Assembly: GCA_945897435.1 (NCBI GenBank)
Contig: CAMDFJ010000004.1
Span: 10,316-74,315, forward strand
Origin: Candidatus Kuenenia stuttgartensis
Lineage (GTDB): Bacteria; Planctomycetota; Planctomycetia; Pirellulales; UBA1268
Direction of reading: 5' to 3'
DNA: 64,000 bases
In this document: one piece after another, positions 1 through 64,000 of the stretch
Numbering within the stretch: position 1 is the first letter of the stretch
Layout of the letters: each line of letters begins with the position of its first letter
Notes under the pieces: generated by a model
What the model was told of the DNA's origin: nothing
The model's database searches: none
Seen by the model: only the letters and a program-made list of their open reading frames with translations
Translations under genes and position numbers: made by a program

Positions 1-431
1 ACTGTGGTGCGATCGTCCGCGAGCCCTGGTGGGATGAGGCCGGACTCGACCCGCGGATGACATGTGTCTCGATGGGCAATCCGCATGCCATCTTCTTCTG
101 CCGGGATGTGGCCGCCGTTCCGCTCGAACGAATCGGGCCGACGATCGAACGCCATCCGCTGTTTCCGCGGCGGGTCAACGCCCACTTCGTCGAGCTGATC
201 TCGCGGCAGCGGGTGAGGATGCGAACCTGGGAACGCGGCAGCGGGATCACGCAGGCCTGCGGCACGGGGGCGTCGGCCGTCTGTGTCGCCGGGGTGCTCA
301 GCCAACGCACGGACCGCTGCATCGTCGCCGAACTGCCCGGCGGGGAATTGGAGCTGGAATGGTCCGCGTCCGGCGAGGTCTTCATGACCGGGCCCGCGGA
401 GGAAGTGTTCGAAGGGACTTGGCCGGGCTGA
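1..431 (+). CDS. dapF: Diaminopimelate epimerase, C-terminal part (5' end outside window)
   Basis: Frame is open from the window edge. Translation contains 'SMGNPHAIFF' and the second active-site Cys region 'QACGTGASA', as in DapF. Stop at 429-431. Confidence 0.9.
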   Translation, partial: CGAIVREPWWDEAGLDPRMTCVSMGNPHAIFFCRDVAAVPLERIGPTIERHPLFPRRVNAHFVELISRQRVRMRTWERGSGITQACGTGASAVCVAGVLSQRTDRCIVAELPGGELELEWSASGEVFMTGPAEEVFEGTWPG

Positions 432-463
432 ACGCCGGCCCACTGAAAGGAAGGATTGTCGTC

Positions 464-1303
464 GTGAAGTTCAGGTCACCCATGGCGATTGGTGCGACAT
501 CGTTGCTGGCGACGGCCGTGATCCGGCAATGGATGGCCACGCTCGACTATCGGGCCGACTTCGGCGACCCCACCGTCGATCCCGTCCATCCAGACTGTCG
601 GGGAACCAAGATTTACGTGTTTTGGCACGAAAACATCCTGCTGCCGCTCCATCTCCGCGGGCACTGCCGGATCGCGATGCTCCTCTCGCGGCACGACGAC
701 GCCAACATTCTCGATCGCGTCGCCCGAATGAATGGTTTCGGCGTGGTTCGTGGCAGCACCTTCAATGGAGGATCGGTGGCCCTGCGTCAGCTCGCCGGAC
801 GGGCCAGGGAGGAAAACCTGACGATCACGCCCGACGGTCCACGCGGCCCGCGCAGACGCCTGGCCGCAGGCTGCGTATTTCTGGCCAGCACGCTCGGCAT
901 CCCGATCGTGGCGATGGGCCTCGGCTACGAGCGACCCTGGCGGTTTGACACCTGGGATAGGTTCGCCGTTCCGCGGCCCTGGCAGCGGGCGAGAGGCGTG
1001 GTCAGTCGCGCGGTCTTCGTGCCGTCGGGGCTCGACCGCGAGGGGATCGAGGTCCACCGTCAGGGGATCGAAAAGCTGCTCGAACACCTCTCGGTCGACG
1101 CCGAACAGTGGGCCCGGTCGGGTGAACGCCGTCCCGGAGAGCGACGGCTTCGGAAGCAGCCGGCACGATCCACCCGCGCGATGAGGACAGCTCCATCAAC
1201 AGGGAGCGTCTCCCTGGAGGATGAACTGCGGCGACTGGGGCTCGAGTCGGAGACCGAGGATCTTCCGGCACCCGCCGCAGACCAGGAGCGGCCCGCGGCC
1301 TGA
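464..1303 (+). CDS. DUF374 / lysophospholipid-acyltransferase-like protein
   Basis: 'IYVFWHENILLP...LSRHDDANIL...GGSVALRQL...ITPDGPRGP' resembles the DUF374 family. GTG at 464 follows an AAGGAAGG Shine-Dalgarno-like stretch; alternative ATG at 482. The upstream part of ORF 62..1303 overlaps dapF out of frame and is discarded. Confidence 0.75.
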   Translation: MKFRSPMAIGATSLLATAVIRQWMATLDYRADFGDPTVDPVHPDCRGTKIYVFWHENILLPLHLRGHCRIAMLLSRHDDANILDRVARMNGFGVVRGSTFNGGSVALRQLAGRAREENLTITPDGPRGPRRRLAAGCVFLASTLGIPIVAMGLGYERPWRFDTWDRFAVPRPWQRARGVVSRAVFVPSGLDREGIEVHRQGIEKLLEHLSVDAEQWARSGERRPGERRLRKQPARSTRAMRTAPSTGSVSLEDELRRLGLESETEDLPAPAADQERPAA

Positions 1304-1384
1304 GATCTGCTGGCCGAGTCTGCCTGCGATGCCCGTCTCTGCAGCGGTGTCCCTCGACCAACGGCTGCGGACATCTGCGGTCGA

Positions 1385-2458
1385 TCAGGGTTCCGGGCCG
1401 ACAAGCGCACGCTCGAGAGGCACTTCAATCGCCTGCAGCGACACCTCGGCACGCCTGGTTTCGCCGCCGGGGAGGATGTACTGAAGTGTCATCGGTCGGC
1501 CGACGGGACTCGACGTCACGACCTGAGTCAGGTCGCCCGGAGATCGCACAGGCCTTTCGCCCAGAGCCACGATCACGCTGCCCGGCGGAATGCCCGCTTT
1601 CGAGGCCGGCAGGTCATGGACAACACCGATCACGAGCGCACCGGCCGGCTCGGCGAGTCGAAACCTTGCCTGCACGGCCGGATCGACCGGAAGTGTTCGA
1701 ACCCCGAGCGCCGTCCGTCCCCGGCCGGATTCGGGCGGCGCCAGCGGGGCAGGTGTCGCCGCTGGTGCCGCGGCCGGAGTCATCAAGCCCGGTGGTTGGG
1801 CTGGCTGAAGCGGCCGCACCGCCGGCTGACTCGGCTGCTCGATCGGCTTCGGAACCGACGCTGCCGGCTGCCATTCGGCCACCATCGGCCTGACCGGCGG
1901 CCGAGCCACGGCCTTGAGTTCGATTTCTTCAATCCGATCCGATCGGCCGATCGCAACCTTCACGTCGGTGCCTGGAGCGATTGCCGCGAGGGCGGCGGCC
2001 AGTTGATCGGACGATCCCAGCGGCATGCCGTTGATCGCCAGCAACTGGTCCTGAACCCTGATGCCAGAGGATGCCGCGGGGCCGTTCGCTGCCACGTCGA
2101 CCACGACGAGACGGCCAGTCACGACCGCATCATCGACCGTGAGGCCGATCCAGCCAGTTCCCGGGACGACGGCCCCGACCGGAAGGGATGACGGCGCGGG
2201 ACGGATCGGTTGCAGGGGCACCAGTGCCGCCGGCGGTGTCGTCGGCAAGGCAAGCGGTTCTCCGATCGAGATTTCGGCCGGCTGGAATGGCGGAGGCGAC
2301 GGTCCGTCCTCCGCGTTCACGCCCGAGCCACAGATCGCGGCGACGGTGATCGACGCAATCAGCCGAAAAACACCGCTCGGAGAAGAAAGGCCAATGGCCA
2401 GGCGGCTGGTCCTCGATCTGCCCCTCAGCGAAACGACCGTGAAAGACCGAACAACCAT
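1385..2458 (-). CDS. Exported protein with two PDZ domains and a Pro/Ala-rich linker
   Basis: Chosen start 'MVVRSFTVV...' gives an N-terminal hydrophobic leader. Two PDZ-like blocks are present ('GWIGLTVDD...GIRVQDQLLAING' and 'ALVIGVVHDLPASKAGIPPGSVIVALG'). Start position is uncertain. Confidence 0.7.
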   Translation of the reverse strand: MVVRSFTVVSLRGRSRTSRLAIGLSSPSGVFRLIASITVAAICGSGVNAEDGPSPPPFQPAEISIGEPLALPTTPPAALVPLQPIRPAPSSLPVGAVVPGTGWIGLTVDDAVVTGRLVVVDVAANGPAASSGIRVQDQLLAINGMPLGSSDQLAAALAAIAPGTDVKVAIGRSDRIEEIELKAVARPPVRPMVAEWQPAASVPKPIEQPSQPAVRPLQPAQPPGLMTPAAAPAATPAPLAPPESGRGRTALGVRTLPVDPAVQARFRLAEPAGALVIGVVHDLPASKAGIPPGSVIVALGERPVRSPGDLTQVVTSSPVGRPMTLQYILPGGETRRAEVSLQAIEVPLERALVGPEP

Positions 2459-2551
2459 CGCTGTGATGCCCCCTGGGATCGTTCTTCGCGTTCGATGCTG
2501 GGCGGAGTATAGCCGATCCCGATGCGATCGTGCCTGCTCTGCTGGCATGGT

Positions 2552-2579
2552 TTGACAGCACTGCAAGCACCCCTATACT
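2552..2579 (+). promoter_or_regulatory. Sigma70-like promoter candidate upstream of dnaA (TTGACA-16 nt-TATACT)
   Basis: TTGACA at 2552-2557 and TATACT at 2574-2579 with a 16-nt spacer, about 70 nt upstream of the dnaA GTG at 2652. Read directly; no experimental support. Confidence 0.4.
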
Positions 2580-2651
2580 CGCGCCCCGACGGTCACCCGA
2601 AGCCAGACTTCGGAAGGGACTGCAACAATTCGAAAAACCCGTGGGTGCCTG

Positions 2652-4217
2652 GTGCAGGACGTGGCCAAGGCGAACATTTCTGATGGATCGGAAAGGGCCT
2701 CGCATGGCAGCGGCGGCGGCATGGACGCCCGTGTCAGCGAGCTTTTCAGAGCCCGGATCGGCGACGAGCGGTATGCGGTCTGGTTTGGCGATGCGGCCCG
2801 CATCGAGGTCTCTGCGGACGGCCTCCGGGTGACGATCCGGGTCGCCAGCGGGTTTGCCCAGGATTGGCTCCGGAAGACATTTCATGCCGAACTTCTCTCG
2901 ACCGTCCGGCAGGTCTGCGGACCGGCCGCCGAATTGGAGTGGGCTTCGCAGCTGAATCAGCAGCCGGGCGATCAGCCGGAACGTTCGCTGGAATCTGCGT
3001 CTGCAGGTGACTCTGATCGCGGGATCTCCCCCGTCTCGTCCCCCGCGTCCCGTTCCAATGGCCCGCGGAAGCCTGACCGCCGGCGTACCTCCGCGGCCTC
3101 CGCACAGGCCCAAGTTGTCGGCTCCGGCTCTGACGTCAGGCCACCGGCCAGCGGTCTTGCGGCGAAGGCTCTGGCCGGCCCGCGGCATGCTCCAAGGCTC
3201 GACACCTTTGTGGTCGGCCCCAGCAATCGGATGGCCTTCGCCGCAGTCCAACTGGCCGCCAGCCGCCCGGGAGAGATGTCTCCGCTGATCCTGCACGGGC
3301 CGAGCGGTGTCGGCAAGAGCCACCTGCTCGAGGGCATCTGCGGGCATTTCAGGGATCTCCATCCCAAGGCCAACGCCGTCTTCCTCTCCGCGGAGCAGTT
3401 CACGACCGGATTCCTCCAGTCGCTCCACGGAAGCGGACTGCCCGGATTTCGTCGCACCTGTCGAAGTGCCGATCTGCTCGTCGTCGACGACCTGCAGTTT
3501 TTCGTCGGCAAGCGGGCGACCATGATGGAACTCCAGCACACGATCGACACCCTCCACCGGCTTGGCCGGCAGATGGTCTTTGCCTGCGACCGCGAATTGG
3601 AGTCGCTGACAGAACTCGACGCCGACCTGCTGACTCGGCTGCGGGGCGGGATGACCGCCCGCATGCTCCCGCCCGACGAAGACGTCCGCCGGGGGATCGT
3701 CGAGGCAATCGCTTCCCGGCGAGGGATCCTGGTCCCGAAGGACGTGGTCGACTATGTCGCCGCCCAGATGACGCGGCATACCCGCGAACTCACAGGCGCC
3801 GTCAACCGGCTCGAGGCCACCAGTCACATGCTCGGCGTGCCGATCTCGATGGGAATGGCCGAGGAGGCGCTGGCCGATCTCGTCCGCTCGAGTGGACGGA
3901 GCCTGCGACTTGCCGACATCGAACGGGCCGTCTGCTCGGCTTTTGGCATCGAGTCGGGGTCGCTGCAGGGGACGCAGCGGACGAAGCGGGTCAACCATCC
4001 GCGGATGCTGGCGATGTTTCTCGCCCGCAAGCACACCGCCTCGGCGCTCACCGAGATCGGCAGCTACTTCGGCCGCCGCAGCCACTCGACGGTGATCTCG
4101 GCCCAGAAGACGGTGGTCGAGTGGGTGGCAAGCCATTCGCAGATCATGCTCGCCGACGCCACCTGGGATGTGGAGGAGGCGATTCGCCGCGTCGAGGAGA
4201 TGCTCCGGGCAGGATGA
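2652..4217 (+). CDS. dnaA: Chromosomal replication initiator protein DnaA
   Basis: Walker A 'GPSGVGKSHL', 'LVVDDLQFF', and the C-terminal DNA-binding region 'RMLAMFLARKHT...LTEIGSYFGRRSHSTVISA'. GTG start at 2652; alternative ATG at 2721 ('MDARVSELF'). Confidence 0.92.
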   Translation: MQDVAKANISDGSERASHGSGGGMDARVSELFRARIGDERYAVWFGDAARIEVSADGLRVTIRVASGFAQDWLRKTFHAELLSTVRQVCGPAAELEWASQLNQQPGDQPERSLESASAGDSDRGISPVSSPASRSNGPRKPDRRRTSAASAQAQVVGSGSDVRPPASGLAAKALAGPRHAPRLDTFVVGPSNRMAFAAVQLAASRPGEMSPLILHGPSGVGKSHLLEGICGHFRDLHPKANAVFLSAEQFTTGFLQSLHGSGLPGFRRTCRSADLLVVDDLQFFVGKRATMMELQHTIDTLHRLGRQMVFACDRELESLTELDADLLTRLRGGMTARMLPPDEDVRRGIVEAIASRRGILVPKDVVDYVAAQMTRHTRELTGAVNRLEATSHMLGVPISMGMAEEALADLVRSSGRSLRLADIERAVCSAFGIESGSLQGTQRTKRVNHPRMLAMFLARKHTASALTEIGSYFGRRSHSTVISAQKTVVEWVASHSQIMLADATWDVEEAIRRVEEMLRAG

Positions 4218-4226
4218 TCGTGCCGG

Positions 4227-4244
4227 GGCCGAATGCTGTCGGCC
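4227..4244. terminator. Weak GC hairpin between convergent dnaA and the downstream gene
   Basis: GGCCGA-ATGCTG-TCGGCC (6-bp stem, 6-nt loop) in the 33-bp gap. No U-tract. Confidence 0.25.
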
Positions 4245-4250
4245 GGAACC

Positions 4251-5147
4251 TCAATCCGCCGTGGGCGACATCCGTTCTTCGAGGCTGGCCTTGAAGCGGA
4301 TGCTCGATTCGGGCCCGCTGAATCCGACGACCCGACGATCGATTCCGGTGGCGCGTCTGATCACCCGGCCGCGTTCGATGTCGAAGTCGATCCTGCCGTC
4401 CCAGATCCGCTCCAGCAGTCGGGCCTCGAGGCGGGGATCGTCGATCGGAGTGAGCACCGTCGTATCGACGCGGATCTCGGCCACGCCATCCTCGATCGCA
4501 TCGAGCCTGTAGCGGAGACGGGTGCGGACGGCCTTGCGGGGACCGTTCGGCACCTCCACGACCACCTCCTCCGGCACGGTCCACTCGTCGCCTGGCTTCA
4601 CCGGCCCATCTGGTAGCGGCACGACCACGAGATCGCCGGTGTTTGAGGGTGGGTTCGGCCTCAGATCACGCCGTTCGATCACCCTGCCGCTCTGGTCGAT
4701 GACCAGTCGCGAGAGCGGCACGCCAAGGCTCTCGCGGACACCCTCGTAGCCCGGCGGTGGCGGCTCGTTGCCCCGGCTGCTCCAGCGGACCCGCCCCTTG
4801 TCGCTCGTGGTGGACGTCATCGTCACGTCGCCGACGGAATGTTCGATCGTGGTTCTGCCGGCGGCATCGATGTCGATGATCGCCCAGCGCTTGGTGGAAT
4901 CTGTGGCCGTTTCGACAGACTGCGCGGTGCCGGCGATCGTCGTCTCTGTCAGCGCCCGGTGGGCCACGTCCATCAGGACCGTCTCACCCTTGGCGAACCG
5001 GTATTCGAGCCGCTGTCCGACGGCTGGCTGGGCCCCAGAAGCAGTCGTCTCGCCCGCGGTTGAGTTCTGCGAGGTCAAAGCGGCGAGGCCTGCGAAGAGC
5101 AGCATGCCGGCCGCTGCCGGGGAGAGGACTGGGAGTCGGAACAACAT
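4251..5147 (-). CDS. Hypothetical exported protein
   Basis: N-terminal signal-like 'MLFRLPVLSPAAAGMLLFAGLAALTS'. Balanced, non-repetitive composition. No motif recognised. Confidence 0.65.
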   Translation of the reverse strand: MLFRLPVLSPAAAGMLLFAGLAALTSQNSTAGETTASGAQPAVGQRLEYRFAKGETVLMDVAHRALTETTIAGTAQSVETATDSTKRWAIIDIDAAGRTTIEHSVGDVTMTSTTSDKGRVRWSSRGNEPPPPGYEGVRESLGVPLSRLVIDQSGRVIERRDLRPNPPSNTGDLVVVPLPDGPVKPGDEWTVPEEVVVEVPNGPRKAVRTRLRYRLDAIEDGVAEIRVDTTVLTPIDDPRLEARLLERIWDGRIDFDIERGRVIRRATGIDRRVVGFSGPESSIRFKASLEERMSPTAD

Positions 5148-5190
5148 GCGGATCGCCTCTTCTGAGGGCTTTCTCGGTCAAGGAGCTGGG

Positions 5191-6120
5191 TCAGGGGGTT
5201 TCTCTGGTCGCGGCGGAGCGGTCGCCGATGCCGCGCAGGCCACCTCCCCAGCCGAGCTTTTCCCGAAGCGTGCGGTAGTAGCCGTGCTGATGGGTCTCGA
5301 TCAGCATGAATCGGGGCTGGGCGCGGCGGACACGCACCCGGTCTCCGGAGGTGAGCGGTGCGACCACACGACCATCGACAACGCAGGCCGAGCCGGCATT
5401 CGGCTCCGGGACGACGAGTTCGTAGACCCGGGCCGCCGAATCGACCACGGTGCGGTTTGTGAGCGTGTGGGGGTTGAGCGGCGTGAACACGAAGGCGTCG
5501 ATGTCTTTGCGGACGATCGGGCCGCCCGCGGAGAGATTGTGTGCCGTCGATCCCACCGGAGTGCTGACGATCAGTCCGTCCGCCCGGTAGGTGGTCGCCA
5601 GCTCGCCATCGACATGGAGTCCGATCTCGATCATCGAGAACGGCGGACCTGCCAGGAGCGAGGTCTCGTTGAGCCCCAGTTCGCGGGTCACGGTGCCGCC
5701 GTCCCGAAGCACCTCGCACTCGAACATCAGATGCTCCACGAGCCGAAAACGGCCGGAGGCGATCTCGTCGAGGGCGGCTGCCACCTCGTCTCGGGAGAAG
5801 TCGGCGAGAAAGCCAAGGGTGCCGAGATTGACGCCCAAGACGGGAACCTGATCGTAGGCCATCCAGCGGGCCGTCCGCAGGATCGAACCATCGCCGCCGA
5901 GCACCACCACCAGGTCGATCCCAGAGTCGGAGCCGGCCTCAAAACGTCCCTTGCCCCAGTCTTCCCGGGCCGCGAGACGGCAGTCGACGAGGTGGCCTCT
6001 GGATTCGAGCAGGTTGCGAATCCGCTCGGCCTCGGCGTCGATTCCCGGCAAGCCCGCCGGCCCGACGAGCATCGCATGCAATCGCGACGGCGACGCATGC
6101 TGCGGTCTCAGTCGCGTCAT
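5191..6120 (-). CDS. nadK: NAD(+) kinase
   Basis: 'VVVLGGDGSILRTAR', 'GVNLGTLGFLADF', 'STPVGSTAHNLSAGGPIV' are NAD kinase signatures. Alternative start at 6072. Confidence 0.88.
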   Translation of the reverse strand: MTRLRPQHASPSRLHAMLVGPAGLPGIDAEAERIRNLLESRGHLVDCRLAAREDWGKGRFEAGSDSGIDLVVVLGGDGSILRTARWMAYDQVPVLGVNLGTLGFLADFSRDEVAAALDEIASGRFRLVEHLMFECEVLRDGGTVTRELGLNETSLLAGPPFSMIEIGLHVDGELATTYRADGLIVSTPVGSTAHNLSAGGPIVRKDIDAFVFTPLNPHTLTNRTVVDSAARVYELVVPEPNAGSACVVDGRVVAPLTSGDRVRVRRAQPRFMLIETHQHGYYRTLREKLGWGGGLRGIGDRSAATRETP

Positions 6121-6151
6121 GCAATCCTCGCCGGCTGGGGTTCCGTGGCGA

Positions 6152-8056
6152 TCACGGGCAGGTGCCGTTGGCGGGCATCACTCCGGCGAGTGCCCTGCAG
6201 GTCTGGGCGATGCCGGTTGCATCGAGTCGGAGTTCGGCGAGCAGTTCGCCCCGTTCGCCATGCTCCACGAAGCGGTCCGGAAGTCCGAGGCGGACGATCG
6301 GCCCCGTGACGATGCGGGCGTCATGAACGGCCTCCAGCACCGCGCTGCCGAAGCCGGTCTGGAGGGCGTTTTCCTCGACGGTCACCACCCAGGGCGCGGC
6401 CTCGATTCGCTCCAGCAGCAGCCGGCTGTCGAGCGGCTTCACGAAGCGGGCGTTGATCACCCCGACATCCAGCCCCTCCTCGCGGAGTCGGCGGGCGGCA
6501 TCGACCGCTCCGCCGAGCAGGGTTCCGCAGGCGACGATCAGGCCGTCGCTGCCGTCGAGCAACGGTTCGCAGCATCCGGCAACGATCGGCGTCCGGGGGC
6601 CGACATGCTCCTCGACCGTGGTCTTCGGATAGCGGATCGCGACCGGGCCGGACTGTTGCAGCGCCCAGTCGAGCATCGCGACAAGATCGTGCTCGTCGCC
6701 CGGTGCCAGCACCGTCATGTTGGGAAACAGCCGCATGTAGCCGATGTCGTAGGAGCCGTGGTGCGTCGGCCCGTCCGGGCCCGTGAGCCCCGCCCGGTCG
6801 AGCATGAATACGACCGGCAGATTTTGCAGGCAGACCTCCTGGAAGATCTGGTCGAACGACCGCTGCAGAAATGTGCTGTAGATGTCGACGATCGGGCGGC
6901 ATCCGACCTTCGCCTGACCGGCGGCGAAGGCGACGGCATGCGACTCGCAGATGCCGACGTCGAAGAACCGATCGGGGAACTCCTCGCGGACCGGCTCGAG
7001 TTTGTTGCCCTGGCACATCGCGGCCGTCAGCACGGTCACCCGCTGATCCCGTCGCATCGCGTTGCCGATCGCGGCACTGGCGACGTCGGTGTAGGCCCGG
7101 GCGGAGGATTTCTTGATCGAGACGATGCAGTCGTCGTCATCGCACTCGAACGGGGCGGGCGTGTGGAAGAAGACCGGATCGGCCTCCGCCGGCTTGAACC
7201 CGTGCCCCTTCTCGGTGAGCACGTGGAGCAGCACGGGGCCCTCTTCGTCCTTCACCAGTTCCAGATACCGGATCAGGGTGGGAAGGGAATGGCCCTCGAC
7301 GGGGCCGAAGTAGCGGACACCCATCGCCTCAAACAGCATCCCGCCGTGGAGGGCTCCCTTGATCGAGTCCTTCGCCTTGTTGAGCATCCACTCCATCTGG
7401 CCGCCGACCATCGGTACGCCCTTGATCAGCTCGCCGGCCTGCTGCTTGATGCCACGGTACCAGGGATTGGTGCGGATGACGTCGAGATACTCGGCCAGCC
7501 CGCCCACCCGCGGGCAGATCGACATCTTGTTGTCGTTGAGGATCACGAGCAGCCGCTTCTTGAGGAAGCCGGCGTTGTTGAGCGCCTCGAAGACGATCCC
7601 GGATGGCAGGGCGCCGTCGCCGATCACCGCCACGGAATGGCGATCGTCGCGGCCGAGAAGGTCGTCGCCGCTGGCGAGTCCGAGCGCCGTCGAAACGCTC
7701 GATCCGGCGTGGCCCGTCATGAACAGGTCGTAAGGGCTCTCGTCGGGGTTTGGGTAGCCCATCAGACCACCCTTGGTGCGGATGCTGCCGAACCGGGCGA
7801 AACGGCCGGTGATGAGCTTGTGGGGATAGATCTGATGGCCCGTGTCCCAGATCAGGCGATCCCGGCTGAAGTCGAAGACCCTGTGCAGGGCCAGGCAGAG
7901 TTCGACCACGCCAAGGTTCGAGGCGAAGTGGGCCGTCCGCGTGGCTGCAACCTCGCAGAGCGCTCGCCGCATCTCGGCGGCGAGCTGCTCGAGCTGCTCG
8001 ACGGAGAGGCCGACAAGGTCCTGCGGCGAGAGGATCGAGGGAAGGATGTCGGCCAT
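6152..8056 (-). CDS. dxs: 1-deoxy-D-xylulose-5-phosphate synthase
   Basis: 'FDFSRDRLIWDTGHQIYPHKLITGR', 'GHAGSSVSTALG', 'IGDGALPSG' and a transketolase-like C-terminal half. ATG at 8056 gives the typical 'MADILPSILSPQDL' N-terminus. The ORF could extend to a GTG at 8095. Confidence 0.93.
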   Translation of the reverse strand: MADILPSILSPQDLVGLSVEQLEQLAAEMRRALCEVAATRTAHFASNLGVVELCLALHRVFDFSRDRLIWDTGHQIYPHKLITGRFARFGSIRTKGGLMGYPNPDESPYDLFMTGHAGSSVSTALGLASGDDLLGRDDRHSVAVIGDGALPSGIVFEALNNAGFLKKRLLVILNDNKMSICPRVGGLAEYLDVIRTNPWYRGIKQQAGELIKGVPMVGGQMEWMLNKAKDSIKGALHGGMLFEAMGVRYFGPVEGHSLPTLIRYLELVKDEEGPVLLHVLTEKGHGFKPAEADPVFFHTPAPFECDDDDCIVSIKKSSARAYTDVASAAIGNAMRRDQRVTVLTAAMCQGNKLEPVREEFPDRFFDVGICESHAVAFAAGQAKVGCRPIVDIYSTFLQRSFDQIFQEVCLQNLPVVFMLDRAGLTGPDGPTHHGSYDIGYMRLFPNMTVLAPGDEHDLVAMLDWALQQSGPVAIRYPKTTVEEHVGPRTPIVAGCCEPLLDGSDGLIVACGTLLGGAVDAARRLREEGLDVGVINARFVKPLDSRLLLERIEAAPWVVTVEENALQTGFGSAVLEAVHDARIVTGPIVRLGLPDRFVEHGERGELLAELRLDATGIAQTCRALAGVMPANGTCP

Positions 8057-8094
8057 GATGCCTTGGTGGTCCTGTGCGTCCTGAGGGTCTGCCA

Positions 8095-8994
8095 CTAATG
8101 ATCGCGGGCCACGATCCAGCGTGCCAGTCCGGTCAACTCTGCCGCGGCCTCGCCGAGGCCTGCGACCGCCCCGGCCGCCTCCTCCGCGAGTGCCCGGCCA
8201 CGTTCCCGGCTCGGTTCGAGTCCGCAGACCGTGGGAAAGGTGAGTTTGCCGCGGCCGGCGTCCTTGCCCACCCGCTTGCCCATTGCGGCCTCGTCACCCT
8301 CGGCGTCGAGGAGGTCGTCGGCGATCTGAAAGGCCAGTCCGAACGCGCGACCGTAGGCGGCCAGCATCGCCATTCGGCCCCGGTCGGCCCCGGCTGCGAG
8401 GCCTCCCAATTCGAGCGATGCGAGAAACAACGCCCCAGTCTTGCGGCGGTGCACCCGTTCGAGCCAGACGATCTGTTCGGTTGCCGGCGACGCAGAGATG
8501 TCGGCGATCCAGCCGCGTTCCGCCGCAAGGTCATCGGACTGACCGCCGACCAACGCCTCGGCACCCGCGGCCCGGGCCAGCACGCCGCATCCGCAGCCGG
8601 CCTGGCCGGCTGGCAGGGATCGGGCCAGCACTTCGAAGGCCAGGGCCTGGAGGGCATCGCCGCAGAGGATGGCTGTCGCCTCGTCGAAGGCACGGTGGCA
8701 GGTCGGCCTGCCGCGACGCAGGTCGTCGTCGTCCATCGCCGGCAGGTCATCGTGGACGAGCGAATAGGCGTGGATCATTTCCACGGCAATGGCGGGGCCG
8801 GCAGCGACCTCCCAGGAACCACCGCAGGCGGCGGAGGCCCAGAGCACGAGTGCCGGACGGAGCCGCTTGCCAGGCGCAAGCAGTGCATACCGCATCGCAT
8901 CCAGCAGTCGCGGCGAGGCGTCGCCGGAGAGATCGAGTGCCTGCTCGAGCAGCGGATCGATGAAATTCCTGACCCGATCGAGCGAGTCTGCCAT
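8095..8994 (-). CDS. ispA: Polyprenyl (farnesyl/geranylgeranyl) diphosphate synthase
   Basis: First and second Asp-rich motifs 'LVHDDLPAMDDDDLRRGRP' and 'FQIADDLLD'. Sits between xseB and dxs as in the E. coli xseB-ispA-dxs operon. Chain-length specificity is not determinable. Alternative start at 9099. Confidence 0.88.
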   Translation of the reverse strand: MADSLDRVRNFIDPLLEQALDLSGDASPRLLDAMRYALLAPGKRLRPALVLWASAACGGSWEVAAGPAIAVEMIHAYSLVHDDLPAMDDDDLRRGRPTCHRAFDEATAILCGDALQALAFEVLARSLPAGQAGCGCGVLARAAGAEALVGGQSDDLAAERGWIADISASPATEQIVWLERVHRRKTGALFLASLELGGLAAGADRGRMAMLAAYGRAFGLAFQIADDLLDAEGDEAAMGKRVGKDAGRGKLTFPTVCGLEPSRERGRALAEEAAGAVAGLGEAAAELTGLARWIVARDH

Positions 8995-9108
8995 GACCTG
9001 CTCGCGGTCGGTTGCCTGCGGCTGAGCGGACCCCGGGAGGCAGTCCGCAGACACCTCTGACCGTGCCGTTGACGGACCCTGCGACCGGTGTGAAACCATT
9101 GAAAAATT

Positions 9109-9600
9109 CTAGACTGGCCCGCCGGAATCGTCCATCCCGGGGAGCCTTCTCGCTCGGGCTGTCTTGGCGGCGGATGGGGCCCGCGCGGCGGCCCGTCGGC
9201 CCGGCCTGATGCCGTCTTTGGTTGGGGTCGTGTCGCCGTTCGTGCCCTGGTTCAAATCGCCGGGCCGCGAGGGCATCGGTGCGACGACCGGCTGGCCGTC
9301 ATCGTCGACGCCTGTCAGCAGCCGCACACGGGCCTCGACCCGGGACAACTCATGGTGCAGGTGACGCAGGATTCCCACGCCCCGCTCGTAGGCATCGATC
9401 GACTCCGAGAGCCCGATCGCACCCGACTCGAGACGGCTGACGATCTCCCCAAGGCGGGCGAGTCCGGCTTCAAACGAGAGAGACTGGGGCGAATCTGAGG
9501 CCGGCTGGTCTGGATCTGCATCCACGGCATCGTGAGTTGATGACGGGCCTGTCTGCTCGAATGACTGAGGGTCGAAGCCGAAATCGTCTGGATCTGGCAT
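9109..9600 (-). CDS. xseB: Exodeoxyribonuclease VII small subunit, with long N- and C-terminal extensions
   Basis: Core 'SFEAGLARLGEIVSRLESGAIGLSESIDAYERGVGILRHLHHELSRVEARV' matches the XseB helical hairpin. Start lies 4 nt after the xseA stop. Confidence 0.8.
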   Translation of the reverse strand: MPDPDDFGFDPQSFEQTGPSSTHDAVDADPDQPASDSPQSLSFEAGLARLGEIVSRLESGAIGLSESIDAYERGVGILRHLHHELSRVEARVRLLTGVDDDGQPVVAPMPSRPGDLNQGTNGDTTPTKDGIRPGRRAAARAPSAAKTARARRLPGMDDSGGPV

Positions 9601-9604
9601 GGGT

Positions 9605-10891
9605 TCATCTCCTTTCCGGGACTCTTGAAGGGCTTCTGGCTGGCGGCATCATCGCGGGTGATTCGACGATCCTCTGCACGGTGCTCCAGATCCGGCCGTC
9701 GGTCAGCTGCGTCACCAGTTCATCGCCGGCCTCGAGACCGGCGATCGACCTGAGGGCAGCCCCTTCCGGTCGCGTTGTCACCGAGTAGCCGCGGGCGAGG
9801 ATCTTGAGCGGGCTGCCTGCCTCGAGGCGGCCTGTTGCGGCCCGCAGCCGTTCAGCGGCCCGATCGACCGCGGAGGCCGCAAGCCGATGAAGCCGGTCCG
9901 CATGCTGCCCGACGGTGGTTCTTCGGTCGTCGATGATCCGACTGGGGTCGAGCAGTGTCCGGGATCTGGAGAGCAGGTCGAGCCGCTCCCGGGCCGTTTC
10001 GATCCGGCGGCCGAGGCCATCACGCAGCCGCGAAAGGGTCGTTGTCAGCGTCTCAACAAGGGCCCTGCCGTCGGGTGCGATCCGCACGGCCGCATCGGTG
10101 GGCGTCAGGGCCCGGACGTCGGCGGCGAGGTCGCTCAGCGAGACGTCAATCTCGTGCCCGACGCCCGAAACCACGGGCACCCGGCAGGCGGCCACCGCCC
10201 GGACGAGAACTTCCTCGTTGAAGGCCCAGAGGTCCTCGAGACTGCCACCGCCGCGGACGAGCGCGATCACGTCGACGGGGGGTGAAAGTCGGGCGGCGGT
10301 GTCGAGTGCGGAGGCGAGTTCCTCGGCCGCCCCGGCGCCCTGCACCCGCGAGGGCACGACGATCAGTTCGGCGCCGCGCCAGCGGCCGAGGAAGGTTTCC
10401 AGAAAGTCGGCGATGGCGGCGCCCGACGGACTCGTGACAACGGCCACACGTCTCGGGAATGGAGGCAGTGGCCGCTTCCGCGCCGGGTCGAACAGCCCCT
10501 CTCCCGCCAATTGTGCGTGCAGCCGCCGCAGCCGTGCCTCGAGCGCGCCTGTGCCCACGGCATGCAGCCGGTCGATCGTGAGCTGATAGGTGCCACGGGG
10601 TGGGTAGACCTCGATCCGCCCATGGCAGACCACCTCGAGACCGTCGGAGGGCTCGATCGCCAGCAGCGGCACCGCCCCCCGCCAGACGACCGCTCGCAGC
10701 AGGGCCGACTCATCCTTGAGGGAGAGGTAGATGTGACCGGACGAGGCGCGGGTCAGGTTCGAGATCTCGCCCGCCACCCAGACGTCGGCGAAACGCGCTT
10801 CGAGGGTCTCCTTGACTCGCGACGTGACCTCTGAAACGCTCAGGGCTTCCGGAGGCGGGCTGCGTTGGTCGTTCGTCGCGACTCTGCTCAT
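9605..10891 (-). CDS. xseA: Exodeoxyribonuclease VII large subunit
   Basis: 'VWVAGEISNLTRASSGHIYLSLKDE', 'VAVVTSPSGAAIADF', 'VRGGGSLEDLWAFNEE', 'VVSGVGHEIDVSLSDLAAD'. Start at ATG 10891 ('MSRVATND'). The rest of the 777-aa ORF is antisense to the MFS gene. Confidence 0.9.
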   Translation of the reverse strand: MSRVATNDQRSPPPEALSVSEVTSRVKETLEARFADVWVAGEISNLTRASSGHIYLSLKDESALLRAVVWRGAVPLLAIEPSDGLEVVCHGRIEVYPPRGTYQLTIDRLHAVGTGALEARLRRLHAQLAGEGLFDPARKRPLPPFPRRVAVVTSPSGAAIADFLETFLGRWRGAELIVVPSRVQGAGAAEELASALDTAARLSPPVDVIALVRGGGSLEDLWAFNEEVLVRAVAACRVPVVSGVGHEIDVSLSDLAADVRALTPTDAAVRIAPDGRALVETLTTTLSRLRDGLGRRIETARERLDLLSRSRTLLDPSRIIDDRRTTVGQHADRLHRLAASAVDRAAERLRAATGRLEAGSPLKILARGYSVTTRPEGAALRSIAGLEAGDELVTQLTDGRIWSTVQRIVESPAMMPPARSPSRVPERR

Positions 10892-10945
10892 GACGTGCCC
10901 GTGGCCGTTGACCTGCGGCCGAAGTCTACCATTCCCGGGGTCCGC

Positions 10946-12235
10946 ATGTCCGCCACCAATCAATCGACATCCGTTCCACCCGCCGAGACGACGCCGAGCA
11001 AGGCCGCGCTGGGCGTCATTTTCCTGACCGTCTTCATCGATCTGCTCGGCTTCGGCATCGTGCTGCCCGTGATGCCGAGGCAGGTCAAACCCTACCTCGA
11101 CGCCCTCGGCTTCTCGCCGCTCGCCGGCGGAGTCGTGATCGGTCTTTTGTTCTCGGTGTTCTCGCTGATGCAGTTCCTGTTCAGTCCGATCTGGGGCCGG
11201 CTCTCCGACCGGATCGGACGCCGTCCAATCCTGCTCCTGAGTCTGCTCGGCTCGGTCGTGTTCTACGCTCTCTACGGACTCGCGGTCACGCTGCCGGTGG
11301 CGCAGGCCGGTCTGGCGATCGGCCTGATGATGCTCTCCCGCGTCGGGGCCGGCATCGCCGGCGCCAGCGTTGGCACCGCCGCCGCCGTGATCGCCGACTC
11401 GACGACGCCAGACAACCGGGCCCGAGGAATGGCACTGATCGGGATCGCCTTCGGTGCCGGTTTCACGCTCGGCCCGCTGATCGCCTACTTCGGTCTGGCG
11501 CTGTTCTCGCGGCAGCCCTGGGGCGTGGGGGCGCTGGCTTCGATGCTTTCCCTGGTCGCGCTGATTTTCGCGGCCACGGTGTTTCGCGAAACCCGCCGCC
11601 CCGGAGCCGGTACGGCGAAGGATTTTTTCAGCCTTTCCCGCAGTCTCGACGTGCTCCGCCAGCCTTTGGTCGGCCCGCTCGTGCTGACCTACTTCCTCTC
11701 GATCTTCGCCTTCGCCAACTTCGAGGCCACCCTGGCCCGGTTCACGCAGGAGGGATTCGGGATGACCGACGACGACAACTTCCTCGTCTTCGCCTCGATC
11801 GGGGCGATGCTGATGGTCGCCGGAGGCCTCTACCGCCCGCTGGCCAAGCGATTCCCGGAATCGCGGCTGCTCAAGGCTGGACTGATGATGATGGCTGTCG
11901 GTCTCGGGGGTCTCGGGCTCGTGGCCTGGGCGGTGCACAACGATCCGGCAGGCTGGCAGAAACCGCTGTTCTATCTGGCGTCAGCGGCGGCGATCGCCGG
12001 ATTTGCATTCGTGAATCCATCGGTGTCGGCGCTGATCTCAAAACTGGCAGATGCCGACCGGCAGGGGGAGGTGCTCGGCGTCAACCAGTCGTTCGCCTCG
12101 CTGGGGCGGATCCTCGGGCCGTTCGCCGGCTCGCTCCTGTTCGCGATGCATCCCTCGCGGACGCTACCGTATCTGGTCGCGGTCGCGACCCTGGCGCTCG
12201 TGGCAATCCTTCAGCCGCGTGTCGCCAGGCGTTGA
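10946..12235 (+). CDS. MFS transporter (drug-efflux/Tet-like)
   Basis: Multiple hydrophobic spans. MFS loop motif 'GRLSDRIGRRPILL'. Start at ATG 10946 ('MSATNQS'). Confidence 0.85.
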   Translation: MSATNQSTSVPPAETTPSKAALGVIFLTVFIDLLGFGIVLPVMPRQVKPYLDALGFSPLAGGVVIGLLFSVFSLMQFLFSPIWGRLSDRIGRRPILLLSLLGSVVFYALYGLAVTLPVAQAGLAIGLMMLSRVGAGIAGASVGTAAAVIADSTTPDNRARGMALIGIAFGAGFTLGPLIAYFGLALFSRQPWGVGALASMLSLVALIFAATVFRETRRPGAGTAKDFFSLSRSLDVLRQPLVGPLVLTYFLSIFAFANFEATLARFTQEGFGMTDDDNFLVFASIGAMLMVAGGLYRPLAKRFPESRLLKAGLMMMAVGLGGLGLVAWAVHNDPAGWQKPLFYLASAAAIAGFAFVNPSVSALISKLADADRQGEVLGVNQSFASLGRILGPFAGSLLFAMHPSRTLPYLVAVATLALVAILQPRVARR

Positions 12236-12294
12236 GTGATGGCTCCCAGCCCCCTATCGGCCCCGCTCCGGGGTCACCCGGCCAACGTTCAGCC

Positions 12295-13200
12295 ATGAAA
12301 TTCGCAGCACCGCTCCCGATTGTGGCCGCCCCGCGACGTTCCCCGGCCGCGGCCTGCGCCGACTGGAGTGGAGGCCGCGGCCTGCTCGTCGTCGGGCACG
12401 GAACGGCCGACAGCGTCGGCGCCGCCGAAACCCGTGAGATCGCCGACCGTGTGGCTGAACTGCTGGGAAATGTCCCGGTGGAACTCGGATTCCTGGAGGT
12501 CATCGGGCCCACGATCGACGAGGCGCTCGAGCGGCTGGCCCGCCGCGGCTGCCACGAGATCGTGGCGGCCCCGCTGCTGCTGTTCACGGCCGGGCATGCC
12601 CGTCGCGACGTGCCCGAGGCCATCGCCTCGTCCGCGGCCAGGCTCGGACTCGAGGTCAGGCAGTCGGCGGCGTTCGGCTGCCATCCGCAGATCGTTGCGA
12701 TCTCCCGTCAGCGTCGCTGCGAGACACTCCATGCCCTGGTGCCACTGGCCCCGGAGGAAACGGTTCTGCTGATGGTCGGGAGGGGCTCGAGCGATCCGGC
12801 CGCGGCAGGTCAGTTGGCCGAATTCGCCCAGGCCACGATCGAACCTGGGCCCCACGCCGTCGGGCGGGACATCTCCTGCGGCCGGACGATCTTCGGGTTC
12901 GTCGCCGCGGCCCGCCCCACGGTTCCCGAGGCGATCGAGATCGCGTCAGGGGTTGAAAATGTCCGTCGGGTGATCGTGCAACCGCACCTTTTGTTCCGCG
13001 GCCACGTAGAAGAGCAGGTCGAGGCCTGCCTCCGCGGCGCCCGCGAAGCGCATCCGCAGATCGAATGGGTGCAGGTGCGTCGGCTCGGCCCAGACCCGCT
13101 CGTGGCCGCCGCGCTCGTCGACAGGGCCACCGCCGTGGTCTGGAACGGCATGCGAGATGGTTTTTCAGAGCGAAAGACGATCTCGCCAGACGGGGCGTGA
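12295..13200 (+). CDS. cbiX: Sirohydrochlorin cobalto/ferrochelatase, two-domain CbiX type
   Basis: Duplicated 'LLVVGHGT...' and 'LLMVGRGSSDP...' half-domains, plus 'VAAPLLLFTAGHARRD' and 'VQPHLLFRGH'. Alternative TTG start at 12232 overlaps the MFS stop. Confidence 0.8.
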   Translation: MKFAAPLPIVAAPRRSPAAACADWSGGRGLLVVGHGTADSVGAAETREIADRVAELLGNVPVELGFLEVIGPTIDEALERLARRGCHEIVAAPLLLFTAGHARRDVPEAIASSAARLGLEVRQSAAFGCHPQIVAISRQRRCETLHALVPLAPEETVLLMVGRGSSDPAAAGQLAEFAQATIEPGPHAVGRDISCGRTIFGFVAAARPTVPEAIEIASGVENVRRVIVQPHLLFRGHVEEQVEACLRGAREAHPQIEWVQVRRLGPDPLVAAALVDRATAVVWNGMRDGFSERKTISPDGA

Positions 13201-13261
13201 GATGGCACAATGCAGCGTTGCGAACGGAGTCCCGAACGGTTTCCTTGAGAGGAACGGCATC

Positions 13262-15466
13262 ATGGGCATGACGGATCTGAGGCAGGCTGGTCGGGGGCTG
13301 GAGTTCAACCGGATGGCGGGGCGACTCGCCGGGAGGATGCCCGCGGCCGTCCGTGTCGTGGCCTTCGCGCTCGGGCTGTCACTCCTTGCAGCCGCGGCAG
13401 GCCGGGCGGAGCAGCCCCCCACGGCCCTCGCCGCCAACGCGGTCCAGCAGACCGCGGCCAAGCCGGGGCCCAACGACCGGCAGATCACGCTCGCCGTCCG
13501 CAGCTACCTCGAGCGGGAGCACTTCACCCGCAGGCCGATCGATGACGAGATCGCCCGTCGCTGGTTTGGGATCTTCATCGAGTCGCTCGATCCGATGAAA
13601 AACTATTTTCTGCAGAGCGACATCGATGCCTTCACGCAGAAGCGGGATTCGCTCGACGACCTCGTCAAGCGAGGCGATGTGAGCTTCGCCTACGAGGTCT
13701 ACAACCGCTTTCTCGAGCGGGTCGACGCCCGACTGCCGCTGATTGAGAAGCTGATCAACATGCCGCACGACTTCACCAAGCCGGAGTCGATCATCGTCGA
13801 TCGCGACGACACCGTCTGGGCGGCGAACGAGGCCGAGGCCGAGGACAATTGGCGGAAGCGGATCAAGTACGACCTGCTGGTTCAGAAGATGGAAAAGACG
13901 CCCCCCGAGGAGGCGAAGGACAAGCTCCGTCGCCGCTATGCGAGCTTCTCCAAGCGGATGCACCAGATGACGGCCGACGAACTGCTCGAAACCTACCTCT
14001 CGTCGCTCACCAGCAGCCTCGATCCGCACACCAGTTTCATGTCCCCGGGCACGCTCGAGAACTTCGAGATCGGGATGCGGCTCCAGCTCGACGGCATCGG
14101 CGCCTCGCTCAAGGGTGAGGACGGCTATACGACGGTGGCCGAACTGGTCCCCGGCGGGGCCGCCGACAGGGACGGACGGCTTCAGAAAAAGGACCGCATC
14201 CTCGGCGTGGGGCAGGGGGCCGGAGGCGAGATCGTCGACGTCGTCGACCTCAACCTCAACGAGGTCGTGAAACTCGTCCGCGGCAAGCGTGGCACGATCG
14301 TGCGGCTGAAGGTGGTTCCCGTAGGTCAGACAGCCCCGAAGATCTACGACATCACCAGGGCCAAGATCGAACTCAAGGACAGTGAGGCCCGTGGCGAGGT
14401 GATCGAGGAGGGCCGCAAGCCCGACGGAACCCCCTACCGGATCGGCGTCATCAACCTGCCGAGCTTCTACATGGACATGGCCGGAGCCCGTCAGGGACAG
14501 GCGGAATACAAGAGCAGCACCCGCGACACCAAGCGGTTGCTCGACGAGTTCAGGCAGAAGGGGGTCGATTGCGTCGTCCTCGATCTGCGGAACAACGGCG
14601 GTGGCTCGCTGCCCGAGTCGATCTCGCTGACGGGCCTGTTCATCGACAGCGGGCCGGTGGTGCAGATCAAGGACGCCGACAAGCGGGTGCAGCAGTATGA
14701 CGACGTCGATCCAGGCGTCTCCTGGGACGGTCCGCTCGTCGTGCTGACCAACAAGTTCAGCGCCAGTGCCAGCGAGATCGTGGCCGGTGCCATCCAAGAC
14801 TACGGTCGGGGACTCGTGATCGGCGACAACGCCACCCACGGCAAGGGGACGGTGCAGAGCCTGCTCGATCTTGGGCGGCAGCTTTTTCAGCGTCTGCCAA
14901 ACGCCCCCTCGCTCGGCGCCATCAAGATCACGATGCAGCAGTTCTACAGGCCGGGCGGTCTGAGCACCCAACTCGAGGGCGTGAAGAGCGACGTCGAACT
15001 GCCGAGCATCACCACGCATCTGCCGGTGGGCGAATCGGATCTCGACCATGCCATCGCCTTCGACAAGGTTCCGCAGGCCACGTTCCAGCCGAGTGGTCGC
15101 GTCTCGGTCGACATGCTCAAGACGCTGCGTGACCGCTCCGCGAAGCGTATCGCCGACAGCAAGGATTTCGCCAAGGTCCAGCAGGACATCGCCCAATACC
15201 GGAAGCGAAAGAACGAAAAGACGATCTCGCTCGTCGAGTCGGAGTTTGAACGGCAGTGGAACGAGGGGAAGGCCGCCGATGACGAGGAGAAGAAACTCGA
15301 GGAATCGGCCGATCCGAAGCGACCGGTCGTGAAGCGGGACTACTACTTCGGCGAGGCGATGAATGTCTCGGTGGACTACCTCAACATGCTCAAGGGAGGC
15401 GCCGCCGGCCTGGCCCGCACCGCGACCACGACTGAGCCCCAGGAACTGCAGCCTGTCGGCCGATAG
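13262..15466 (+). CDS. S41 family C-terminal processing (tail-specific) peptidase
   Basis: PDZ block followed by 'LDLRNNGGGSL', 'NKFSASASEIVAGAIQD', 'GDNATHGKGTVQ' (Ser/Lys dyad region). Signal-like 'VVAFALGLSLLAAAAGRA'. GAGAGGAA lies 7 nt upstream of ATG 13262. Alternative start at 13202. Confidence 0.88.
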   Translation: MGMTDLRQAGRGLEFNRMAGRLAGRMPAAVRVVAFALGLSLLAAAAGRAEQPPTALAANAVQQTAAKPGPNDRQITLAVRSYLEREHFTRRPIDDEIARRWFGIFIESLDPMKNYFLQSDIDAFTQKRDSLDDLVKRGDVSFAYEVYNRFLERVDARLPLIEKLINMPHDFTKPESIIVDRDDTVWAANEAEAEDNWRKRIKYDLLVQKMEKTPPEEAKDKLRRRYASFSKRMHQMTADELLETYLSSLTSSLDPHTSFMSPGTLENFEIGMRLQLDGIGASLKGEDGYTTVAELVPGGAADRDGRLQKKDRILGVGQGAGGEIVDVVDLNLNEVVKLVRGKRGTIVRLKVVPVGQTAPKIYDITRAKIELKDSEARGEVIEEGRKPDGTPYRIGVINLPSFYMDMAGARQGQAEYKSSTRDTKRLLDEFRQKGVDCVVLDLRNNGGGSLPESISLTGLFIDSGPVVQIKDADKRVQQYDDVDPGVSWDGPLVVLTNKFSASASEIVAGAIQDYGRGLVIGDNATHGKGTVQSLLDLGRQLFQRLPNAPSLGAIKITMQQFYRPGGLSTQLEGVKSDVELPSITTHLPVGESDLDHAIAFDKVPQATFQPSGRVSVDMLKTLRDRSAKRIADSKDFAKVQQDIAQYRKRKNEKTISLVESEFERQWNEGKAADDEEKKLEESADPKRPVVKRDYYFGEAMNVSVDYLNMLKGGAAGLARTATTTEPQELQPVGR

Positions 15467-15546
15467 CCGGGTTCATGCACACGAAGGGCCAGAGCGACGA
15501 GACTTTTGCCGCCAAGAAGCCGGCACGACTCGCTTCCGCAAACATA

Positions 15547-15566
15547 CGGCATCCTGCCGTTGTTTG
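15547..15566 (+). terminator. Weak hairpin plus T-rich tail downstream of the S41 peptidase gene
   Basis: CGGCA-TCC-TGCCG followed by TTGTTTG. The stem is short, so this is low confidence. Confidence 0.25.
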
Positions 15567-15576
15567 CCCGGCCGGC

Positions 15577-16434
15577 TCATAGGTTTGCTGCCGCCAGGAT
15601 TGCGTCGATGCCCTTGAAGGAGTCAGGGTAGGCGAGCCTGAGCGGGATGTCGTGAAACAGCAGTCCCGGATCGACCCGTTTGTCGGCGCCTCGTGTCCGG
15701 GTCGCAGTGGTGTCCCATGTTGGCGGTGGGCTGCCCGACTGCCGGGCCAGATGGGCATACCAATCGCGGCGTCGGACCGGCACTCCGTCGGAAACGACAT
15801 ACAGTGATCTTGCCGCCGGGGCCGCCGTCACGGCTGACACCACCTGAGCCGCATCGTCGACATGGATCAGGTTCAGCCAACTGTCGGGATCGGCGGCGAT
15901 CGGCCTGCCGGCCCTGAGATCCTCGAGCCGCGGCAGCCGGCCCGGTCCGTAGAGGCCGGCGAACCGAAGTGCCGTTCCGCGATCGCCAACCCGCGACTGC
16001 ACCAATGCCTCGGCCTCGAGCAGCACGACGCCCGCCTCACGGGAAGGATGGGCCGGCGTCGATTCGTTCACCGCAGCGCCGTCGTCGTTGCCCCAGACAC
16101 CGGTCGAACTCGAAAGGATCGTCCGGGGCCGTGGCGGGAGCCGATCGAGAATACGGCCGAGTCCGAGCAGGTGCACATCCCTCGGGGTCGAACCCGCCGT
16201 CCGATCGAAGCCGACGGCCCAGAACAGCGTCTCGACCGGCGGCAGTTCGGGAATCGAATCGGGCATGGAGACGTCGCCGATCAGCGGATGGATGCCGAGG
16301 GCGGCCAGTTCGCGGGCCCGTTCCTGCGACCGTGTCAGTCCCCAGACCCGGGAGCCCTGCGACAGCCATAGGGCCGCAACCCGGCGGCCCAGATAGCCGC
16401 AGCCGACGATCAGCCGTGAGGGGGTTTCGATCAT
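15577..16434 (-). CDS. NAD(P)-binding Rossmann-fold protein (SDR / epimerase-dehydratase-like)
   Basis: N-terminal 'LIVGCGYLGRRVA' dinucleotide-binding motif. ATGA overlap with the ruvX stop. Confidence 0.75.
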   Translation of the reverse strand: MIETPSRLIVGCGYLGRRVAALWLSQGSRVWGLTRSQERARELAALGIHPLIGDVSMPDSIPELPPVETLFWAVGFDRTAGSTPRDVHLLGLGRILDRLPPRPRTILSSSTGVWGNDDGAAVNESTPAHPSREAGVVLLEAEALVQSRVGDRGTALRFAGLYGPGRLPRLEDLRAGRPIAADPDSWLNLIHVDDAAQVVSAVTAAPAARSLYVVSDGVPVRRRDWYAHLARQSGSPPPTWDTTATRTRGADKRVDPGLLFHDIPLRLAYPDSFKGIDAILAAANL

Positions 16435-16913
16435 GCGTCGAGAGGCCCGGGTCGATCACGCCTGCCACCCGCAGCCTCGGCCTCCATCCAGTCGGAGAGC
16501 AGGATCTGCGCCGCAAGCGAATCGGTGCGGGCCTTCTTGCGGCCACGGGACAGGCCCAGGCCGGCGAGTTTCCCTGCAGCCTCGACCGACGTGTAACGCT
16601 CGTCTTGAAAGACGACGGGACGTGAGGTCGCCTCTCTGAGCCAGGCCCCGAACCGCTCCACCTCGACCGACATCCGGCTCTCCGACCCATCTGCATGGAT
16701 CGGCAGGCCGACCACAAAGCCCACGATCTCCTCGTCGGCGATGAGCTGCCGGTAATAGGCGGCCTCGGCCTCCGGGTCGCTGCCCGGCTGCCGCATGGCG
16801 AAGGGGCTGGCGATGATCCTCGCCGCATCGCAGATGGCGATCCCGATCCGCTTGCGGCCGTAGTCGATGCCGGCGACGCGGCCGGAAGGAATGCTCGAGC
16901 GGCCCGCGGTCAT
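16431..16913 (-). CDS. ruvX: Holliday junction resolvase-like / pre-16S rRNA nuclease (YqgF)
   Basis: 'VAGIDYGRKRIGIAICD', 'IVGFVVGLPIHADGSES', 'VVFQDERYTSVEA' are typical YqgF/RuvX motifs. ATGA overlaps at both ends. Confidence 0.88.
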   Translation of the reverse strand: MTAGRSSIPSGRVAGIDYGRKRIGIAICDAARIIASPFAMRQPGSDPEAEAAYYRQLIADEEIVGFVVGLPIHADGSESRMSVEVERFGAWLREATSRPVVFQDERYTSVEAAGKLAGLGLSRGRKKARTDSLAAQILLSDWMEAEAAGGRRDRPGPLDA

Positions 16914-17887
16914 CTTCCGGCCCCGGGTGGGTCGTCGGGAAAGCGACCGGTTTCGAGGAATGAAACCGTGGCCTGCTGGACGGTCGGATTCTTCATCATC
17001 GCGGCATGGTTGACCGGCACGAGCAGGAAGTCGTCCGCGCCTTCGAGCCTCGTCTCTTCAACCCGCACGACGGCATCGTCGTCACCCGCCAGCAGGCTGC
17101 TGTATCCGCGATCGTCTCCCTTTCCGCCGGCGACGATGCCGAACGGGCAGGACGGAACCGCGAGCGTCGGCGAAACCTTGGCCCAGTCGACCACGAGATC
17201 CCGGGCGGCACCGTCCGCGAGCGAGGCAAGAATCCAGAATCTGGATGCCATTCGAGCCAGATCTGAGCCCTGATTGGGAGCGCCAAGCATCACCATCCTG
17301 TGGGCGCGGGCGAGATCCGCCGCGGCGGCCAGCGACATCCAGCGCCGGACGACGAGGTTGCCGAGGCTGTGGCCGACGAAACTGATCCGATCGGCGTCTG
17401 GCAGTCCCGCGACGACACTGTCGAGCGATCGGCCGTGGTCATCGATTCCGGCCCGGGAACTGGCGTACCCGAACGAGAGCACGTTTGCATCGAGCCGGTT
17501 TCGCAGGTGCTCGACGAGCGGCTGCATCGACGAGCGGCCCTCGCCGAGGCCGTGGAGCACGATCACGGTCGGCCCGCGGACTGCGGGGATCCGGCCCTCG
17601 GTCTCGAGAGCGCGGAATCGTGCCAGACAGGTATCGCGATCTCCTTCAAGGATGCAGCGATCCGTCGGGTCGAGGATCCTGGCGGCGTCGGTGGTCGGCC
17701 TCCGTTGCAGCCTCCAGTCCTGCCGCACGAGTTCGTCAGACCATTCGAGGGCCTCGGCCGCCCTTTGCAGCGATGCCACCCAGGCGGCGTCGGCGGGCGA
17801 TGCCGCCTGCTCCTGGGCGGGAGAGGACGCAGCCGCGAGCGCAATCCAGCCGGCAGCCAGCCAGCAGGTCAGAGGAATTCGTGCCAA
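16910..17887 (-). CDS. Exported alpha/beta-hydrolase (lipase/esterase-like)
   Basis: 'VIVLHGLGEG' and nucleophile elbow 'GHSLG'. Proposed TTG start at 17887 gives a signal peptide 'MARIPLTCWLAAGWIALAAASSPAQE', with GGAGAAACGGGG immediately upstream. The N-terminal 135 aa of the 461-aa ORF overlap the upstream gene and are rejected. Confidence 0.7.
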   Translation of the reverse strand: MARIPLTCWLAAGWIALAAASSPAQEQAASPADAAWVASLQRAAEALEWSDELVRQDWRLQRRPTTDAARILDPTDRCILEGDRDTCLARFRALETEGRIPAVRGPTVIVLHGLGEGRSSMQPLVEHLRNRLDANVLSFGYASSRAGIDDHGRSLDSVVAGLPDADRISFVGHSLGNLVVRRWMSLAAAADLARAHRMVMLGAPNQGSDLARMASRFWILASLADGAARDLVVDWAKVSPTLAVPSCPFGIVAGGKGDDRGYSSLLAGDDDAVVRVEETRLEGADDFLLVPVNHAAMMKNPTVQQATVSFLETGRFPDDPPGAGR

Positions 17888-18951
17888 CCCCGTTTCTCCA
17901 GTTCGGCCACCACCCTGCGGACGGCCTCCTCGTGGGCCCGATTGGCCACCAGCGTGGCGTCGGGCGTGTGCACCACAAGCATATCCTCGAGGCCCATCGT
18001 GACGACCAGATGGTCGTCGCTGCCGTGGACGATCGTACGGACGGAGTCGATGCCGAGGTGGCGGCCGACGATCGTGTTTCCTTCGGCGTTGCCCCCCAGT
18101 TGGCGTGCCACGGCTGACCAGCCGCCGAGATCGTCCCAGCCGAAGGGCGCCTCGACGACGACAACGTCGGCGGCATGCTCGAGCACCGCGTAGTCGATCG
18201 AGATCCCCTTGATAGCGGCGAATTCCCGGGCGAAGACGGCGTTCCGTTGGGGCGTGTTCCAGGCCGCGGCGATCGTCTCGAGTCGGGCCAGACACTCGGG
18301 CTGATGGGCTGCCAGGGCCTCGATGATGGTGGCGGCCTTCCAGACGAAGATCCCCGCGTTCCAGAGGTAGTTGCCTGCCGCCAGATACTCCTTGGCCACG
18401 CTGGCCGGCGGCTTCTCCCGGAACTGTGCGACCCGGGTCACCGTGGCGGTGCCATGCGGCCGGGCCAGCTTCTCAGCCTGCTGGATGTAGCCGAAGCCCT
18501 CGGCCGGATAGGTGGGACGGATTCCGAAGGTCACCAGGCGGCCGGGAGATTCCTCGACGAGCGCGGCCGCCTGAAGAATCGCCTCTCGAAACCGCTCCGC
18601 CGGCTGGATGACATGGTCGGAGGGCATAACGGCCATGGTGGCCTCGGGATCCTGCTGCAAGACGAGCAGCGCCGCGAGGCCGACGCAGGGGGCTGTGTCG
18701 CGTTTGCAGGGCTCACCGACGAGGCCCGACTCGGGGAGTGCTGGCAGTTGGGAACGGACCGCGGGCAGCAGTCGCTCCGAGGTCACGATCATGAGCCGTT
18801 CGGGCGGCACGAGCCCCTCGAGGCGATCGACCGTGTCCTCGAGCAGGGTTTTCTTGCCGGCCAGCGGCAGGAGTTGCTTCGGCAGTCCGGCCCGGCTGGC
18901 GGGCCAGAAGCGGGTGCCGGATCCCCCGGCCATCACGATTGCATGGAGCAT
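17869..18951 (-). CDS. Mannose-1-phosphate guanylyltransferase (nucleotidyltransferase only, no PMI domain)
   Basis: 'MAGGSGTRFWPASRAGLPKQLL' NTP-transferase signature. Length about 360 aa. Confidence 0.85.
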   Translation of the reverse strand: MLHAIVMAGGSGTRFWPASRAGLPKQLLPLAGKKTLLEDTVDRLEGLVPPERLMIVTSERLLPAVRSQLPALPESGLVGEPCKRDTAPCVGLAALLVLQQDPEATMAVMPSDHVIQPAERFREAILQAAALVEESPGRLVTFGIRPTYPAEGFGYIQQAEKLARPHGTATVTRVAQFREKPPASVAKEYLAAGNYLWNAGIFVWKAATIIEALAAHQPECLARLETIAAAWNTPQRNAVFAREFAAIKGISIDYAVLEHAADVVVVEAPFGWDDLGGWSAVARQLGGNAEGNTIVGRHLGIDSVRTIVHGSDDHLVVTMGLEDMLVVHTPDATLVANRAHEEAVRRVVAELEKRGWHEFL

Positions 18952-20409
18952 CTAAGACGGTCCTCCTGAGGTGGCTGTCGACGCATGCGCCGAGATCAGC
19001 TGCGGACGATCGATTCGTGTGCCTGAAGGGATCGCGGCTTCGATGTCGCTCTCATCGATGATCGTGCCGCTGTCGAGTTCCAGGTCGATGCCTTCGGCCA
19101 CGCTCACCCCCGCCTTCGCCAGGAGCCGAACGGCATGGCCGACGATCGCCGCACGGACATGCTCAGGGGCATCGGCCGGCGCGCCGGGCGGATTCTTGAG
19201 CGGGGCGAATCCCTCGGCCGGGTCGATTTCGACGACCCGAACCCGCTCGGCAAGCGGCATCAGATCGAAGATGAAACGCTCAAACTTGATCGCGTTGGGT
19301 GATCGGGGTGTGATCCGCCTGCCTTCTTCGTCCACGAACGGCACCACCTTGAACGCCAGATGCAGCGGCAGGGAATCGCTGCGGCCGGCCGCCCGTTCGA
19401 GAAACCTGCGCGAAAATGCATGGATCGCGATCGACCCGGCGTCGAATCGCAGTCGTCCGTCAGGAAGTCTTTCGGCCGCCAAGGCCGCGGGCAGATCGCT
19501 GTATTCGACGACCCGGTGACGCCCATTTTCGGCGACGACGACGCCCACCCGTTCGCCCGGCTCCTGCTTGCGGACGACCTGCGTGGAGATGTCGGCCGCC
19601 GCGAGCAGGTGATAGCCGAGAAACTCCCGATCGAGGGGCATCGCCAGCGGATTGTCGACCTGAAAACTGACGATCTCCTCGACGCCGTGCCTGGCAAACC
19701 AGTCGAGTCCGCCCGATTCGGCGAGGCCGACGAGCATGCCACCGTGTCCATCCGGCGCCATCGCAATCCGGCCGGGCGAGTCGAGCAGCAATGCGCCTGT
19801 TTCGGCGTCGATGGCCGGCAGGTCGTGCTGCCGAAACACATGAACGCAGTCCGGGGACAGGCCACAGCAGGCATGCTCATGGAGAAACTGCCGCGTCTCC
19901 GCGTCGGTCGCAGAACTGGTCATGATCGCCAGCGGCACATCACGGCCGAACCGCCTGCGGACCGCCCGTAGTTTTCCGAACAGGTACTGAAACAGGTTGG
20001 CCTTCGACACGGGGCCGACCGGATAGAGCCCTTTCGGACCGGCGCAGCCGAGACGGGTTCCCTGGCCTCCGGCGACGAGGATCGCCCCGATACGCCCCGT
20101 TCTCAGGGCCTGCTCGCCGGCCGCGATCGCCAGGGACGGCGAAACCGGATTAGCGGCGTCACGCAGTCGCATCGTCGCCGGTGTTGAGGCATGGGAGAGG
20201 TCGTCTGGGGAGGTGGCGGAACGACCGGCACCGGCCGCGGCAAGCCGCTTGAGATTGGCGAACTGATGCCAGTCGATCAGCGAGATCTGGCCGAGCAACT
20301 GGCCGCGATCCGCGGCGTCGAGCCTGTCCCAGAATCTCAGGACGTGCGATTGGCCCGCCCCGTGGAGGGCCTCGGCGAGCTGTGCGGGGATGCGATCGAC
20401 GCCGTTCAT
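18952..20409 (-). CDS. UDP-sugar / UDP-N-acetylhexosamine pyrophosphorylase (UDPGP, eukaryote-type UAP1-like)
   Basis: 'ILVAGGQGTRLGCAGPKGLYPV', 'MAPDGHGG', 'FQVDNPL' resemble the UDPGP type-1 family. Start at ATG 20409 ('MNGVDRIP'). Confidence 0.85.
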   Translation of the reverse strand: MNGVDRIPAQLAEALHGAGQSHVLRFWDRLDAADRGQLLGQISLIDWHQFANLKRLAAAGAGRSATSPDDLSHASTPATMRLRDAANPVSPSLAIAAGEQALRTGRIGAILVAGGQGTRLGCAGPKGLYPVGPVSKANLFQYLFGKLRAVRRRFGRDVPLAIMTSSATDAETRQFLHEHACCGLSPDCVHVFRQHDLPAIDAETGALLLDSPGRIAMAPDGHGGMLVGLAESGGLDWFARHGVEEIVSFQVDNPLAMPLDREFLGYHLLAAADISTQVVRKQEPGERVGVVVAENGRHRVVEYSDLPAALAAERLPDGRLRFDAGSIAIHAFSRRFLERAAGRSDSLPLHLAFKVVPFVDEEGRRITPRSPNAIKFERFIFDLMPLAERVRVVEIDPAEGFAPLKNPPGAPADAPEHVRAAIVGHAVRLLAKAGVSVAEGIDLELDSGTIIDESDIEAAIPSGTRIDRPQLISAHASTATSGGPS

Positions 20410-20513
20410 CCGCGGACCCACGCCCAGAGCAGAAAGCAGAGCAGAGGGAAGCCGACGAAGATCACGCCATAGGTGAAGATCGTTGTCCAGAGATGCTCGG
20501 GCCAGCGGGCCAT
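20406..20513 (-). CDS. Candidate 35-aa single-pass membrane micro-protein
   Basis: 'MARWPEHLWTTIFTYGVIFVGFPLLCFLLWAWVRG'. One clear hydrophobic span. Its stop overlaps the ATG of the downstream gene (ATGA). No homology evidence. Confidence 0.35.
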   Translation of the reverse strand: MARWPEHLWTTIFTYGVIFVGFPLLCFLLWAWVRG

Positions 20514-20553
20514 GCAATGCGTTCCAGGGATTGGAAGGTTCGGGGGAGGGGTG

Positions 20554-21396
20554 TCAGGCAGGGGACCGGGCGAGCAGATCGACCGGGATCTCGAACGGCT
20601 CCTCGGCCGGGTCGTCGAGCCGGCACTCGACACGGACTCCCCAGGGAACGACTTCCGCGGCCGTCACCACCGCCTCGACGCCGTCGTAGTCCGTGGTCAC
20701 ATCGACCAGCGGCATCTGGCCGAAGGGAGGACAAAACGCGATATGACCCTGACCGGTTCGTGCGCCCTGTGGAACGAGGATCGAGAGCCTGCCCCGCAGG
20801 CAATCGTTGCCATCGAGCAGAACCCGCTCGAATCGCTGCACCACATGGCCGGGAGAGCCGGACACGACCGCTGTCAGTGGAAATGGCTCTGGCATTGGCA
20901 CGGTTCTGGCCGGCATGACCAGAACCGGCTCGGCCAGGACGGCTCGTTCGCTGGGCGGGCTCAAGGGAGGGGCGGACCGGGCCGGTGGCATATCGAGTCG
21001 GGGCAGGAGGACTGCGGTCAGGGTGATCGCAACACTCGCCAGGCAGGCAGCGACATCGGCGAGCGTCGCCAGAGGCGGAGGAATCACGAGGGCAGCCAGC
21101 CCGATCGCCAGCCCGATCCTGGCGGCCAATCGCCAGCCGCTGAGCGGGCCAAACCCCGTTCCGCAGGCCCGCACCGCCATGTCGGAGAAGAGCACGAGCG
21201 CCGCTCCAGCCGTCGCCGCGGCGACGAGCACCAACGGCGCCGGCGTTGCGGCGAAGCCGACGATAAACCTCCGTGCGGCGAGCACGAGGCCTGCCGTCAG
21301 CACGGCAGTTGCCGCCATGGCGGCAGCCGAAAGCAGGGCCAGCCGCTCCGGCGGGAACGGCGATTTCGCGGAGACTGCCCCGAAAGGGATGAGCAC
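20554..21396 (-). CDS. Hypothetical polytopic membrane protein with a C-terminal soluble domain
   Basis: About 4 Ala/Leu-rich hydrophobic spans, then a non-repetitive ~130-aa tail. GTG start 6 nt after the metK stop. No motif recognised. Confidence 0.55.
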   Translation of the reverse strand: MLIPFGAVSAKSPFPPERLALLSAAAMAATAVLTAGLVLAARRFIVGFAATPAPLVLVAAATAGAALVLFSDMAVRACGTGFGPLSGWRLAARIGLAIGLAALVIPPPLATLADVAACLASVAITLTAVLLPRLDMPPARSAPPLSPPSERAVLAEPVLVMPARTVPMPEPFPLTAVVSGSPGHVVQRFERVLLDGNDCLRGRLSILVPQGARTGQGHIAFCPPFGQMPLVDVTTDYDGVEAVVTAAEVVPWGVRVECRLDDPAEEPFEIPVDLLARSPA

Positions 21397-21402
21397 GATC
21401 GA

Positions 21403-22581
21403 TCAGCCGACAGCCACGCCGGCACCCGCGGCTTCCGCCAGTGCCTTCGCCCGGTCGGTCTTCTCCCAGGTGAAACCATCGCGGCCGAAGTGACCGCCGG
21501 CTGCCGTCTTCCTGTAGATCGGCCGACGCAGATCGAGGTGATCGATGATGCCTCGCGGCGTCAGCGGGAAGAACTCCCGCACCAGTTCGCAGAGCCGCTG
21601 ATCATCGATCCTGCCGGTGCCCTCCGTGTCGACATGGACGCTGACAGGCTCGCTGACACCGATCGCATAGGCGAGCTGAACCTCGCAGCGGTCGGCGAGT
21701 TTGGCAGCGACGATGTTCTTGGCGACGTGGCGGGCCATGTAGGCCGCACTGCGATCGACCTTGGTCGGATCCTTGCCCGAAAAGGCACCGCCGCCATGGC
21801 GGCCCCAGCCACCGTAGGTGTCGACGATGATTTTCCTGCCCGTGAGTCCGCAGTCGCCATGCGGGCCGCCGACGACGAATCGTCCCGTCGGATTGATGTG
21901 GTAGGTGATGTTGCTGGTGTCGAGGTCCTTCGGCAGCAGCGGCTTGATCACCTTGTTGACGACGAAGTCGTGGATCGTCTCGTTGGAGACGTGGGGGGCG
22001 TGCTGTGTGGAAACGACGACCGTGTCGACCCGAACCGGGGTGTTGCCGTCGTATTCGATCGTGACCTGGCTCTTGGAGTCCGGCCGCAGCCAGTCGACCT
22101 CGCCCTTCTGCCTGGCTTCGGTCAGCCGATTGAGAATCCGGTGCGACAAGGCGATCGGCAGCGGCATCATTTCGGGGGTTTCGTTGCAGGCGTAGCCGAA
22201 CATCAGCCCCTGGTCACCGGCGCCGATGTCCTTGCCCGACTTCTCATCTTCGTTGACGCCCATCGCGATGTCGCCGCTCTGCTTGCCGACGGCCACCAGC
22301 ACCGAGCAGGTGTCGGCGGCGATTCCCATCTCGTCGTCGGTGTAGCCCACATCGCGGATCACCTCGCGAACCACCTGCTGGTAGTCGATCGTGCCGCGGG
22401 AGGTGATCTCACCTGCGATCACGGCAAGGCCGGTCGTCACCATCGTCTCGCAGGCCACCCGGCTGCGCGGGTCCTGGGCGAGATATGCGTCGAGCACCCC
22501 GTCTGAAATCTGATCCGCCAATTTGTCCGGATGGCCCATGCTGACCGACTCACTGGTGAACAGATACTTGCCTTGTGCCAC
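21403..22581 (-). CDS. metK: S-adenosylmethionine synthetase
   Basis: '[22 protein letters not shown]', '[12 protein letters not shown]', '[19 protein letters not shown]'. GTG start at 22581 ('MAQGKYLF') with AGGAAA upstream. The longer 550-aa ORF is rejected. Confidence 0.93.
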
Positions 22582-22663
22582 GGTTGACGTTTCCTGCGAC
22601 GGGGGTGATGGCCGGCGGCTGTCGTCTGCGACGACCGGCTGCGGAGGCCCGAATACGACGGGA

Positions 22664-24001
22664 TTATCCTTTGAGCCGGGATCCTTGGCAACCGGAGCCG
22701 GTTTCGCGGGGAAGCATTTCAAGAACGAGCCGGGCCGTTTCCGCGGTGGCACCCCGCCGCGAGGCGACGATCGTGGCTGCCCGGCTTCCAAGCGCCGCGG
22801 CCTCGGCTGGTTCCTCGAGGCACCAGCGGACGAAGGCCTCCAGTTCCGCCCCATCGGCCACGACCCGGGCGGCATCGGCCTCCCGCAGCGTGCGAACCTC
22901 GTCGGCAAAGTTGCGGGTCTGCGGACCGAAGCAGACGGCGGCGCCATAGGCGGCAGGTTCGAGCATGTTCTGGCCGCCGCGGCGGCCGTCCAGGCTGCCG
23001 CCGACGAAGGCGATCGCCGCCGTGCCCCACCACCAGCCGAGTTCGCCGGTGACATCGACGAGCAGTATTCGGACAGCAGTATCGGCGGCTTCCTGATCGA
23101 GGTCGCTGCGACGCTGCCAGCGGCAGCCGGAGGCCTCGAGAATGGCGGCGATCTCCGCCGACCGCTCGACGTGCCTGGGGACGATGACCAGTCTCAGGGC
23201 GGGGTGGTGGATCAGGAGAGAGCGAAAGACATCGAGCGCCAGACGTTCTTCGGGGGCCTGGGTGCTGCCGGCCAGAAAGACGACGTCGCCGTCGGCCATT
23301 CCGGCGAGCCTTCGCAATCTGACGACGTCGGCGGCGGTGCGGTCGCCCCGGACGCCGTCGAACTTCATCGAGCCGGTGATGGCGACCCGCGGGGCGCCGA
23401 GCGATGCGAAGCGACCTGCGTCGACGACGGATCGGGCCGCCACCAGCGAGACCATGCCGAGCATCCGCCTCGCGAGCGGACGAATCCGGCCATAGCCCCG
23501 GCTGCTCCGCTCGCTCATTCGCCCGTTGGCGACGATCACCGGAATTCCCCGGTCTCTGGCAGAGGCCAGCAGGTTCGGCCAGAGCTCCAGTTCGCCGAGC
23601 ACGATCAGGCCTGGACGTACCTGGTCGAAGACCCGGTTCACGGCCCAGGAAAAATCGAGTGGACAGGGAAACGAACGCTCCGCTCCGAACCGACGGGCGG
23701 CCACCTCGAGTCCGGTGGTTGTGCTGCTCGAGGCGACACAGTCGATCCTCCGACCCGACTCGTCGGCCTGGCGACGAATCTCGCCGGCGAGCGAGGCCAG
23801 CAGTCCCACCTCGCCCACGCTCACGCCATGCAGCCAGATCCGTTCAACACCATCGTCGATCGGGGGAAGCCGGGGAATCGTCCCGCTGAACCGGCTCCAC
23901 GGCGCGGCCACCGGACGACCACCGGAAATCCTGCGCCATGCAACCCAGGGAAGGGCCAGGGTCGCAATCGTGAGATAGAGGATGTTCAGCAGGAGGGGCA
24001 T
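22664..24001 (-). CDS. waaA: 3-deoxy-D-manno-octulosonic acid (Kdo) transferase
   Basis: '[12 protein letters not shown]' N-terminal signature and a GT30-like C-terminal half. Start at ATG 24001 ('MPLLLNILY', membrane anchor). Confidence 0.88.
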
Positions 24002-24029
24002 CGGCTCGTCCCGGTCCAACCCGCCGCCG

Positions 24030-27350
<3,321 letters not shown>

Positions 27351-27718
27351 GGATGGCGACGCGGTGTGGCTGGCGGCTTGGACTGGCCGCAGGGCGGGTG
27401 GGCCGACGGCGGTGAGCCGGTCGGCCCGCGAAAAAGCGGATCAACACTCGATTCTCACGCGAAAGCCGGGCAGGGGTCAAGGCGAACGGCCGCGGTGGTT
27501 TGGGCGGCTGGGCTTTCGCCACGGTCCGCGACGCCGTGCCCGGCCTCGGCCTGCCTGTTTGGCGATTGTCATTCGTCCGTTGATTGTGGAGGCTGGGACG
27601 GTCAATGGCAGGTGGTGCCCCTTCCATTCGGCTCATCTACAGTTCCGAGCAACGCGACCGGCTTGGCCGGGCAACTCCGCCTGAGATTCCTCTGGCCTCG
27701 TTGAAAGAAAACCGATCG

Positions 27719-28690
27719 ATGCAGACTTTCCGCTCGGGCCGGCCAAGCCGGCGTGAGGTCATCCGTCTGGCCACGCTGGCGGCGATCGGAGGAGCGTCTG
27801 CGAACGCCCTCGAGCCCATCGGGCGGACGGGAGGCCCTTCGTTCGCCCCCGGACTCAACGCCTACTCGTTCCTCGAACAGCTGAACGCGAACCAGAAGGA
27901 CGCGACCGAGGGCATCGACCTGTTCGGCGTCGTGGATTTTTGCGCGCTGCACGACATCCCGGCCGTGGACCTGACCGGATATTTCTTTCCCGGCTATCCG
28001 GAGCCGCCGGCGGACGGCTACGTCAGCCGCATGAAGCGTTACGTTCACGATCGCGGGATCGTGATCAGCGGGACGGGAGTGAAGAACGATTTCGCGACGG
28101 CCGACGGGGCCGTTCGCGCATCCGGCGTGCAGCTCACGAAGACCTGGATCGATGTCGCCGCGCGGCTCGGAGCCCCGGTTGTCCGCGTCTTCGCAGGCCC
28201 TCACGCTCCCAACAAGGACTGGCGGTCGGTCGTAGGCAACGCACCGCGCGAGGAGGTCGAAGCATGGATGGCCGATGCGCTGCGCGAATGCGCGACGTAT
28301 GGCGAGACACTCGGCGTGCTCGTCGCCGTGCAGAATCACGGCGACTTCATCAGCACCGGACCGGAGCACCTCAGCCTTCTCCGCCGGGTCGATCACCCGT
28401 GGTGCGGCGCCCTCGTGGATACGGGGAAATACCTCACCGCCGATCCATATGCAGACATCGCCATGATGGTGCCGTATGCGGTCAACTGGCAGATCAAGGA
28501 AACGCTCGGCAGTTCGCTCAAGAGCCCGCGCAGCGATTTCGGCAGGCTCGTGAGGATCATTCACGACGGCGGCTACCGCGGCTTCGTGCCGATCGAGACT
28601 CTGTCGATGGGCCGCGAGCACTACGACCCCTCGGTCGAGGTCGTGGGCGTCCTCGAAGCGCTGCGGCAGGCGATCACGGCGGTGTCCTGA
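27719..28690 (+). CDS. Exported xylose-isomerase-like TIM-barrel protein (sugar phosphate isomerase/epimerase family), TAT leader
   Basis: Twin-arginine leader 'RPSRREVIRLATLAAIGGASANA'. Body resembles the AP-endonuclease-2/xylose-isomerase-like TIM family ('VVRVFAG', 'LVAVQNHGDF'). Confidence 0.85.
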   Translation: MQTFRSGRPSRREVIRLATLAAIGGASANALEPIGRTGGPSFAPGLNAYSFLEQLNANQKDATEGIDLFGVVDFCALHDIPAVDLTGYFFPGYPEPPADGYVSRMKRYVHDRGIVISGTGVKNDFATADGAVRASGVQLTKTWIDVAARLGAPVVRVFAGPHAPNKDWRSVVGNAPREEVEAWMADALRECATYGETLGVLVAVQNHGDFISTGPEHLSLLRRVDHPWCGALVDTGKYLTADPYADIAMMVPYAVNWQIKETLGSSLKSPRSDFGRLVRIIHDGGYRGFVPIETLSMGREHYDPSVEVVGVLEALRQAITAVS

Positions 28691-28809
28691 CCGCGAAGCG
28701 ACGTCGGGTGAGGGTTTGCCGGCGCAGGGCTGCAAAATCAGAGATGCCCGGGCCAGAGTTGCCCGAGCGCTTGTTCCGAGAGATATTCAGTTCCAAAGGG
28801 AACACAGTC

Positions 28810-30150
28810 ATGAAAAAGATGCTCACCGATAGACAGCCGTCCTCGCCGTCTCGACGGACTTTTCTGGGCCAGTCGCTCGCCCTCGGGGCCGCGGCCCTGC
28901 CGACGATCGTTTCTGCACGGGCACTCGGGCTCGAGGCGGGCACGGCCGCAGCCAGCGAACGGATCACGCTCGGCGTCATCGGCATCGGGAACCGCTGCCG
29001 CTATGTGCTCGGCTCGATGCTGACCCTGCCCGACGTGCAGTGCGTCGCCATCGCCGACGTCCAGGCCTCCCGCCGCGATGCCGGCAAGAAGATGGTGGAC
29101 GAGACGTATGGCACCACCGACTGCAGGCTCTATCGAGACTTCCGCGAGTTGCTCGCCCGTGACGACATCGATGCCGTCCTCATCGCCACCGGCGACCGTT
29201 GGCACGCCCCGGCGTCGATGATGGCGGCGGAGGCGGGCAAGGACGTCTACAGCGAAAAGCCCTGCGGACTCACGATCGACGTCTGCCAGCGGCTCGCCGA
29301 GACGATCCGCAAGACAGGCCGGATCTTTCAGGCCGGCACCCAGCGGCGGAGCGTGCCAAACTTCGCGGCCGCGGCGGCGCTCGCCCGCTCCGGAAAACTC
29401 GGCACCCTCGAGCGACTCAACGCCTCGGTCTACCGGCCGACCCTCGGCAACGACTGGCTGCAGGCAGAGCCGACGCCGGCGCGGGAGGACTGCGACTGGA
29501 ACCTCTGGCTCGGGCCCGCCCCGTGGCGGCCCTACAACGAAAAATACGTGAGTGGCGGCTGGCGGGGCATCTACGACTTCGACTCGGGCTGCAGGCTGCT
29601 CGATTGGGGAGCCCACACCGCAGACCTCTGCCAGTGGGCCAACGGAGCCGATGACACTGCGCCAATCTCCTACGAGCCGACCGACGTGGGAATCGAGTGC
29701 CGCTATGCCAACGGCGTCGTCCTGTTTCTCGACTTCCTCGAAACCCCGTTCGGCGACCGCGGCCCGAACTGGAACACGAAGCTCGGCACCTGTCCGGTGA
29801 AGTTCATCGGCACGACAGGCTGGATCGAGACGGGTGACTCGGGCGACATTGACCTCTCGGACGAGGCCCTGCGGACCGGCCTGCCTCGGCCGGAGAAGGT
29901 CGCGAAGGGCACCGATGCGGCCCTCCACGCCCGGAACTTTTTCGACAGCGTGAAGTCGCGGCAGCCGACGATCTGCAATGCCGACGTGATGCGGAAGAGT
30001 CACGTCGCCTGCCACGCCGCGGCGATCGCCTGGATGCTCGGCCGCAAACTCAGCTTCGACCCGGCCCGGGAGGTCTTCACGACTCCAGACGGACTCGACG
30101 CCGAGGCCAATCGCCTCAGCAGCCGGCCCGAACGTGACTGCTGGGCCTGA
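28810..30150 (+). CDS. Exported Gfo/Idh/MocA family NAD(P)-oxidoreductase, TAT leader
   Basis: 'PSRRTFLGQSLALGAAALP' twin-arginine leader. 'LGVIGIGNRCRY', 'DAVLIATGDRWHA', 'GKDVYSEKP' are Gfo/Idh/MocA Rossmann motifs. AAAGGGA lies upstream of ATG 28810. Confidence 0.88.
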   Translation: MKKMLTDRQPSSPSRRTFLGQSLALGAAALPTIVSARALGLEAGTAAASERITLGVIGIGNRCRYVLGSMLTLPDVQCVAIADVQASRRDAGKKMVDETYGTTDCRLYRDFRELLARDDIDAVLIATGDRWHAPASMMAAEAGKDVYSEKPCGLTIDVCQRLAETIRKTGRIFQAGTQRRSVPNFAAAAALARSGKLGTLERLNASVYRPTLGNDWLQAEPTPAREDCDWNLWLGPAPWRPYNEKYVSGGWRGIYDFDSGCRLLDWGAHTADLCQWANGADDTAPISYEPTDVGIECRYANGVVLFLDFLETPFGDRGPNWNTKLGTCPVKFIGTTGWIETGDSGDIDLSDEALRTGLPRPEKVAKGTDAALHARNFFDSVKSRQPTICNADVMRKSHVACHAAAIAWMLGRKLSFDPAREVFTTPDGLDAEANRLSSRPERDCWA

Positions 30151-30307
30151 GCTCGCAACATCCCCCGCCAATCGTGGTGTCAGGCTCAGTCCGCCGCCGG
30201 CGGTCTCGTCCGCCGGTGCTGGTGCAGCCCGCCGAGACTGGGATACAACGTCAGGATCCATCGGCCCGCCACTGCCGTCTGCGTCCGAGTCAACGGGAGA
30301 CCTTTCC

Positions 30308-32776
30308 ATGCCCCTGGGCGACCAACCCCGCCGAAGATGGATCTGCGGCTGCGGCAGACTGGCCGCCGCCTGTCTGGTGTTGGCGGCTGTCGCGGTCGAG
30401 GCCGTCGGTCAGACGGCGTTCCAGAAGGACATCGAGGCGGGAATGTCCTCGGCCGGACCGCTCGTGATCAGCGGCATCTATCCCCACCTCGCTGCATTCA
30501 ACGGCACGGGTGCGTTCGCCAGCAACGGCGAGTGTGGAATCGGCGCCGTCGTGCCCTGGGCGGGCAGGCTCTGGTTTCTCACCTATCCGCCGCACTCCAC
30601 CAAGGGCAGCAGCGACAAGCTCTATGCCGTCGGCCCGGACATGAGCCTCGAGGTGCGGCCGGAGAGCGTCGGCGGCACGCATGCCAATCGGATGATCCAC
30701 GCGGAGTCGCAGCAGCTCATCATCGGTCCCTACTTCATCGACACGAAGGGCAACGTCCGGGCCTGTGACGTCAAGAACCAGCTCGTGGGCCGGATGACGG
30801 CCGTGATGCGGCACCTGAAAGACCCGGCCAATCTCGTCTATTTCTACGACATGGAGGGGGCGATCTACGAGGTCGATGTCCACTCGCTCGCCGTACAAAA
30901 ACTTTTCACCAAGCCGGTGCCCGGCTGGCACGGCAAGGGAGGCTACACGGCTCAGGGCCGCGTGGTGATCAGCAACAACGGCGAGGCGGCCGTGGGCAAG
31001 GACGTGCCACGAGAGTATCTCGCCGCGCTGCCGCCAGAAAAGCCGGAGGACGCCGGCGTGCTCGCCGAGTGGGATGGGAGCGAGTGGCGGATCATCGAGC
31101 GGCACCAGTTCACCGACGTGACCGGCCCCGGCGGTATCCGCGGCGCCCCCGACGACGCCGCACCGCTCTGGGCCGTCGGCTGGGACAGGCGGAGCGTCAT
31201 CCTGAAGCTGCTCGATGGCGGTACCTGGTCCACGTTCCGGCTGCCGAAGGGGAGCTATTCGTTCGACCCGCGGCATGGTTGGTTCACGGAATGGCCGCGA
31301 ATTCGCGAGCTGGGCGACGGCAGGTTTCTGATGGTGATGCACGGCCAGATGTTCGACTTTCCGCGCAGCTTCTCGCGGGCCGACACCGCGGGCATCCGGC
31401 CGATCTGCACCCACCTCCGCTACGTGCCCGACTTCTGCGACTGGAACGGCAGGCTCGTGATCGCCGCCGACGACACCAGCGTGATGGGCAACCCGCTCGC
31501 CGGACAGTCGCAGTCGAACCTCTGGTTCGGAGACTTTGCCGAGCTGAAAACCTGGGGTCCGACGGCCGCCTGGGGCGGTGTCTGGATGGGTGACGCCGTC
31601 GTGAAGGACGAGCCGAGCGATCCCTTTCTCGTCGCAGGCTACGCGACCCTCGCCCTGCACCTCTCGCACAGGGCGGACACCCCGGTGACATTCACCCTCG
31701 AGGCCGACCTGCAGGGGAATGGCCAGTGGCAGCCACTCGAGACGATCACCGTACCTGCAGAGGGCTACCGCCATCATGTATTCGACGCCGGGGTGAAGGC
31801 GGAGTGGGTGCGGCTCAGGGCCGACAAGACCTGCGAGGCGACCGGTTATTTCCACTGTGGCGGCGACGATCTGCCGCCGCGGGCTGCTGCCGCTGACACT
31901 GCCGGCGGAGCCGCGACGCCCGCGCTCGTCCGTCCGGCGAAGGGCAACCGAAACCTGCAGGTCGTCCTCGGTGACGGCTACTACGAGGTCGATGAGCGAC
32001 TCAGCTTCACGGCCCTGCCCGAGCCGAAAGAGGTCGGCGACATCCGCCCCACGCTGGAGTTGCAGTCGGAGTTCAGCCTGGATCCCGCTTCGGTCATCAT
32101 CACCGATGGAAACGGTGACCGTTGGCGGCTGCCCCGGACCGACGCCATGTTCGACAGGCCCTTCGCGAGCGGCTGGCCGCGTGGCGTGCGGGAGGTGGCG
32201 AGCGAGCGAAACCTGGCCAATTTCCACGGCATCTTCTACGAGATTCCGCGATCGAGCGAATCGAAGTCCGGTGAACATCGAAAGATCGACTGTCGAAGGA
32301 TGAAGCCGGTCGCGGCCCATCGGATGCCGATCAGCGACTTCTGCACCTGGCGCGGGCTGATGGTGATGTCTGGTGAGTTTGCCCAGCCAAAGGTCGGTCG
32401 TCTGTTTCGCTCCGCCGACGGCAGGGCCGCCCTCTGGTTCGGCAAGACGGACGACCTCTGGCAGTTCGGCAAACCGACCGGGCATGGCGGCCCATGGAAC
32501 AAGACGGCTGTCAAAGCCGGGCTGGCGAGCGATCCTTTCCTGATGACCAACTTCGACCGCAAGTCGCTGTCACTGTCGCACGACGCGTCCCAGCCGGTGA
32601 CGTTTACGGTCGAGGTCGATTTCCTGGCCACCGGCGACTGGAGCGAGTATGGCCGGTTCACGGTCGAGCCGGGTGCAACCGCTCTCCATCAGTTTCCCGC
32701 CGGCTATGCCGCCCACTGGGTCCGTCTCCGCGCCGACCGAGACTGCGGAGCCACCGCGGAATTCACCTACGAGTAA
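30308..32776 (+). CDS. Large exported hypothetical protein (822 aa) with an internal C-terminal module duplication
   Basis: Signal-like 'RLAAACLVLAAVAVEAVGQ' and GGGAGA upstream of the ATG. Residues encoded by 31394-31861 and 32300-32773 are clearly homologous (see findings). No family recognised. Confidence 0.75.
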   Translation: MPLGDQPRRRWICGCGRLAAACLVLAAVAVEAVGQTAFQKDIEAGMSSAGPLVISGIYPHLAAFNGTGAFASNGECGIGAVVPWAGRLWFLTYPPHSTKGSSDKLYAVGPDMSLEVRPESVGGTHANRMIHAESQQLIIGPYFIDTKGNVRACDVKNQLVGRMTAVMRHLKDPANLVYFYDMEGAIYEVDVHSLAVQKLFTKPVPGWHGKGGYTAQGRVVISNNGEAAVGKDVPREYLAALPPEKPEDAGVLAEWDGSEWRIIERHQFTDVTGPGGIRGAPDDAAPLWAVGWDRRSVILKLLDGGTWSTFRLPKGSYSFDPRHGWFTEWPRIRELGDGRFLMVMHGQMFDFPRSFSRADTAGIRPICTHLRYVPDFCDWNGRLVIAADDTSVMGNPLAGQSQSNLWFGDFAELKTWGPTAAWGGVWMGDAVVKDEPSDPFLVAGYATLALHLSHRADTPVTFTLEADLQGNGQWQPLETITVPAEGYRHHVFDAGVKAEWVRLRADKTCEATGYFHCGGDDLPPRAAAADTAGGAATPALVRPAKGNRNLQVVLGDGYYEVDERLSFTALPEPKEVGDIRPTLELQSEFSLDPASVIITDGNGDRWRLPRTDAMFDRPFASGWPRGVREVASERNLANFHGIFYEIPRSSESKSGEHRKIDCRRMKPVAAHRMPISDFCTWRGLMVMSGEFAQPKVGRLFRSADGRAALWFGKTDDLWQFGKPTGHGGPWNKTAVKAGLASDPFLMTNFDRKSLSLSHDASQPVTFTVEVDFLATGDWSEYGRFTVEPGATALHQFPAGYAAHWVRLRADRDCGATAEFTYE

Positions 32777-32798
32777 ACACGACGGGCTGCGGCACCGT

Positions 32799-33692
32799 TC
32801 AATCCTTCAACGACTGAAGGTAGGCGATCGACCGCGGCACCTGCTCGGCAAAGAGCGGGCTCTCGTCCTCGATGTAGGCATGCGCGACACCCGCCTTGCG
32901 GGCCGCCCTGAGAACGGCCGGGATGTCGATCTGGCCGCTGCCGAGCGACACGTCGTTCTCGGGCGGAGTCCGCCCCGACAGGTCCCCCTGAACGCCACGT
33001 CGGAGATCTTTCAGGTGCAGGAGTTTGACCCGATTTCCATACCGCTCGATGATCGCAGCCGGATCGGCGCCGCCGAAATGGGCCCAGAGGATATCGAGTT
33101 CGAAGGCGACGTCTGCGGGATCTGTCTCGGCCGCGATCAGGTCGAAGAGTGTGCCATCTCCGTGCGTCGCAAACTCGTAGCCGTGGTTGTGGTAGCAGAA
33201 TGTAAGGCCATGCTGCTCCCGGAGCAGCCGGCCGACGCGATTGAAGTCTGCGGCCGCCATCCGGGCATGGTCGGCCGTGAACGGGCCCTTGTGTGGAATC
33301 CAGGCCACCCGCACGAACCTCGCCCCGAGGGTTTTGGCATCGGCTGCCACCGTGGCGGTCGCCTTGATGAGATCTTCGTAGCCGACGCCATATGACGAGC
33401 ATGTCATGCCCCGTTCGTCGAGCAGCCTGCGGATCACGGCGGCGGTCGCGCCGAAGAGGTTCGAGAACTCGATATCGCGAATCCCGAGCCCGCGGATGGC
33501 GTCGAGGGTGCCCGGGATGTCGGTTTTGAACGGCTCGCGGTAGGTGTATGAAACCATGCCGGGCGGTTTGGACAGCAGCGGCTCTGCGGTCGCCACGGAG
33601 ACGAGCCCCGTGGCGAAGGCGATCAGACAGGCGATCAGGCCGCGAGCGTCGTACGGCCTGTATCCGGCATGGTCATCCAGCCTGCGTATCAT
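32799..33692 (-). CDS. Exported xylose-isomerase-like TIM-barrel protein (sugar phosphate isomerase/epimerase family)
   Basis: Start at ATG 33692 with GGGAGG 6 nt upstream. Hydrophobic leader 'LIACLIAFATGLVSVATA'. 'FVRVAWIPH', 'FCYHNHGYEF', 'VKLLHLKD' are TIM-barrel family motifs. Confidence 0.82.
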   Translation of the reverse strand: MIRRLDDHAGYRPYDARGLIACLIAFATGLVSVATAEPLLSKPPGMVSYTYREPFKTDIPGTLDAIRGLGIRDIEFSNLFGATAAVIRRLLDERGMTCSSYGVGYEDLIKATATVAADAKTLGARFVRVAWIPHKGPFTADHARMAAADFNRVGRLLREQHGLTFCYHNHGYEFATHGDGTLFDLIAAETDPADVAFELDILWAHFGGADPAAIIERYGNRVKLLHLKDLRRGVQGDLSGRTPPENDVSLGSGQIDIPAVLRAARKAGVAHAYIEDESPLFAEQVPRSIAYLQSLKD

Positions 33693-33822
33693 GGAAGCCT
33701 CCCGACGGTCTACAGTGCGGACGACCCACGTCGAATGAACCCGCTTCAAATGATAGTCCAGAGTCCGTCCGATCGCCTGACGCTCTCTCCAGTTTCGAAA
33801 TCCCGTCCCGGAGGCCGGTCGA

Positions 33823-34431
33823 ATGTTCGGATGCATCCTGCTCGCCCTCGTCTACCTGGCGTTTTTGATCTGGCATGAGCCCTGGTTTTCCAGGCGGCTC
33901 GAACCGGGAGAGGCGATCGCGGCCATCGGCGGCGACTATGCGGAGAGTGATCCCGAGGAGCGGCGGGCATTTGAGGCATTCATGGACGGCGATGATGGCC
34001 GGCCCTTCTACATGCTGAACCTGATGCGGTATCGCGGGCAGGCCGAGTATCGGGACGGAAAACTTCCCGATGGCGGTGTCGCCGCCGGACTGACTGGCAG
34101 GGAGGCGGGGCGACTGTACGAGCGGATGGTCGTGCCCGAGTTGCTCAAGCGAGGATGCTATCCGGTGTTCGTGTCGCGGAAGATCGGAAACCTGCTCTCC
34201 GCAGGCAGCGGCAGCGACTTTTTCGAGGAGATTGCCGTCGTCCGCTACCGCAGCCGGCGGGATATGCTGTCGATGGTCGCGAGCAGGCCGTTCATCGAGG
34301 GCATTCCACACAAGTGGGCCTCGCTTGAGAAGACGGTCGCCGTGCCGACCCGGTTGATGCTGTTGGTCGATCTGCGGACGCTCGTGCCGCTCACGCTGTT
34401 CGCCGCGTACGCGATCGCAGGCTGGTTCTGA
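33823..34431 (+). CDS. Hypothetical membrane-anchored protein (possibly DUF1330-like alpha/beta barrel core)
   Basis: N- and C-terminal hydrophobic segments. The central 'PFYMLNLMRYR...EEIAVVRYRSRRDMLSMV' is reminiscent of DUF1330. This is a weak call. Confidence 0.55.
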   Translation: MFGCILLALVYLAFLIWHEPWFSRRLEPGEAIAAIGGDYAESDPEERRAFEAFMDGDDGRPFYMLNLMRYRGQAEYRDGKLPDGGVAAGLTGREAGRLYERMVVPELLKRGCYPVFVSRKIGNLLSAGSGSDFFEEIAVVRYRSRRDMLSMVASRPFIEGIPHKWASLEKTVAVPTRLMLLVDLRTLVPLTLFAAYAIAGWF

Positions 34432-34454
34432 CCGGATTCCCCTGGAGCCCAGCA

Positions 34455-36131
34455 ATGATCGACAATAGAACGAGGAACAGACTGACGACGGTGGGGCTGG
34501 CCTGCCTGTTGCTGGCGGCGGTCGCCGTGGCGGGCTTCGCACTGATCGGCGGTCGGCAGGGAGTGCTGCTGCTCATCGCCAGGATGCGGCGGGTCGAGCC
34601 GGCGGCAAACCACCCGGTCGTCTGGGAGCAGGGACCACCGGCTGAACCGGCCGGCGACCGCAGGCCGAACATCATCGTCATCCTCGCGGATGACATGGGC
34701 TTCAACGACATCACTTTCAACGGCGGCGGAGTCGCCGACGGCGCAGTGCCGACTCCGCAGATCGACTCGATCGGCCGCGATGGCGTCAACTTCCCGCTGG
34801 CCTATGCCGGAAATGCCACCTGCTCGCCTTCGCGGGCGGCCCTGATGACGGGTCGATACCCGACCCGGTTTGGCTTCGAGTTCACAAGCGCTCCGGTCAA
34901 CTTCGCCCGGGTCGTGGCCATGAGCCTGGGCAATCCGTTCCACGAGGCGATCTACCACAAGGAACGGGAGCAGGACGTGCCGCCCTTGGCGACGCAGGGA
35001 CTGCCCACCTCCGAGGTCACGATCGCGGAACTGCTCTCGAAAGCGGGCTACCGGACGCTGCATCTGGGGAAGTGGCACCTGGGCGAGACCGAGGAGTTCC
35101 AGCCCGAGCGGCGCGGGTTTCATGAGAGCCTCGGGTTTCTGGCGGGGGGCTCGATGTACGAAGACCCCGACAGCCCGGAGATCGTCAACGCGAAGCAATC
35201 CTTCGATCCGGTCGACAGTTTTCTCTGGGCGGCACAGCCCAGCGGCGTGCGGTTCAACGGCGGCCCGGTGTTCAAGACCGACGGCTACATGACCGACTAC
35301 CTCACCGATCAGGCGATCGCGGCCATGGCTGCCAACCGCCACCGTCCGTTCTTCATGTACCTCGCCTACAACGCACCACACTCGCCGCTGCAGGCCACGA
35401 AGGCGGATTACGACGCCCTGCCGCAGATCGGCAGCCATCCGCTCCGGGTCTACGCGGCGATGATCCGCAATCTCGACCGCAATGTCGGCAGGGTGCTCGA
35501 TGCGATTCGGGAGCAGGGAATCGAGAAAGAAACGCTCGTGATCTTCACCAGCGACAATGGTGGAGCCAACTATCTCGGGTTCGACGCCCTCAACAAGCCG
35601 TACCGTGGCTGGAAGGCCACCTTCTTCGAGGGCGGGCTGCGGGTTCCGTTCTTCATGCGCTGGCCGGGGCGGTTGCCGAAGGGGGTGAGCGTGCCCGATC
35701 CCGTGACCCACTTCGACGTCTTCGCCACCGCGGCGGCCGTGGCCGGGGCGGAACTGCCGACCGATCGAGCGATCGACGGCACGAACCTGATTCCATTCAT
35801 CGAACCGAAGGCCCCGGGTCGGCCGCACGACGCGCTCTTCTGGAGAAGCGGAAACTACCGAACGGTTCGGCTGGCCGATTGGAAACTCCAGGTCGACGGC
35901 ACCCGCGGGAAACAGTGGCTCTACAATCTGGCCGTCGACCCGACCGAGCAGCGGGATCTTGCCGAGTCGAGCCCGGAGAAGGTCGCCGAACTGGCTGCGG
36001 TGCTCGCCCGCATCGATGCCGAGCAGGCCAAGCCGCTCTGGCCGGCGCTGATCGAGGCGCCGGTGCTGATCGACAAGCCTCTGGGGCGACCGATGACCGC
36101 GGCTGACGAATTCATCTATTGGTCGAACTGA
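34455..36131 (+). CDS. Arylsulfatase-type sulfatase (formylglycine-dependent)
   Basis: 'NIIVILADDMGFNDI' and the FGly signature 'CSPSRAALMTGRYP'; 'LGKWHLG'; 'SDNGG'. N-terminal anchor/signal present. Confidence 0.9.
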   Translation: MIDNRTRNRLTTVGLACLLLAAVAVAGFALIGGRQGVLLLIARMRRVEPAANHPVVWEQGPPAEPAGDRRPNIIVILADDMGFNDITFNGGGVADGAVPTPQIDSIGRDGVNFPLAYAGNATCSPSRAALMTGRYPTRFGFEFTSAPVNFARVVAMSLGNPFHEAIYHKEREQDVPPLATQGLPTSEVTIAELLSKAGYRTLHLGKWHLGETEEFQPERRGFHESLGFLAGGSMYEDPDSPEIVNAKQSFDPVDSFLWAAQPSGVRFNGGPVFKTDGYMTDYLTDQAIAAMAANRHRPFFMYLAYNAPHSPLQATKADYDALPQIGSHPLRVYAAMIRNLDRNVGRVLDAIREQGIEKETLVIFTSDNGGANYLGFDALNKPYRGWKATFFEGGLRVPFFMRWPGRLPKGVSVPDPVTHFDVFATAAAVAGAELPTDRAIDGTNLIPFIEPKAPGRPHDALFWRSGNYRTVRLADWKLQVDGTRGKQWLYNLAVDPTEQRDLAESSPEKVAELAAVLARIDAEQAKPLWPALIEAPVLIDKPLGRPMTAADEFIYWSN

Positions 36132-36132
36132 A

Positions 36133-36150
36133 CCCCGCTCGAGCGCGGGG
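36133..36150. terminator. GC-rich hairpin between convergent sulfatase and condensation-domain genes
   Basis: CCCCGC-TCGAGC-GCGGGG (6-bp stem) located 2 nt after the sulfatase stop. No U-tract. Confidence 0.3.
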
Positions 36151-36165
36151 CGGACCACCGCGACA

Positions 36166-37590
36166 TCAACTGGCCGCAATCACCGGATCGCGGAGCTGCT
36201 CGCTTCGTGCCGAGGCCAACAGCTCCCGCCACTGGGTCAGGTAGCAGTTCATGATTGCATCGGCCGCCGCGGGCGTGATCGCGGTGGCGTCGTAGCGGAA
36301 GGAGATCGTCATCCTCCCTGCATACTCGAAGATACCGAAGCCCCAGCGGGTGCCCGGACGCAGGGGCGGCGTGCGGATTTCGATGTCGAGGCACCGGGCC
36401 TTGTCGAGCCACATCAGCCCCTCCTCGTCGACCGGCAGCCGCTTTCGCAGCCGCCACGAGGGATCGCTGAGGTTCGTCAGCACGGCCGTCGAGAAACAGT
36501 TGTGGCGGCGCAGGAACCATTGCATCACGCGTCGGTAGCGGACGGCGACCCCCAGGCCGTCGAGGAATTCCGCACCCCTGCCTGCCTGGCGCCGTTCCTG
36601 GAGGTCCCGCTGCAGGCCGGGCAGCAGCGATTGCCAGTCGCCGCATTCCGAGACCCGTCGATCGAGAAAGACGTAGGTGTAGCGGTTCGCCGCCGGCATT
36701 CGCTCGTCTGCTCGGGACCGAATGTCGGTGGGGACCGCGACCCGCAGGCGGGCCCGCGGCGAGACGCGGCAACCGCGCTGCCATTCGCCGAGCACGGCAA
36801 AGAGCATTGCCACCGCGATGTCGTTGCGGGTCGCGCTGAACCGCTGTTGGATGGCGTCCATCACGGCGATCTCGTTTGCGGAAAAGGTGTGCGTGCGGTG
36901 TCCGAGGGCCGTGTCCGGCCGCTCGCGGGACAGTCTCGATGCCGCCGCAGAAACGTCGCTCGCCGCCGGCGTCGCCCGGAGCACGGTGAACCGCAGGAAG
37001 CGTTTCAGTCTCTGCCAGAGGGAGACTCCTGCAGCCGAGGGGTAGCTCCCGCGGTCGTCGAGCAGGGCCGCGTCGGAACGGAAAAATGGATCCTCGTCGC
37101 TGGATGCTCCGCTGAGCACGATGTAGGCGAGTGCCAGATCCTGGAGAAACATCCGGGCACCGTGACCATCGCAGCAGGCGTGATGGAAGAGAAGTTCGAG
37201 ATCGGAGCCCTCGGCCGTCTCGCGCAGGGAGCCGCGAAGCCCCGGTTCCCGTTCCAGATCGATGCCGCGCAGCTCCGTCCCGCCGGTGCCTCTCTCCGCA
37301 GCGACGACGATTTCCGGCCAGCCGGTCGCCGGCGCGTACCAGAAAAGTCGATTCGCCTCGCTGCGGATGGTGGCTCGGAGGAGCGGGTGGCGGGCGATCG
37401 CGAATCGCCAGGCGTCGGCCATGGTGGCGGGGTCGATCGGCCCGGCAAACCGCAGCACGACCAGAAAGACGAGCGGATAGTCTGGCCGGTCGTCGAGCCA
37501 CATGAACTGCTCGAGCGGGGTCAGCCGCCAACAGCGGTCGCCTTCGGCCCAGGGGGCATGGCGGGCGAGCAGGTCTTCGACTCGTACCAT
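36166..37590 (-). CDS. Stand-alone condensation-domain protein (NRPS C-domain / PapA-like acyltransferase)
   Basis: Active-site motif 'HHACCDGHG' (HHxxxDG). N-terminal 'LTPLEQFMW' is typical of C domains. About 474 aa. Start at ATG 37590. Confidence 0.75.
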   Translation of the reverse strand: MVRVEDLLARHAPWAEGDRCWRLTPLEQFMWLDDRPDYPLVFLVVLRFAGPIDPATMADAWRFAIARHPLLRATIRSEANRLFWYAPATGWPEIVVAAERGTGGTELRGIDLEREPGLRGSLRETAEGSDLELLFHHACCDGHGARMFLQDLALAYIVLSGASSDEDPFFRSDAALLDDRGSYPSAAGVSLWQRLKRFLRFTVLRATPAASDVSAAASRLSRERPDTALGHRTHTFSANEIAVMDAIQQRFSATRNDIAVAMLFAVLGEWQRGCRVSPRARLRVAVPTDIRSRADERMPAANRYTYVFLDRRVSECGDWQSLLPGLQRDLQERRQAGRGAEFLDGLGVAVRYRRVMQWFLRRHNCFSTAVLTNLSDPSWRLRKRLPVDEEGLMWLDKARCLDIEIRTPPLRPGTRWGFGIFEYAGRMTISFRYDATAITPAAADAIMNCYLTQWRELLASARSEQLRDPVIAAS

Positions 37591-37876
37591 CCGCGATCTT
37601 CCGTGAGCGGGCCGAAGCGAAGCTTCCGCAGGCCCGCAGCATAGTCGATTCGCGGAGAGGGTCGCATGGGGCATGCGGTTTTGGGCCGCTTGAGTGGGGC
37701 GAGAAGGATGTCGTATGACCCGACGATGCTTTCGACCGCCCTTCTGGAGACGTCAGACACGAGGATCTCGGATGCGATACCATACGAGTCTCGGTGATGA
37801 ATCTCGAGGATGAATTCTGACGGCATCGCGCCGCCCCCGGTGGCAGGCCCGGTGCCCTCGGGCCGGGGCCAAAGGG

Positions 37877-38746
37877 ATGCCAGACTCAGACAACCGTATC
37901 AAGCCAGCCGGCCTGCCAGCGGGCAGCCTCGTCTTCCTCGGAACCGGGACCAGTGTCGGAGTGCCCGTCGTCGGCTGTGTCTGCGGCACCTGCACGAGTG
38001 CTGATCCGCGAAACCAGCGGTCGCGGACGAGCGTGGCAATCGGGCTCCCGGGCGGCACACTGCTCGTCGACACCACGCCCGATCTCCGCAGCCAACTGCT
38101 GCGACAGCGGATCGGCCAGGTCGATGCCATTCTCTACACGCACGACCACGTCGATCACGTCTACGGCCTCGACGACATCCGGCCGCTCTGCTTCGCCGCC
38201 GGGCGTCCGATTCCCGTGCTCTGCGAGGAGCGGGTCGAGCGGCGAATCTGCCGGGCCTTCGATTACGCCTTCGAGACCGTTCCCGTGCCTGGTGGCGGCG
38301 TGCCGAAGATCACCTTCGAACGGATCGGCACAAGCCCGTTCGAGGTCCTCGGCAGCCGGATCACCCCGCTGCGGCTGCAGCATGGCACCTTCGACGTGCT
38401 TGGGTTCCGATTCGGCGATCTCGCCTATTGCACCGATACCAACTGCATCCCCGACGAGACATGGCCGCTTCTCGAGGGTCTCGACACGCTGATCCTCGAC
38501 TGCCTCCGGCCGTCGCGGCATCCGACCCACTTCTCGCTCGACGAGGCGATCGCGGTCGCCCGGCGGGTCGGCGCCCGGCGGACGCTTTTCGTGCACATGT
38601 CCCACGAGATCGAGCATGGGACGGTCTCGGCCATGCTTCCGCCGGGCATCGAACTGGCCTACGACGGTCTGGTCGTCCCGATGATCCTTCCGCCGACGGC
38701 TAGCGTCGCAGCCGCAGCGAGTTGGCGATCACCGACAACGAACTGA
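37877..38746 (+). CDS. MBL-fold metallo-hydrolase (PhnP / GPP-like)
   Basis: '[11 protein letters not shown]', 'CTCxxCTS'-like Cys cluster 'GCVCGTCTS', and '[16 protein letters not shown]' (HxHxDH). Confidence 0.82.
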
Positions 38747-40970
38747 TGCTCATCGCCGCGGCGGCGAGCATCGGGCTCGTGACATGGCCGACGAGCGGAT
38801 AGAGCAGGCCGGCAGCCAGCGGAATCGCGAGCAGGTTGTAGGCGAAGGCCAGCACCAGATTCTGGCGAACGTTCCGCATCGTGGCCCGGGCCAGGTCGAT
38901 GGCGCGGGGCAGGCCGGCCAGCCCGCCGGAGAGCAGCGTGACATCGGCCGTTTCGAGGGCCACGTCGGAGCCGGAGCCCATCGCGATACCGACGTCGGCC
39001 GCGGCCAGTGCGGGGGCGTCGTTGACGCCATCCCCCACGAAGACCACGGCTGCCCCTGACCGGGCCGCCTGCCGCAGTGCGGCGACGCGGTGCGATTTCT
39101 GTTCGGGCGAGAGCCCACCGCTGGCCCGGTCGATCCCGACGCCGGCGGCGATTCTCCCTGCGGCCGCCTGGGTATCGCCCGAGAGCATCTCGACTGCGAT
39201 CCCGCGGCGGCCGAGTTCCGCGATCACCGCCGCTGCCTCCGGCCGCGGCGGGTCGGCGATCGCGAAGCAGCCGGCATAGCGGCCGTCGACGGCGACGAGG
39301 ATCAGCGTCGCCGTATCGGCAGAGCGGATGCCCGCCGCGGGGTCTGAGGGTGTGGTGATGCCCCTCGATTCAAGCAGCGGTCGACTGCCGATGAGCACCT
39401 GCCTCTCCAGCACCCGACCCTCGATGCCCCGGCCGACGATCGCCTGGACCAGTTCCGCCCGGGCGGGCTCGATACCCGCCTGTTCGACGGCGGCGGTAAA
39501 AGCCTTGGCCAGTGGATGCTCGCTTGCGGCCTCGAGGCTCGCCGCATGAAAGAGCAGCGACCGAAGTGGCTCGGCTGCCAGCCTTTCCGAGCCTGCGGCC
39601 AGATCCTCGTCCGTCCAGCTTCCCGCCTCGGGGCCGGCCGTCACCGCAGCCACGATTCTCGGCCGTCCCTGTGTGATCGTGCCGGTCTTGTCAACGACGA
39701 CCGTCGCCGCCGTCGCCAGTTTTTCCATGGCTTCGGCCGAGCGGACAAGAATCCCCTCCCGCGCTCCACGGCCGATCGCAACCGTCATTGCCAGAGGCGT
39801 CGCCAGTCCGAGCGCGCAGGGACAGGCGATCACAAGCACGCTCACGGCCGAGAGCAGCCCGAGTGCCATCCGCGGCTGCGGCCCGATCATCGACCAGACG
39901 AGGAATGTGAGCAGTGCGACAACCAGCACCGCCGGCACGAAGAAGGCGGAGATCCGGTCGGCGAGCTGCTCGATCGGGGCCCGCTTTTCCTGGGCCTCGC
40001 TGACAAGTCTGGCGATCCGGGCGACGAGCGAGTCGTGGGCGACGGCGGTCGCTTCGATGACGATCGCCCCGGAGCCGTTGATGGCACCGCCGAGCACGCG
40101 GTCGCCGACGCCGCGTTCGACCGGCATCGGCTCGCCAGTGAGCAGCGACTCGTCGCAGCTCGTCGTTCCCTCGCGGATGACGCCGTCGGTCGGGATTCGG
40201 CCGCCGGGCCGGACGCGGAGCAGATCTCCCCTGAGCACGGTCGCCAGCGGCACGACTTCGCCCGACGGCTCCCGTTCGGCCGTCGGCGGCGAGAGGTCCA
40301 TGAGGGCGCGGATGGCGACCGTCGTGCCGCGGCGGGCCCGGGTTTCGAGCAGCTGTCCGATCAGCACCAGCACGACGATCATTCCGGCCGACTCGAAGAA
40401 GGTTTCCAGGCTGCCGTCGGGGCGGCGAAACGCATCCGGAAAGATGCCGGGCGCAATGGTCGCGACCGTGCTCGCGGACCAGGCCACGAGCACTCCCAAC
40501 GCGATCAGGGAAAACATCGTCGGTCGCAGGGCCCGCAGGCCGGCGAGCCCGGCGTTGAGGATCTGCCAGCCTCCCCAGAAGACGATCGGGGTGGCGAGGA
40601 CGAACTGCAGCCAGTTGCCAGCCTGACCGCCGAGCCAGCCGAGCGTGCCATGCCCTCCCGTCGGCGCTTCCATCTGCATGCCGGCGTGGCCGAACATTCC
40701 CAGCATCGCCACCACCATCAGGATTGCCGCCAGCGCCGAACAGACGACGAGCCGCAGCCGTTCTCCCCGCTGCCCTTCATGCGCCGCGGCAGGCGCGATG
40801 CCGATCGGCTCCAGTGGCATGCCGCAGATCGGGCAGGCGCCAGGCGAGCCGCTTGTAACCTGCGGATGCATCGGGCAGCGATAGCCCAACTCGCCTGCCC
40901 CGGCTTTTGCGCAGCAGGGTTTTGGCGGTCCTGCGGCAGGCGTCGGCTGGATGACGTCGAGCGGCAACAT
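38700..40970 (-). CDS. copA: Heavy-metal P1B-type ATPase, Cu(I)/Ag(I) signature
   Basis: '[10 protein letters not shown]', 'DKTGTIT', '[10 protein letters not shown]', plus TM7 'YNLLAIP' (YNx4P) and TM8 'MSISS' (MxxSS), which are typical of P1B-1. The N-terminus carries 'CPMHPQV...[10 protein letters not shown]' instead of a classical MxCxxC HMA domain. Confidence 0.9.
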
Positions 40971-40979
40971 GGCGAGTGT

Positions 40980-42080
40980 TTACCTGTCCGGAAGGGGAGC
41001 GTTCGGAAGGAGGCAGAGTGTGGTAAGCCTCGCGAGTTGCGTTGCGGCGCCGCCGGAATCGATCGCGATTTCGGCAAGCCGGCGGGCCGCACGAGGATCC
41101 GGCCCGCGGCCCGCGGCCCAGAGAACCGCAGCGGCGTTGAGCACCACGATCTCACGCCGCGGCCCCGGCGTTCCCGAGAGCACATCCCGAATCGCAGCGG
41201 CGCTCTCCGCCGGGCCGGCAACCAGCAGATTCTCCATCAGGGCGGCGGGCCGCGTCGCGAGTCCGAAGTCCTCGGGTGTCCAGCGAAAACGCGACGTTCC
41301 CGTCGCCGTCACGTCGATCACATCGGTCGGGCCGAACAGGCTCAGTTCATCGAAGCAGCGGCCCTCGTCGCCGGCAATTCCGCCCGAAACAACAAGCACG
41401 CGTCTCGCCCCGAGCATCGAGGCGGCCTCCGCCATCGACTCGCGAACCGCCGGCCTGCCGACGCCGATCACCTGGACGTTGGCCCCGGCCGGATTGCAGA
41501 GCGGACCGACAAGATTGAACACGGTCGGCCGGCCGAGCGATCTTCTGAGCGGGCCGACGACGGCCATTGCGGGATGATGGTTGGCCGCCAGGCAGAAGCA
41601 GAGTCCGATCTCGCGGAGCGTCCTGGACGCTGTTTCCGCGGGTCCGTCGATCCTCACACCGAGCGACTCGAGCACGTCGCCGGAACCGGTGCGGCTCGAG
41701 ACGGCACGGTTGCCATGCTTGGCGACCGGCAGGCCGGCAGCGGACGCCACGATCGCCGCAGCCGTGGAGATGTTGAACGTTCCGGAGCCGTCACCGCCGG
41801 TGCCGCAGGTGTCGGCGACGACCTCCGGCCCGCCGGAGACCGGCAGCATCCGTCCACGCAGTGCGGCGGCCACGCCGGCGATCTCCGCGGACGATTCGCC
41901 GAGATCGGCCAGTGCCAGAAGCCATGCCCCGAACTGGTCGAGATCGACCTGCCCATGGAGCACGGCATCGACCAGCTGCGTCGTTTCCAGACGGGAGCCG
42001 CGGATACCAGCCCGTATCCGGGCCGTCGCCCCGGCGACGTCAGGCGTGTCCTCCCGTCGACTCCAAGAAACGTCGTTCAT
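40980..42080 (-). CDS. trpD: Anthranilate phosphoribosyltransferase
   Basis: 'DTCGTGGDGSGTFNISTAAAIVASAAGLPVAKHGNRAVSSRTGSGDVLE'. Start at ATG 42080 ('MNDVSW'). The upstream 270 aa of the ORF are antisense to the neighbouring gene. Confidence 0.9.
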   Translation of the reverse strand: MNDVSWSRREDTPDVAGATARIRAGIRGSRLETTQLVDAVLHGQVDLDQFGAWLLALADLGESSAEIAGVAAALRGRMLPVSGGPEVVADTCGTGGDGSGTFNISTAAAIVASAAGLPVAKHGNRAVSSRTGSGDVLESLGVRIDGPAETASRTLREIGLCFCLAANHHPAMAVVGPLRRSLGRPTVFNLVGPLCNPAGANVQVIGVGRPAVRESMAEAASMLGARRVLVVSGGIAGDEGRCFDELSLFGPTDVIDVTATGTSRFRWTPEDFGLATRPAALMENLLVAGPAESAAAIRDVLSGTPGPRREIVVLNAAAVLWAAGRGPDPRAARRLAEIAIDSGGAATQLARLTTLCLLPNAPLPDR

Positions 42081-42182
42081 GGCCAATTCCCAAGCCTGGA
42101 GAAAAAGTTTCGGATACCATTCCAGCCTACACGCTGAGCGTCGTACAGGACGTCGGCAGGAGCAACGGTCCGGAGCGATCCA

Positions 42183-43121
42183 GTGCCTCGCAAGATCATT
42201 CTCGACATCGATCCCGGAATCGACGATGCCGTCGCCCTGGCGATCGCTCTTTTTGATCCCCGGCTGGAGGTCGTGGCAGTCACCGCGACCGGAGGCAATG
42301 TCCCCCCCGACCAGGCGACGGCCAACCTCCAGGCCCTGGTGGGCTTTCTCGATCCACCGAGACTGCCGCGACTCGGGGTGGCGCCGTCCGACACGGCGCT
42401 CCAGGAAAAACCGTTCAACATGCACGGCGCGGACGGTCTCGGGGGCATCGACCTGCCGCGGGCGCAGCTTCACGGCGGTCACCTCTCGGAGAAGGTCATC
42501 TGGGAGGCCTTCCATGCCCATCCGCGCGAGATCACGTTCGTGGCGCTCGGACCGCTGACCAACCTCTCTCGGGTGCTTGCCCGCGACCCGGCCATCGTGG
42601 AACTGATCGGCGAGGTCCTGATCTCCGGCGGCACGTTCGAGGGCCACGGCAACGTCACGCCGGTCGTCGACTTCAACTTCTACTGTGATCCGCGGGCGGC
42701 GAGGCACGTCATCCGCGAACCGGTCGCCAAGACGCTGGTGCCGATCGAGACGACCGGCCAGGCGGCCTTCGGGTTTGACCTTCTTGACCAGCTGCCCGAC
42801 GAGTCGTCCCGGGCGGGAGCGATCCTGCGACGGATGCTTCCCCACACATTCCGGGCCCACCGCCAACTGCTCGGCAGCGAGGGGATCAGCCTTCACGACG
42901 TGGTCGCGCTCGTGGCGGTGACCAATCCGGAACTCTTCGAGCGGACGACCGTGGCGGCCGACGTCGAGACCGGAGGCGAACTCACCTCCGGCATGCTCGT
43001 GATCGATCGGCGGACCGTCCGTCAGTGGCGGCCAAACCTCGATCTGCTCGTCGGCTGCGATGCGGCTGCCGTGAAAGACTGCGTTCTCCGCGGTCTGGCG
43101 GCCGCCGGTGATGCGACCTGA
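42183..43121 (+). CDS. Inosine/uridine-preferring nucleoside hydrolase
   Basis: N-terminal 'IILDIDPGIDDAVAL' aspartate cluster signature. GTG start. Confidence 0.88.
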   Translation: MPRKIILDIDPGIDDAVALAIALFDPRLEVVAVTATGGNVPPDQATANLQALVGFLDPPRLPRLGVAPSDTALQEKPFNMHGADGLGGIDLPRAQLHGGHLSEKVIWEAFHAHPREITFVALGPLTNLSRVLARDPAIVELIGEVLISGGTFEGHGNVTPVVDFNFYCDPRAARHVIREPVAKTLVPIETTGQAAFGFDLLDQLPDESSRAGAILRRMLPHTFRAHRQLLGSEGISLHDVVALVAVTNPELFERTTVAADVETGGELTSGMLVIDRRTVRQWRPNLDLLVGCDAAAVKDCVLRGLAAAGDAT

Positions 43122-43122
43122 C

Positions 43123-44337
43123 CTACTTTTCGAACTGCTCCCGGCTGGCGACGGGCATCTGCAGCGAGATCCTTTCGCGATTGCGAAACACGACCAGGTT
43201 CACGGTCCGGTCGGTGGTCGTGACGCTGACGAGACTGACGAGATGGTCGTCATCGTCGATAGGAGTCCCGTCGAATTCGAGGATCACGTCATCGGGGAGG
43301 ATGCCGGCCGTATTGGCAGGGGACCCCTCGGTGACGCCCGAAACCCGGGCCCCGACGGCCCGTACCATGCCGAGCCGCTGGGCGGTCCGCTGGGTGAACG
43401 TGCGATCGAGCGTGACGCCGAGGTAGGCCCGCGAGACCGCGCCATTCTCGACGAGCTGTCGGCTGACAAACATCACCATCGAGACCGGGATCGCAAAACC
43501 GATCCCCTCGCTGCCCCCGGAGTTGCTGGCGATCGCCGTGTTGAGGCCGACGACCTCGCCCCGGAGATTGACCAGCGGGCCGCCGCTGTTGCCCGGGTTG
43601 ATCGCGGCGTCGGTCTGGATGAAGTCCTGGAATCGAACCCCCTCCTCGCCGAGTTCGAGGTCCCGTCGTCCCTTCGCCGAGACGATGCCAAGCGTCACGG
43701 AGTGGGAGAGGCCGAAAGGGCTGCCGACGGCAAGTACCGTATCCCCGATCTCGACCGGGGCATGCTCGGCCAGGCGGGCGGGTTCGAGGTCGTCTCCATC
43801 GATTTCCATCACGGCGATGTCGGTGCTGGCGTCCGACCAGAGCCGGAGCGGCTTGATCTCACGACCGTCGTCGAGCCGGATGGTGATGTTGTCGAGTTCG
43901 GCCCGGTTGACCACGTGACGGTTGGTGATCACGACCGTGCGGCCGCCGACGAGCGTGATCACGCCCGATCCAGCCTCGTCCTCGTTGGCCTTGCCGTTCT
44001 TGGGGCGGAGGGCCGGCTTCTTGGTGTCGATGTGGACGACCGTCGGCCGAATCAGTTGCGTGAGCCGCCTCAGCTGGATGCTCTGCCGTTCGAGCAGTTC
44101 GGCGTCGCGCTCAACCTGACTGTAGAGTCGTTCCCGCTCTGATGCCGTCAGCCGCGTGGGTCGGACCGGATCGACCCGGCGGGATCCGGCTGCGGTCTGG
44201 CGCTCGATCGGAGTCAGCGGAACCGGCGGCTCCTCTCCCCTGGAAGCGATGCCGCCGAGGAGCATCATCGCGGGCAGCAGCGCGGTGGCAGAACGAACCA
44301 GAAATCCGCTGCAAATGCGGTCAACTGCGAACGGCAT
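43123..44337 (-). CDS. HtrA/DegP-family serine protease with PDZ domain
   Basis: 'VITNRHVV' (His), 'DIAVMEI' (Asp), 'GNSGGPLVN' (Ser), and a C-terminal PDZ ('GARVSGVTEGSPANTAGILPDDVILEFDG'). Signal/anchor after ATG 44337. Confidence 0.88.
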   Translation of the reverse strand: MPFAVDRICSGFLVRSATALLPAMMLLGGIASRGEEPPVPLTPIERQTAAGSRRVDPVRPTRLTASERERLYSQVERDAELLERQSIQLRRLTQLIRPTVVHIDTKKPALRPKNGKANEDEAGSGVITLVGGRTVVITNRHVVNRAELDNITIRLDDGREIKPLRLWSDASTDIAVMEIDGDDLEPARLAEHAPVEIGDTVLAVGSPFGLSHSVTLGIVSAKGRRDLELGEEGVRFQDFIQTDAAINPGNSGGPLVNLRGEVVGLNTAIASNSGGSEGIGFAIPVSMVMFVSRQLVENGAVSRAYLGVTLDRTFTQRTAQRLGMVRAVGARVSGVTEGSPANTAGILPDDVILEFDGTPIDDDDHLVSLVSVTTTDRTVNLVVFRNRERISLQMPVASREQFEK

Positions 44338-44406
44338 GAGGAAACACCCGGTGGGAAGGGCAGCACTTCGATCCAGCATACCCGACCCGGCAGGATTCGA
44401 TTCCTG

Positions 44407-44826
44407 TCAGGAAACGTCGATCTCGAGATCGAGAGAGTCCTCCCGCGACTCGGATGTCTCACGACCGCCGCCCATGCCGCTCCGCTCCACGTCTCGCTGG
44501 CAGGCGATGCAGACCGTGGCGTAGGGCAGTGCATTGAGCCGCGCCATCGGAATCTTGCAGCCGCAGTATTCGCAGGATCCGTACTGGCCGTTCCTCATCC
44601 GCTCGAGGGCGTTCTCGATCGAGGCGAGTTCACGACTTTCCACCTCGGCGAGCTGGGAACTGATCTCGTCCTGCGTCGAATCGAGGGCGGCGTCGATCAC
44701 ATCTCCCGGCGACTCGCTACGGAGTTCCCTGAGGAGGGAGAGATCGCCCGCAAGGGCACTGCGAAGAGCGTCGCGCCGACGCACGAGGATCGCCCGAAGA
44801 TTCAGAAGAGCTTCTTTTCTGGCCAT
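44407..44826 (-). CDS. DksA/TraR-family C4 zinc-finger protein
   Basis: Coiled-coil N-terminal half, then 'GSCEYCGCKIPMARLNALPYATVCIACQ' (CxxC-x17-CxxC). GGAGCA upstream of ATG 44826. Acidic C-terminal tail. Confidence 0.8.
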   Translation of the reverse strand: MARKEALLNLRAILVRRRDALRSALAGDLSLLRELRSESPGDVIDAALDSTQDEISSQLAEVESRELASIENALERMRNGQYGSCEYCGCKIPMARLNALPYATVCIACQRDVERSGMGGGRETSESREDSLDLEIDVS

Positions 44827-44936
44827 GGTTGGTGCTCCAGGCCCTTTGGGGAGACCCCGGAATCGGGGCCTCCGCCGGCGGGCCGCAACCAATACTACGG
44901 GTGCGGCCCGAGGATGGTTCGCGCGGTTGGAATGTT

Positions 44937-44956
44937 CGTTTTCTTTATCGAAAACG
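44937..44956. promoter_or_regulatory. AT-rich perfect palindrome upstream of the DksA-like gene
   Basis: CGTTTTC-TTTATC-GAAAACG, in the most AT-rich patch of the 232-bp intergenic region, about 110 nt upstream of ATG 44826. Confidence 0.25.
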
Positions 44957-45026
44957 CGGTCCGCACAGATCATGACAGTTGGCGGGGCCGACACAATTCG
45001 CCCAAAGTTCCCGTTTTCGGCCACGG

Positions 45027-45046
45027 CCTGCCCGGGCTCGGGCAGG
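45027..45046 (-). terminator. GC hairpin immediately downstream of the beta-propeller gene (end of operon)
   Basis: CCTGCCCG-GGCT-CGGGCAGG (8-bp perfect stem, 4-nt loop) located 13 nt after the stop at 45059-45061. No clear U-tract. Confidence 0.35.
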
Positions 45047-45058
45047 GGGGCGAATGCT

Positions 45059-46306
45059 TCAGTCCAAAGGCGGCTCGCGAAAACACCAGATCGTGCCATG
45101 CTCGGTGGCCATCACGAGCCGTCCAGCGGCCACGGCCGGCGACGAGGCGAAGCCATCCCCGGCCTCGAATTCCCAGGTCACCGATCCGTCGGCGGCGTCG
45201 AGGGAGACGATCCGACCGGCGGTGTCACCGACGATCGCCAGCAGTCTGCCGGAAGGAGTCACCACCACGACCGGCGAAGCGTCGACCCGGCCCCGCATCG
45301 GCCGCCGCCAGAGGCGGCTTCCGTCGGCCAGCGAGAAGGCCTCCACCGCCTTGCGGCGGGAGCCGACGACGGCGGCCGTGCCGGCGATCGCCGCACTCGA
45401 CCGATAGGCCATCCCGTTGGCGGCCGCTTCCGTCCGCCAGAGGACGACCCCCCGGGGCAGATCGATGGCGAAGAATACGCCTCCCTCGGTGCCGAAGAAC
45501 ACACGCCCGTCGTCTGCGGCCGGGGTCGTGCCGGTCGGGCCGTCGATCGGTACAGCGGCCTTTTCATCTCCGCTCTGGATATCGATCAGATGCAGTTTTC
45601 CGTCGCAGCCGGCAACGCATCCGAGGCCGGCTGCAATCGTCGGCGAGCAGCGAATCTGATCGGCCGTGGTGTGCTTCCATCGGAGGCTGCCGTCGGCGAG
45701 GTCGAGGCAGGCGAGCGAGGCGTCCTGCGAACCGACCAGCACACGTGCTTCGCCGCCACTGCCGACGATCGTCGGTCCACCCGAGATCTCGCCTTCGGTT
45801 CGATACTCCCAGAGGAGAGTTCCTGTCTTCGCGTCGAGCGCCCGGACCAGGCCGTCTGCATCGCCGACGACAACCCGCCGCGAATCTTCCGGGGAGATCG
45901 CGGCGGCCCCGGGGAATCCGGCGGCGGAGCGGAACGTCCATCGGGTCGCGCCCGTGTCGAGCGCGAGGGCGTGGAAGCAGCCGTCGAGGTCGCCGATGTA
46001 AATCGTGCCGTCTGCGATCACGGGTGTCGCCTCGAAGGCCGTGTCGGCGATCGTCCGCTGCCAGTGTTCGATCAGGGGGGGCGTCAGCGAGGCTGCAGAT
46101 CTGCCGCTGCCGGAGGGGGATCCACGGAACATCGGCCAGGCATCCGCGGGAGCGATCTCGGTCGCTCCGCCTGCCTGATCGGCGGCGAGCAACTGCGGGC
46201 AGACCGTCGGCCAAAAGAGGAGTGTCACGAGCAGCGTTCTGGCGGCGCGGCTGTGGCTGCCCGGCAGGCGGCCTCTCCTCACTACCGGTCTCACCACCGT
46301 GCTCAT
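45059..46306 (-). CDS. Exported PQQ-like / BamB-like beta-propeller repeat protein
   Basis: Repeated 'G..Y.G..DG.l.ALd..TG...W'-type blades ('GTIYIGDLDGCFHALALDTGATRWTF', 'DGLVRALDAKTGTLLWEY', and others). Signal 'TLLVTLLFWPTVCPQLLAADQ'. Its ATG overlaps the upstream stop (ATGA). Confidence 0.8.
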   Translation of the reverse strand: MSTVVRPVVRRGRLPGSHSRAARTLLVTLLFWPTVCPQLLAADQAGGATEIAPADAWPMFRGSPSGSGRSAASLTPPLIEHWQRTIADTAFEATPVIADGTIYIGDLDGCFHALALDTGATRWTFRSAAGFPGAAAISPEDSRRVVVGDADGLVRALDAKTGTLLWEYRTEGEISGGPTIVGSGGEARVLVGSQDASLACLDLADGSLRWKHTTADQIRCSPTIAAGLGCVAGCDGKLHLIDIQSGDEKAAVPIDGPTGTTPAADDGRVFFGTEGGVFFAIDLPRGVVLWRTEAAANGMAYRSSAAIAGTAAVVGSRRKAVEAFSLADGSRLWRRPMRGRVDASPVVVVTPSGRLLAIVGDTAGRIVSLDAADGSVTWEFEAGDGFASSPAVAAGRLVMATEHGTIWCFREPPLD

Positions 46307-47472
46307 CGGGCCGCCTCGTAGAGCAGCATCAGATCGTGGGCCGCGACCGGTCGGGGGTTGAATCCGGCGGTCCACTGGGAAGCCGCTGCGGCGGCAAGTC
46401 CGGCGACATCGACCGAACCGAGCCCAAGCTGCCCGAGCGAGGTCGCCAATCCGGCCTGTCGCAGAAGATCGCCGAGCCAAAGGCCGAGATCGCCACCGGC
46501 CGTCGGAGCTGCAGCCAGCTGGGCCTCGAGTTCTGCATATCGGTCGGGGATCCCGCCCTCGATTGCGGCATTGAACCGCACGACGTGCGGCAGCATCAGG
46601 CCGACCGCCTGCCCATGGACGACACCGTGCATCGCCGTGAGGGGGTTCGCCAGTGCATGAGCGGCGCCGAGCATGGCGTTTTCGATCGCCAATCCGGCCC
46701 AGGCCGCCCCGAGCTGCACGGCCGAGCGGGCGGCGACGTCGTCTGGTTCTGAAAATACCCGGGGCAGGTGGCTGGAGAGCAGCCGCCAGGCCTCGAGCGA
46801 GAAGATCCGCGAAGCCGGTGTGGCTGCCCGACTAACATGGCTCTCGATCGCGTGCGAGATCGCGTCGATGCCGGTCAGGGCGGCCACGCGGGCGGGCTGC
46901 GTGAGCGTGAGCGTGACGTCGAGGATCGCCGTTCGGAAGGCCGCCCGACTGTCGCCGCAGGCCATCTTGCGACCGCTCTCCGGGTCGCTGATGAGCGCGA
47001 ACGACTGCGTCTCGCTGCCGGTGCCGGCGGTGGTGGGCACAGCGATCGAGGGCAGCATCGGCCCCGTCGCCCGGCCACGGCCCTGGTAGTCGTGCATCGT
47101 TCCGCCGCAGGAGAAGAGGAAGTTGATCCCCTTTGCACAGTCCATCGAACTGCCGCCACCGAGGCCGACGATCAGGTCAGGGGCAAAGTCGCGGGCGAAC
47201 GCGGCTCCGGCATCGACATGAGTGGTGGTCGGATTTTCGCCGAACTCCGAGAAGCATTCGACCTCGAGGCCGGCCCGGGCGAGCGACTCGATGCCGATGG
47301 CGGCATGGCCGGCTGCAGCCACTCCCGGGTCGCTCACGAGCAGGGCCCGGCTGCCGCGCATTTCTCGGACCAGTTCCCGCCCCAGTTCTCCCAGTCGAAC
47401 GATCGAGCCCGCTCCGACCACGAGCCTCGTGTGCGAACAGAACTCGAAGTTTTCGCAGTCGCCGGCCATCAT
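46303..47472 (-). CDS. Iron-containing (group III) alcohol dehydrogenase
   Basis: 'LIVGLGGGSSMDCAKGI', 'VPTTAGTGSE', and His-rich metal site 'ISHAIESH...GAAHALANPL..HG..HG'. Confidence 0.9.
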   Translation of the reverse strand: MMAGDCENFEFCSHTRLVVGAGSIVRLGELGRELVREMRGSRALLVSDPGVAAAGHAAIGIESLARAGLEVECFSEFGENPTTTHVDAGAAFARDFAPDLIVGLGGGSSMDCAKGINFLFSCGGTMHDYQGRGRATGPMLPSIAVPTTAGTGSETQSFALISDPESGRKMACGDSRAAFRTAILDVTLTLTQPARVAALTGIDAISHAIESHVSRAATPASRIFSLEAWRLLSSHLPRVFSEPDDVAARSAVQLGAAWAGLAIENAMLGAAHALANPLTAMHGVVHGQAVGLMLPHVVRFNAAIEGGIPDRYAELEAQLAAAPTAGGDLGLWLGDLLRQAGLATSLGQLGLGSVDVAGLAAAAASQWTAGFNPRPVAAHDLMLLYEAAR

Positions 47473-48908
47473 CCGGCAACGCCAGCCGGAGCTTCCGCGG
47501 CCAGTTGCAGAGCCCGTGATCGGTAGAGGAAGTCGATGATGTTGCCCTCATGCGGCTGGAGCCAGTCGAGCTTCGTCGTCGGAATCGGGCCGATGTTGAG
47601 CCTGTCGATCGCCGGGGAGTCGATGAGCTCTGCCTGGAAGGTGGCGTCGTCGGTGACCGCGGTGGCGACGAGCGTCGGCCCGATCCGCTCGAGCATCCGG
47701 GCCTGCGGGCACTCGACAACGTTCACGAAGGGAAACATGTACTCGGCCCTGGCGATCTCTGGATCGGGAGTCGCACAGTGGACGACCGTCGGTCGCAGCC
47801 AGCCGCAGCGTTCCCCCTCGACGAACCGCGGGCCGTAGGCCGCCGTGGCGTGGCTGACGCCGGCCGCGGCGAGGCCGGCCTCGATCTGCTCCCAGGTGGC
47901 CTTCGCCGCCCCCGGCACCGTGAAGGCGGCGAGGCGGGCTTCAGGATCCTCCGGCGGCCTGACGTCGATGGGGCCGAGCCGCTCGGCGAGGGCCTCGGCA
48001 ATCGCCTTCGTGTGTCGGCTGGCGTAGACCGCCGAGGCGTTGATGCAGCCCCGGCCGCTGTTTGCGGCGACGCTCTCGACGATCACGTCGAGATACCGTT
48101 CCCAGTCGTCCACGCAATCATCGCCGAGGAGGATCTTCGAGAAACCGGGACCGTGGACCTGAACGTTTGGATTGCCGCGATACTGCTCGACAGTCTTGGC
48201 ACTGCCGAAGATCATGCTCCTGCGGCAGCCCGCCAGCATGGTGGCGCCGACGTCGGTGGCCCCCGGGTAGAGGCCGATCGACTCGGCCGGAATGCCCGCC
48301 TCGATGAACGCCGCCGCCATCCGATAGGGCGTCCAGGGCTCCTGGCCGCCGGGCTTGAGCAGGAGCCCGACGCCGAGTGCGATCACCGGCAGCCAGAGCG
48401 TGTGCACGCCCGGGGAATTGGAGGGAAGCACGAGCCCGAGCACCGGCGACTGTGCCTGGTAGCTGACGACGACACCACGGTGCTCGCGGCCATAGCCCCG
48501 CCAGAGGATCTCGGGCGGCAGGCCCCGCGAGAGCGCGTCGAGCATCCGATCCATGTTCGAGAGCACGAACAGATTTTTCTGCATGTTCGACCGGCAGAGC
48601 GACTCGGGCAGGCCGGTCGTGGCCGACTGCTGCTTGACGAAGTCGTCTGGAGACTGCCGCGAGTCGCCCACCTGGAGCGTGCCGTGGGCGTAGAGGTTGC
48701 CCGCGGTCTGGAGCCGCTCGACGATCTCCTCCGGATCGATCGCCAAGAGGGCGGCCCGGGCCTGCCCCGCCTTCTGGAGATCGCGGCCCAGCATCGCACC
48801 TCCGACCTGGCTGACCTCGGCGATCGGCTCGCCGGTCAGGAAGTGGACGAGGTGGGTGCGTTCGAGTGACTCATACGGCTTGCCGAATCGCCAGGCGGGA
48901 AGGTGCAT
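47469..48908 (-). CDS. Non-canonical aldehyde-dehydrogenase-superfamily protein (acylating ALDH / LuxC-like acyl-CoA reductase candidate)
   Basis: ALDH-like layout: 'LGLVLPSNSPGVHTL...LLLKPG' and catalytic-Cys region 'ANSGRGCINASAVY'. The usual ELGG(K/N) Glu box reads 'HGPGFSKILLGDD'. AGGA upstream of ATG 48908. Confidence 0.8.
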   Translation of the reverse strand: MHLPAWRFGKPYESLERTHLVHFLTGEPIAEVSQVGGAMLGRDLQKAGQARAALLAIDPEEIVERLQTAGNLYAHGTLQVGDSRQSPDDFVKQQSATTGLPESLCRSNMQKNLFVLSNMDRMLDALSRGLPPEILWRGYGREHRGVVVSYQAQSPVLGLVLPSNSPGVHTLWLPVIALGVGLLLKPGGQEPWTPYRMAAAFIEAGIPAESIGLYPGATDVGATMLAGCRRSMIFGSAKTVEQYRGNPNVQVHGPGFSKILLGDDCVDDWERYLDVIVESVAANSGRGCINASAVYASRHTKAIAEALAERLGPIDVRPPEDPEARLAAFTVPGAAKATWEQIEAGLAAAGVSHATAAYGPRFVEGERCGWLRPTVVHCATPDPEIARAEYMFPFVNVVECPQARMLERIGPTLVATAVTDDATFQAELIDSPAIDRLNIGPIPTTKLDWLQPHEGNIIDFLYRSRALQLAAEAPAGVAG

Positions 48909-49007
48909 AGACGAGGATCCTGGATTGAAACTCTTGGGATTACGACGAAGATTCTAGCAACCTGCCCAAACCGCTGGCGACGGTCGAGGCCTCGACTTCA
49001 TAGGTGG

Positions 49008-49068
49008 GGAGGCGTCGCCCACTTCCGGGCGGAGCCCGGCAAGGCTGCACGGGCCATGGATGGCCGTG
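49008..49068. repeat. 61-bp direct repeat, copy 1
   Basis: GGAGGCGTCGCCCACTTCCGGGCGGAGCCCGGCAAGGCTGCACGGGCCATGGATGGCCGTG. Identical to 49104-49164. Confidence 0.95.
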
Positions 49069-49103
49069 ACTCCGGGTCGACACGGCCGAACGACTGCGAC
49101 GCT

Positions 49104-49164
49104 GGAGGCGTCGCCCACTTCCGGGCGGAGCCCGGCAAGGCTGCACGGGCCATGGATGGCCGTG
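49104..49164. repeat. 61-bp direct repeat, copy 2
   Basis: Perfect copy of 49008-49068, separated from it by a 35-bp spacer. Ends 11 nt before the stop codon of the upstream (minus-strand) gene. Confidence 0.95.
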
Positions 49165-49175
49165 CAGCCGTGAAA

Positions 49176-50306
49176 CTAGTACACGCCCACAGTCGTCGCG
49201 CCGGCCAGGGCCCTGAACGGGCGGACGCCGCTGATTCCGTCCCAGGGGTACTTTGCATAGGGAAGTTCCCGTTCCCCCTCGTCGCGTTCGAGGAAACCCG
49301 GCACGAAGGTCTCTTTCGTGAGCGTGGTCAACTTGACCCGTCCGGTGCCGCCGTAGGGCACGACGGAGTTCGTGTCGTCGAAGTTCACCACCTCGATCAC
49401 GGCCCTGGGCTGCGGGGCGTAGTAGGCGATCGTGTAGCCGTCGGCCGGCACGACCGGCCGCGAGGCGGCCAGGCCCATCAGTGTGTTGCCGTAGGTGGGC
49501 GTCATGTAGGCGCCGTCGAGCAGTTCCTCGACCGCGAACCGGGTCCACTGGGGCGTGAACTCGGTGCCGCCGGAGAAGATGCCCGTGATCCCCGCCTTGC
49601 GGATCGTCGTGCCCTTCTTTTCCAGGGCGAGGGCGAGGGACTCGAGCAGTTTCGGGGTGGTGAACATGCAGCGGACATCGTGCCCCGCCTCGAGGATCGT
49701 GATCACCTGGTCGATGCAGTGCTGCTTGTAGGCCTCGAGATGCTCCATCCAGCCCTTCTGGATCAGTTTGATGACCCAACGGGGATCGAGATCGACGCAG
49801 AAGCAGATGCCACCGCGAAACTGGGCCAGGTGTTCGATCGACAGCCGCAGTCGGCGGGGACCGCTGGGGCCGAGCATCAGCCAGTTGGCTCCGCGGGGAA
49901 AAAACTCCTCCGGCAGCGTGTCGCTGAATTGCTCGTAGTCGGTGCGGAAGTCGCGGATGTTGACCCGCGACTTGGGAACGCCGGTCGTGCCGCCCGTCTC
50001 GAAGACGTAGGCTGGCTGGTCGGCGAAGCCCTTCGGTATCCAGCGGCGAACCGGGCCCCCGCGGAGCCACTCATCCTCGAACGGAGGAAACTTTTTCAGG
50101 TCGTCGTAACAGCCGACCTCCTTGATCGGGTCGAAGCTGAGCGAGCGGGCGTAGTCGAGCCAGAACGGGCAGCCGGTCGAGGGGTGGAAATGCCAGGCCA
50201 TCATCTCCACGGTGTGGGCGTCGAGCGCCGCCCGTGCCCCCGCAACGGCAGCATCGTCGGCGACCTCGAACACGGGAGGCTTGGCGGTGGAGTTGACCGT
50301 GGCCAT
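49176..50306 (-). CDS. Adenylate-forming enzyme (PaaK / coenzyme-F390-synthetase / LuxE-like)
   Basis: P-loop-like 'FETGGTTGVPKS' near residue 105 and 'TPTYGNTLMG' (YGxTE-like). 376 aa. GAGGA lies 8 nt upstream of the ATG. Confidence 0.8.
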   Translation of the reverse strand: MATVNSTAKPPVFEVADDAAVAGARAALDAHTVEMMAWHFHPSTGCPFWLDYARSLSFDPIKEVGCYDDLKKFPPFEDEWLRGGPVRRWIPKGFADQPAYVFETGGTTGVPKSRVNIRDFRTDYEQFSDTLPEEFFPRGANWLMLGPSGPRRLRLSIEHLAQFRGGICFCVDLDPRWVIKLIQKGWMEHLEAYKQHCIDQVITILEAGHDVRCMFTTPKLLESLALALEKKGTTIRKAGITGIFSGGTEFTPQWTRFAVEELLDGAYMTPTYGNTLMGLAASRPVVPADGYTIAYYAPQPRAVIEVVNFDDTNSVVPYGGTGRVKLTTLTKETFVPGFLERDEGERELPYAKYPWDGISGVRPFRALAGATTVGVY

Positions 50307-50377
50307 GGAAAGATCCTCGTTGTGAAAAGATGCTGGGGAAATCGAGACCGTGAACCTGCGGGCGGAGGGACTGGGTT

Positions 50378-50908
50378 TCAGGCGTCGGCTGGGTTGCCAC
50401 CCGTCGGCAGCGGCGCCCCGAGCTGGGCGAAGAGTTGCAGCACGCCGTTGAAGTGGGCCAGTCGCGGCCCGTAGCGGTCGATGAATTCGCCGAGAGCATA
50501 CTCGCTGTCAGTGAAGTCCTCGGCGTTCTCCGCGGCATCGCGGGCGATCCCGGCAAGGAACTCGACATGCACCTTGGCGAGCGACTCGGCCGCGCGGCGA
50601 CAGGACCGGGCGAGTTCGGGGTTCGCCTCCTTCCAGGCCTTGAGTTCGGCGACCCGCTGTCGCTGCTGGAGCGACACCTGATTGACCAGTTCCACGAGCA
50701 GGTCGCAGGAACGCATCTGCACGGCGAGCATCTCCCGAAGGAGCCTGTTCGTTTCGGCGGCATCGGCCGCGGCTGCGGGCCCCGTGGCGACCGAACTGGC
50801 GGAGATATCGACCTGGGTGAATCCGGGGGGGCCGTTGTGCATGATGGCGTCCAATCTGCGCGAGGGTGAATACCGCCAGACCTCCGGTATCGTAGGCAGA
50901 GCGGTCAT
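50378..50908 (-). CDS. Hypothetical, predicted mostly helical protein (first gene of the operon)
   Basis: 'NRLLREMLAVQMRSCDLLVELVNQVSLQQRQRVAELKAWKEANPELARS...'. No motif recognised. Start is uncertain (ATG 50908 or 50842). Confidence 0.5.
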   Translation of the reverse strand: MTALPTIPEVWRYSPSRRLDAIMHNGPPGFTQVDISASSVATGPAAAADAAETNRLLREMLAVQMRSCDLLVELVNQVSLQQRQRVAELKAWKEANPELARSCRRAAESLAKVHVEFLAGIARDAAENAEDFTDSEYALGEFIDRYGPRLAHFNGVLQLFAQLGAPLPTGGNPADA

Positions 50909-51059
50909 CCTTTTCCACGAAGCGGCGGGATTTTCGCGGCAACCGTCAGGGTTTTCCCAGCTTCCATCCCTCGCCGGAAGATTCCATTCCTGTCCTTCGC
51001 GACCCGCAGCCTCCGGTGCCTTTGAAGGCCGCAGCTCAAGTGCAGTCTCCCGACACCCG

Positions 51060-51596
51060 ATGGTTGGAGCGATGGCCAACAGCACGCAGCAGCAAGTCGA
51101 TCAGGCCTATGGCTTCCTGACGACGGTCGATTCGCCTTCCCACGGCCTGTTCGGGGGTTACCTGATCGTCGATCTCGAGGGTCGGCCGCTGGAGTTTCAC
51201 TGCACGGCCCCGGTGCGGGTCTCGCGGGCCCAGCAGATCCTCTACGGGGCGACCCTCCACGGGCATCTGCACGGCAGACAGATCGGCGGCACGCTGCTGG
51301 CGGAGGGGGGCGTCGTGCCGAGGCTCGTGTTGACCGATCAGGAGCCGCTGCTGCAGGCCCGGCCGCATACCCAGTTGCCGCTGGCCCTCGTGACGGCCTC
51401 GCAGGGGGCGGAACAGGCCGGGCCGACCGCCCATGCTGGCTTCAGTCTCGGCAGCCTGACGGTCGTGCCACATGCCACCGACCGGGCCGACGAAACAGTT
51501 TTGCGGGAGCATCTCGAGGGACTCATCCAGGCGGTCGATCTCAACGAGCCCTTCGAACGGATCCGGGCCGCGATCGAAGAGGCGCAGCGGCATTAG
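51060..51596 (+). CDS. Hypothetical 178-aa protein upstream of the SNF2 helicase
   Basis: Non-repetitive sequence with a conserved-looking core 'GLFGGYLIVDLEGRPLEFHCTAPVRVSRAQQILYGATL'. Alternative ATG at 51072. Its stop lies 31 nt before the SNF2 start. Confidence 0.6.
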   Translation: MVGAMANSTQQQVDQAYGFLTTVDSPSHGLFGGYLIVDLEGRPLEFHCTAPVRVSRAQQILYGATLHGHLHGRQIGGTLLAEGGVVPRLVLTDQEPLLQARPHTQLPLALVTASQGAEQAGPTAHAGFSLGSLTVVPHATDRADETVLREHLEGLIQAVDLNEPFERIRAAIEEAQRH

Positions 51597-51626
51597 GCAG
51601 CGGCATTCGTCTGCCGGCGGAGAGCG

Positions 51627-53402
51627 ATGGCGACCCCAGACACACCCGCTCCCGGAGCGGTCCAACGAGTGCAGTCATGGCGGGCCACCGAGGTCGTCCT
51701 GCCAACGACCGGGATCCTGTCGCGGATGGTCTGTCAACTGCCGACGCCAGCGGCGCTGCGGCTGCCGATCGGAGTCTCCAGGCCGACCGCGACCACCGTT
51801 CCGCTGCTCGAGGCGAGGCCGGCCGTGGAGCGGTTTCTGTTCTCCGGGCAGGCTGCGGCGGCACCGCCATCCCGGCCGCCGGTCCGGCCCAGGATCGCGG
51901 CCCCGTCGCTTCCCGCCGAGGCCTCGGCCGACGCCGCCGATCCAGCGCTCCGCCGCCGCACCCGGATCGCGCCGCCCAGGGATGTCGTCAAGCGATCGGA
52001 GCGGTTTTTCTTTCTGCTCCAGCCCGACCTGGAGACGATTCTGGAGACCAGTCGGCTGGAGTTTCCCCGGCAGCCGTTCCCGTTCCAGTTCGACGGCATG
52101 GCCTTTCTCGTGCCGCGGCATGCCGCCGTGCTGGCCGACGAGATGGGACTCGGCAAATCGATGCAGGCGATCTCGTCGCTGCGGCTTCTGATCCGTTCCG
52201 GCGAGGCGCGACGGGTGCTCGTCGTCTGCCCGAAGGGTCTGGTCTCGAACTGGGCTCGGGAACTCGCCGACTGGGCGCCGGAACTCGTGGTGGCGGTGAT
52301 CGAGGGGGATCAGCGGCGTCGCCAATGGCAGTGGTCGCTGCCCGAGGTGCCGGTGAAACTGGCCAACTACGAGGTGGTGGTCCGCGACCGCGATCTGGTC
52401 GCCGAACTGGGCCTGGAGTTCGACCTCGTGGTTCTCGACGAGGCCCAGCGGATCAAGAATCGCGACAGCCAGACGAGCCAATCGGTGCGGGCTCTGCGGC
52501 GCGGCCGCAGCTGGGCGCTGACAGGCACGCCCGTCGAAAACAGCGCCGACGACATCGTCGGCCTGTTCGAGTTCGTGGCCCCGGGGCATCTCAACGACCG
52601 CATGTCGCCCCGGGAGCTCGGGGCCGCAGCCGCCGACCACGTCCTGCGGCGAACGAAAGACAAGGTGCTCAAGGACATGCCGCCGCGGCTCAACCGCGAC
52701 GAGCGGATCGAGCTCACCGCCGAGCAGCGGGAGACCTATCGAAGGGCGGAGGAGGAGGGGGTGCTGCGGCTCGCCGGACTCGGCCAGCAGGCCACGATCC
52801 AGCACGTCTTCGAACTCGTCCTTCGACTCAAGCAGATCTGCAACTTCGACACCGCGACCGGCGAGAGCGCGAAACTCGACCGGCTCGAGGCCGAACTGGA
52901 AGAGATCCACGCCAGTGGGAAAAAGTCGCTCGTCTTCAGCCAGTGGGTGGCGACACTCGGCCGGCTGCGGGAGCGGCTGTCGCGGTTTGGCGCCATCGAA
53001 TATCACGGCGGCATGTCGACCATCGCCCGCGATGATTGTCTCCGTCGCTTCAAGAACGACAGCCAGCACGGCGTACTGCTCCTCTCCTATGGGGCGGGGG
53101 CTGTCGGCCTCAACCTGCAGTTTTCCCAATACGTCTTCCTCTTCGATCGCTGGTGGAATCCCGCCGTCGAGGATCAGGCGATCAACCGGGCCCACAGGAT
53201 CGGGGCCGCGGGCGCCGTCACCGTGACCCGGTATCTGTCCGTCGACACGATCGAGGAGCGGATCGACGAGGTGCTGCGGTCGAAGCGGGATCTCTCCGAC
53301 ACGATCCTCTCGCAGGCCGAACCGCCCGCCGCCAGCGGCCTGACGGCCGAAGAGATCTTCGCGCTCTTCAGGCTCTCCCCGCCACGACGGGCCGCCGCCT
53401 AG
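51627..53402 (+). CDS. SNF2-family DEAD/DEAH-box helicase (ATP-dependent translocase)
   Basis: Motif I 'LADEMGLGKSMQ', motif II 'VVLDEAQRIKN', 'ALTGTPVEN', and C-terminal helicase 'LVFSQW', 'GAGAVGLNL', 'WWNPAVEDQAINRAHRIG'. The N-terminal ~140 aa are Pro/Ala-rich with no recognised domain. Confidence 0.88.
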   Translation: MATPDTPAPGAVQRVQSWRATEVVLPTTGILSRMVCQLPTPAALRLPIGVSRPTATTVPLLEARPAVERFLFSGQAAAAPPSRPPVRPRIAAPSLPAEASADAADPALRRRTRIAPPRDVVKRSERFFFLLQPDLETILETSRLEFPRQPFPFQFDGMAFLVPRHAAVLADEMGLGKSMQAISSLRLLIRSGEARRVLVVCPKGLVSNWARELADWAPELVVAVIEGDQRRRQWQWSLPEVPVKLANYEVVVRDRDLVAELGLEFDLVVLDEAQRIKNRDSQTSQSVRALRRGRSWALTGTPVENSADDIVGLFEFVAPGHLNDRMSPRELGAAAADHVLRRTKDKVLKDMPPRLNRDERIELTAEQRETYRRAEEEGVLRLAGLGQQATIQHVFELVLRLKQICNFDTATGESAKLDRLEAELEEIHASGKKSLVFSQWVATLGRLRERLSRFGAIEYHGGMSTIARDDCLRRFKNDSQHGVLLLSYGAGAVGLNLQFSQYVFLFDRWWNPAVEDQAINRAHRIGAAGAVTVTRYLSVDTIEERIDEVLRSKRDLSDTILSQAEPPAASGLTAEEIFALFRLSPPRRAAA

Positions 53403-53541
53403 CAGGCCGGGGAAGCCGAGCTATCGGGTGCTCTCCGTGGAGACGGTAGACTCTTCCAGCGGGTCTGAAACGTTTTCTCCCGGTCGCCATCCGCGTCGGC
53501 TTGCGTCCGTATCGATTCCCTCTTCATCGCTGTCCTCCATC

Positions 53542-55131
53542 ATGCAATCCCTTTCCGGCCAGTCCTTCATCGGTTTCGCCCGCAGCCAGTCGGCCGGACC
53601 GGTCCAGCGGTGCGTCAACCCTGCCACCGCGACCGAGCTGCCGACAGATTTCTTTCAGGCAACCCCTGCCGATCTCGAACAGGCCTGCAGCCTGGCCCTG
53701 GCCGCCACACCAGTGCTCGCCGGGCTCAGTGGCGGACAGAAGGCCGAATTCCTCCACGGGATCGCGATTCGGATCGAAGCCGCGACCCCGGATCTCGTCT
53801 CCCGCGCAACCCAGGAGACCGGGCTCCCGGAGGCCCGTTGCCAGGGGGAGATCGGACGCACGATCGGCCAGCTCCGCCTCTTCGCCGACCTCGTCGCCGC
53901 GGGTGATTGGATCGACGCCCGGATCGAGACGGCCGATCCCGACCGCAAGCCCCTGCCAAAGCCCGATCATCGTTCGATGCTCCGCCCGCTCGGGCCGATC
54001 GCCGTGTTCTGCGCCAGCAATTTCCCCTTCGCCTACTCCGTTGCCGGAGGTGACACGGCCTCGGCGTTCGCCGCCGGCTGTCCGGTCATCGTGATGGCCC
54101 ACCATGCCCACAGCGGCACGGCCGAGATCATGGGCGGGCTGGTGGTGGATGCCGTTCGTGCCAGCGGCCTGCCCGAAGGGACGTTTTCGATGCTCATGGG
54201 GAGTGGCCGTGTCGTGGGGCAGCAACTCGCCAAACACCCCGTCATTCGCGGCGTCGGCTTTACCGGATCGCGAGCGGGAGGGCGTGCCCTGATGGACACC
54301 GCCGCGGCCCGGCCGGTGCCGATTCCCGTGTACGCCGAAATGAGCAGCGTGAACCCTGTCGTCCTTCTGGATGGGGCGATCGCCTCACGTGGGGATACGA
54401 TAGCCGCGGGACTGGCCGCCTCCTGCACCCTCGGTGTCGGACAATTCTGCACCCAGCCTGGCCTGATCATTCTCGAGCGGACAGCCGCCTCCGAGGCCTT
54501 TGTGACGAAACTCGGCCAGCTCTTCGCCGCGGCGGCGGAGGGCACGATGCTGACGGCCGGCATCCATCAGGCCTATGTCGACGGTCTTGCCGTCCGAGCC
54601 GCGCGGGCCGGCGTCAGTCTGGTCGCTCGCGGCACATCGGGCGGCCAGCCCAACCGCGCAACGCCGACGCTCTTCGCCACATCGGCAAAGGCCTTCATCG
54701 CCGACGGCAGTCTTCAGGAGGAGATCTTCGGTCCCTGCTCGCTCGTGGTCTGGTGCGAGAACGCAGCTGAACGCAGGCAGGTCGTGGCGGCCCTCCATGG
54801 AAGCCTGACCGCCACCGTTCACGCGACCGATGCCGAACTCGGCACGAACGCCGACCTGATCGGCCAGCTCGAGGCCATGGCGGGGCGGGTGGTCGTGAAC
54901 GGCTTTCCGACCGGCGTGGAAGTCTCGCATGCGATCGTGCACGGCGGCCCCTACCCGTCGCTCTCGGACGGTCGCACGACCTCCGTCGGCTCCAACGCCA
55001 TCTACCGCTTCACGCGTCTCGTCTGCTATCAGAACTTCCCCGACGCCGCCCTCCCCGCCGAACTGCGGGCGGCGAACCCGCTGGGCATTTCCCGACTCGT
55101 GAACGGCGTTCGCCAATCGGGCTCCATCTAG
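53542..55131 (+). CDS. Aldehyde dehydrogenase, 2,5-dioxovalerate (alpha-ketoglutarate semialdehyde) dehydrogenase-like
   Basis: '[32 protein letters not shown]', 'GFTGSRAGG', '[10 protein letters not shown]' match the KGSADH-type ALDH layout. Sits in the glucarate cluster. Start at ATG 53542. Confidence 0.85.
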
Positions 55132-55163
55132 AACCTCCTCCTCAGAAGGACCCCAGGTGCCCG

Positions 55164-56087
55164 ATGCCTCCTTCCATGTCTCCTCTCGAACTCCAGAACA
55201 TCCTCTCCGCCGGCCTGCTCTCATTCCCAATCACCGACTTCACCCCCGCTGGTGAGTTCAACCCCGCCGGGTACGCCGATCGCCTGCGCTGGCTGGCGCC
55301 GTATGGCGCCTCGGCGCTCTTCGCCGCCGGCGGCACGGGAGAATATTTCTCGCTCGAACCGCGGGAATACTCTGCCGTCATCAGGACCGCGGTCGAGACC
55401 TGTGACGGCCTCGTGCCGATCCTCGCAGGTGCCGGCGGTCCGACCAGGGTGGCGATCCAATACGCCCAGGAGGCCGAGCGGCTCGGTGCAAAGGGGATCC
55501 TGCTGCTCCCGCATTACCTGACCGAGACGAATCAGGACGGTGTCGCGGCGCACGTCGAGCAGGTCTGTCGGTCTGTCAGGCTTGGAGTCGTGGTCTACAA
55601 CCGGAACGTCTGCCGCCTGCAGCCGCATCATCTTGAGAAGCTGGCCGACAGCAATCCCAACCTGATCGGCTACAAGGACGGTCTCGGCGACATCGAACTG
55701 ATGGTCTCGATCCGCCGTCGGCTGGGGAGCCGGCTCTGTTACCTCGGCGGCCTGCCGACGGCGGAGGTCTACGCCGCCGCCTACAAGGCGATGGGCGTGC
55801 CGGTCTACTCGTCGGCCGTCTTCAATTTCATTCCTCAGACCGCGATCGATTTCTACCGCGCCGTCGCGGCTGACGACTTTGCCACGCAGAATCGCCTGCT
55901 CGACAGCTTCTTCCTGCCCTACCTCGAAATCCGCAACAAGAGCGCCGGCTACGCTGTCAGCATCGTCAAGGCCGGCGCCAGGATCGTCGGCCACGACGGG
56001 GGGCCGGTTCGCCCACCCTTGACCGACCTCAAGCCCGCTGAGATGGAACAGCTCGCCGGGCTCATCGCGGAGGCGGGGGTGGGCTGA
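55164..56087 (+). CDS. kdgD: 5-dehydro-4-deoxyglucarate dehydratase (DHDPS/NAL family)
   Basis: '[10 protein letters not shown]', '[13 protein letters not shown]', 'IGYKDGLGD' (Schiff-base Lys region). Confidence 0.88.
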
Positions 56088-56189
56088 TTTTTGCCAGGCC
56101 AGTCTGATTCGAGAGCCGCCGGGCAGTCCTGAGACGGCGGCTCTGGTGACCTTCAAACCCGATCGCAGAGCCTTCCACGAGCAGAAGCC

Positions 56190-57473
56190 TTGGACGACGT
56201 GACCGACCTCCAGAATCACCCGCTCTCCGTCGCGGTCTCGAAGGTCAAGTGGCGGATCCTGCCGCTGTTCATCGTGATGTTCATCGTGAACTACGTCGAT
56301 CGGGTGAACGTCAGTTTCATCAAGGAACAGCTGACACTCGATCTCGGCCTGAACGACGAGGCATTCGGATTCGGGGCCGGACTGTTCTTCGTCGGCTACG
56401 CGCTGTTCGAAGTCCCCTCGAACATGATGCTCCAGTGGCTCGGGGCCCGACGCTGGCTGGCGATCATCGCCCTGCTCTGGGGCGGCTTTGCGACCTGCAT
56501 GGCCTTCGTGCGGACCCCAGAGGCGTTTTATTGGCTTCGCTTCTTCCTCGGTGCCGCCGAAGCCGGTTTCTTCCCGGGAGTGATCTACTTCTTCACCCGC
56601 TGGCTGCCCTCGGCCGAACGCGGCAAGGCGATCGCCCTCTTTCTGAGTGGTTCTGCGATCGCCTCGATCATCTCCGGCCCGCTTTCAGGCTACCTCCTGC
56701 AGTTCCAGCCCTACGGACTCAAAGGATGGCAGTTCATGATCGTGGCCGAAGGCGCCGTCTCCGTGATCCTGGCCATCTTCACCTGGTTCTGGCTGGATTC
56801 GACGCCCGGCGAAGCCCGTTGGCTTTCCGAGAGCGAACGACTCGCCCTGACGGACAGGCTCCGGGCGGAGGCGCAGGCAGTCAGACAGCGGCCCGAAATC
56901 TGGGAAGTGCTCGGAAGCGGCCTGCAGTTGGCGCTCTTCTGCCTGATCTACTTCGCCATCCAGTTGACGATCTACGCCGCGACCTTCTGGCTCCCCACGA
57001 TCATTCGCTCCATGGGAACGCTCACTGACATGCAGGTGGGCTGGCTGAATTCGCTCCCCTGGATCATTTCCATCTTCGGGATGTATCTGGCCGCGGCTGG
57101 GGCGGCCCGCTGGAAACATCAGCAGGCCTGGGTTGCCGGCGCCCTGCTCGTCGCCGGAGTTGGCATGCTGTTCGCCACCGTCGGCGGTCCGTTCTTCGCC
57201 TTCACGGCGATCTGTTTCGCCGCCCTCGGGTTCAAGTCGGCCGCGTCACTCTTCTGGCCGATCCCGCAGGGCTACTTCGACGCCCGAATTTCCGCCGTGG
57301 CGATCGCCCTGATCAATTCGCTCGGAAATCTCGGCGGCTTCGTGGCGCCCTACGCATTCGGCGTGCTCAAGCAGCAGACCGGCTCGATTCAGGGGGGCCT
57401 CTACGGGCTCGCCGTGACGTCAGTCCTCGCCGCCGGCCTGGTCTTTCTCACCCGCACCAAACCCCGATCCTAG
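56190..57473 (+). CDS. MFS transporter, anion:cation symporter family (glucarate/galactarate/hexuronate-type)
   Basis: '[15 protein letters not shown]', '[26 protein letters not shown]' are typical of ACS-family acid-sugar permeases. TTG start is uncertain. Confidence 0.85.
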
Positions 57474-57490
57474 CGGACGTCCGTTCTCAC

Positions 57491-58813
57491 ATGACCCCAG
57501 TCGTCGAATCGATCCGCGTCGTGCCAGTGGCCGGGCACGACAGCATGCTGCTCAATCTGAGCGGGGCCCACGGGCCCTTCTTCACCCGCAATATCGTCCT
57601 GATCAGGGATAGCTCCGGCCACACCGGCCTCGGCGAGGTTCCCGGTGGCGAGAAGATCCGGCAGACGATCGAGGACGCCACGCCCTTTCTCATCGGAGAG
57701 GAGATCGGCCGCTACGAACATCTGCTTGCGACCGTCGGCCAGACGTTCTCCGATCGCGACTCGGGTGGCCGTGGCCTGCAGACGTTCGATCTGCGGGTGA
57801 CGATCCATGCCGTCACGGCCATCGAATCGGCCCTTCTCGACCTCCTCGGCCAACATCTCGACAAGCCCGTCGCGGCCCTGTTGGGCAGGGGCCAGCAGCG
57901 GTCCGAGGTCGAGATGCTCGGCTATCTGTTCTTCATCGGCGACCGACGCCGGACGACGCTCGGATACCGTGATGAGGCCGACTCTCCCCACGCCTGGCAT
58001 CGCCTGCGAAATGAAGAGGCCCTGACGCCGGAATCGATCGTCCGGCAGGCCGAGGCCGCCCAGGAGCGATTCGGCTTCCAGGACTTCAAGCTCAAGGGGG
58101 GCGTGCTCAGCCCGGCCCGTGAAATCGAGGCTGTGCGGGCCCTCGCCTCGCGCTTTGCGGGGGCCCGAATCACCCTCGATCCCAACGGCGCCTGGCGGCT
58201 CGGGGAAGCCATCGAGGCCTGCCGGAATCTCAGCGGCGTGCTTGCCTATGCCGAAGATCCCTGCGGCGCCGAAGACGGCTTCTCCGGACGTGAAATCCTG
58301 GCCGAGTTCAAACAGGCCACCGGTCTCCGCACCGCCACGAACATGGTGGCCACCGACTGGCGGCAGTTCGGGCACGCCCTCAAACTCGGGGCCGTCGACA
58401 TCCCGCTCGCCGACCCGCACTTCTGGACCATGCGGGGCTCGGTCAAGGTCGCCCAGGTCTGCGAGGAGCACGGACTCACCTGGGGTTCGCACTCCAACAA
58501 CCATTTCGACATCTCGCTCGCCATGTTCACCCACGTGGGAGCTGCCGCGCCGGGCGATGTCACCGCCATGGACACCCATTGGATCTGGCAGGAAGGGCAG
58601 CGGCTCACCAGGGAGCCGTTGCGGATCAAGGGGGGCAGGATCGCGGTTCCCGAGAAACCGGGCCTCGGGATCGAGATCGATCCGGCCCGACTCGAGGCCG
58701 CCCACCAGCTCTACGGCAGGCTCCCCTCAGGCTCGCGGGACGACGCCGTCGGCATGCAGTTCCTGATCCCCGGTTGGAAGTTTGATCACAAGAAGCCCTG
58801 CATGCTGCGGTAG
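57491..58813 (+). CDS. gudD: Glucarate dehydratase (enolase superfamily)
   Basis: '[17 protein letters not shown]', 'FKLKGG', 'LDPNGAW', 'YAEDPC', 'ATNM' are characteristic GudD blocks. Confidence 0.92.
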
Positions 58814-58916
58814 GAGCACCGCCTGACCGAAGGCCGAGGGGCTCTTCCTCAGGAGCGGTCGAGTCAGCATTTTCGCGCTACGAAATCGAGTCGGCCTCCA
58901 GGCTACAATCGCTCGG

Positions 58917-60767
58917 ATGACGGTTCACTACGACTACGACGTGCTCGTGATCGGCGCCGGGCATGCCGGCATCGAGGCCGCATGCGCGGCGGCCCGGCTC
59001 GGGGCCCGGGTCGGACTGCTGACGGCGAACTGCGACACCGTCGGGCAGATGAGCTGCAACCCGGCGATCGGCGGTGTCGGCAAGGCGCAGCTCGTCCGCG
59101 AGATCGACGCGCTCGGCGGTCTGATGGGACGGACGATCGACGCCACCGGCATCCAGTTTCGCGTCCTCAACCGCTCGAAGGGCCCGGCGATGCACGGGCC
59201 GCGGGCCCAGGCCGACAAGAAGCTCTACCAGATGGAGGCCAAACGGATCGTCGAGGAGACGGAGGGGCTCGAACTCCGGCAGGAGACGGTCGAGGATCTT
59301 CTCGTCGAGCCCGTTGCCGACTCTGGTCCAGGCAGGCCGGCCTGGCGGGTGACTGGCCTGCGGGTCCGCGGTGACGCCGAGTATCACGCAGCCGCCGTCG
59401 TGCTCACGACCGGCACCTTTCTCCAGGCCGTGATGCACACGGGCGAGGCCCGAACCCCGGGCGGCCGGGCAGGCGAGGGGACGACCGCCGGCCTCAGCCA
59501 GGCCCTGGAGCGGGTCGGCATCCGGATCGACCGCTTCAAGACCGGAACGCCCTGCCGACTGCTTGCCCGCTCGATCGATTTTTCAAAACTCGACGTCCAG
59601 CCGGGCGATGAACAGCCGCAGCCCTTCTCCTTCCTGACCGACCGCATCGAGCAGGAACAGATGGTCTGCTGGATCACCCGCACGACCCCCGAAATCCACG
59701 ACCTGATCCGGGCGAATCTCCACCGGGCGCCGATGTACAGCGGTCAGATCGAGTCCCGTGGGCCCCGCTACTGCCCGAGCATCGAGGACAAGATCGTCAG
59801 GTTCTCCGACAAGGAGAGTCACCAGCTGTTTCTCGAACCCGAGGGACGGCGGACCCAGGAGATCTACGTCAACGGCATCTCCACGAGCCTGCCCCGCGAC
59901 GTGCAGGATGCCATGATCCGAATGGTGCCCGGGCTCGAGCGGGCGCAGGTGATGCGGTATGGCTACGCGGTCGAATACGACTACTGCCCGCCCGACCAGC
60001 TGACGGCGGCGCTGGAGAGCAAGCGGCTTTCGGGCCTGTTCTGCGCCGGACAGATCAACGGTACGACCGGCTACGAGGAGGCGGCGGCCCAGGGCCTCGT
60101 CGCCGGCGCGAACGCGGCCCTCGCCCTGGCGGGCCGGCCGCGGCTCCTGCTCGAACGTGAAGAATCCTACATCGGCGTCCTCGTCGACGACCTCGTGACC
60201 CGTGGTGTCGACGAGCCGTATCGGATGTTCACCAGCCGCGCCGAGCACCGCCTCGCCCTGCGGCACGACAACGCCGATCGTCGCCTGACCCCGAGGGCCG
60301 TCGAACTTGGGCTCGCCTGTCGCGAGCGGGCCGCGAGGCTGGCGGCCAAGACGTCGGAGATCGAGGCGACCCTGGGGGTGCTTTCCGCGCATCGACTGCG
60401 CGGGGTGACGATCGCAGAGATGCTCAAGCGGCCGGAGTTCGGCTGGCCGGAGGCGGTGGCGGCGCTCCCCCAGCTGGCGGGAGTGTCCCGCGAGGCGGCG
60501 GGCCAGATTGCCAGCGATATCCGCTATGCGGGCTATCTCGCCAACGAGCGGGAGCAGATCGAGCGTCGCCGGCGGCAGGGGCCGCGGTCGATTCCCGAGG
60601 GGCTCGACTACGCCGAGGTGCGGCACCTGCGGGCCGAGGCGAGGGAGAAGCTCGACCGGGTTCGGCCGCGGACGCTGGAACAGGCCGGACGGGTGAGCGG
60701 CATCACCCCCGCCGACATAGCCCTCGTGCTCGTCCATCTCGCCCAGGCGACACCCTCGTCGGGATGA
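58917..60767 (+). CDS. mnmG: tRNA uridine-5-carboxymethylaminomethyl modification enzyme MnmG (GidA)
   Basis: '[16 protein letters not shown]', '[26 protein letters not shown]', '[11 protein letters not shown]', '[17 protein letters not shown]'. Confidence 0.95.
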
Positions 60768-60811
60768 GCCGGGCTTCCTTCGTCCAGGCCAGGGTCCTTC
60801 CAAAAAACCAG

Positions 60812-62119
60812 ATGCGAATCGTCCAGATCACGGCCGGGGCAGGGGGGCGGATCTGCGGATCCTGCCTGCACGACAACGCCCTCGTGCGGTCCCTGCGCAG
60901 GAGAGGCCGCGACGCGATCCTGGTGCCGGCATACGTGCCGACCACCACCGACGAGGTGAACGTCGCCGAGCCGACGATCCTCTGCGGCGGGGTCAACGTC
61001 TGGCTGCAGGAACATCTGCCGCTGTTTCGCCACACGCCCGGCTGGGTCGATGCGATCTTCGATTCCCGCAGCCTGCTCGACTGGCTCTCGAACCGGACCG
61101 GCGGCACGAGGCCGGCCGATCTCGGCGGCCTGACGGCCTCGAGCCTGCGGGGCGAGGTGGGGCACCAGCGGAAGGAGGTCGACAAGCTTGCCCGCTGGCT
61201 CGCCGAGCATGCCCGTCCGGAGATCGTGCATCTCTCCAATGCCCTGCTCATCGGATTCGCCCGCCGGATCAGGGAACTGACCGGTGCCAGGATCGTCTGC
61301 AGCCTCTCCGGTGAGGACATCTTCATCGAGCAGATTCCAGAGCCACACTATTCCCTGATTCGCGGACTGTTGCGGGAACGTTCGGCCGACGTCGATCGGT
61401 TCGTCGCCCTGAACGATTTCTTCGCCGGGTTCATGCGGGGCTACCTCGACCTTCCGGCCGGCGCGATCGAGGTCGTTCCGCACGGCGTCGATCTGGAGGG
61501 CTATCCGTCGGCACCGCGGGAGGTGGGGCATGGAAACCGTTCCGGCACGGGCCGGCAGCGGGTCGGCTACCTTGCCCGGGCATGTCCCGAAAAGGGGCTC
61601 GATCTGCTCGTGCGTGCGCTGCCGATCCTGGCGGCGACGCACGACGTCGAGGTTGTGGCCGCCGGCGCGACCGTGGCCGCAGAGCAGGACTACGTGCGGC
61701 ACTGCCTTGGACTCGCCGCAGATCTCGGTGTCGGCGAGCGGTTTTCATGGCGAGGCCAGGTCGACCGTGCCGGCAAGATCGAACTCTTCGGGGCGAGCGA
61801 CCTGTTCGCGATGCCCACCAGGCATCCGGAGGCCAAGGGGCTGCCGGTGATCGAGGCGATGGCCGCGGGAGTGCCGATCGTCGCACCTCGGCATGGCGCC
61901 TTTCCAGAATTGATCGCCCACGAGTCGGCGGCCGGCCCGGCTGGACTGCTCCACGAACCGGGAGATCCGGCAGAACTGGCCAAGGCACTGGCGGCAGTTC
62001 TCGACGATCCGCCGGCGGCGGCCCGGTTCAGCAGCCGCGGTCACTCGCTCGTCCGCGAGCGAAACACCTTCGAATGCATGGCAGCCGGCCACGAGGCGAT
62101 CTACGAGCGACTTGGCTGA
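60812..62119 (+). CDS. Glycosyltransferase, GT-B fold (GT4-like)
   Basis: C-terminal 'FAMPTRHPEAKGLPVIEAMAAGVPIVA' EX7E-type region. Start at ATG 60812 ('MRIVQIT'). Confidence 0.82.
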   Translation: MRIVQITAGAGGRICGSCLHDNALVRSLRRRGRDAILVPAYVPTTTDEVNVAEPTILCGGVNVWLQEHLPLFRHTPGWVDAIFDSRSLLDWLSNRTGGTRPADLGGLTASSLRGEVGHQRKEVDKLARWLAEHARPEIVHLSNALLIGFARRIRELTGARIVCSLSGEDIFIEQIPEPHYSLIRGLLRERSADVDRFVALNDFFAGFMRGYLDLPAGAIEVVPHGVDLEGYPSAPREVGHGNRSGTGRQRVGYLARACPEKGLDLLVRALPILAATHDVEVVAAGATVAAEQDYVRHCLGLAADLGVGERFSWRGQVDRAGKIELFGASDLFAMPTRHPEAKGLPVIEAMAAGVPIVAPRHGAFPELIAHESAAGPAGLLHEPGDPAELAKALAAVLDDPPAAARFSSRGHSLVRERNTFECMAAGHEAIYERLG

Positions 62120-62133
62120 GGGGGCCGGCGGTT

Positions 62134-63246
62134 CTACAGGTCGAGCGGGAACGGGCTCAGGAGTTCGAGGCCGGTTTCGCTGACGAGGTAGTCGTTCTCG
62201 ATCCGCATGCCCGTGCCGAGTTCGGGGGCGTAGAGCGCGGGCTCGACGGCGATCACGTCGCCCGCCTCGAGGACGTCATCCCAGTGCGGGTTGAGATGCG
62301 GGGTCTCGTGGACCCAGAGACCGATGCCGTGGCCGAGGTGGCTCGACCAGGTGCCGACCGGGGCTGCCGACAGCCACTCATGCACCCGGGAGTAGATCTC
62401 CTGACAGCGGACACCCGGCCTTGCCATCCGCTCGACCAGATCGAGGGCGCCGCAGACATGCTGCCAGGCAGCGATCTGGGTGTCCGTCGGAGAGCCGTTG
62501 ACGGCGATCGCCCGCGATGTGTCGGCGAAGTAACCGCGGTAGGCGGGGCCGAGGTCGAGAATGTAGAGGTCGCCGGCGGCGCAGGGCTGCCGTCGTGGCG
62601 GGCCGCCGCGGACGCCACAGGCATAGTCGTTGCCCGTGCCGGTGAGCATCTCGCCGCAGGAGGCGACCGCCGCCGACTGCAGGGCGGAGAAGACCTCGAG
62701 TTCCGAGATGCCGGGGCGGATGATGCCACGAGCGGTCTCGTACATCGCCCCGGCCGCGTCGATCGCCCGCCGCAGGAGCACCAGTTCGTCGGCGTCCTTG
62801 CGGCGCCTGAGTTTCCAGAGGGCAGGTTCGATGTCGACGAATTCTGCGTCTGGAAACAGTCGGGTGACGTGCGGCGGGCAGGAGGAAAACTCGATCCCCA
62901 CCCGCTTCCAACGGCCGCGGCCCGGGAGCCAGTCACCGAGCACGGCAGAGGAGGCCTGCCGTTGGTCGTTTCGCAGTGTCGAACGCCATTTGCCCTCGTA
63001 GGTCCGAACCTCGGGCACGGCCGCGGACTCGACCGGCTTGTCGGGGCAGACGAGCAGGCCGTCACCGGCGACATCCAGGGCTGCCACCGGAAAAAACCGG
63101 TGATCCCAGCGATGGCCGGTCAGGTATTGGATGTGCTCCGGCATCACGACGACCAGTCCGTCGAGCGCGTCGTCGGCGAGACTGACGAGAAGCCTTGTCT
63201 GGCGATTGCGGCAGGCGTCGAGGTCGAGCAGCGGTGTTCCGTTCAT
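62134..63246 (-). CDS. M24-family metallopeptidase (Xaa-Pro aminopeptidase/creatinase-like)
   Basis: 'DLYILDLGPAYRGYFADTSR', 'HLGHGIGLWVHETP', 'GDVIAVEPALY' are pita-bread metal ligand blocks. Confidence 0.85.
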   Translation of the reverse strand: MNGTPLLDLDACRNRQTRLLVSLADDALDGLVVVMPEHIQYLTGHRWDHRFFPVAALDVAGDGLLVCPDKPVESAAVPEVRTYEGKWRSTLRNDQRQASSAVLGDWLPGRGRWKRVGIEFSSCPPHVTRLFPDAEFVDIEPALWKLRRRKDADELVLLRRAIDAAGAMYETARGIIRPGISELEVFSALQSAAVASCGEMLTGTGNDYACGVRGGPPRRQPCAAGDLYILDLGPAYRGYFADTSRAIAVNGSPTDTQIAAWQHVCGALDLVERMARPGVRCQEIYSRVHEWLSAAPVGTWSSHLGHGIGLWVHETPHLNPHWDDVLEAGDVIAVEPALYAPELGTGMRIENDYLVSETGLELLSPFPLDL

Positions 63247-63286
63247 GCGGAGAGTCTTTCGGCAGTGGCGTCTTGTTGTGGTTCGT

Positions 63287-64000
63287 TCAGTCGAGTTTTC
63301 CGAGCAGGCTCGAATCGAACGCCGGGAAACGGGGGTCGAGCCGTTCGAGCGTCTTTCGAACCAGCCTGGCCACCACGAGGTTGCGGTACCACTTCTTGTC
63401 GGCCGGCACGACGTGCCAGGGGGCCTGTTCCGTATTGCACTCGCTGAGGGCCTCTTCGTAGGCCGCGGTGAATGCGTCCCAACGCTTTCTGTCTTCGAGG
63501 TCGTCGGGGCCGAGTTTCCACTGCTTCTTCGGGTCTCGAAGCCGCTCCTCGAGCCGCTGCCGCTGCTCCGAATTGCTGATGTGCAGAAAGCACTTCACGA
63601 ACGTCAGCCCACCGTCCTGGAGCAGTTTCTCGAAGGCGTTGATCTGGGCGTAGCGTGGCCGCCAGACCGATTCCGGGAGGATTTTTCTGACCCGGACAAC
63701 GATCACGTCCTCGTAGTGGGAGCGATTGAAGATGCCGATCCGGCCGTGTGACGGAATCGCGGTATGCACCCGCCAGAGGAAATCGTGGGCGAGTTCCTCG
63801 GCGCTCGGGGCCTTGAAGCTTACGACGTCGAGGCACTGGGGGCTGATGCCGCTGGCCAGCATCCGGATCGTGCCATCCTTGCCGGAGGTGTCGATCCCCT
63901 GCAGCACCACGACCACGGCTCGGCGGGCCTCGGCGAACAGCCGGTAGGCGAGTTCGTCGAGTTTGTCACAGTGGCGACGGGTCTCCTGCTCGGCATCCTC
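63287..64000 (-). CDS. ppk2: Polyphosphate kinase 2 family protein (5' end outside window)
   Basis: 'VVVLQGIDTSGKDGTI' Walker A, 'FLWR', 'IFNRSHYEDV', 'WHVVPADKKWYRN'. The frame stays open upstream to the window edge ('...KLDELAYRLFAEARRA'). Confidence 0.88.
   Translation of the reverse strand, partial: EDAEQETRRHCDKLDELAYRLFAEARRAVVVVLQGIDTSGKDGTIRMLASGISPQCLDVVSFKAPSAEELAHDFLWRVHTAIPSHGRIGIFNRSHYEDVIVVRVRKILPESVWRPRYAQINAFEKLLQDGGLTFVKCFLHISNSEQRQRLEERLRDPKKQWKLGPDDLEDRKRWDAFTAAYEEALSECNTEQAPWHVVPADKKWYRNLVVARLVRKTLERLDPRFPAFDSSLLGKLD

Follow-up and report, generated by a model that had tools for sequence, protein, structure and literature searches.

A probable accessory block of periplasmic glycan-catabolism genes in a planctomycete-type genome, and the large unnamed protein family that it contains

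Gene content of the locus

Four genes for exported proteins lie side by side in the stretch of DNA analysed here (64,000 nucleotides, referred to as the window), and the question that they raise is whether they encode one dedicated pathway or are neighbors for other reasons. A preliminary description had placed such a cluster at 27719-33692, and all four genes are found there, with the assignments of the TIM barrels to PF01261 and of the oxidoreductase to PF01408 confirmed. It had also put a sulfatase 0.7 kb beyond the cluster; the sulfatase gene exists on the plus strand, but the interval before it is not empty and contains a probable gene for a 202-aa protein. The genes of the region and the two anchors that border it are:

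24030..27350, minus strand: secA, left anchor of a variable site (1106 aa; Pfam SecA_DEAD, 416 bits, and further SecA domains)
27351..37876, no strand: lineage-specific insert of 10.5 kb between secA and the MBL-fold gene
27719-28690, plus strand: TIM1, Tat-exported xylose-isomerase-like TIM barrel (323 aa; PF01261, 86.6 bits)
28810-30150, plus strand: Gfo, Tat-exported Gfo/Idh/MocA oxidoreductase (446 aa; PF01408, 59.8 bits; PF19051, 76.9 bits; SRRTFLG leader)
30308-32776, plus strand: U822, Sec-exported candidate enzyme of glycan cleavage, member of a large unnamed family (822 aa)
33692-32799, minus strand: TIM2, Sec-exported xylose-isomerase-like TIM barrel (297 aa; PF01261, 51.6 bits), convergent with U822
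33823-34431, plus strand: orf202, probable small membrane-anchored protein (202 aa), with 23 nt between its end and the sulfatase start
34455-36131, plus strand: S1 formylglycine sulfatase, S1_19-like (558 aa; PF00884, 191.7 bits; CSPSR motif in the translation)
36166..37674, minus strand: stand-alone condensation/WS-DGAT-like acyltransferase-domain protein, last gene of the insert (PF00668, 27 bits, below cut-off)
37877..38746, plus strand: MBL-fold hydrolase, right anchor (PF12706, 128.9 bits)

TIM1, Gfo, U822, TIM2, and the sulfatase show coding-type GC3 values of 0.80-0.86. For orf202, GC1/2/3 of 0.64/0.46/0.81 is a coding signature, whereas the antisense ORF that overlaps it has 0.75/0.53/0.61, and searches of Pfam and NCBIfam with its product give no match. 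The condensation-domain protein also remains below cut-off against the NCBIfam WS/DGAT subfamily (32 bits).

A lineage-specific insert

Within the genus, secA orthologues are 86-92% identical, and orthologues of the MBL-fold gene (78-82% identity) directly adjoin secA in G011, G009, and G002, where the distance from the secA start to the MBL gene is about 180 bp. Since secA abuts the MBL gene in these three genomes, the region between 27351 and 37876 is a lineage-specific insert of 10.5 kb, and its cargo consists of seven genes (TIM1, Gfo, U822, TIM2, orf202, sulfatase, and condensation-domain protein). In four other congeners (G014, G004, G005, and G012) the same site is occupied by other, unrelated inserts, the cargo of which includes ABC ATPases, a PIN toxin, and a 2,539-aa protein. 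Neither direct repeats nor a tRNA or integrase gene were found in the flanks of the insert.

The proposal that the four genes form a conserved module is not sustained, as neither 40 relatives nor about 12 metagenomic contexts show any pair of them in synteny; missing synteny in relatives, which the preliminary description had named as counting against its proposal, is thus observed for every pair. At the 13 loci with Gfo orthologues (60-77% identity) the neighbors vary, and no TIM1, U822, or TIM2 lies within 1.5 kb. A single TIM1 orthologue occurs among the 40 relatives, on another contig, and at E ≤ 1e-40 these relatives yield no orthologue of TIM2. Metagenomic contexts of TIM1 and TIM2 orthologues are variable, and three TIM1 contexts contain no Gfo. 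Orthologues of U822 with 83-86% identity adjoin a P450/SDR/OYE gene set, which G000 retains on contig C40 without U822. Genomes of the PVC group are operon-poor, and missing synteny is therefore weak evidence against a functional link. Judged from gene order, the four exported genes are a recent, species-specific juxtaposition and not a conserved pathway. What we consider rather probable is an accessory block confined to this lineage, with genes for glycan catabolism in the periplasm and with U822 as a functionally separable member, instead of a conserved pathway of four proteins.

Export signals

Judged by the conservation of motifs and leaders across homologues, all four proteins seem to be exported, in agreement with the earlier proposal. 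The twin-arginine leaders that had been read on TIM1 and Gfo are well conserved, with an RR motif in 112 of 120 TIM1 homologues and S/T-R-R-x-F-L in 12 of 13 Gfo orthologues. Homologues of TIM2 possess Sec-type leaders with an AxA end, followed by a conserved (E/A)PLFP, and those of U822 possess Sec-type leaders immediately upstream of a conserved ISG(I/V)YPHLA block. Every protein encoded between 27719 and 36131 appears to be exported and is plausibly carbohydrate-acting.

Gfo and the TIM barrels

A described pathway for glycoside cleavage employs a Tat-exported, cofactor-loaded 3-dehydrogenase and, for the 3-keto-glycosides, a TIM-barrel lyase (bioRxiv 10.1101/2024.03.25.586180; PMC8121099). 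The Gfo/TIM pairing chemistry suggested earlier for this locus fits it. Among solved structures, Gfo and TIM2 are nearest to AL3 and AL1/BT1 of that pathway, and they largely conserve the catalytic and ligand residues. PDB entries were assigned to the AL/BT enzymes by comparing alignment positions with the residue numbers of the preprint, by depositors' names, and by adjacent accession series. The closest entries to Gfo are 8tdf and 8tdh (E 1e-16), and among NCBIfam models BT_2158_fam scores highest, its 116.8 bits falling far short of the equivalog cut-off of 750 bits. Gfo keeps EKP and the equivalents of Gln161, Arg192, Asp248, and His252, and the equivalent of Trp195, a substrate-contact residue, is Leu. 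By homology to AL3/BT2158, Gfo is a candidate glycoside or sugar 3-dehydrogenase that most likely would hold a tightly bound NAD(P) and oxidise the C3-OH of a glycoside. For TIM2, the closest entries are 8tct, 8tcs, and 8tcd (E 6e-16 to 6e-15), and the residues described as metal and substrate ligands in AL1/BT1 (bioRxiv 10.1101/2024.03.25.586180) have counterparts in its motifs YHNH, D-x-x-W, and H-x-K-D. This homology and these ligands make TIM2 an AL1/BT2156-like candidate 3-keto-glycoside 1,2-lyase, most likely metal-dependent. TIM1, which has homologues of 70-89% identity in Planctomycetota and Verrucomicrobiota, belongs by sequence to a distinct, highly conserved TIM-barrel subfamily, and only one clear relative is found in the PDB, the function-unassigned structure 4ovx (E 9e-14). 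It is presumably metal-loaded, and a role as lyase, hydratase, or keto-sugar isomerase may be envisaged, speculatively.

Among known systems, AL1-AL4 and BT2156-BT2160 of Alistipes and Bacteroides thetaiotaomicron (Nasseri et al., bioRxiv 10.1101/2024.03.25.586180; Liu et al. 2021, PMC8121099) resemble the locus in a Tat-exported Gfo with a PF19051 C-terminal domain, in the Gln, Arg, Asp, and His residues of its active site, in a TIM barrel with signal peptide and the same ligand motifs, and in the periplasmic location of all components, predicted here from leaders. In contrast, the block contains neither a DUF1080 lyase/hydratase nor the second, cytoplasmic Gfo reductase nor a regulator, its Gfo reaches 117 of the 750 bits required for the BT_2158 equivalog, and it adds a Tat-exported TIM barrel of another subfamily in genes that form no conserved operon. 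The P2B11 cluster, with two "sugar-phosphate isomerase" TIM barrels on the flanks of two oxidoreductases and no regulator or transporter, acts on glucuronides and 6-sulfo sugars in a Gram-positive host (bioRxiv 10.1101/2024.03.25.586180). In our block the oxidoreductase is likewise flanked by TIM barrels, transporter and regulator are missing, and the nearby sulfatase fits a charged or sulfated substrate. However, P2B11 is of Gram-positive origin with two oxidoreductases, its Oxido1 structure (8tdi) matches Gfo at E 1.7e-6, more weakly than AL3 does, and here Gfo and TIM2 are separated by the unrelated 822-aa gene. The inositol enzymes IolG and IolE belong to the same superfamilies, pairing a Gfo/Idh/MocA dehydrogenase with a TIM-barrel dehydratase that works beside a keto group, but the block proteins score far under the equivalog cut-offs (80 versus 355 bits for IolG, 54 versus 290 for IolE) and have conserved export signals, whereas IolG and IolE are cytoplasmic.

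The genome (3.0 Mb) carries 20 Gfo, 27 TIM-barrel, and 13 DUF1080 genes, and such wealth of paralogues would favor a chance juxtaposition, i.e., unrelated members of paralogue-rich families gathered at a recombination hotspot with no common substrate. The unrelated cargo of the secA-MBL site in other congeners, the presence of an unrelated condensation-domain gene, and a phylogenetic distribution that differs gene by gene point in the same direction. Yet a TIM barrel lies within 2.5 kb of 4 of the 20 Gfo genes, where 0.8 are expected (P ~0.008, whole genome), Gfo and TIM barrel being neighbors again at C23, C77, and C148. Moreover, three of the seven genes of the block are Gfo/TIM genes, for which a rough calculation expects about 0.07 such blocks per genome, and the shared export and plausible carbohydrate activity of the proteins also speak against chance, which we regard as unlikely. 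In the accessory block that we favor, Gfo, TIM1, and TIM2 would be members of a modular, paralogue-rich "oxidise, then eliminate" toolkit for glycoside cleavage.

This same density above chance, the co-directional order of TIM1, Gfo, and U822, separated by 119 and 157 nt in which no terminator is predicted, the homology to AL3 and AL1, and the P2B11-like layout would also suit one dedicated periplasmic pathway, in which Gfo makes the 3-keto-glycoside, the TIM barrels eliminate and hydrate, and U822 supplies or binds the substrate. Against it stand the lack of any conserved gene pair, the recent insertion of the block, the opposite strand of TIM2, and the absence of DUF1080 and second Gfo components, a fuller set of which is situated on contig C12. 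Together with the partners of U822 considered below, this renders a dedicated pathway even less probable than chance.

The U822 family and its partners

It is the U822 family, very large and unstudied, that seems to us the most interesting part of the locus and to merit study, the cluster itself being ordinary. U822 has 532 matches in GTDB species genomes; 6461 homologous clusters from several phyla were scored, at 48% identity or more, and the family comprises 1976 representatives at 50% identity. No match was obtained in Pfam or NCBIfam at E ≤ 0.01 or among PDB sequences at E ≤ 1, and a profile search was likewise empty. The AF2 model (pLDDT 86.5, pTM 0.88) predicts a seven-bladed β-propeller and a β-sandwich followed by a duplicated three-blade/sandwich unit:

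30470..31537, plus strand: predicted seven-bladed propeller, residues ~55-410 (AF2-model secondary structure)
31085..31852, plus strand: repeat copy A, residues 260-515, last three blades and first β-sandwich
31982..32764, plus strand: repeat copy B, residues 559-819, three-blade-like unit and second β-sandwich

Copies A and B are 32% identical over 270 columns (BLASTP, E 7e-38). Sixteen residues are invariant, acidic and basic ones among them, and N224, D293, S296, E328-W-P-R331, and D375 are the invariant polar residues of the propeller (35 representatives, 36-56% identity). A weak match to PLipase_C_C, a β-sandwich, occurs in 18 of 41 homologues.

A co-occurrence of U822 with Gfo/TIM enzymes, for which the preliminary description had suggested a test, is not borne out by a neighborhood survey of 80 loci, where SusC/SusD, MFS, GH29, and sulfatase genes are its partners. 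One of these loci has a TIM barrel and nine have a Gfo within 10 kb; Gfo-like genes directly adjoin U822 homologues in three or four (L058, L087, and L092), the one point here in favor of a dedicated pathway. About 20 Bacteroidota loci show the order SusC-SusD-U822-(GH29)-MFS, and in the minimal SusC-SusD-X-MFS loci, often accompanied by a GH29 fucosidase, the U822 homologue is the only candidate degradative enzyme. These exported homologues, linked to S1 sulfatases, fill the enzyme slot of polysaccharide utilization loci under ECF-sigma/FecR or another regulator. The family itself lacks a match among CAZy-related Pfam models and solved structures, and in the planctomycete-type genome studied here, which is without SusCD, the gene lies amid Gfo/TIM genes. 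Context, conservation, and fusions suggest for U822 a probable role as a hydrolase or lyase that cleaves glycans or oligosaccharides in the periplasm, independently of Gfo/TIM.

Surface glycan-binding proteins typically occupy the slot right after SusD, propeller and β-sandwich are common binding folds, Foldseek with the U822 model retrieves generic propellers only, with no enzyme-specific match, and the only further matches are weak, CBM-like ones, so that one might think of a non-enzyme, i.e., an SGBP-like glycan-binding or scaffold protein or a periplasmic sensor. In contrast to fast-evolving SGBPs, however, the family maintains 48-56% identity across phyla and its 16 invariant residues, D293, E328, and D375 included. 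Among Bacteroidota members, 20 of 24 leaders are of the signal-peptidase-I and not the lipoprotein type, indicating a periplasmic rather than surface-anchored protein. A binding protein would leave minimal loci without an enzyme, and the family is common in phyla lacking SusCD. Furthermore, at least five cluster representatives (P0125, P0143, P0151, P0187, and P0159) are fusions with a catalytic sulfatase (Sulfatase+SGSH_C), and the family also bears appendages of its own, i.e., F5/8-C (CBM32-like), a T9SS tail, or a dockerin. A non-enzymatic role therefore seems improbable to us, and we retain that of a glycan-cleaving enzyme.

Recurrent fusion or adjacency to exo-type S1 sulfatases suggests that the glycan substrates of U822 may often be sulfated. 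The fused sulfatases are S1_11-like, nearest to GlcNAc-6-sulfatase structures, whereas the window sulfatase, separated from U822 by the convergent TIM2, is only about 25% identical to them, belongs to a different subfamily, and is closest to exo-4S-kappa- and iota-carrageenan S1_19 sulfatases (E 1e-78 to 1e-72). From co-location in this one genome we would guess that U822, the S1_19-like sulfatase, Gfo, and the two TIM barrels may act here on one sulfated glycan.

The GH150 λ-carrageenase CglA is likewise exported, large, and composed of several domains, with a β-propeller at the N-terminus and an association with sulfated-glycan genes, but its domain order differs, and PF25290-PF25292 match neither U822 at E ≤ 10 nor any of 41 family members; on present evidence U822 is no member of GH150.

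Gene content of the block and export of its products

Reading frames in the window, which has a G+C content of 64-70%, were picked by third-position G+C.

Genes of the block and its flanks (window positions, strand)
24030-27350, - strand: secA, 1106 aa, SecA domains
27719-28690, + strand: TIM1, 323 aa, xylose-isomerase-like TIM barrel (PF01261, 86.6 bits)
28810-30150, + strand: Gfo, 446 aa, Gfo/Idh/MocA oxidoreductase (PF01408 and PF19051)
30308-32776, + strand: U822, 822 aa, no family match
33692-32799, - strand: TIM2, 297 aa, xylose-isomerase-like TIM barrel (PF01261, 51.6 bits)
33823-34431, + strand: orf202, 202 aa, coding-type third-position G+C, no family
34455-36131, + strand: sulfatase, 558 aa (PF00884, 191.7 bits)
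36166-37674, - strand: condensation-domain gene, 502 aa (PF00668, 27 bits)
37877-38746, + strand: MBL-fold gene, 289 aa (PF12706)

All four genes for exported proteins that the preliminary description had placed at 27719-33692 were found, with PF01261 in both TIM barrels and PF01408 plus PF19051 in Gfo. To this layout two additions are made, namely that TIM2 is convergent and that the stretch separating TIM2 from the sulfatase, which had appeared as a gap, probably contains a gene, orf202. It has a coding-type codon-position G+C profile, its product is predicted to have hydrophobic helices at both ends and is without a match in Pfam or NCBIfam, and it ends 23 nt upstream of the sulfatase start. 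The gene at 36166-37674 encodes a stand-alone protein with a condensation or WS/DGAT-like acyltransferase domain, scoring below the cut-offs of PF00668 and of the WS/DGAT NCBIfam model. A promoter and terminator scan was uninformative; its consensus is ill-suited to the host phylum.

Export signals were judged by the conservation of leaders across homologues. At the N-terminus of Gfo (...SPSRRTFLGQSLALGAAALPTIVSARA), the Tat motif S/T-R-R-x-F-L stands at the same position in 12 of 13 orthologues from related genomes. TIM1 carries the motif SRREVIRL, and 112 of its 120 best homologues have an RR motif, in most cases in the canonical form (S/T)RR(D/N)FL. Homologues of TIM2 and U822 have Sec-type leaders, which end just upstream of a conserved (E/A)PLFP...PGM block and a conserved ISG(I/V)YPHLA block, respectively. 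Because these leaders and motifs are conserved in homologues, all four proteins are very probably exported, two of them via Tat, as had been read from the window alone.

The block fills a variable site between secA and the MBL-fold gene

In three genomes of the same genus (G011, G009, and G002; secA 87-89% identical), the orthologue of the MBL-fold gene lies about 180 bp from the secA start and is followed by trpD and then by the two genes that come next in the window, with the order unchanged. In four other congeners, secA and the MBL-fold gene are separated by unrelated, differing stretches from 5 kb to more than 15 kb long. From this comparison, window positions 27351-37876 are a 10.5-kb insert that is specific to the lineage and occupies a variable site. 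A mobile-element origin of this insert is unsupported, as no flanking direct repeats, tRNA or integrase were found. A gene for a P1B copper ATPase (38700-40970), located between the MBL-fold gene and trpD, is a second such insert and is absent from G011, G009, G002, and a further congener, G004.

The preliminary description had proposed a four-gene module and had named a lack of synteny in relatives, beforehand, as the finding that would speak against it. At least 13 of 40 related genomes encode Gfo orthologues (60-77% identity), the neighbours of which vary from genome to genome, and no TIM1-, U822- or TIM2-like gene occurs within 1.5 kb of any of them. Among the same 40 genomes there is a single orthologue of TIM1 (70%), located on a different contig than the Gfo orthologue of that genome, there is no orthologue of TIM2, and relatives of U822 are 45-56% identical only. 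Metagenomic orthologues of TIM1 (89, 77, and 72%) are found beside PFK, GH28 or sigma/FecR genes, and the three of TIM2 (84, 69, and 66%) each in a context of its own, with Gfo genes within 6 kb in one case only. Orthologues of U822 (83-86%, on six contigs) are in convergent orientation to a P450 gene, with genes for an SDR, an unknown protein, and an OYE next in line, and their upstream neighbours vary; in the genome of the window the P450/SDR/OYE set is situated on contig C40, without U822. As the block is an insert and no pair of its genes is conserved in relatives, the idea of a four-gene module is not supported. The neighbourhood tables are approximate because the simple GC3 gene caller missed some genes, including Gfo of the window itself; the key synteny statements are based on tblastn and BLASTP searches with the window proteins and on precomputed gene calls.

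The genome harboring the window (3.0 Mb in 205 contigs, 96% complete) contains 20 matches to PF01408, 27 to PF01261, and 13 to PF06439 (DUF1080). A TIM-barrel gene is encountered within 2.5 kb of four of the 20 Gfo genes, compared with 0.8 expected by random placement (P about 0.008), and of about 3 of 19 without the present cluster; because adjacency exceeds the random expectation, the genome shows a real tendency of Gfo and TIM genes to pair. Blocks with three Gfo/TIM genes among seven are expected about 0.07 times per genome, according to a rough binomial estimate. Operons are scarce in this bacterial group. Given this scarcity and the improbability of three Gfo/TIM genes in seven, a functional link within this organism may still exist. 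It would be speculative to propose that the proteins of the block share a substrate and act on it together; a sulfated galactan would be one example, in view of the S1_19-like sulfatase. The cluster is an ordinary, though instructive, accessory block.

Gfo and TIM2 resemble enzymes of the periplasmic 3-keto-glycoside pathway

In the periplasmic 3-keto-glycoside route of Alistipes (AL) and Bacteroides thetaiotaomicron (BT2156-2160), a Tat-exported Gfo enzyme with tightly bound NAD oxidises C3, elimination is carried out by a TIM barrel, which releases the aglycone of 3-keto-beta-glycosides, and for alpha-anomers by a DUF1080 protein, which also hydrates the glycal, and the product is reduced by a second Gfo (bioRxiv 10.1101/2024.03.25.586180; Liu et al. 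2021, PMC8121099). The top NCBIfam model for Gfo of the window is BT_2158_fam, 'glycoside 3-dehydrogenase', which scores 116.8 bits, where the cut-off is 750, and aligns over the N-terminal half only; an inositol dehydrogenase model comes second with 80 bits. Among solved structures, 8tdf and 8tdh match Gfo best (E 1e-16), and DgpA, inositol dehydrogenases, and glucose-fructose oxidoreductase rank lower; 8tct, 8tcs, and 8tcd are the best matches of TIM2 (E 6e-16 to 6e-15). We assigned these entries to the 3-dehydrogenase AL3 and the lyases AL1/BT1 (BT1 being BT2156) of Nasseri et al. (bioRxiv 10.1101/2024.03.25.586180), respectively, because of the names of the depositors, the adjacency of the accession series, and the residue numbering: Gln161, Arg192, Trp195, Asp248, and His252 of AL3 correspond to Q, R, W, D, and H in the 8tdf alignment, with the chain numbering shifted by 29, and 8tdi, from the same accession series, is named 'P2B11 Glucuronide-3-dehydrogenase'.

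Gfo keeps the equivalents of Q, R, D, and H of AL3 as well as an EKP motif, and Leu replaces the Trp equivalent. The TIM2 motifs CYHNHGYEF, ELDILWA, and LLHLKD align with YHNHAHEF, (E/Q)(L/M)DVYW, and (M/L)(F/L)HIKD, within which lie the metal ligands (His/Asp/His) and substrate contacts (His/Trp) of AL1/BT1 (bioRxiv 10.1101/2024.03.25.586180). At the sequence level, TIM2 combines the signal peptide, TIM barrel, and His/Asp/His metal site that characterize AL1/BT2156-type enzymes. TIM1 belongs to another subfamily with 4ovx, a structure without known function, as its sole clear PDB relative, and any reaction ascribed to it would be speculative.

Two other kinds of chemistry had been suggested for such a pair. 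For an inositol dehydrogenase and dehydratase, i.e., an IolG/IolE pair, both equivalog scores are far under the cut-offs (TIGR04380, 80.3 versus 355 bits; TIGR04379, 54.4 versus 290 bits), and export signals are conserved in the window proteins whereas IolG and IolE are cytoplasmic; this reading is rejected. C-glycoside deglycosidation would call for DgpA-like and DgpB/DgpC-like proteins. The DgpA structures 7xr9 and 9m3d do match Gfo (E 8e-12 and 7e-11), more weakly than the AL3-type 8tdf, and no Dgp chain is found among the PDB matches of TIM1 or TIM2. Judged by its likeness to AL3, Gfo would be a periplasmic NAD-bound glycoside 3-dehydrogenase, and TIM2, with the key residues of AL1/BT1, a putative 3-keto-glycoside lyase. 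Of the original proposal, the keto-glycoside chemistry is plausible for these two proteins.

In contrast to the AL/BT2156-2160 pathway, with its dedicated regulator and a cytoplasmic reductase as second Gfo, the block possesses one Gfo gene and, as had been stated from the outset, no regulator among its genes according to family searches. None of the 13 DUF1080 (PF06439) matches of the genome, i.e., candidates for the lyase/hydratase, is situated near the block on contig C4. Outside the window, a fuller BT2156-2160-like set is encoded on another contig of the same genome (C12:19003-29519), consisting of a Tat-Gfo, a cytoplasmic Gfo, a triple-DUF1080/PF06439 protein, an MFS-like transporter, and a TIM barrel, and further adjacent Gfo-TIM pairs exist on contigs C23, C77, and C148. 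The Gfo/TIM genes of the block might represent one more, loosely organised example of the recently recognised non-Koshland 'oxidise-eliminate-hydrate' cleavage of glycosides. In small planctomycete-type genomes the parts of this pathway are numerous (20, 27, and 13 paralogues here) and shuffled among sites rather than arranged in operons, so pathways should be read from adjacency only with caution in these phyla.

U822 represents a widespread family with a predicted all-beta fold

The 822-aa family is a more valuable lead than the Gfo/TIM genes. Among the candidates scored, U822 has 6461 homologous 90%-identity clusters, the family comprises 1976 representatives at 50% clustering, and 532 loci were confirmed in one-genome-per-species GTDB contigs. 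These thousands of members, for which neither a Pfam model nor a solved structure exists, belong to Planctomycetota, Verrucomicrobiota, Armatimonadota, Acidobacteriota, and many Bacteroidota (e.g., Chitinophaga, Larkinella, Niabella, and Siphonobacter), these five phyla being represented from soil, freshwater, and groundwater, and to Kiritimatiellae and Lentisphaerae, and identity across phyla is still 48-56% (GTDB loci). The closest GTDB relatives of U822 (L046, L047, and L057; 80-84% identity, 66-67% G+C) come from MAGs labelled 'Candidatus Kuenenia', a label that seems doubtful at such a high G+C and is possibly due to mis-binning or mislabelling. There is no case for horizontal transfer of U822, because its nucleotide identity to relatives (84-85%) falls inside the range of other shared genes (74-92%).

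No match to Pfam or NCBIfam models (E<=0.01) and no relative among PDB sequences was obtained for U822, the family profile found nothing among PDB sequences either, and by these searches U822 is not a member of a described GH or PL family. The GH150 lambda-carrageenases were considered in particular, and their models PF25290, PF25291, and PF25292 gave no match on the U822 gene (E<=10) or in 41 family members. An AlphaFold2 model built with 41 homologues is confident (pLDDT 86.5, pTM 0.88) and all-beta: residues ~55-410 form about seven blades of four strands each, residues 420-518 a beta-sandwich, residues 540-712 another blade-like region, and residues 725-821 a second sandwich. A Foldseek search of the PDB with this model retrieved nothing beyond generic double propellers of the WD40 type and GH43 matches with low TM scores, which gave no functional assignment. 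Residues 260-515 and 559-819 are internally duplicated (32% identity, E 7e-38). Across 35 representatives of 36-56% identity, 16 residues are invariant, including N224, D293, S296, E328-W-P-R331, and D375, and E75, R128, H208, K210, R311, R333, and an Arg/Glu/Asp set in the second lobe are near-invariant.

Genomic context, sulfatase fusions, and possible function of the U822 family

The surroundings of U822 homologues were surveyed at 80 loci with 10-kb flanks. Gfo-like genes are present at nine of the 80 loci, adjacent in three or four, and a TIM1- or TIM2-like barrel at one. Sulfatases are present at ten loci, adjacent in four. The sole strongly conserved arrangement, at about 20 Bacteroidota loci, consists of a regulator, SusC, SusD, the U822 homologue, often a GH29 alpha-L-fucosidase, and an MFS transporter, whose nearest NCBIfam families are aromatic-acid and sialate:H+ symporters. 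Leaders of 20 of 24 Bacteroidota members are of the non-lipoprotein type, which argues for a soluble periplasmic protein and not for a surface glycan-binding lipoprotein. The SusC/SusD position, the leader, and the links to glycan enzymes fit a PUL-encoded periplasmic CAZyme for the family, but not for the window gene in its own context.

Five of 23 unusually long family representatives (P0125, P0143, P0151, P0187, and P0159) consist of an N-terminal S1 sulfatase (PF00884 and SGSH_C) joined to a full U822 module; in others of this set a dockerin, an F5/8-type-C domain or a T9SS sorting tail is present. One subfamily comprises four of the fused sulfatases and a stand-alone sulfatase adjoining the U822 homologue of Agaribacillus (L119), and P0159 is a separate fusion. 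The sulfatase of P0143 is closest to the S1_11-type GlcNAc-6-sulfatase structures 7p24 and 5g2v (E 2e-56). The window sulfatase far exceeds the PF00884 cut-off (191.7 versus 25 bits), shows the formylglycine motif CSPSR in its translation, and is S1_19-like, closest to carrageenan Gal-4-sulfatases (E 1e-78). Because its identity to the sulfatases fused to U822 homologues is no more than about 25% and it is S1_19-like, not S1_11-like, it is not regarded as the specific, orthologous partner of U822.

From the leaders, neighbours, and fusions of its homologues, U822 appears to be a periplasmic glycan-cleaving enzyme acting on often-sulfated oligosaccharides. A more specific reading, which we put forward tentatively and with not quite even confidence, is that it represents a new, very widespread periplasmic glycan-cleaving family (a new GH or PL) in which a propeller is combined with duplicated sandwiches, D293, E328, and D375 being candidate catalytic residues. 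Its members would be the sole degradative enzyme in minimal SusC-SusD-X-MFS loci and would act jointly with exo-sulfatases on sulfated, possibly fucosylated oligosaccharides. With the enzyme slot that it holds in minimal PULs of Chitinophaga, Larkinella, and Niabella, all of them cultivable, and with its recurrent sulfatase fusions, the family is a worthwhile experimental target, and its substrate, once found, would give a function to a large set of 'hypothetical' glycan-degradation genes.

The regulator slot of the Bacteroidota loci is occupied either by an ECF sigma factor with FecR or by an unnamed protein of about 450 aa. At three loci of Larkinella/Cytophagales (L081, L086, and L101), SusC/SusD are followed by two tandem U822 paralogues (about 805 and 823 aa), with an ECF-sigma/FecR pair in the regulator slot. 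The ~450-aa protein is without a family match except for a sub-threshold one to PKD; it has one membrane helix, is conserved and encoded divergently from SusC at 13 Chitinophagaceae loci (position -3, L085-L125; e.g., L118:3565-4929, - strand), and may be a regulator of these minimal PULs.

Follow-up and report, generated by a model that had tools for sequence, protein, structure and literature searches.

The window, by which we mean the whole stretch of 64,000 nucleotides that was analyzed, contains a cluster of five genes on the minus strand (45059–50842) and a loosely linked glycosyltransferase gene whose membership is tentative. A reading of the ORFs in the window confirmed the five same-strand genes described in an earlier note on this DNA. 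The features are as follows.

50378..50842, minus strand: small helical protein, 154 aa (the ORF extends to 51085; start based on homologues)
49176..50306, minus strand: EhpF-type truncated ANL adenylating enzyme, 376 aa (EhpF homology)
48909..49175, minus strand: spacer of 267 nt between the adenylating and ALDH-like genes, with direct repeats and a promoter-like match
47469..48908, minus strand: EhpG-type ALDH-like protein, putative thioester reductase subunit, 479 aa (Pfam Aldedh, EhpG homology)
46303..47472, minus strand: group III iron-containing alcohol dehydrogenase (Fe-ADH), 389 aa (Pfam Fe-ADH and ADH_Fe_C)
45059..46306, minus strand: BamB/PQQ_2-type beta-propeller, probably exported, 415 aa (Pfam PQQ_2)
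60764..62119, plus strand: GT4 glycosyltransferase, loosely linked, membership tentative (homology to the GT4 of locus L175)

The two ATGA start/stop overlaps reported previously were read directly from the DNA: 'GGATGATGG' at 47469–47472 joins the ALDH-like and Fe-ADH genes, and 'CGATGAGCA' at 46303–46306 joins the Fe-ADH and propeller genes. Coupling by overlap is limited to these last three genes. The helical-protein gene is separated by 71 nt from the adenylating gene, which has a ribosome-binding site (GAGGA) 8 nt before its ATG, and the 267-nt spacer precedes the ALDH-like gene. Thus, the proposed translational coupling holds for the last three genes, and the five genes probably do not constitute one obligatorily coupled operon. 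The spacer contains two perfect 61-nt direct repeats (49008–49068 and 49104–49164) with a period of 96, a 96-bp tandem duplication that was not found in the 177 related loci fetched. Its predicted RNA fold contains strong hairpins (z = -2.76), and a sigma-70-like promoter match with a TG extension (TCGCCA-18-TAGAAT) is located at 48980–48951. Among relatives, the gap between the two genes ranges from 0 to about 3100 nt.

The ORF of the first gene spans 50378–51085. Because its homologues align from the ATG (Met) at 50842, the protein is probably 154 aa long, and the start at 50908 given in the earlier note (176 aa) is probably 66 nt too far upstream. The description of this protein as helical agrees with a single-sequence AF2 model (pLDDT 73.7), which shows three long helices. 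No match was found in Pfam or NCBIfam, nor did a Foldseek search of the PDB with the model return any match with E<1. Conserved motifs include NPELA..CR.AAE.L and DR.GPR.AH.NG. Of 72 eligible Pirellulales loci, 63 have this gene upstream of the adenylating gene, compared with 0 of 70 other PVC loci; among the PVC loci fetched, it is specific to Pirellulales.

The 376-aa protein, previously suggested to be adenylate-forming, is a full-length homologue of EhpF (PDB 3hgu/3l2k; E = 1.5e-41, residues 33–373 aligned with 28–365) from the D-alanylgriseoluteic acid phenazine cluster of Pantoea agglomerans. EhpF is an atypical ANL adenylating enzyme without the C-terminal domain, which is likewise absent from the 376-aa enzyme as judged from its sequence and a Pfam scan. 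The P-loop (ETGGTTGVPKS) and the YGNTLMG motif are both present, and the Pfam AMP-binding match is sub-threshold (27.3 bits, cut-off 29.9). An identity as PaaK was rejected, since the protein lacks the C-terminal domain and matches no PaaK model; no paa genes were seen among the neighbors scanned. Some homologues carry the NCBI name 'arylcarboxylate reductase'.

The 479-aa protein matches Pfam Aldedh with 69 bits. In BLASTP it aligns with Pantoea EhpG (2e-35) and with the corresponding partner in Streptomyces goshikiensis (2e-39), compared with E = 2e-11 for the best classical ALDH in the PDB; by sequence, it is much closer to EhpG-type partners than to any classical PDB ALDH. In two independent HMMER alignments to solved ALDHs, Cys288 is opposite the catalytic Cys, and His252 of VHGPGFSK is opposite the catalytic Glu of LEAGGKS and FELGGKN. 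The earlier view of an ALDH-like protein that keeps the catalytic Cys and lacks the general-base Glu is confirmed by these alignments, which set it apart from ordinary ALDHs. Also retained are the oxyanion Asn together with the Lys and Glu that contact the cofactor, while the second glycine of the classical cofactor motif, judged by eye, is not. Asn164, Lys185, His252, Cys288 and His453 are invariant in more than 100 PVC copies, with Glu389 nearly so; His252 is found in 68/68 Pirellulales-type and 44/44 other PVC copies. The catalytic Glu is missing in every family member examined, its place being taken by His in PVC and by Gln, Arg, Tyr or Leu elsewhere.

EhpG shares the Cys-present, Glu-absent pattern and a C-terminal PH(D/E)G..FL motif with the 479-aa protein, and the gene order is identical, the ALDH-like gene following immediately on the adenylating gene. 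However, the two pairs are only 31% (adenylating) and 26% (ALDH-like) identical, and EhpG has Gln and Arg, whereas the window protein has the PVC-specific His252 and Lys185. The Pantoea pair is located in a plasmid-borne phenazine cluster (phzA/B, D, E, F, G), while the window has no phz genes. Unlike EhpF/EhpG, the pair in the window occurs together with genes for an Fe-ADH and a probably exported propeller, and its conservation is core-gene-like.

The function of EhpF and EhpG is reportedly a published proposal from structure and bioinformatics. GriC and GriD (Streptomyces griseus, grixazone), a two-protein aryl-carboxylate reductase that uses ATP and NAD(P)H, are presumably homologous to the window pair judging from NCBI product names, and are likened to it here by description. 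As summarized in PMC10179220, which cites Suzuki et al. 2007, GriC/GriD adenylate 3-amino-4-hydroxybenzoate and then reduce it to the aldehyde. The logic is the same, in that separate AMP-forming and ALDH-family proteins convert a free aryl acid through acyl-AMP to an aldehyde (PMC10179220). A characterized precedent thus exists for the first two steps of a composition that had been thought to match no characterized pathway. We consider it reasonably probable that the cluster specifies a carboxylic acid reductase of the EhpF/EhpG type, made of two proteins and dependent on ATP and NAD(P)H, which is GriC/GriD-like in action and is followed by the Fe-ADH.

From the homologies, residue pattern, gene order and conservation, we infer the catalytic steps, the direction of reaction and the formation of a complex. 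The truncated ANL enzyme would adenylate a free carboxylate, and Cys288 of the ALDH-like partner would attack the acyl-AMP to give a thioacyl-enzyme. This intermediate would escape hydrolysis, as there is no Glu to activate water, and could then be reduced by NAD(P)H to release the free aldehyde. In the last step, the Fe-ADH would convert the aldehyde into a primary alcohol.

The acyl group could instead be delivered to CoA, an amine, a carrier or the helical protein, with the ALDH-like protein being an ordinary CoA- or phosphate-acylating ALDH in a catabolic route from alcohol through aldehyde to acyl-thioester. CoA-acylating enzymes are generally known among Glu-less ALDHs, and some EhpF-like enzymes adjoin polyketide synthase or ACP genes without an ALDH partner, so members of the family can use other acyl acceptors. 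In other PVC loci, the genes for a transporter, MarR and periplasmic propellers (the MarR and DUF3311/SSF genes being upstream) also resemble an uptake and catabolic locus. However, the ALDH-like protein falls with EhpG-type partners rather than with the acylating ALDH families, of which MMSDH and PaaZ give hits of only 30–33 bits. The genes for the adenylating and ALDH-like proteins are neighbors across four phyla and two domains, among others in Pantoea, Burkholderia, Streptomyces and a haloarchaeon, and the surroundings contain no conserved genes for thiolase, CoA-transferase or beta-oxidation. We therefore regard a different acceptor as improbable.

The assignment of the fourth gene to group III iron-containing alcohol dehydrogenases, made previously, was confirmed by Pfam (Fe-ADH 144.6 bits, ADH_Fe_C 110.7 bits). 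Its PDB relatives include methanol and 1,3-propanediol dehydrogenases and lactaldehyde reductase (E = 1e-41 to 1e-54), and we propose that it acts as the aldehyde reductase. The pathway of GriCD belongs to secondary metabolism, and their product remains an aldehyde. The pair's aldehyde could instead be the real product or be passed on, for example to transamination, condensation or glycoconjugate formation, with no acid-to-alcohol pathway and with the Fe-ADH acting on another substrate, in the oxidative direction or as an ErcA-like regulator. No NCBIfam equivalog reaches its cut-off for the Fe-ADH, and the best match is ErcA, a regulatory ADH-like protein; its score (257 bits, cut-off 550) is, however, less than half that required. 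With a median identity of 62%, the Fe-ADH is clearly conserved less well than the pair, but its gene comes directly after the ALDH-like gene in 47/50 Pirellulales and 28/45 other PVC loci, and in the window the two share the ATGA overlap. EhpF-like domains are fused to a class-III aminotransferase, by which an aldehyde can become an amine, but also to a Zn-ADH; both fusions fit an aldehyde product that is processed further. The aldehyde is the useful intermediate in the pathway reportedly proposed for EhpFG. According to PMC10179220 the same is true of GriCD. An aldehyde end point is unlikely on balance.

Reduction from acid through aldehyde to alcohol is most likely the best reading with the Fe-ADH, based on homology and context. 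It is the explanation offered originally and remains the best supported, with a Glu-less ALDH-like protein, a 376-aa enzyme distinct from PaaK and genes that stay together in related genomes. An oxidative, energy-conserving pathway would run from alcohol through aldehyde and thioacyl-enzyme to acyl-AMP, with the adenylating enzyme reversed to make ATP from AMP and pyrophosphate. Thioester energy would be preserved without a hydrolytic Glu, and reversed AMP-forming acyl-CoA synthetases reportedly synthesize ATP in a syntroph. Yet the EhpF family offers no precedent, the context (e.g. pyrophosphate metabolism) gives no pointer, and GriCD are described as reductive in PMC10179220. This direction seems extremely unlikely.

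Other known systems resemble the proposed reductase in part. LuxC/LuxE (with LuxD) act alike, an acyl-AMP synthetase feeding the Cys of a non-hydrolytic ALDH-superfamily reductase from which NADPH frees the aldehyde. The resemblance to LuxE/LuxC noted before stands for sizes and logic; membership was rejected because no match to Pfam LuxC (PF05893) or LuxE (PF04443) was reported at E≤0.01, and the relatives are EhpF/EhpG. An acyltransferase of the LuxD type is also absent, and the substrates probably belong to a different class. Type I CARs (Nocardia/Mycobacterium), typically acting on aromatic acids, share the net reaction (acid + ATP + NADPH to aldehyde + AMP + PPi). They combine adenylation, phosphopantetheine carrier and SDR-type reductase domains in one polypeptide, whereas the window has no carrier domain or phosphopantetheinyl transferase and an ALDH-fold reductase with a predicted cysteine thioester. 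AdhE likewise couples an ALDH-fold enzyme to a group III Fe-ADH in two successive reductions to alcohol, but it starts from acyl-CoA and not from the free acid; the window has an adenylating enzyme instead of CoA activation. The suggested split AdhE was rejected, as the NCBIfam AdhE model matches only the Fe-ADH (model positions 479–760) and not the ALDH-like protein.

The fifth gene encodes a PQQ/BamB-like propeller, as previously described (PQQ_2 187.5 bits, Beta-prop_ACSF4 162 bits), and it is probably exported. Read by eye, its N-terminus is signal-peptide-like, more clearly so in orthologues, although the copy in the window was not picked out by a crude hydrophobicity scan. Further propellers with predicted export flank the adenylating gene in other PVC loci, and the association with exported propellers is conserved throughout the PVC group. 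It is not obvious how an exported protein of this kind would fit into a reduction in the cytoplasm.

The co-localization expected earlier is found in related genomes. Among Pirellulales loci whose flanks are long enough to tell, the ALDH-like gene lies downstream of the adenylating gene in 56/59 (37/51 in other PVC loci) and the propeller lies downstream in 42/44. The same order in dozens of independent genomes indicates more than chance. Inherited synteny without a common pathway, above all for the helical protein and the propeller, would nevertheless agree with the equally syntenic SNF2 helicase, DksA-like and HtrA genes of Pirellulales, which have no evident functional link, with toxin-antitoxin and integrase insertions tolerated between cluster genes, and with the absence of the helical protein from the other PVC loci fetched. 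We consider this very improbable, given that the core order (adenylating, ALDH-like, Fe-ADH, propeller) is kept between Planctomycetota and Verrucomicrobiota, where flanking genes differ completely and the adenylating enzyme is 50–59% identical to other PVC copies, and that the genes are tightly packed or overlapping. In Pirellulales, the adenylating enzyme is the best conserved protein of the cluster (median identity 86%), followed by the ALDH-like protein (81%), and the genes of these two are tightly linked. Such very high conservation suggests a core function, and the analogy with aryl acids leaves this unexplained.

The core also recurs in other Planctomycetota and in Verrucomicrobiota. 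There it is part of a larger cluster, whose additional members are exported propellers, a symporter, a HemN-like radical SAM enzyme, a GT4 and a protein tentatively likened to UbiC. The UbiC-like assignment of this 187-aa protein is weak and tentative (profile match to E. coli UbiC, probability 61%, E = 7.9e-5; to PDB 2nwi, E = 4.5e-4), and the gene is absent from this window. The window GT4 and the GT4 in the large co-directional cluster of locus L175 share 40% identity over 438 aa (E = 1e-85). In close relatives, a GT4 is located about 5 kb upstream of the cluster, and in loci L090 and L063 it immediately follows the radical SAM and UbiC-like genes. The GT4 may tentatively be considered part of the system.

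Our leading guess for the substrate, by analogy, is an aromatic acid such as hydroxybenzoate, either chorismate-derived or imported. Wherever the context of a relative can be interpreted, its substrate is an aryl carboxylate, and the larger PVC cluster contains a carboxylate-type symporter and a MarR regulator besides the tentatively UbiC-like protein. The pair loci in Pantoea, Burkholderia and S. goshikiensis adjoin phenazine/chorismate-pathway genes (DAHP synthase, anthranilate-synthase-family, PabB). If the proposed reading is correct, this planctomycete and verrucomicrobial cluster would use a rare reductase made of two proteins, a type that has so far been known only from pathways for antibiotics and pigments.

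The region 45059-51085 of the window, which has a G+C content of 64-70%, reads as five co-oriented ORFs, all on the minus strand, in agreement with the five same-strand genes described in the earlier note. From first to last, these are:

ORF 50378-51085, minus strand: helical protein of unknown function, probably 154 aa, without a Pfam or NCBIfam family match
49176-50306, minus strand: AMP-binding-like adenylating enzyme, 376 aa, an EhpF homologue
47469-48908, minus strand: ALDH-like protein, 479 aa, Pfam Aldedh 69 bits
46303-47472, minus strand: group III Fe-ADH, 389 aa, Pfam Fe-ADH 144.6 bits
45059-46306, minus strand: PQQ_2/BamB-type propeller, 415 aa, Pfam PQQ_2 187.5 bits

The first gene is present, although probably not at the 176 aa originally assigned to it; the alignments of its homologues start at Met 50842, and the helical protein is therefore probably 154 aa. 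Both ATGA start/stop overlaps reported among the last three genes are seen on direct reading of the sequence. Coupling does not extend through all of the first four genes. The adenylating gene is preceded by a 71-nt gap carrying a GAGGA site, and a 267-nt spacer (48909-49175) sets the ALDH-like gene apart from the adenylating gene and carries a sigma-70-like promoter match immediately 5' of the ALDH-like start. The spacer also contains two perfect 61-nt copies with a 96-nt period (a 96-bp tandem duplication, 49008-49164) that form strong hairpins. A dispersed element was considered for this repeat and rejected, since no further copy occurs in the window or among the 177 related loci fetched; it is treated here as a local tandem duplication. 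An Rfam search of 44000-52000 at E≤1 returned no riboswitch or other known RNA. Long ORFs are also present antisense to the cluster, for example 48903-50474 on the plus strand (523 aa) opposite the adenylating gene and one of 612 aa opposite the propeller gene. Those in the window are without homology support, and long antisense ORFs are a usual artefact of high G+C content.

The adenylating enzyme can be assigned to the EhpF type of truncated ANL enzymes, based on homology, its phosphate-binding loop and a missing C-terminal subdomain. A phmmer search of the PDB matched the EhpF structures 3hgu/3l2k at E 1.5e-41 (residues 33-373 against 28-365 of 369), while ordinary ANL enzymes matched at E about 0.1 only. 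The protein stops with residue 376, at the point where the alignment arrives at the C-terminus of EhpF. Pfam reports a partial AMP-binding match only and no AMP-binding_C family; thus, the C-terminal ANL subdomain, which carries motifs A8-A10, is absent. The phosphate-binding loop (S/T)GG(S/T)TGxPK is present as 'ETGGTTGVPKS', and G111, G112, G116 and P118 are invariant in ten diverse family members. EhpF, a protein of the Pantoea agglomerans phenazine cluster, is reportedly an atypical ANL enzyme lacking a C-terminal domain, and EhpF and EhpG are said to have been proposed to reduce phenazine carboxylate via an acyl-adenylate. The predicted activity of the window enzyme is adenylation of a free (aryl) carboxylate. 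Several of its homologues are named 'arylcarboxylate reductase' by NCBI. Two natural fusions to an EhpF-like domain were found among 1,448 representative clusters of the family, one with a class-III aminotransferase (P0219, 824 aa, Streptomyces) and one with a zinc alcohol dehydrogenase (P0265, 725 aa). Such fusions are expected if EhpF-like proteins supply an aldehyde to the enzyme that acts next.

The partner of the adenylating enzyme has an ALDH-superfamily fold with a retained catalytic cysteine, unchanged in every copy examined, and is nearer to the EhpG type than to classical ALDHs. Pfam Aldedh matches at 69 bits against a cut-off of 23, while all NCBIfam ALDH models fall far below their cut-offs (best 41.6 bits against 615). 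BLASTP gives 2e-35 to EhpG and 2e-39 to the partner protein of Streptomyces goshikiensis, compared with only 2e-11 for the top classical ALDH in the PDB. In HMMER alignments, Cys288 lies opposite the catalytic cysteine of KauB and of 2-aminomuconate semialdehyde dehydrogenase, and two independent alignments place His252 at the position of the catalytic glutamate (Glu268 of ALDH2). The earlier description of a Glu-less ALDH-like protein is thereby borne out: the glutamate is replaced and the cysteine is kept. More than 100 PVC copies share Asn164, Lys185, His252, Cys288 and His453 without exception, and Glu389 almost without exception. Four non-PVC partners have Gln, Arg, Tyr or Leu at the glutamate position. 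Absence of the glutamate is therefore a family trait, and the histidine is a PVC-specific refinement.

An EhpF-like gene followed by one annotated 'aldehyde dehydrogenase family protein' occurs in Pantoea, Burkholderia, S. goshikiensis and the archaeon Halalkalicoccus, and an SSF symporter gene lies directly 5' of the pair on a haloarchaeal plasmid. According to the account in PMC10179220, which cites Suzuki et al. 2007, AMP-binding GriC and ALDH-family GriD of Streptomyces griseus convert 3-amino-4-hydroxybenzoate into its aldehyde via acyl-AMP. The window pair can be likened to GriC/GriD through the NCBI 'arylcarboxylate reductase' names of homologues and the literature.

Other identities were considered and rejected using Pfam and NCBIfam, which matched Aldedh, Fe-ADH and PQQ_2 among the five proteins and did not match LuxE, LuxC or PaaK. 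The resemblance to LuxE and LuxC that had been pointed out does not extend to membership, as LuxC (PF05893) and LuxE (PF04443) are unreported at E≤0.01 for both proteins of the pair; nevertheless, the Lux system is still a good functional analogy. A phenylacetate-CoA ligase is rejected because the adenylating enzyme has no NCBIfam PaaK match and no AMP-binding_C_2 C-terminal domain. Its sole NCBIfam match is to the DVU_1553 family, at 17.9 bits against a cut-off of 300. No paa genes were seen among the neighbours scanned, and the JGI label 'PaaK-like' is a generic one. The Pfam and NCBIfam results also do not place the proteins in AdhE, of which a split version had been suggested, or in type I CAR, whose PP-binding and NAD_binding_4 domains Pfam does not report in any of the five proteins.

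The fourth protein is assigned by its profile matches to the group III iron-containing alcohol dehydrogenases. It scores 144.6 bits to PF00465 (cut-off 31.3) and 110.7 bits to PF25137 (cut-off 27), and gives full-length alignments with solved Fe-ADHs at E values down to 7.5e-54. A GGGS motif and Asp/His-rich motifs can be spotted in its sequence. Profile matching likewise confirms the propeller fold of the last gene product (PQQ_2, 187.5 bits), which is probably exported; at 127.9 bits to the BamB equivalog (cut-off 285) and 64.6 bits to the PQQ-ADH model (cut-off 480), neither a true BamB nor a PQQ-dependent dehydrogenase family is established. A single-sequence AF2 model of moderate confidence shows three helices in the first protein, in keeping with its earlier description as helical, and a Foldseek search of the PDB with this model found nothing meaningful (best E 3.0, a CHMP4B hairpin).

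Homology, residue pattern and conserved linkage support, in substance, the carboxylate-to-alcohol reading of the earlier note. The cluster is best seen as a PVC-wide variant of the EhpF/EhpG-type two-protein carboxylate reductase, which would work like GriC/GriD, with an Fe-ADH added to it and exported propellers alongside. The system is not unprecedented: the earlier note knew of no characterised pathway with exactly this composition, but the EhpF/EhpG and GriC/GriD type is known. No description of the cluster was found in the searchable literature on two-protein carboxylate reductases, Planctomycetes and Verrucomicrobia, and its families go unmentioned in the Planctopirus essential-gene paper.

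Close relatives of the adenylating enzyme number in the thousands, with 86-92% identity among the best 120, and at least 589 species-representative genomes carry one. The best 80 of these are labelled as Pirellulales or Planctomycetia MAGs, barring a few probable mislabels. Linkage was counted only for loci with enough flanking sequence around the adenylating gene.

Genes linked to the adenylating gene in eligible Pirellulales loci
ALDH-like gene, downstream: 56/59
Fe-ADH gene, downstream: 47/50
Propeller gene, downstream: 42/44
Helical-protein gene, upstream: 63/72

The five genes are thus co-localised in related genomes. Among other PVC loci, the ALDH-like gene adjoins the adenylating gene in 37 of 51. 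The helical protein is confined to Pirellulales; the association with propellers is conserved across the PVC group. Median identities to the window within Pirellulales are 86% for the adenylating enzyme, 81% for the ALDH-like protein, 62% for the Fe-ADH, 56% for the propeller and 67% for the helical protein; the catalytic pair is the most constrained part of the cluster.

In relatives, the adenylating gene and the ALDH-like gene lie anywhere from 0 to about 3 kb apart. HicAB/PemK toxin-antitoxin genes or an integrase-bearing island lie between cluster genes in some relatives (L090 11146-11612; L002 11200-11535; L091 6239-9795). The intergenic sites therefore tolerate insertions which, together with the variable gap, indicates that the genes are linked and do not form an indivisible operon. 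A single, fully coupled operon of five genes is thus improbable. Several MAG records with planctomycete-type clusters are labelled Candidatus Kuenenia, Chitinophagaceae, Thermoanaerobaculia or Solirubrobacterales and are probable binning or labelling errors (loci L011, L012, L015, L019, L033, L043, L044, L046, L049 and L081; protein P0047). The homologue P0130 was rejected as a divergent outgroup. Most genes on its contig (L088) are split into fragments, so its 52% identity is probably in part an assembly (or frameshift) error and should not be taken as the mark of a separate lineage.

The wider search combined a profile-guided metagenome scan with a homologue search seeded with one scan match. 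The scan seeded on P0140, a 47%-identical representative, returned none of P0140's own clade and brought back Verrucomicrobiota and other PVC loci. The core order of adenylating, ALDH-like, Fe-ADH and propeller genes is kept in Verrucomicrobiota and other Planctomycetota, with 50-59% identity to the window for the adenylating enzyme in other PVC loci. In those loci the core sits inside a co-directional, tightly packed and operon-like cluster of about 14-17 genes (L175 759-21083; L139 1680-16372), with the following components in gene order:

often a MarR regulator
two to four PQQ_2 propellers, exported or lipoprotein-type
a DUF3311 protein and an SSF symporter, or an MFS transporter
the adenylating, ALDH-like and Fe-ADH genes and a propeller
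a HemN-like radical SAM enzyme, under all specific NCBIfam cut-offs
a protein of about 187 aa, tentatively UbiC-like
a halogenase/hydroxylase-like flavoprotein
a GT4 glycosyltransferase
a hotdog thioesterase
a small membrane protein and a PaaK-like ligase

Large upstream propellers are found in 49 of 80 metagenome loci and the SSF transporter in 33 of the 80. The SSF transporter, HemN-like enzyme, GT4, thioesterase and an alpha/beta hydrolase all score under the NCBIfam cut-offs and fall in no specific family. A second Pirellulales clade retains the radical SAM gene 3' of the propeller. This gene is followed by the 187-aa and GT4 genes in L063 and L090, and by the thioesterase gene as well in L090. 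The three loci of this clade inspected (L089, L090 and L091) have the alpha/beta hydrolase gene between the helical-protein and adenylating genes. The window's own Pirellulales clade has lost the larger-cluster genes from the locus, and the 187-aa and radical SAM genes are absent within the 64-kb window. A GT4 gene beside GidA (60764-62119, plus strand), about 10 kb from the cluster, encodes a protein 40% identical to the cluster GT4 (L175 18223-19527), which suggests that it may be a dispersed remnant of the large PVC cluster.

The GidA/MnmG and GT4 genes (58917-62119, plus strand) overlap by 4 nt. Divergent from the cluster, and syntenic across Pirellulales, is a pair at 51105-53402 (plus strand) comprising an ORF of about 163 aa, without a Pfam or NCBIfam match, and a SNF2-family helicase gene; the pair shows the conserved motif 'GGYL...GRPLEFHCTAPV..RAQQIL'. 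Between SNF2 and GidA, the block 53428-58813 (plus strand) encodes a classical ALDH, a DHDPS-family protein, an MFS transporter and an MR_MLE-family enzyme. SNF2 adjoins GidA directly in L001 and L002, which have no block of this kind, and the block has the look of an inserted catabolic island of the sugar-acid type.

Weak clues to the substrate come from the genomic context of relatives, which is aromatic in Pantoea (the phenazine cluster), Burkholderia (DAHP synthase and anthranilate-synthase-family genes) and S. goshikiensis (DAHP synthase and PabB genes), and from the 3-amino-4-hydroxybenzoate substrate of GriC/GriD. The profile of the 187-aa protein aligns over near full length with the chorismate lyase UbiC of E. 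coli, although weakly (hhalign probability 61%, E 7.9e-5); the two share the motifs LL..D.MT..E, REV.L, PLG and YGR, and the profile also aligned with PDB 2nwi (E 4.5e-4). The Pfam chorismate-lyase models do not match this protein even at E≤10, and the weak signal comes from profile methods only. MarR regulators often sense phenolic acids. From the aromatic context, the UbiC-like signal and the MarR regulator taken together, we tentatively favour, with low confidence, an aromatic acid such as a hydroxybenzoate. The truncated ANL enzyme would adenylate the substrate acid and the acyl group would pass to Cys288. Hydride from NAD(P)H would then release the aldehyde, with His252 as a candidate general acid, and the Fe-ADH would reduce the aldehyde.

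The HemN-like, UbiC-like, FAD and GT4 genes, together with neighbouring MenF/MenC in L089, prompted consideration of pathways for menaquinone, ubiquinone, tetrapyrroles, PQQ, quinoprotein maturases and low-molecular-weight thiols. These pathways are unsupported, as their defining genes are not consistently present. A more far-reaching proposal, which we regard as rather improbable, is that the window holds the Pirellulales remnant of an undescribed Planctomycetota/Verrucomicrobiota-wide pathway that makes or salvages a chorismate-derived benzyl-alcohol-type compound (for example a glycoside, a component of the envelope or the precursor of a cofactor) as a core function and not as a secondary metabolite. 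Such a pathway would employ the exported propellers, transporter, EhpF/EhpG-type reductase, Fe-ADH, HemN-like radical SAM enzyme, UbiC-like lyase, flavoprotein, GT4 and thioesterase.

Two-protein reductases of the EhpF/EhpG and GriC/GriD type represent a little-studied, carrier-free route from acid to aldehyde. To our knowledge, only two examples have been examined, both from antibiotic or pigment clusters. The chemistry of the present cluster is not new and its enzymology is of a known kind; what makes experiments on it worthwhile is its distribution and conservation. The adenylating and ALDH-like genes are among the best conserved gene pairs of their neighbourhood and recur across the Planctomycetota and Verrucomicrobiota loci fetched, where an Fe-ADH regularly follows and exported propellers accompany them. 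The invariant histidine at the former glutamate site offers a natural sequence panel on how the ALDH fold became a reductase, and biocatalysis could profit from a compact acid-to-alcohol system that needs no phosphopantetheine carrier. The cluster points to an unrecognised, widespread metabolism, and thus a possible gap, in the environmentally abundant PVC bacteria.

Follow-up and report, generated by a model that had tools for sequence, protein, structure and literature searches.

The window analysed here is a 64,000-nt stretch (contig C4, positions 10316-74315) of a 3.02-Mb metagenome-assembled genome (MAG; 205 contigs, 66% G+C, estimated 96% complete), referred to below as G000. On its minus strand, an operon carries a gene for an adenylate-forming-enzyme-like protein (49176-50306) followed by a gene for a protein of the aldehyde dehydrogenase (ALDH) superfamily (47469-48908). 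The former matches the Pfam AMP-binding model weakly (27.3 bits, below the 29.9 cut-off) and its C-terminus (...GVY*) is conserved in relatives, with or without an element behind it. From its stop codon to the ATG of the ALDH gene runs a gap of 267 nt; the initial annotation gave 0-71 nt for the remaining junctions of the operon, which agrees with the list of open reading frames.

A repeat search recovered in this gap the two 61-nt units described previously, at 49008-49068 and 49104-49164, 100% identical, 35 bp apart and 96 nt from start to start. The recurrence of an exact 61-mer within 1.2 kb far exceeds chance expectation. Both inverted repeats reported for each unit, CCGGGC-GGA-GCCCGG and CACGGGCCAT-GG-ATGGCCGTG, the latter with one bulged G, are seen in the sequence of either copy. 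A palindrome that had been placed at about 48985-48998 is present as well (GTCGAGGCCTCGAC), 2 nt further to the left. Within the genome the exact 61-mer was found at 49008-49164 only; the spacer likewise has a single genome occurrence, and no exact match to it was found among metagenome contigs. A scan of the 267-nt gap for tRNA and tmRNA found nothing. In a scan of positions 48700-49400, the only sigma-70-like site found on either strand was TCGCCA-18-TAGAAT, ahead of the ALDH gene. Coordinates of all features are collected in Table 1.

Table 1. Features of the window considered in this work, with positions counted from the first nucleotide of the window.
Feature	Position	Strand	Remarks
Adenylate-forming-enzyme-like protein, 376 aa (upstream gene)	49176-50306	-	from the list of open reading frames; stop codon TAG at 49176-49178
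Leader U-UUCAC joining the stop codon to the first hairpin	49170-49175	-	family signature stop-N-TTCAC
H3' hairpin GGCUGCACGGCCAUCCAUGGCCCGUGCAGCC, 13 bp, one bulged base	49139-49169	-	-23.8 kcal/mol, z = -5.5
H2' hairpin CCGGGC-UCC-GCCCGG, CUCCG loop, GGA triloop on the + strand	49119-49138 (core 49121-49135)	-	-11.6 kcal/mol
H1' hairpin GCGACGC-CUCCA-GCGUCGC, loop CCUCC	49096-49114	-	-11.5 kcal/mol, z = -3.9
35-nt spacer between the 61-nt units	49069-49103	.	unique; one H1 arm and a weak GTCG...CGAC palindrome
Distal copy, truncated at both ends	49008-49068	-	100% identical to 49104-49164; keeps H2'
Palindrome GTCGAGGCCTCGAC, weak hairpin	48983-48996	.	-4.3 kcal/mol, z = -1.8
Promoter-like site TCGCCA-18 nt-TAGAAT, TG upstream of the -10 box	48951-48980	-	43 nt before the ALDH ATG
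ALDH-superfamily protein, 479 aa (downstream gene)	47469-48908	-	Pfam Aldedh, 69.1 bits
Decayed family member between convergent genes	15532-15598	+	model R2, 38.4 bits, E 8e-9

Read on the minus strand, which is the mRNA strand, the gene-proximal copy consists of the TAG stop codon, a single U, UUCAC, the 13-bp hairpin H3', UUG, and the hairpins H2' and H1'. In the DNA this junction reads TAG-T-TTCAC at 49178-49170, that is, TTCAC starts one nucleotide past the stop codon of the same-strand gene. The loop of H3' is CAUCCAUG (CAUGGAUG on the + strand) and UUG comes next. The hairpin scores 68.3 bits with a first covariance model of the family (R1), and an identical H3 is found at 19679-19707 of contig C35 of the same genome. 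H2' is the counterpart of the family hairpin CCGGC-UCC-GCCGG and aligns to the H2' positions of a second model (R2, see below). The exact H1' hairpin is unique in the genome, and just its loop and one arm lie within the 61-nt repeat. The order found in the family, a CAUCC(N)UG loop in H3', then UUG(G), then the CUCCG loop of H2', is read here as GGCUGCACGGCCAUCCAUGGCCCGUGCAGCC-UUG-CCGGGCUCCGCCCGG. The gene-proximal unit is thus a complete three-hairpin module, and the 61-nt identity spans only its inner part.

The 61 nt had been taken as the full unit. This holds for the sequence identity, and the element itself is larger: the second copy extends into the three-hairpin module (49096-49169), while the first is truncated at both ends. 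On the sense strand, the distal copy starts with GAG-UCACGG fused directly to CCAUCCAUGG, with 8 nt of the 5' arm of H3' missing, and it ends within the CCUCC loop of H1'. What is left of its H3' folds at -9.5 kcal/mol only. Its 5' edge has the appearance of a fusion across two CACGG direct repeats, in which the 8 nt between them (CUGCACGG) would have been lost. Identity stops sharply at the ends of the 61 nt, and a comparison of the sequences beside the two copies gave no significant similarity (p about 0.12 and 0.5). For this reason, a simple tandem duplication of 96 nt does not account for the layout, and an old duplication of this kind was rejected as its source.

Matches of the unit's 3' half to other contigs lie in hairpins that share an invariant centre, GGCCATGGATGGCC, and have stems that are different yet paired. 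An alignment of nine H3 copies had 94% of its cells paired, with double changes in 5 of 13 pairs; none of 500 shuffles gave covariation as high, and the signal collapsed when the pairing partner was slid. Judged by model R1, the genome has about 12 copies with the CCAUGGAUGG-loop subtype of H3. They belong to a larger parent family whose unit reads N-TTCAC, H3', TTGG, H2', CTGG, H1' (CCCGGCCCTCCGGGCC). Its H3' occurs as GGAAAATCTCGGCATC[C/G]TGCCGAATTTTCC or as GCAAACACACGGCATCCTGCCGTTGTTTGC, its H2' as CGACC-TCC-GGTCG or CCGGC-TCC-GCCGG, and a GTGG-tagged REP (GACAGGC-TTCA-GCCTGTC) often follows as the fourth hairpin of this major unit.

Model R2 was built from 15 other copies of the family, the window locus being excluded. 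Its alignment shows double changes in 11 of 20 pairs and 97% of cells paired. R2 recognizes the gene-proximal module at 49118-49176 on the minus strand with all positions of the model aligned (1-58 of 58; 37.1 bits, E 1.8e-8), and it also recognizes the distal copy at 49022-49072 (minus strand, 19.7 bits, E 0.0013), whose own UCACGG leader is aligned. Across the 3.0-Mb genome at least 105 matches were obtained, a lower bound since 150 candidates were scored. The module in the window is thus a member of a dispersed, stop-codon-abutting three-hairpin family, in which chimeric or broken copies also exist. No further copies had been noticed in the window; this stands for the exact 61-mer, and R2 adds the decayed relative listed in Table 1.

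In the family alignments, U·G and G·U at the foot of H2' are the only wobble pairs that are consistent, and they are invariant. To judge which strand folds, G·U pairs were compared with A·C pairs. Within the H3 set, where 98% of pairs are Watson-Crick and the alignment is biased to the strand of the model, G·U outnumbers A·C by 6 to 1, and at variable positions of the major family the counts are 7 and 5. The two units had been proposed to form a tandem structured RNA. This holds only as far as the hairpins show compensatory changes; a scan against Rfam at permissive E-values returned no family at threshold, the best match (RsmW, 22.1 bits) being sub-threshold noise.

We then considered where the family lies with respect to genes. 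When k-mers were counted in the 3' flanks of all genes, they were strand-asymmetric (TTCACGG 34 to 10, CATCCTG 47 to 17), and it was this survey that brought the parent family to light. Among 45 arrays with a called neighbour, 32 come after a gene end in sense orientation, and 2 more arrays follow tRNA 3' ends; the exact spacing stop-N-TTCAC is present in 14 arrays of G000. These orientation figures, based on crude GC3-based gene calls, are lower bounds because some of the opposite cases look like missed genes: at several apparent exceptions a stop codon overlooked by the calls stands beside TTCAC. Some copies lie between convergent genes. Of 96 H3 copies taken from about 60 other genomes, 53 directly adjoin a long open reading frame in sense orientation, 24 of them with the same leader at a single modal offset; an opposite-strand control, for which a wider search window was used, gave 17.

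Two or more units are present at 15 of 48 loci, with periods of 75 and 122 nt, and in all arrays seen the units are arranged head-to-tail on one strand. The median identity of adjacent units is 96%, compared to 81% for units from different loci. Eight contigs from other genomes also have tandem pairs or triplets of the H3 core of the window, which recur every 48-100 nt, and these arrays begin at stop-N-TTCAC or after a tRNA. Placement after stop codons in one orientation is thus shown for the family, as is the common occurrence of arrays with near-identical neighbours. The arrays of the family thus grow by local duplication or conversion, and the perfect 61-mer is an ordinary signature of this growth. 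At the orthologous junction of one relative (G024), the tandem takes in the last codons of the gene, which suggests local duplication.

Every one of the 15 genus genomes sampled has the H3 subtype, in 3-24 copies. Outside the genus it is present in 5 of 9 further genera of the same family, with up to 77 copies, and it was not found in 16 other families of the order; overall, the number of copies per genome ranges from 0 to 77. Matches to a 21-mer core came from Planctomycetota MAGs only. Family units are about three-fold enriched near contig ends, from which it follows that the family fragments the MAG assemblies of this lineage.

The ALDH gene has an ortholog in 41 of 41 relatives, and the junction preceding it varies from -1 to about 1020 nt. 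In G002 and G023 the two genes overlap as TGATG (-1 nt). Modules of the major type occupy the junction of G010 and G024, the leader only is left in G012, and G022 carries an H3-type hairpin. Toxin-antitoxin cassettes are found in G011, G026 and G033, and elements of roughly 150 nt bounded by inverted repeats also occur. No target-site duplication was found when filled and empty junctions of relatives were compared. A box, (G)GCTAGAAT, about 40 nt before the ALDH start, is common to most relatives of the genus and to G024, and relatives that have it carry wholly different inserts upstream of it. The junction between the two genes is thus shown to be a variable insertion hot-spot. The gap is a landing pad, filled differently among relatives or left empty, rather than a bespoke regulatory site. 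It is therefore probable that, in this strain, the adenylating-enzyme gene and the ALDH gene are transcribed as separate units.

From these observations, we consider it likely that the repeat of the window consists of two head-to-tail units of a modular hairpin repeat specific to a lineage of freshwater planctomycetes of the Pirellulales type, that the unit was duplicated locally and the element acts as a 3'-end barrier or partial terminator, and that the ALDH gene has its own promoter. On the mRNA strand, the family unit reads stop codon, N, UUCAC, H3' (loop CAUCC(A)UG), UUG(G), H2' (CUCCG) and H1' (CCUCC). The second copy could have originated on the spot, by slippage, unequal recombination or gene conversion between neighbouring units. 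Once the adenylating-enzyme gene is transcribed, three hairpins would form past its stop codon and could act as a barrier at the 3' end, as a partial terminator or as both, leaving the upstream transcript with a protected and/or partly terminated end. The ALDH gene and the genes behind it would then be driven largely from the promoter-like box TCGCCA-18-TAGAAT. Such a split of the operon would be a by-product of a selfish or semi-domesticated repeat and not a purpose-built switch.

Most likely, the element works as a block of hairpins at the 3' end or as a partial terminator, placed before the ALDH promoter-like box. The effect on mRNA stability and differential expression of the operon halves put forward in the initial annotation is plausible. 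A terminator scan of 48700-49400 found none, and H3' is followed by UUGCC without a U-tract. A canonical U-tract terminator does occur in the genus, and in two genomes arrays sit downstream of one, so that the element is not simply 'the' terminator. On contig C5 of G000, two H3 hairpins lie about 35 nt ahead of the next co-directional gene, which points to read-through in at least some contexts.

The closest known counterparts are the REPs of Proteobacteria, among them those tagged with GTAG/CGTC, and their clusters, the BIMEs. They are short extragenic repeats that form hairpins and number from tens to hundreds (Di Nocera et al. 2013, PMC3733652). Most REPs are found behind ORFs, the members of head-to-tail dimers are spaced by 20-100 bp, and a stop codon may adjoin a REP or be provided by it (PMC3733652). 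They lie between co-directional or convergent genes and have been proposed as stabilizers of mRNA 3' ends or as terminators (PMC3733652). Like them, the window family has most of its copies behind ORFs, often in contact with stop codons and frequently in pairs, head-to-tail pairs included; with at least 105 copies, and with 32 of 45 arrays plus the two tRNA cases behind gene ends, it fits this description. The proposal that the repeat is a REP/MITE-like element is thus borne out as to its kind, a family of at least 105 copies behind stop codons and in tandem arrays.

The differences from REPs are equally clear. None of H3', H2' and H1' has a GTAG or CGTC tag at its end: TTCAC serves as the leader, the sequences next to H3' and H2' are TTCAC, TTG and AAG, and CGTC is found inside the H1 stem only. 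The window family conserves loops and varies stems, the reverse of typical REPs, and its units are strictly co-oriented, in contrast to the alternating REPs of BIMEs and REPINs. In addition, no RAYT was found in the G000 assembly (96% complete), nor any other mobilizing enzyme among those searched for, with no match to Y1/RAYT (PF01797), TnpB-type or IS110-type proteins. Of 41 relatives, 31 have matches to the Y1 transposase (PF01797), among them 11 of the 15 genomes of the genus. A separate GTGG/GTAG-tagged REP (GACAGGC-TTCA-GCCTGTC) has about 226 sites in G000 and is absent from the window locus.

Other systems share fewer traits. MITEs differ in that the window unit is without terminal inverted repeats, and no duplicated flank is visible at the locus or at the listed arrays. 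The BOX elements of Streptococcus pneumoniae are modular and intergenic (boxA-boxB(n)-boxC), and BOX structures can affect neighbouring genes. Like these elements, the window family combines several hairpin boxes, variable tandem internal units and a stable predicted RNA; the sequences are unrelated, however, the phylum is different, no module is shared, and BOX has no fixed spacing to stop codons. With intrinsic terminators or termination units (PMC8355165), the family has in common several stable GC-rich hairpins that start within a few nucleotides of the stop codon, and it has been suggested that clusters of hairpins behind stop codons serve as units of termination (PMC8355165). In contrast to an intrinsic terminator, H3' of the window lacks a U-tract, and the repeat is common to many loci with an invariant loop. 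A literature search found no such element described in planctomycetes, and as far as that literature shows, the three-hairpin family is undescribed in this group.

The annotation had also raised the case of a generic selfish repeat, present at many loci without positional preference. The family does occur at many unrelated loci and so has no operon-specific origin, but it has a strong positional preference. The element is repeat DNA of a REP-like kind rather than a control site built for this operon. The repeat is real, yet it is an ordinary case of a family specific to this lineage, which has some unusual regularities at the family level. These regularities, namely the stop-N-TTCAC spacing, the single orientation, loops that stay invariant while stems covary, and units joined head-to-tail, make the family a convenient one for studying how small repeats come to lie at gene ends and whether they have been taken over as signals of the 3' end.

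Several alternatives were weighed against the hairpin repeat acting at the 3' end. The first is a functional 3'-UTR element, RNA or ssDNA, whose invariant loops (CAUCCAUG, CUCCG and CCUCC) are bound by a protein or pair with Shine-Dalgarno or GGA sequences, the tandem doubling the dose. The loops resemble anti-Shine-Dalgarno sequences and are complementary to GGA, stems covary while loops are invariant, and orientation is strict, at a fixed distance from the stop codon. Comparison of orthologous sites points in the same direction: in the 3' flank of ahcY, six genomes of the genus have constant loops and flanks around an H3' stem that has been exchanged wholesale and is still paired, and between G006 and G004 double changes convert A-U to G-C and C-G to U-A. 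Gene conversion between copies could, however, also yield stem swaps, and the high and very variable copy number (0-77 per genome), together with chimeric, broken and decayed copies, is typical of selfish repeats. We regard this functional element as unlikely. Invariant loops with swapped stems at orthologous sites suggest more constraint than is expected of plain junk DNA.

A broader version would make the whole family a selected, lineage-wide 3'-end element, with its UCC loops (CAUCCAUG, CCUCC) read by a dedicated partner, and its placement 1 nt past stop codons and tRNA ends due to insertion or copying targeted to gene ends. Were this true, the tandem in the operon would be a dosage variant of a new post-transcriptional signal; we hold it to be slightly less probable still.

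An assembly artefact, in which a repeat loop was mis-resolved by the assembler and the true number of units is one or some other number, is improbable. The MAG comprises 205 contigs, the spacer appears in no independent metagenome contig, and the three-fold enrichment of the family near contig ends indicates that the assembler struggles with it. Against this, the exact 61-mer is found nowhere else in the genome, so that there is no locus with which it could be confused, the flanks of the two copies differ and are not repeated, and comparable tandems are present in eight independent assemblies of other genomes. Moreover, a path from unit through spacer to unit must exist in the reads, judging from the unique 35-nt spacer bounded by units. 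The copy number at the locus may still be wrong, in the sense of more than two.

A CsrA/Rsm-type decoy has a little less in its favour and is, in our view, very improbable. Here, an RNA from the + strand, antisense to the operon, would titrate CsrA through its GGA loops (C-GGA-G, CAUGGAUG and UGGAG). Like the decoy sRNAs CsrB, RsmZ and RsmW (Rfam clan CL00106), the unit has several GGA-loop hairpins on one strand, three per unit, and there are CsrA genes in the genome, with three matches to the family (PF02599) above cut-off (91.8, 73.8 and 62.2 bits). The best Rfam match, RsmW, is also on the + strand; its 22.1 bits (E 0.18) are nevertheless far from the gathering score of 52 bits. The usual loop bound by CsrA is of 5-6 nt, from which a GGA triloop closed by C-G differs. 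In addition, no promoter-like site was found on the + strand in 48700-49400, GGA consistently falls on the strand antisense to the gene that the repeat abuts, and about half of the H3 loops of the major family read CACGAUG on the + strand, without GGA. At least 105 dispersed copies are also unlike a dedicated sRNA gene.

Finally, tandem operator or activator sites for a transcription factor at an internal ALDH promoter, as had been suggested, are hardly credible: two identical palindrome-bearing units do lie 28-190 nt upstream of the promoter-like -35 box, but the same module follows more than 100 unrelated genes and tRNAs, often between convergent genes without a promoter, relatives retain the GCTAGAAT box with entirely different inserts upstream, and long GC-rich hairpins with variable stems are unlike the operators to which factors bind. 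Apart from these alternatives, a 22-nt likeness of the unit to the 3' end of a tRNA on contig C164 (E 0.046) was treated as chance.

In the three-hairpin repeat family, which abuts stop codons, 28% of units are found no more than 700 nt away from a contig end, as compared to 9.5% of the source genome. The assembly therefore breaks at the repeat and, given this excess, its copy numbers are underestimates. The 122-nt repeat unit often has as its fourth hairpin a REP of the form GACAGGC-NNNN-GCCTGTC, found at about 226 sites genome-wide, mostly with a GTGG tag and rarely with GTAG. No Y1/RAYT gene was detected in the source assembly; such a gene is present in 31 of the 41 relatives.

Some first hairpins are chimeric, with the 5′ arm derived from one subtype and the 3′ arm from another, and their stem pairing is consequently lost. 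This suggests recombination with a break within the loop. At the orthologous ahcY 3′ flank (L062-L081), six genomes of the genus carry a three-hairpin module in which the first stem was swapped wholesale while the loops are invariant. In five other genomes, its place is taken by stop-N-TTCAC along with a remnant and a canonical U-tract terminator.

Elements of about 150 nt bounded by inverted repeats, GGCTTCGGGCTCCCC...GGGGAGCCCGAAGCC, were observed in both orientations, with internal hairpin loops CAGGAUG, CCUGGAGG or CCAUGGAUGG. They look like a second, MITE-like family having a loop motif in common with the three-hairpin repeat. At the adenylating-enzyme/ALDH junction, three relatives carry small two-gene cassettes inserted between the two genes, upstream of ALDH, which look like toxin-antitoxin pairs. 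The two genes overlap (TGATG) in G002 and G023.

Three CsrA-family genes score above the Pfam cut-off in the 3-Mb source genome. In the decayed family copy located elsewhere in the window, the second hairpin is broken, and the gene on the minus strand has its stop codon inside this hairpin.

Coordinates of the features in the source genome (G000; C, contig) and in relatives (G, genome; L, locus)
Feature	Location	Strand	Context
Chimeric first hairpins	C17:29304-29340, C49:27-63, C49:344-380
Units near contig ends (examples)	C13:14, C49:27, C27:26039, C78:13549
GACAGGC-NNNN-GCCTGTC REP (examples)	C61:6430-6700, C78:13391-13560, C93:482-700
~150-nt element	C88:~11750-11917
~150-nt elements	L034, L040, L044, L053, L035-L037		adenylating/ALDH junction
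~150-nt elements	L084, L087-L092		rpoD 3′ flank
Two-gene cassettes	L041 (G011), L057 (G026), L061 (G033)		upstream of ALDH
CsrA-family gene	C78:8046-8201	-
CsrA-family gene	C23:3148-3291	+
CsrA-family gene	C3:20061-20231	+
Decayed family copy	window 15532-15598	+	between convergent genes 13157-15466 (+) and 15577-16434 (-)
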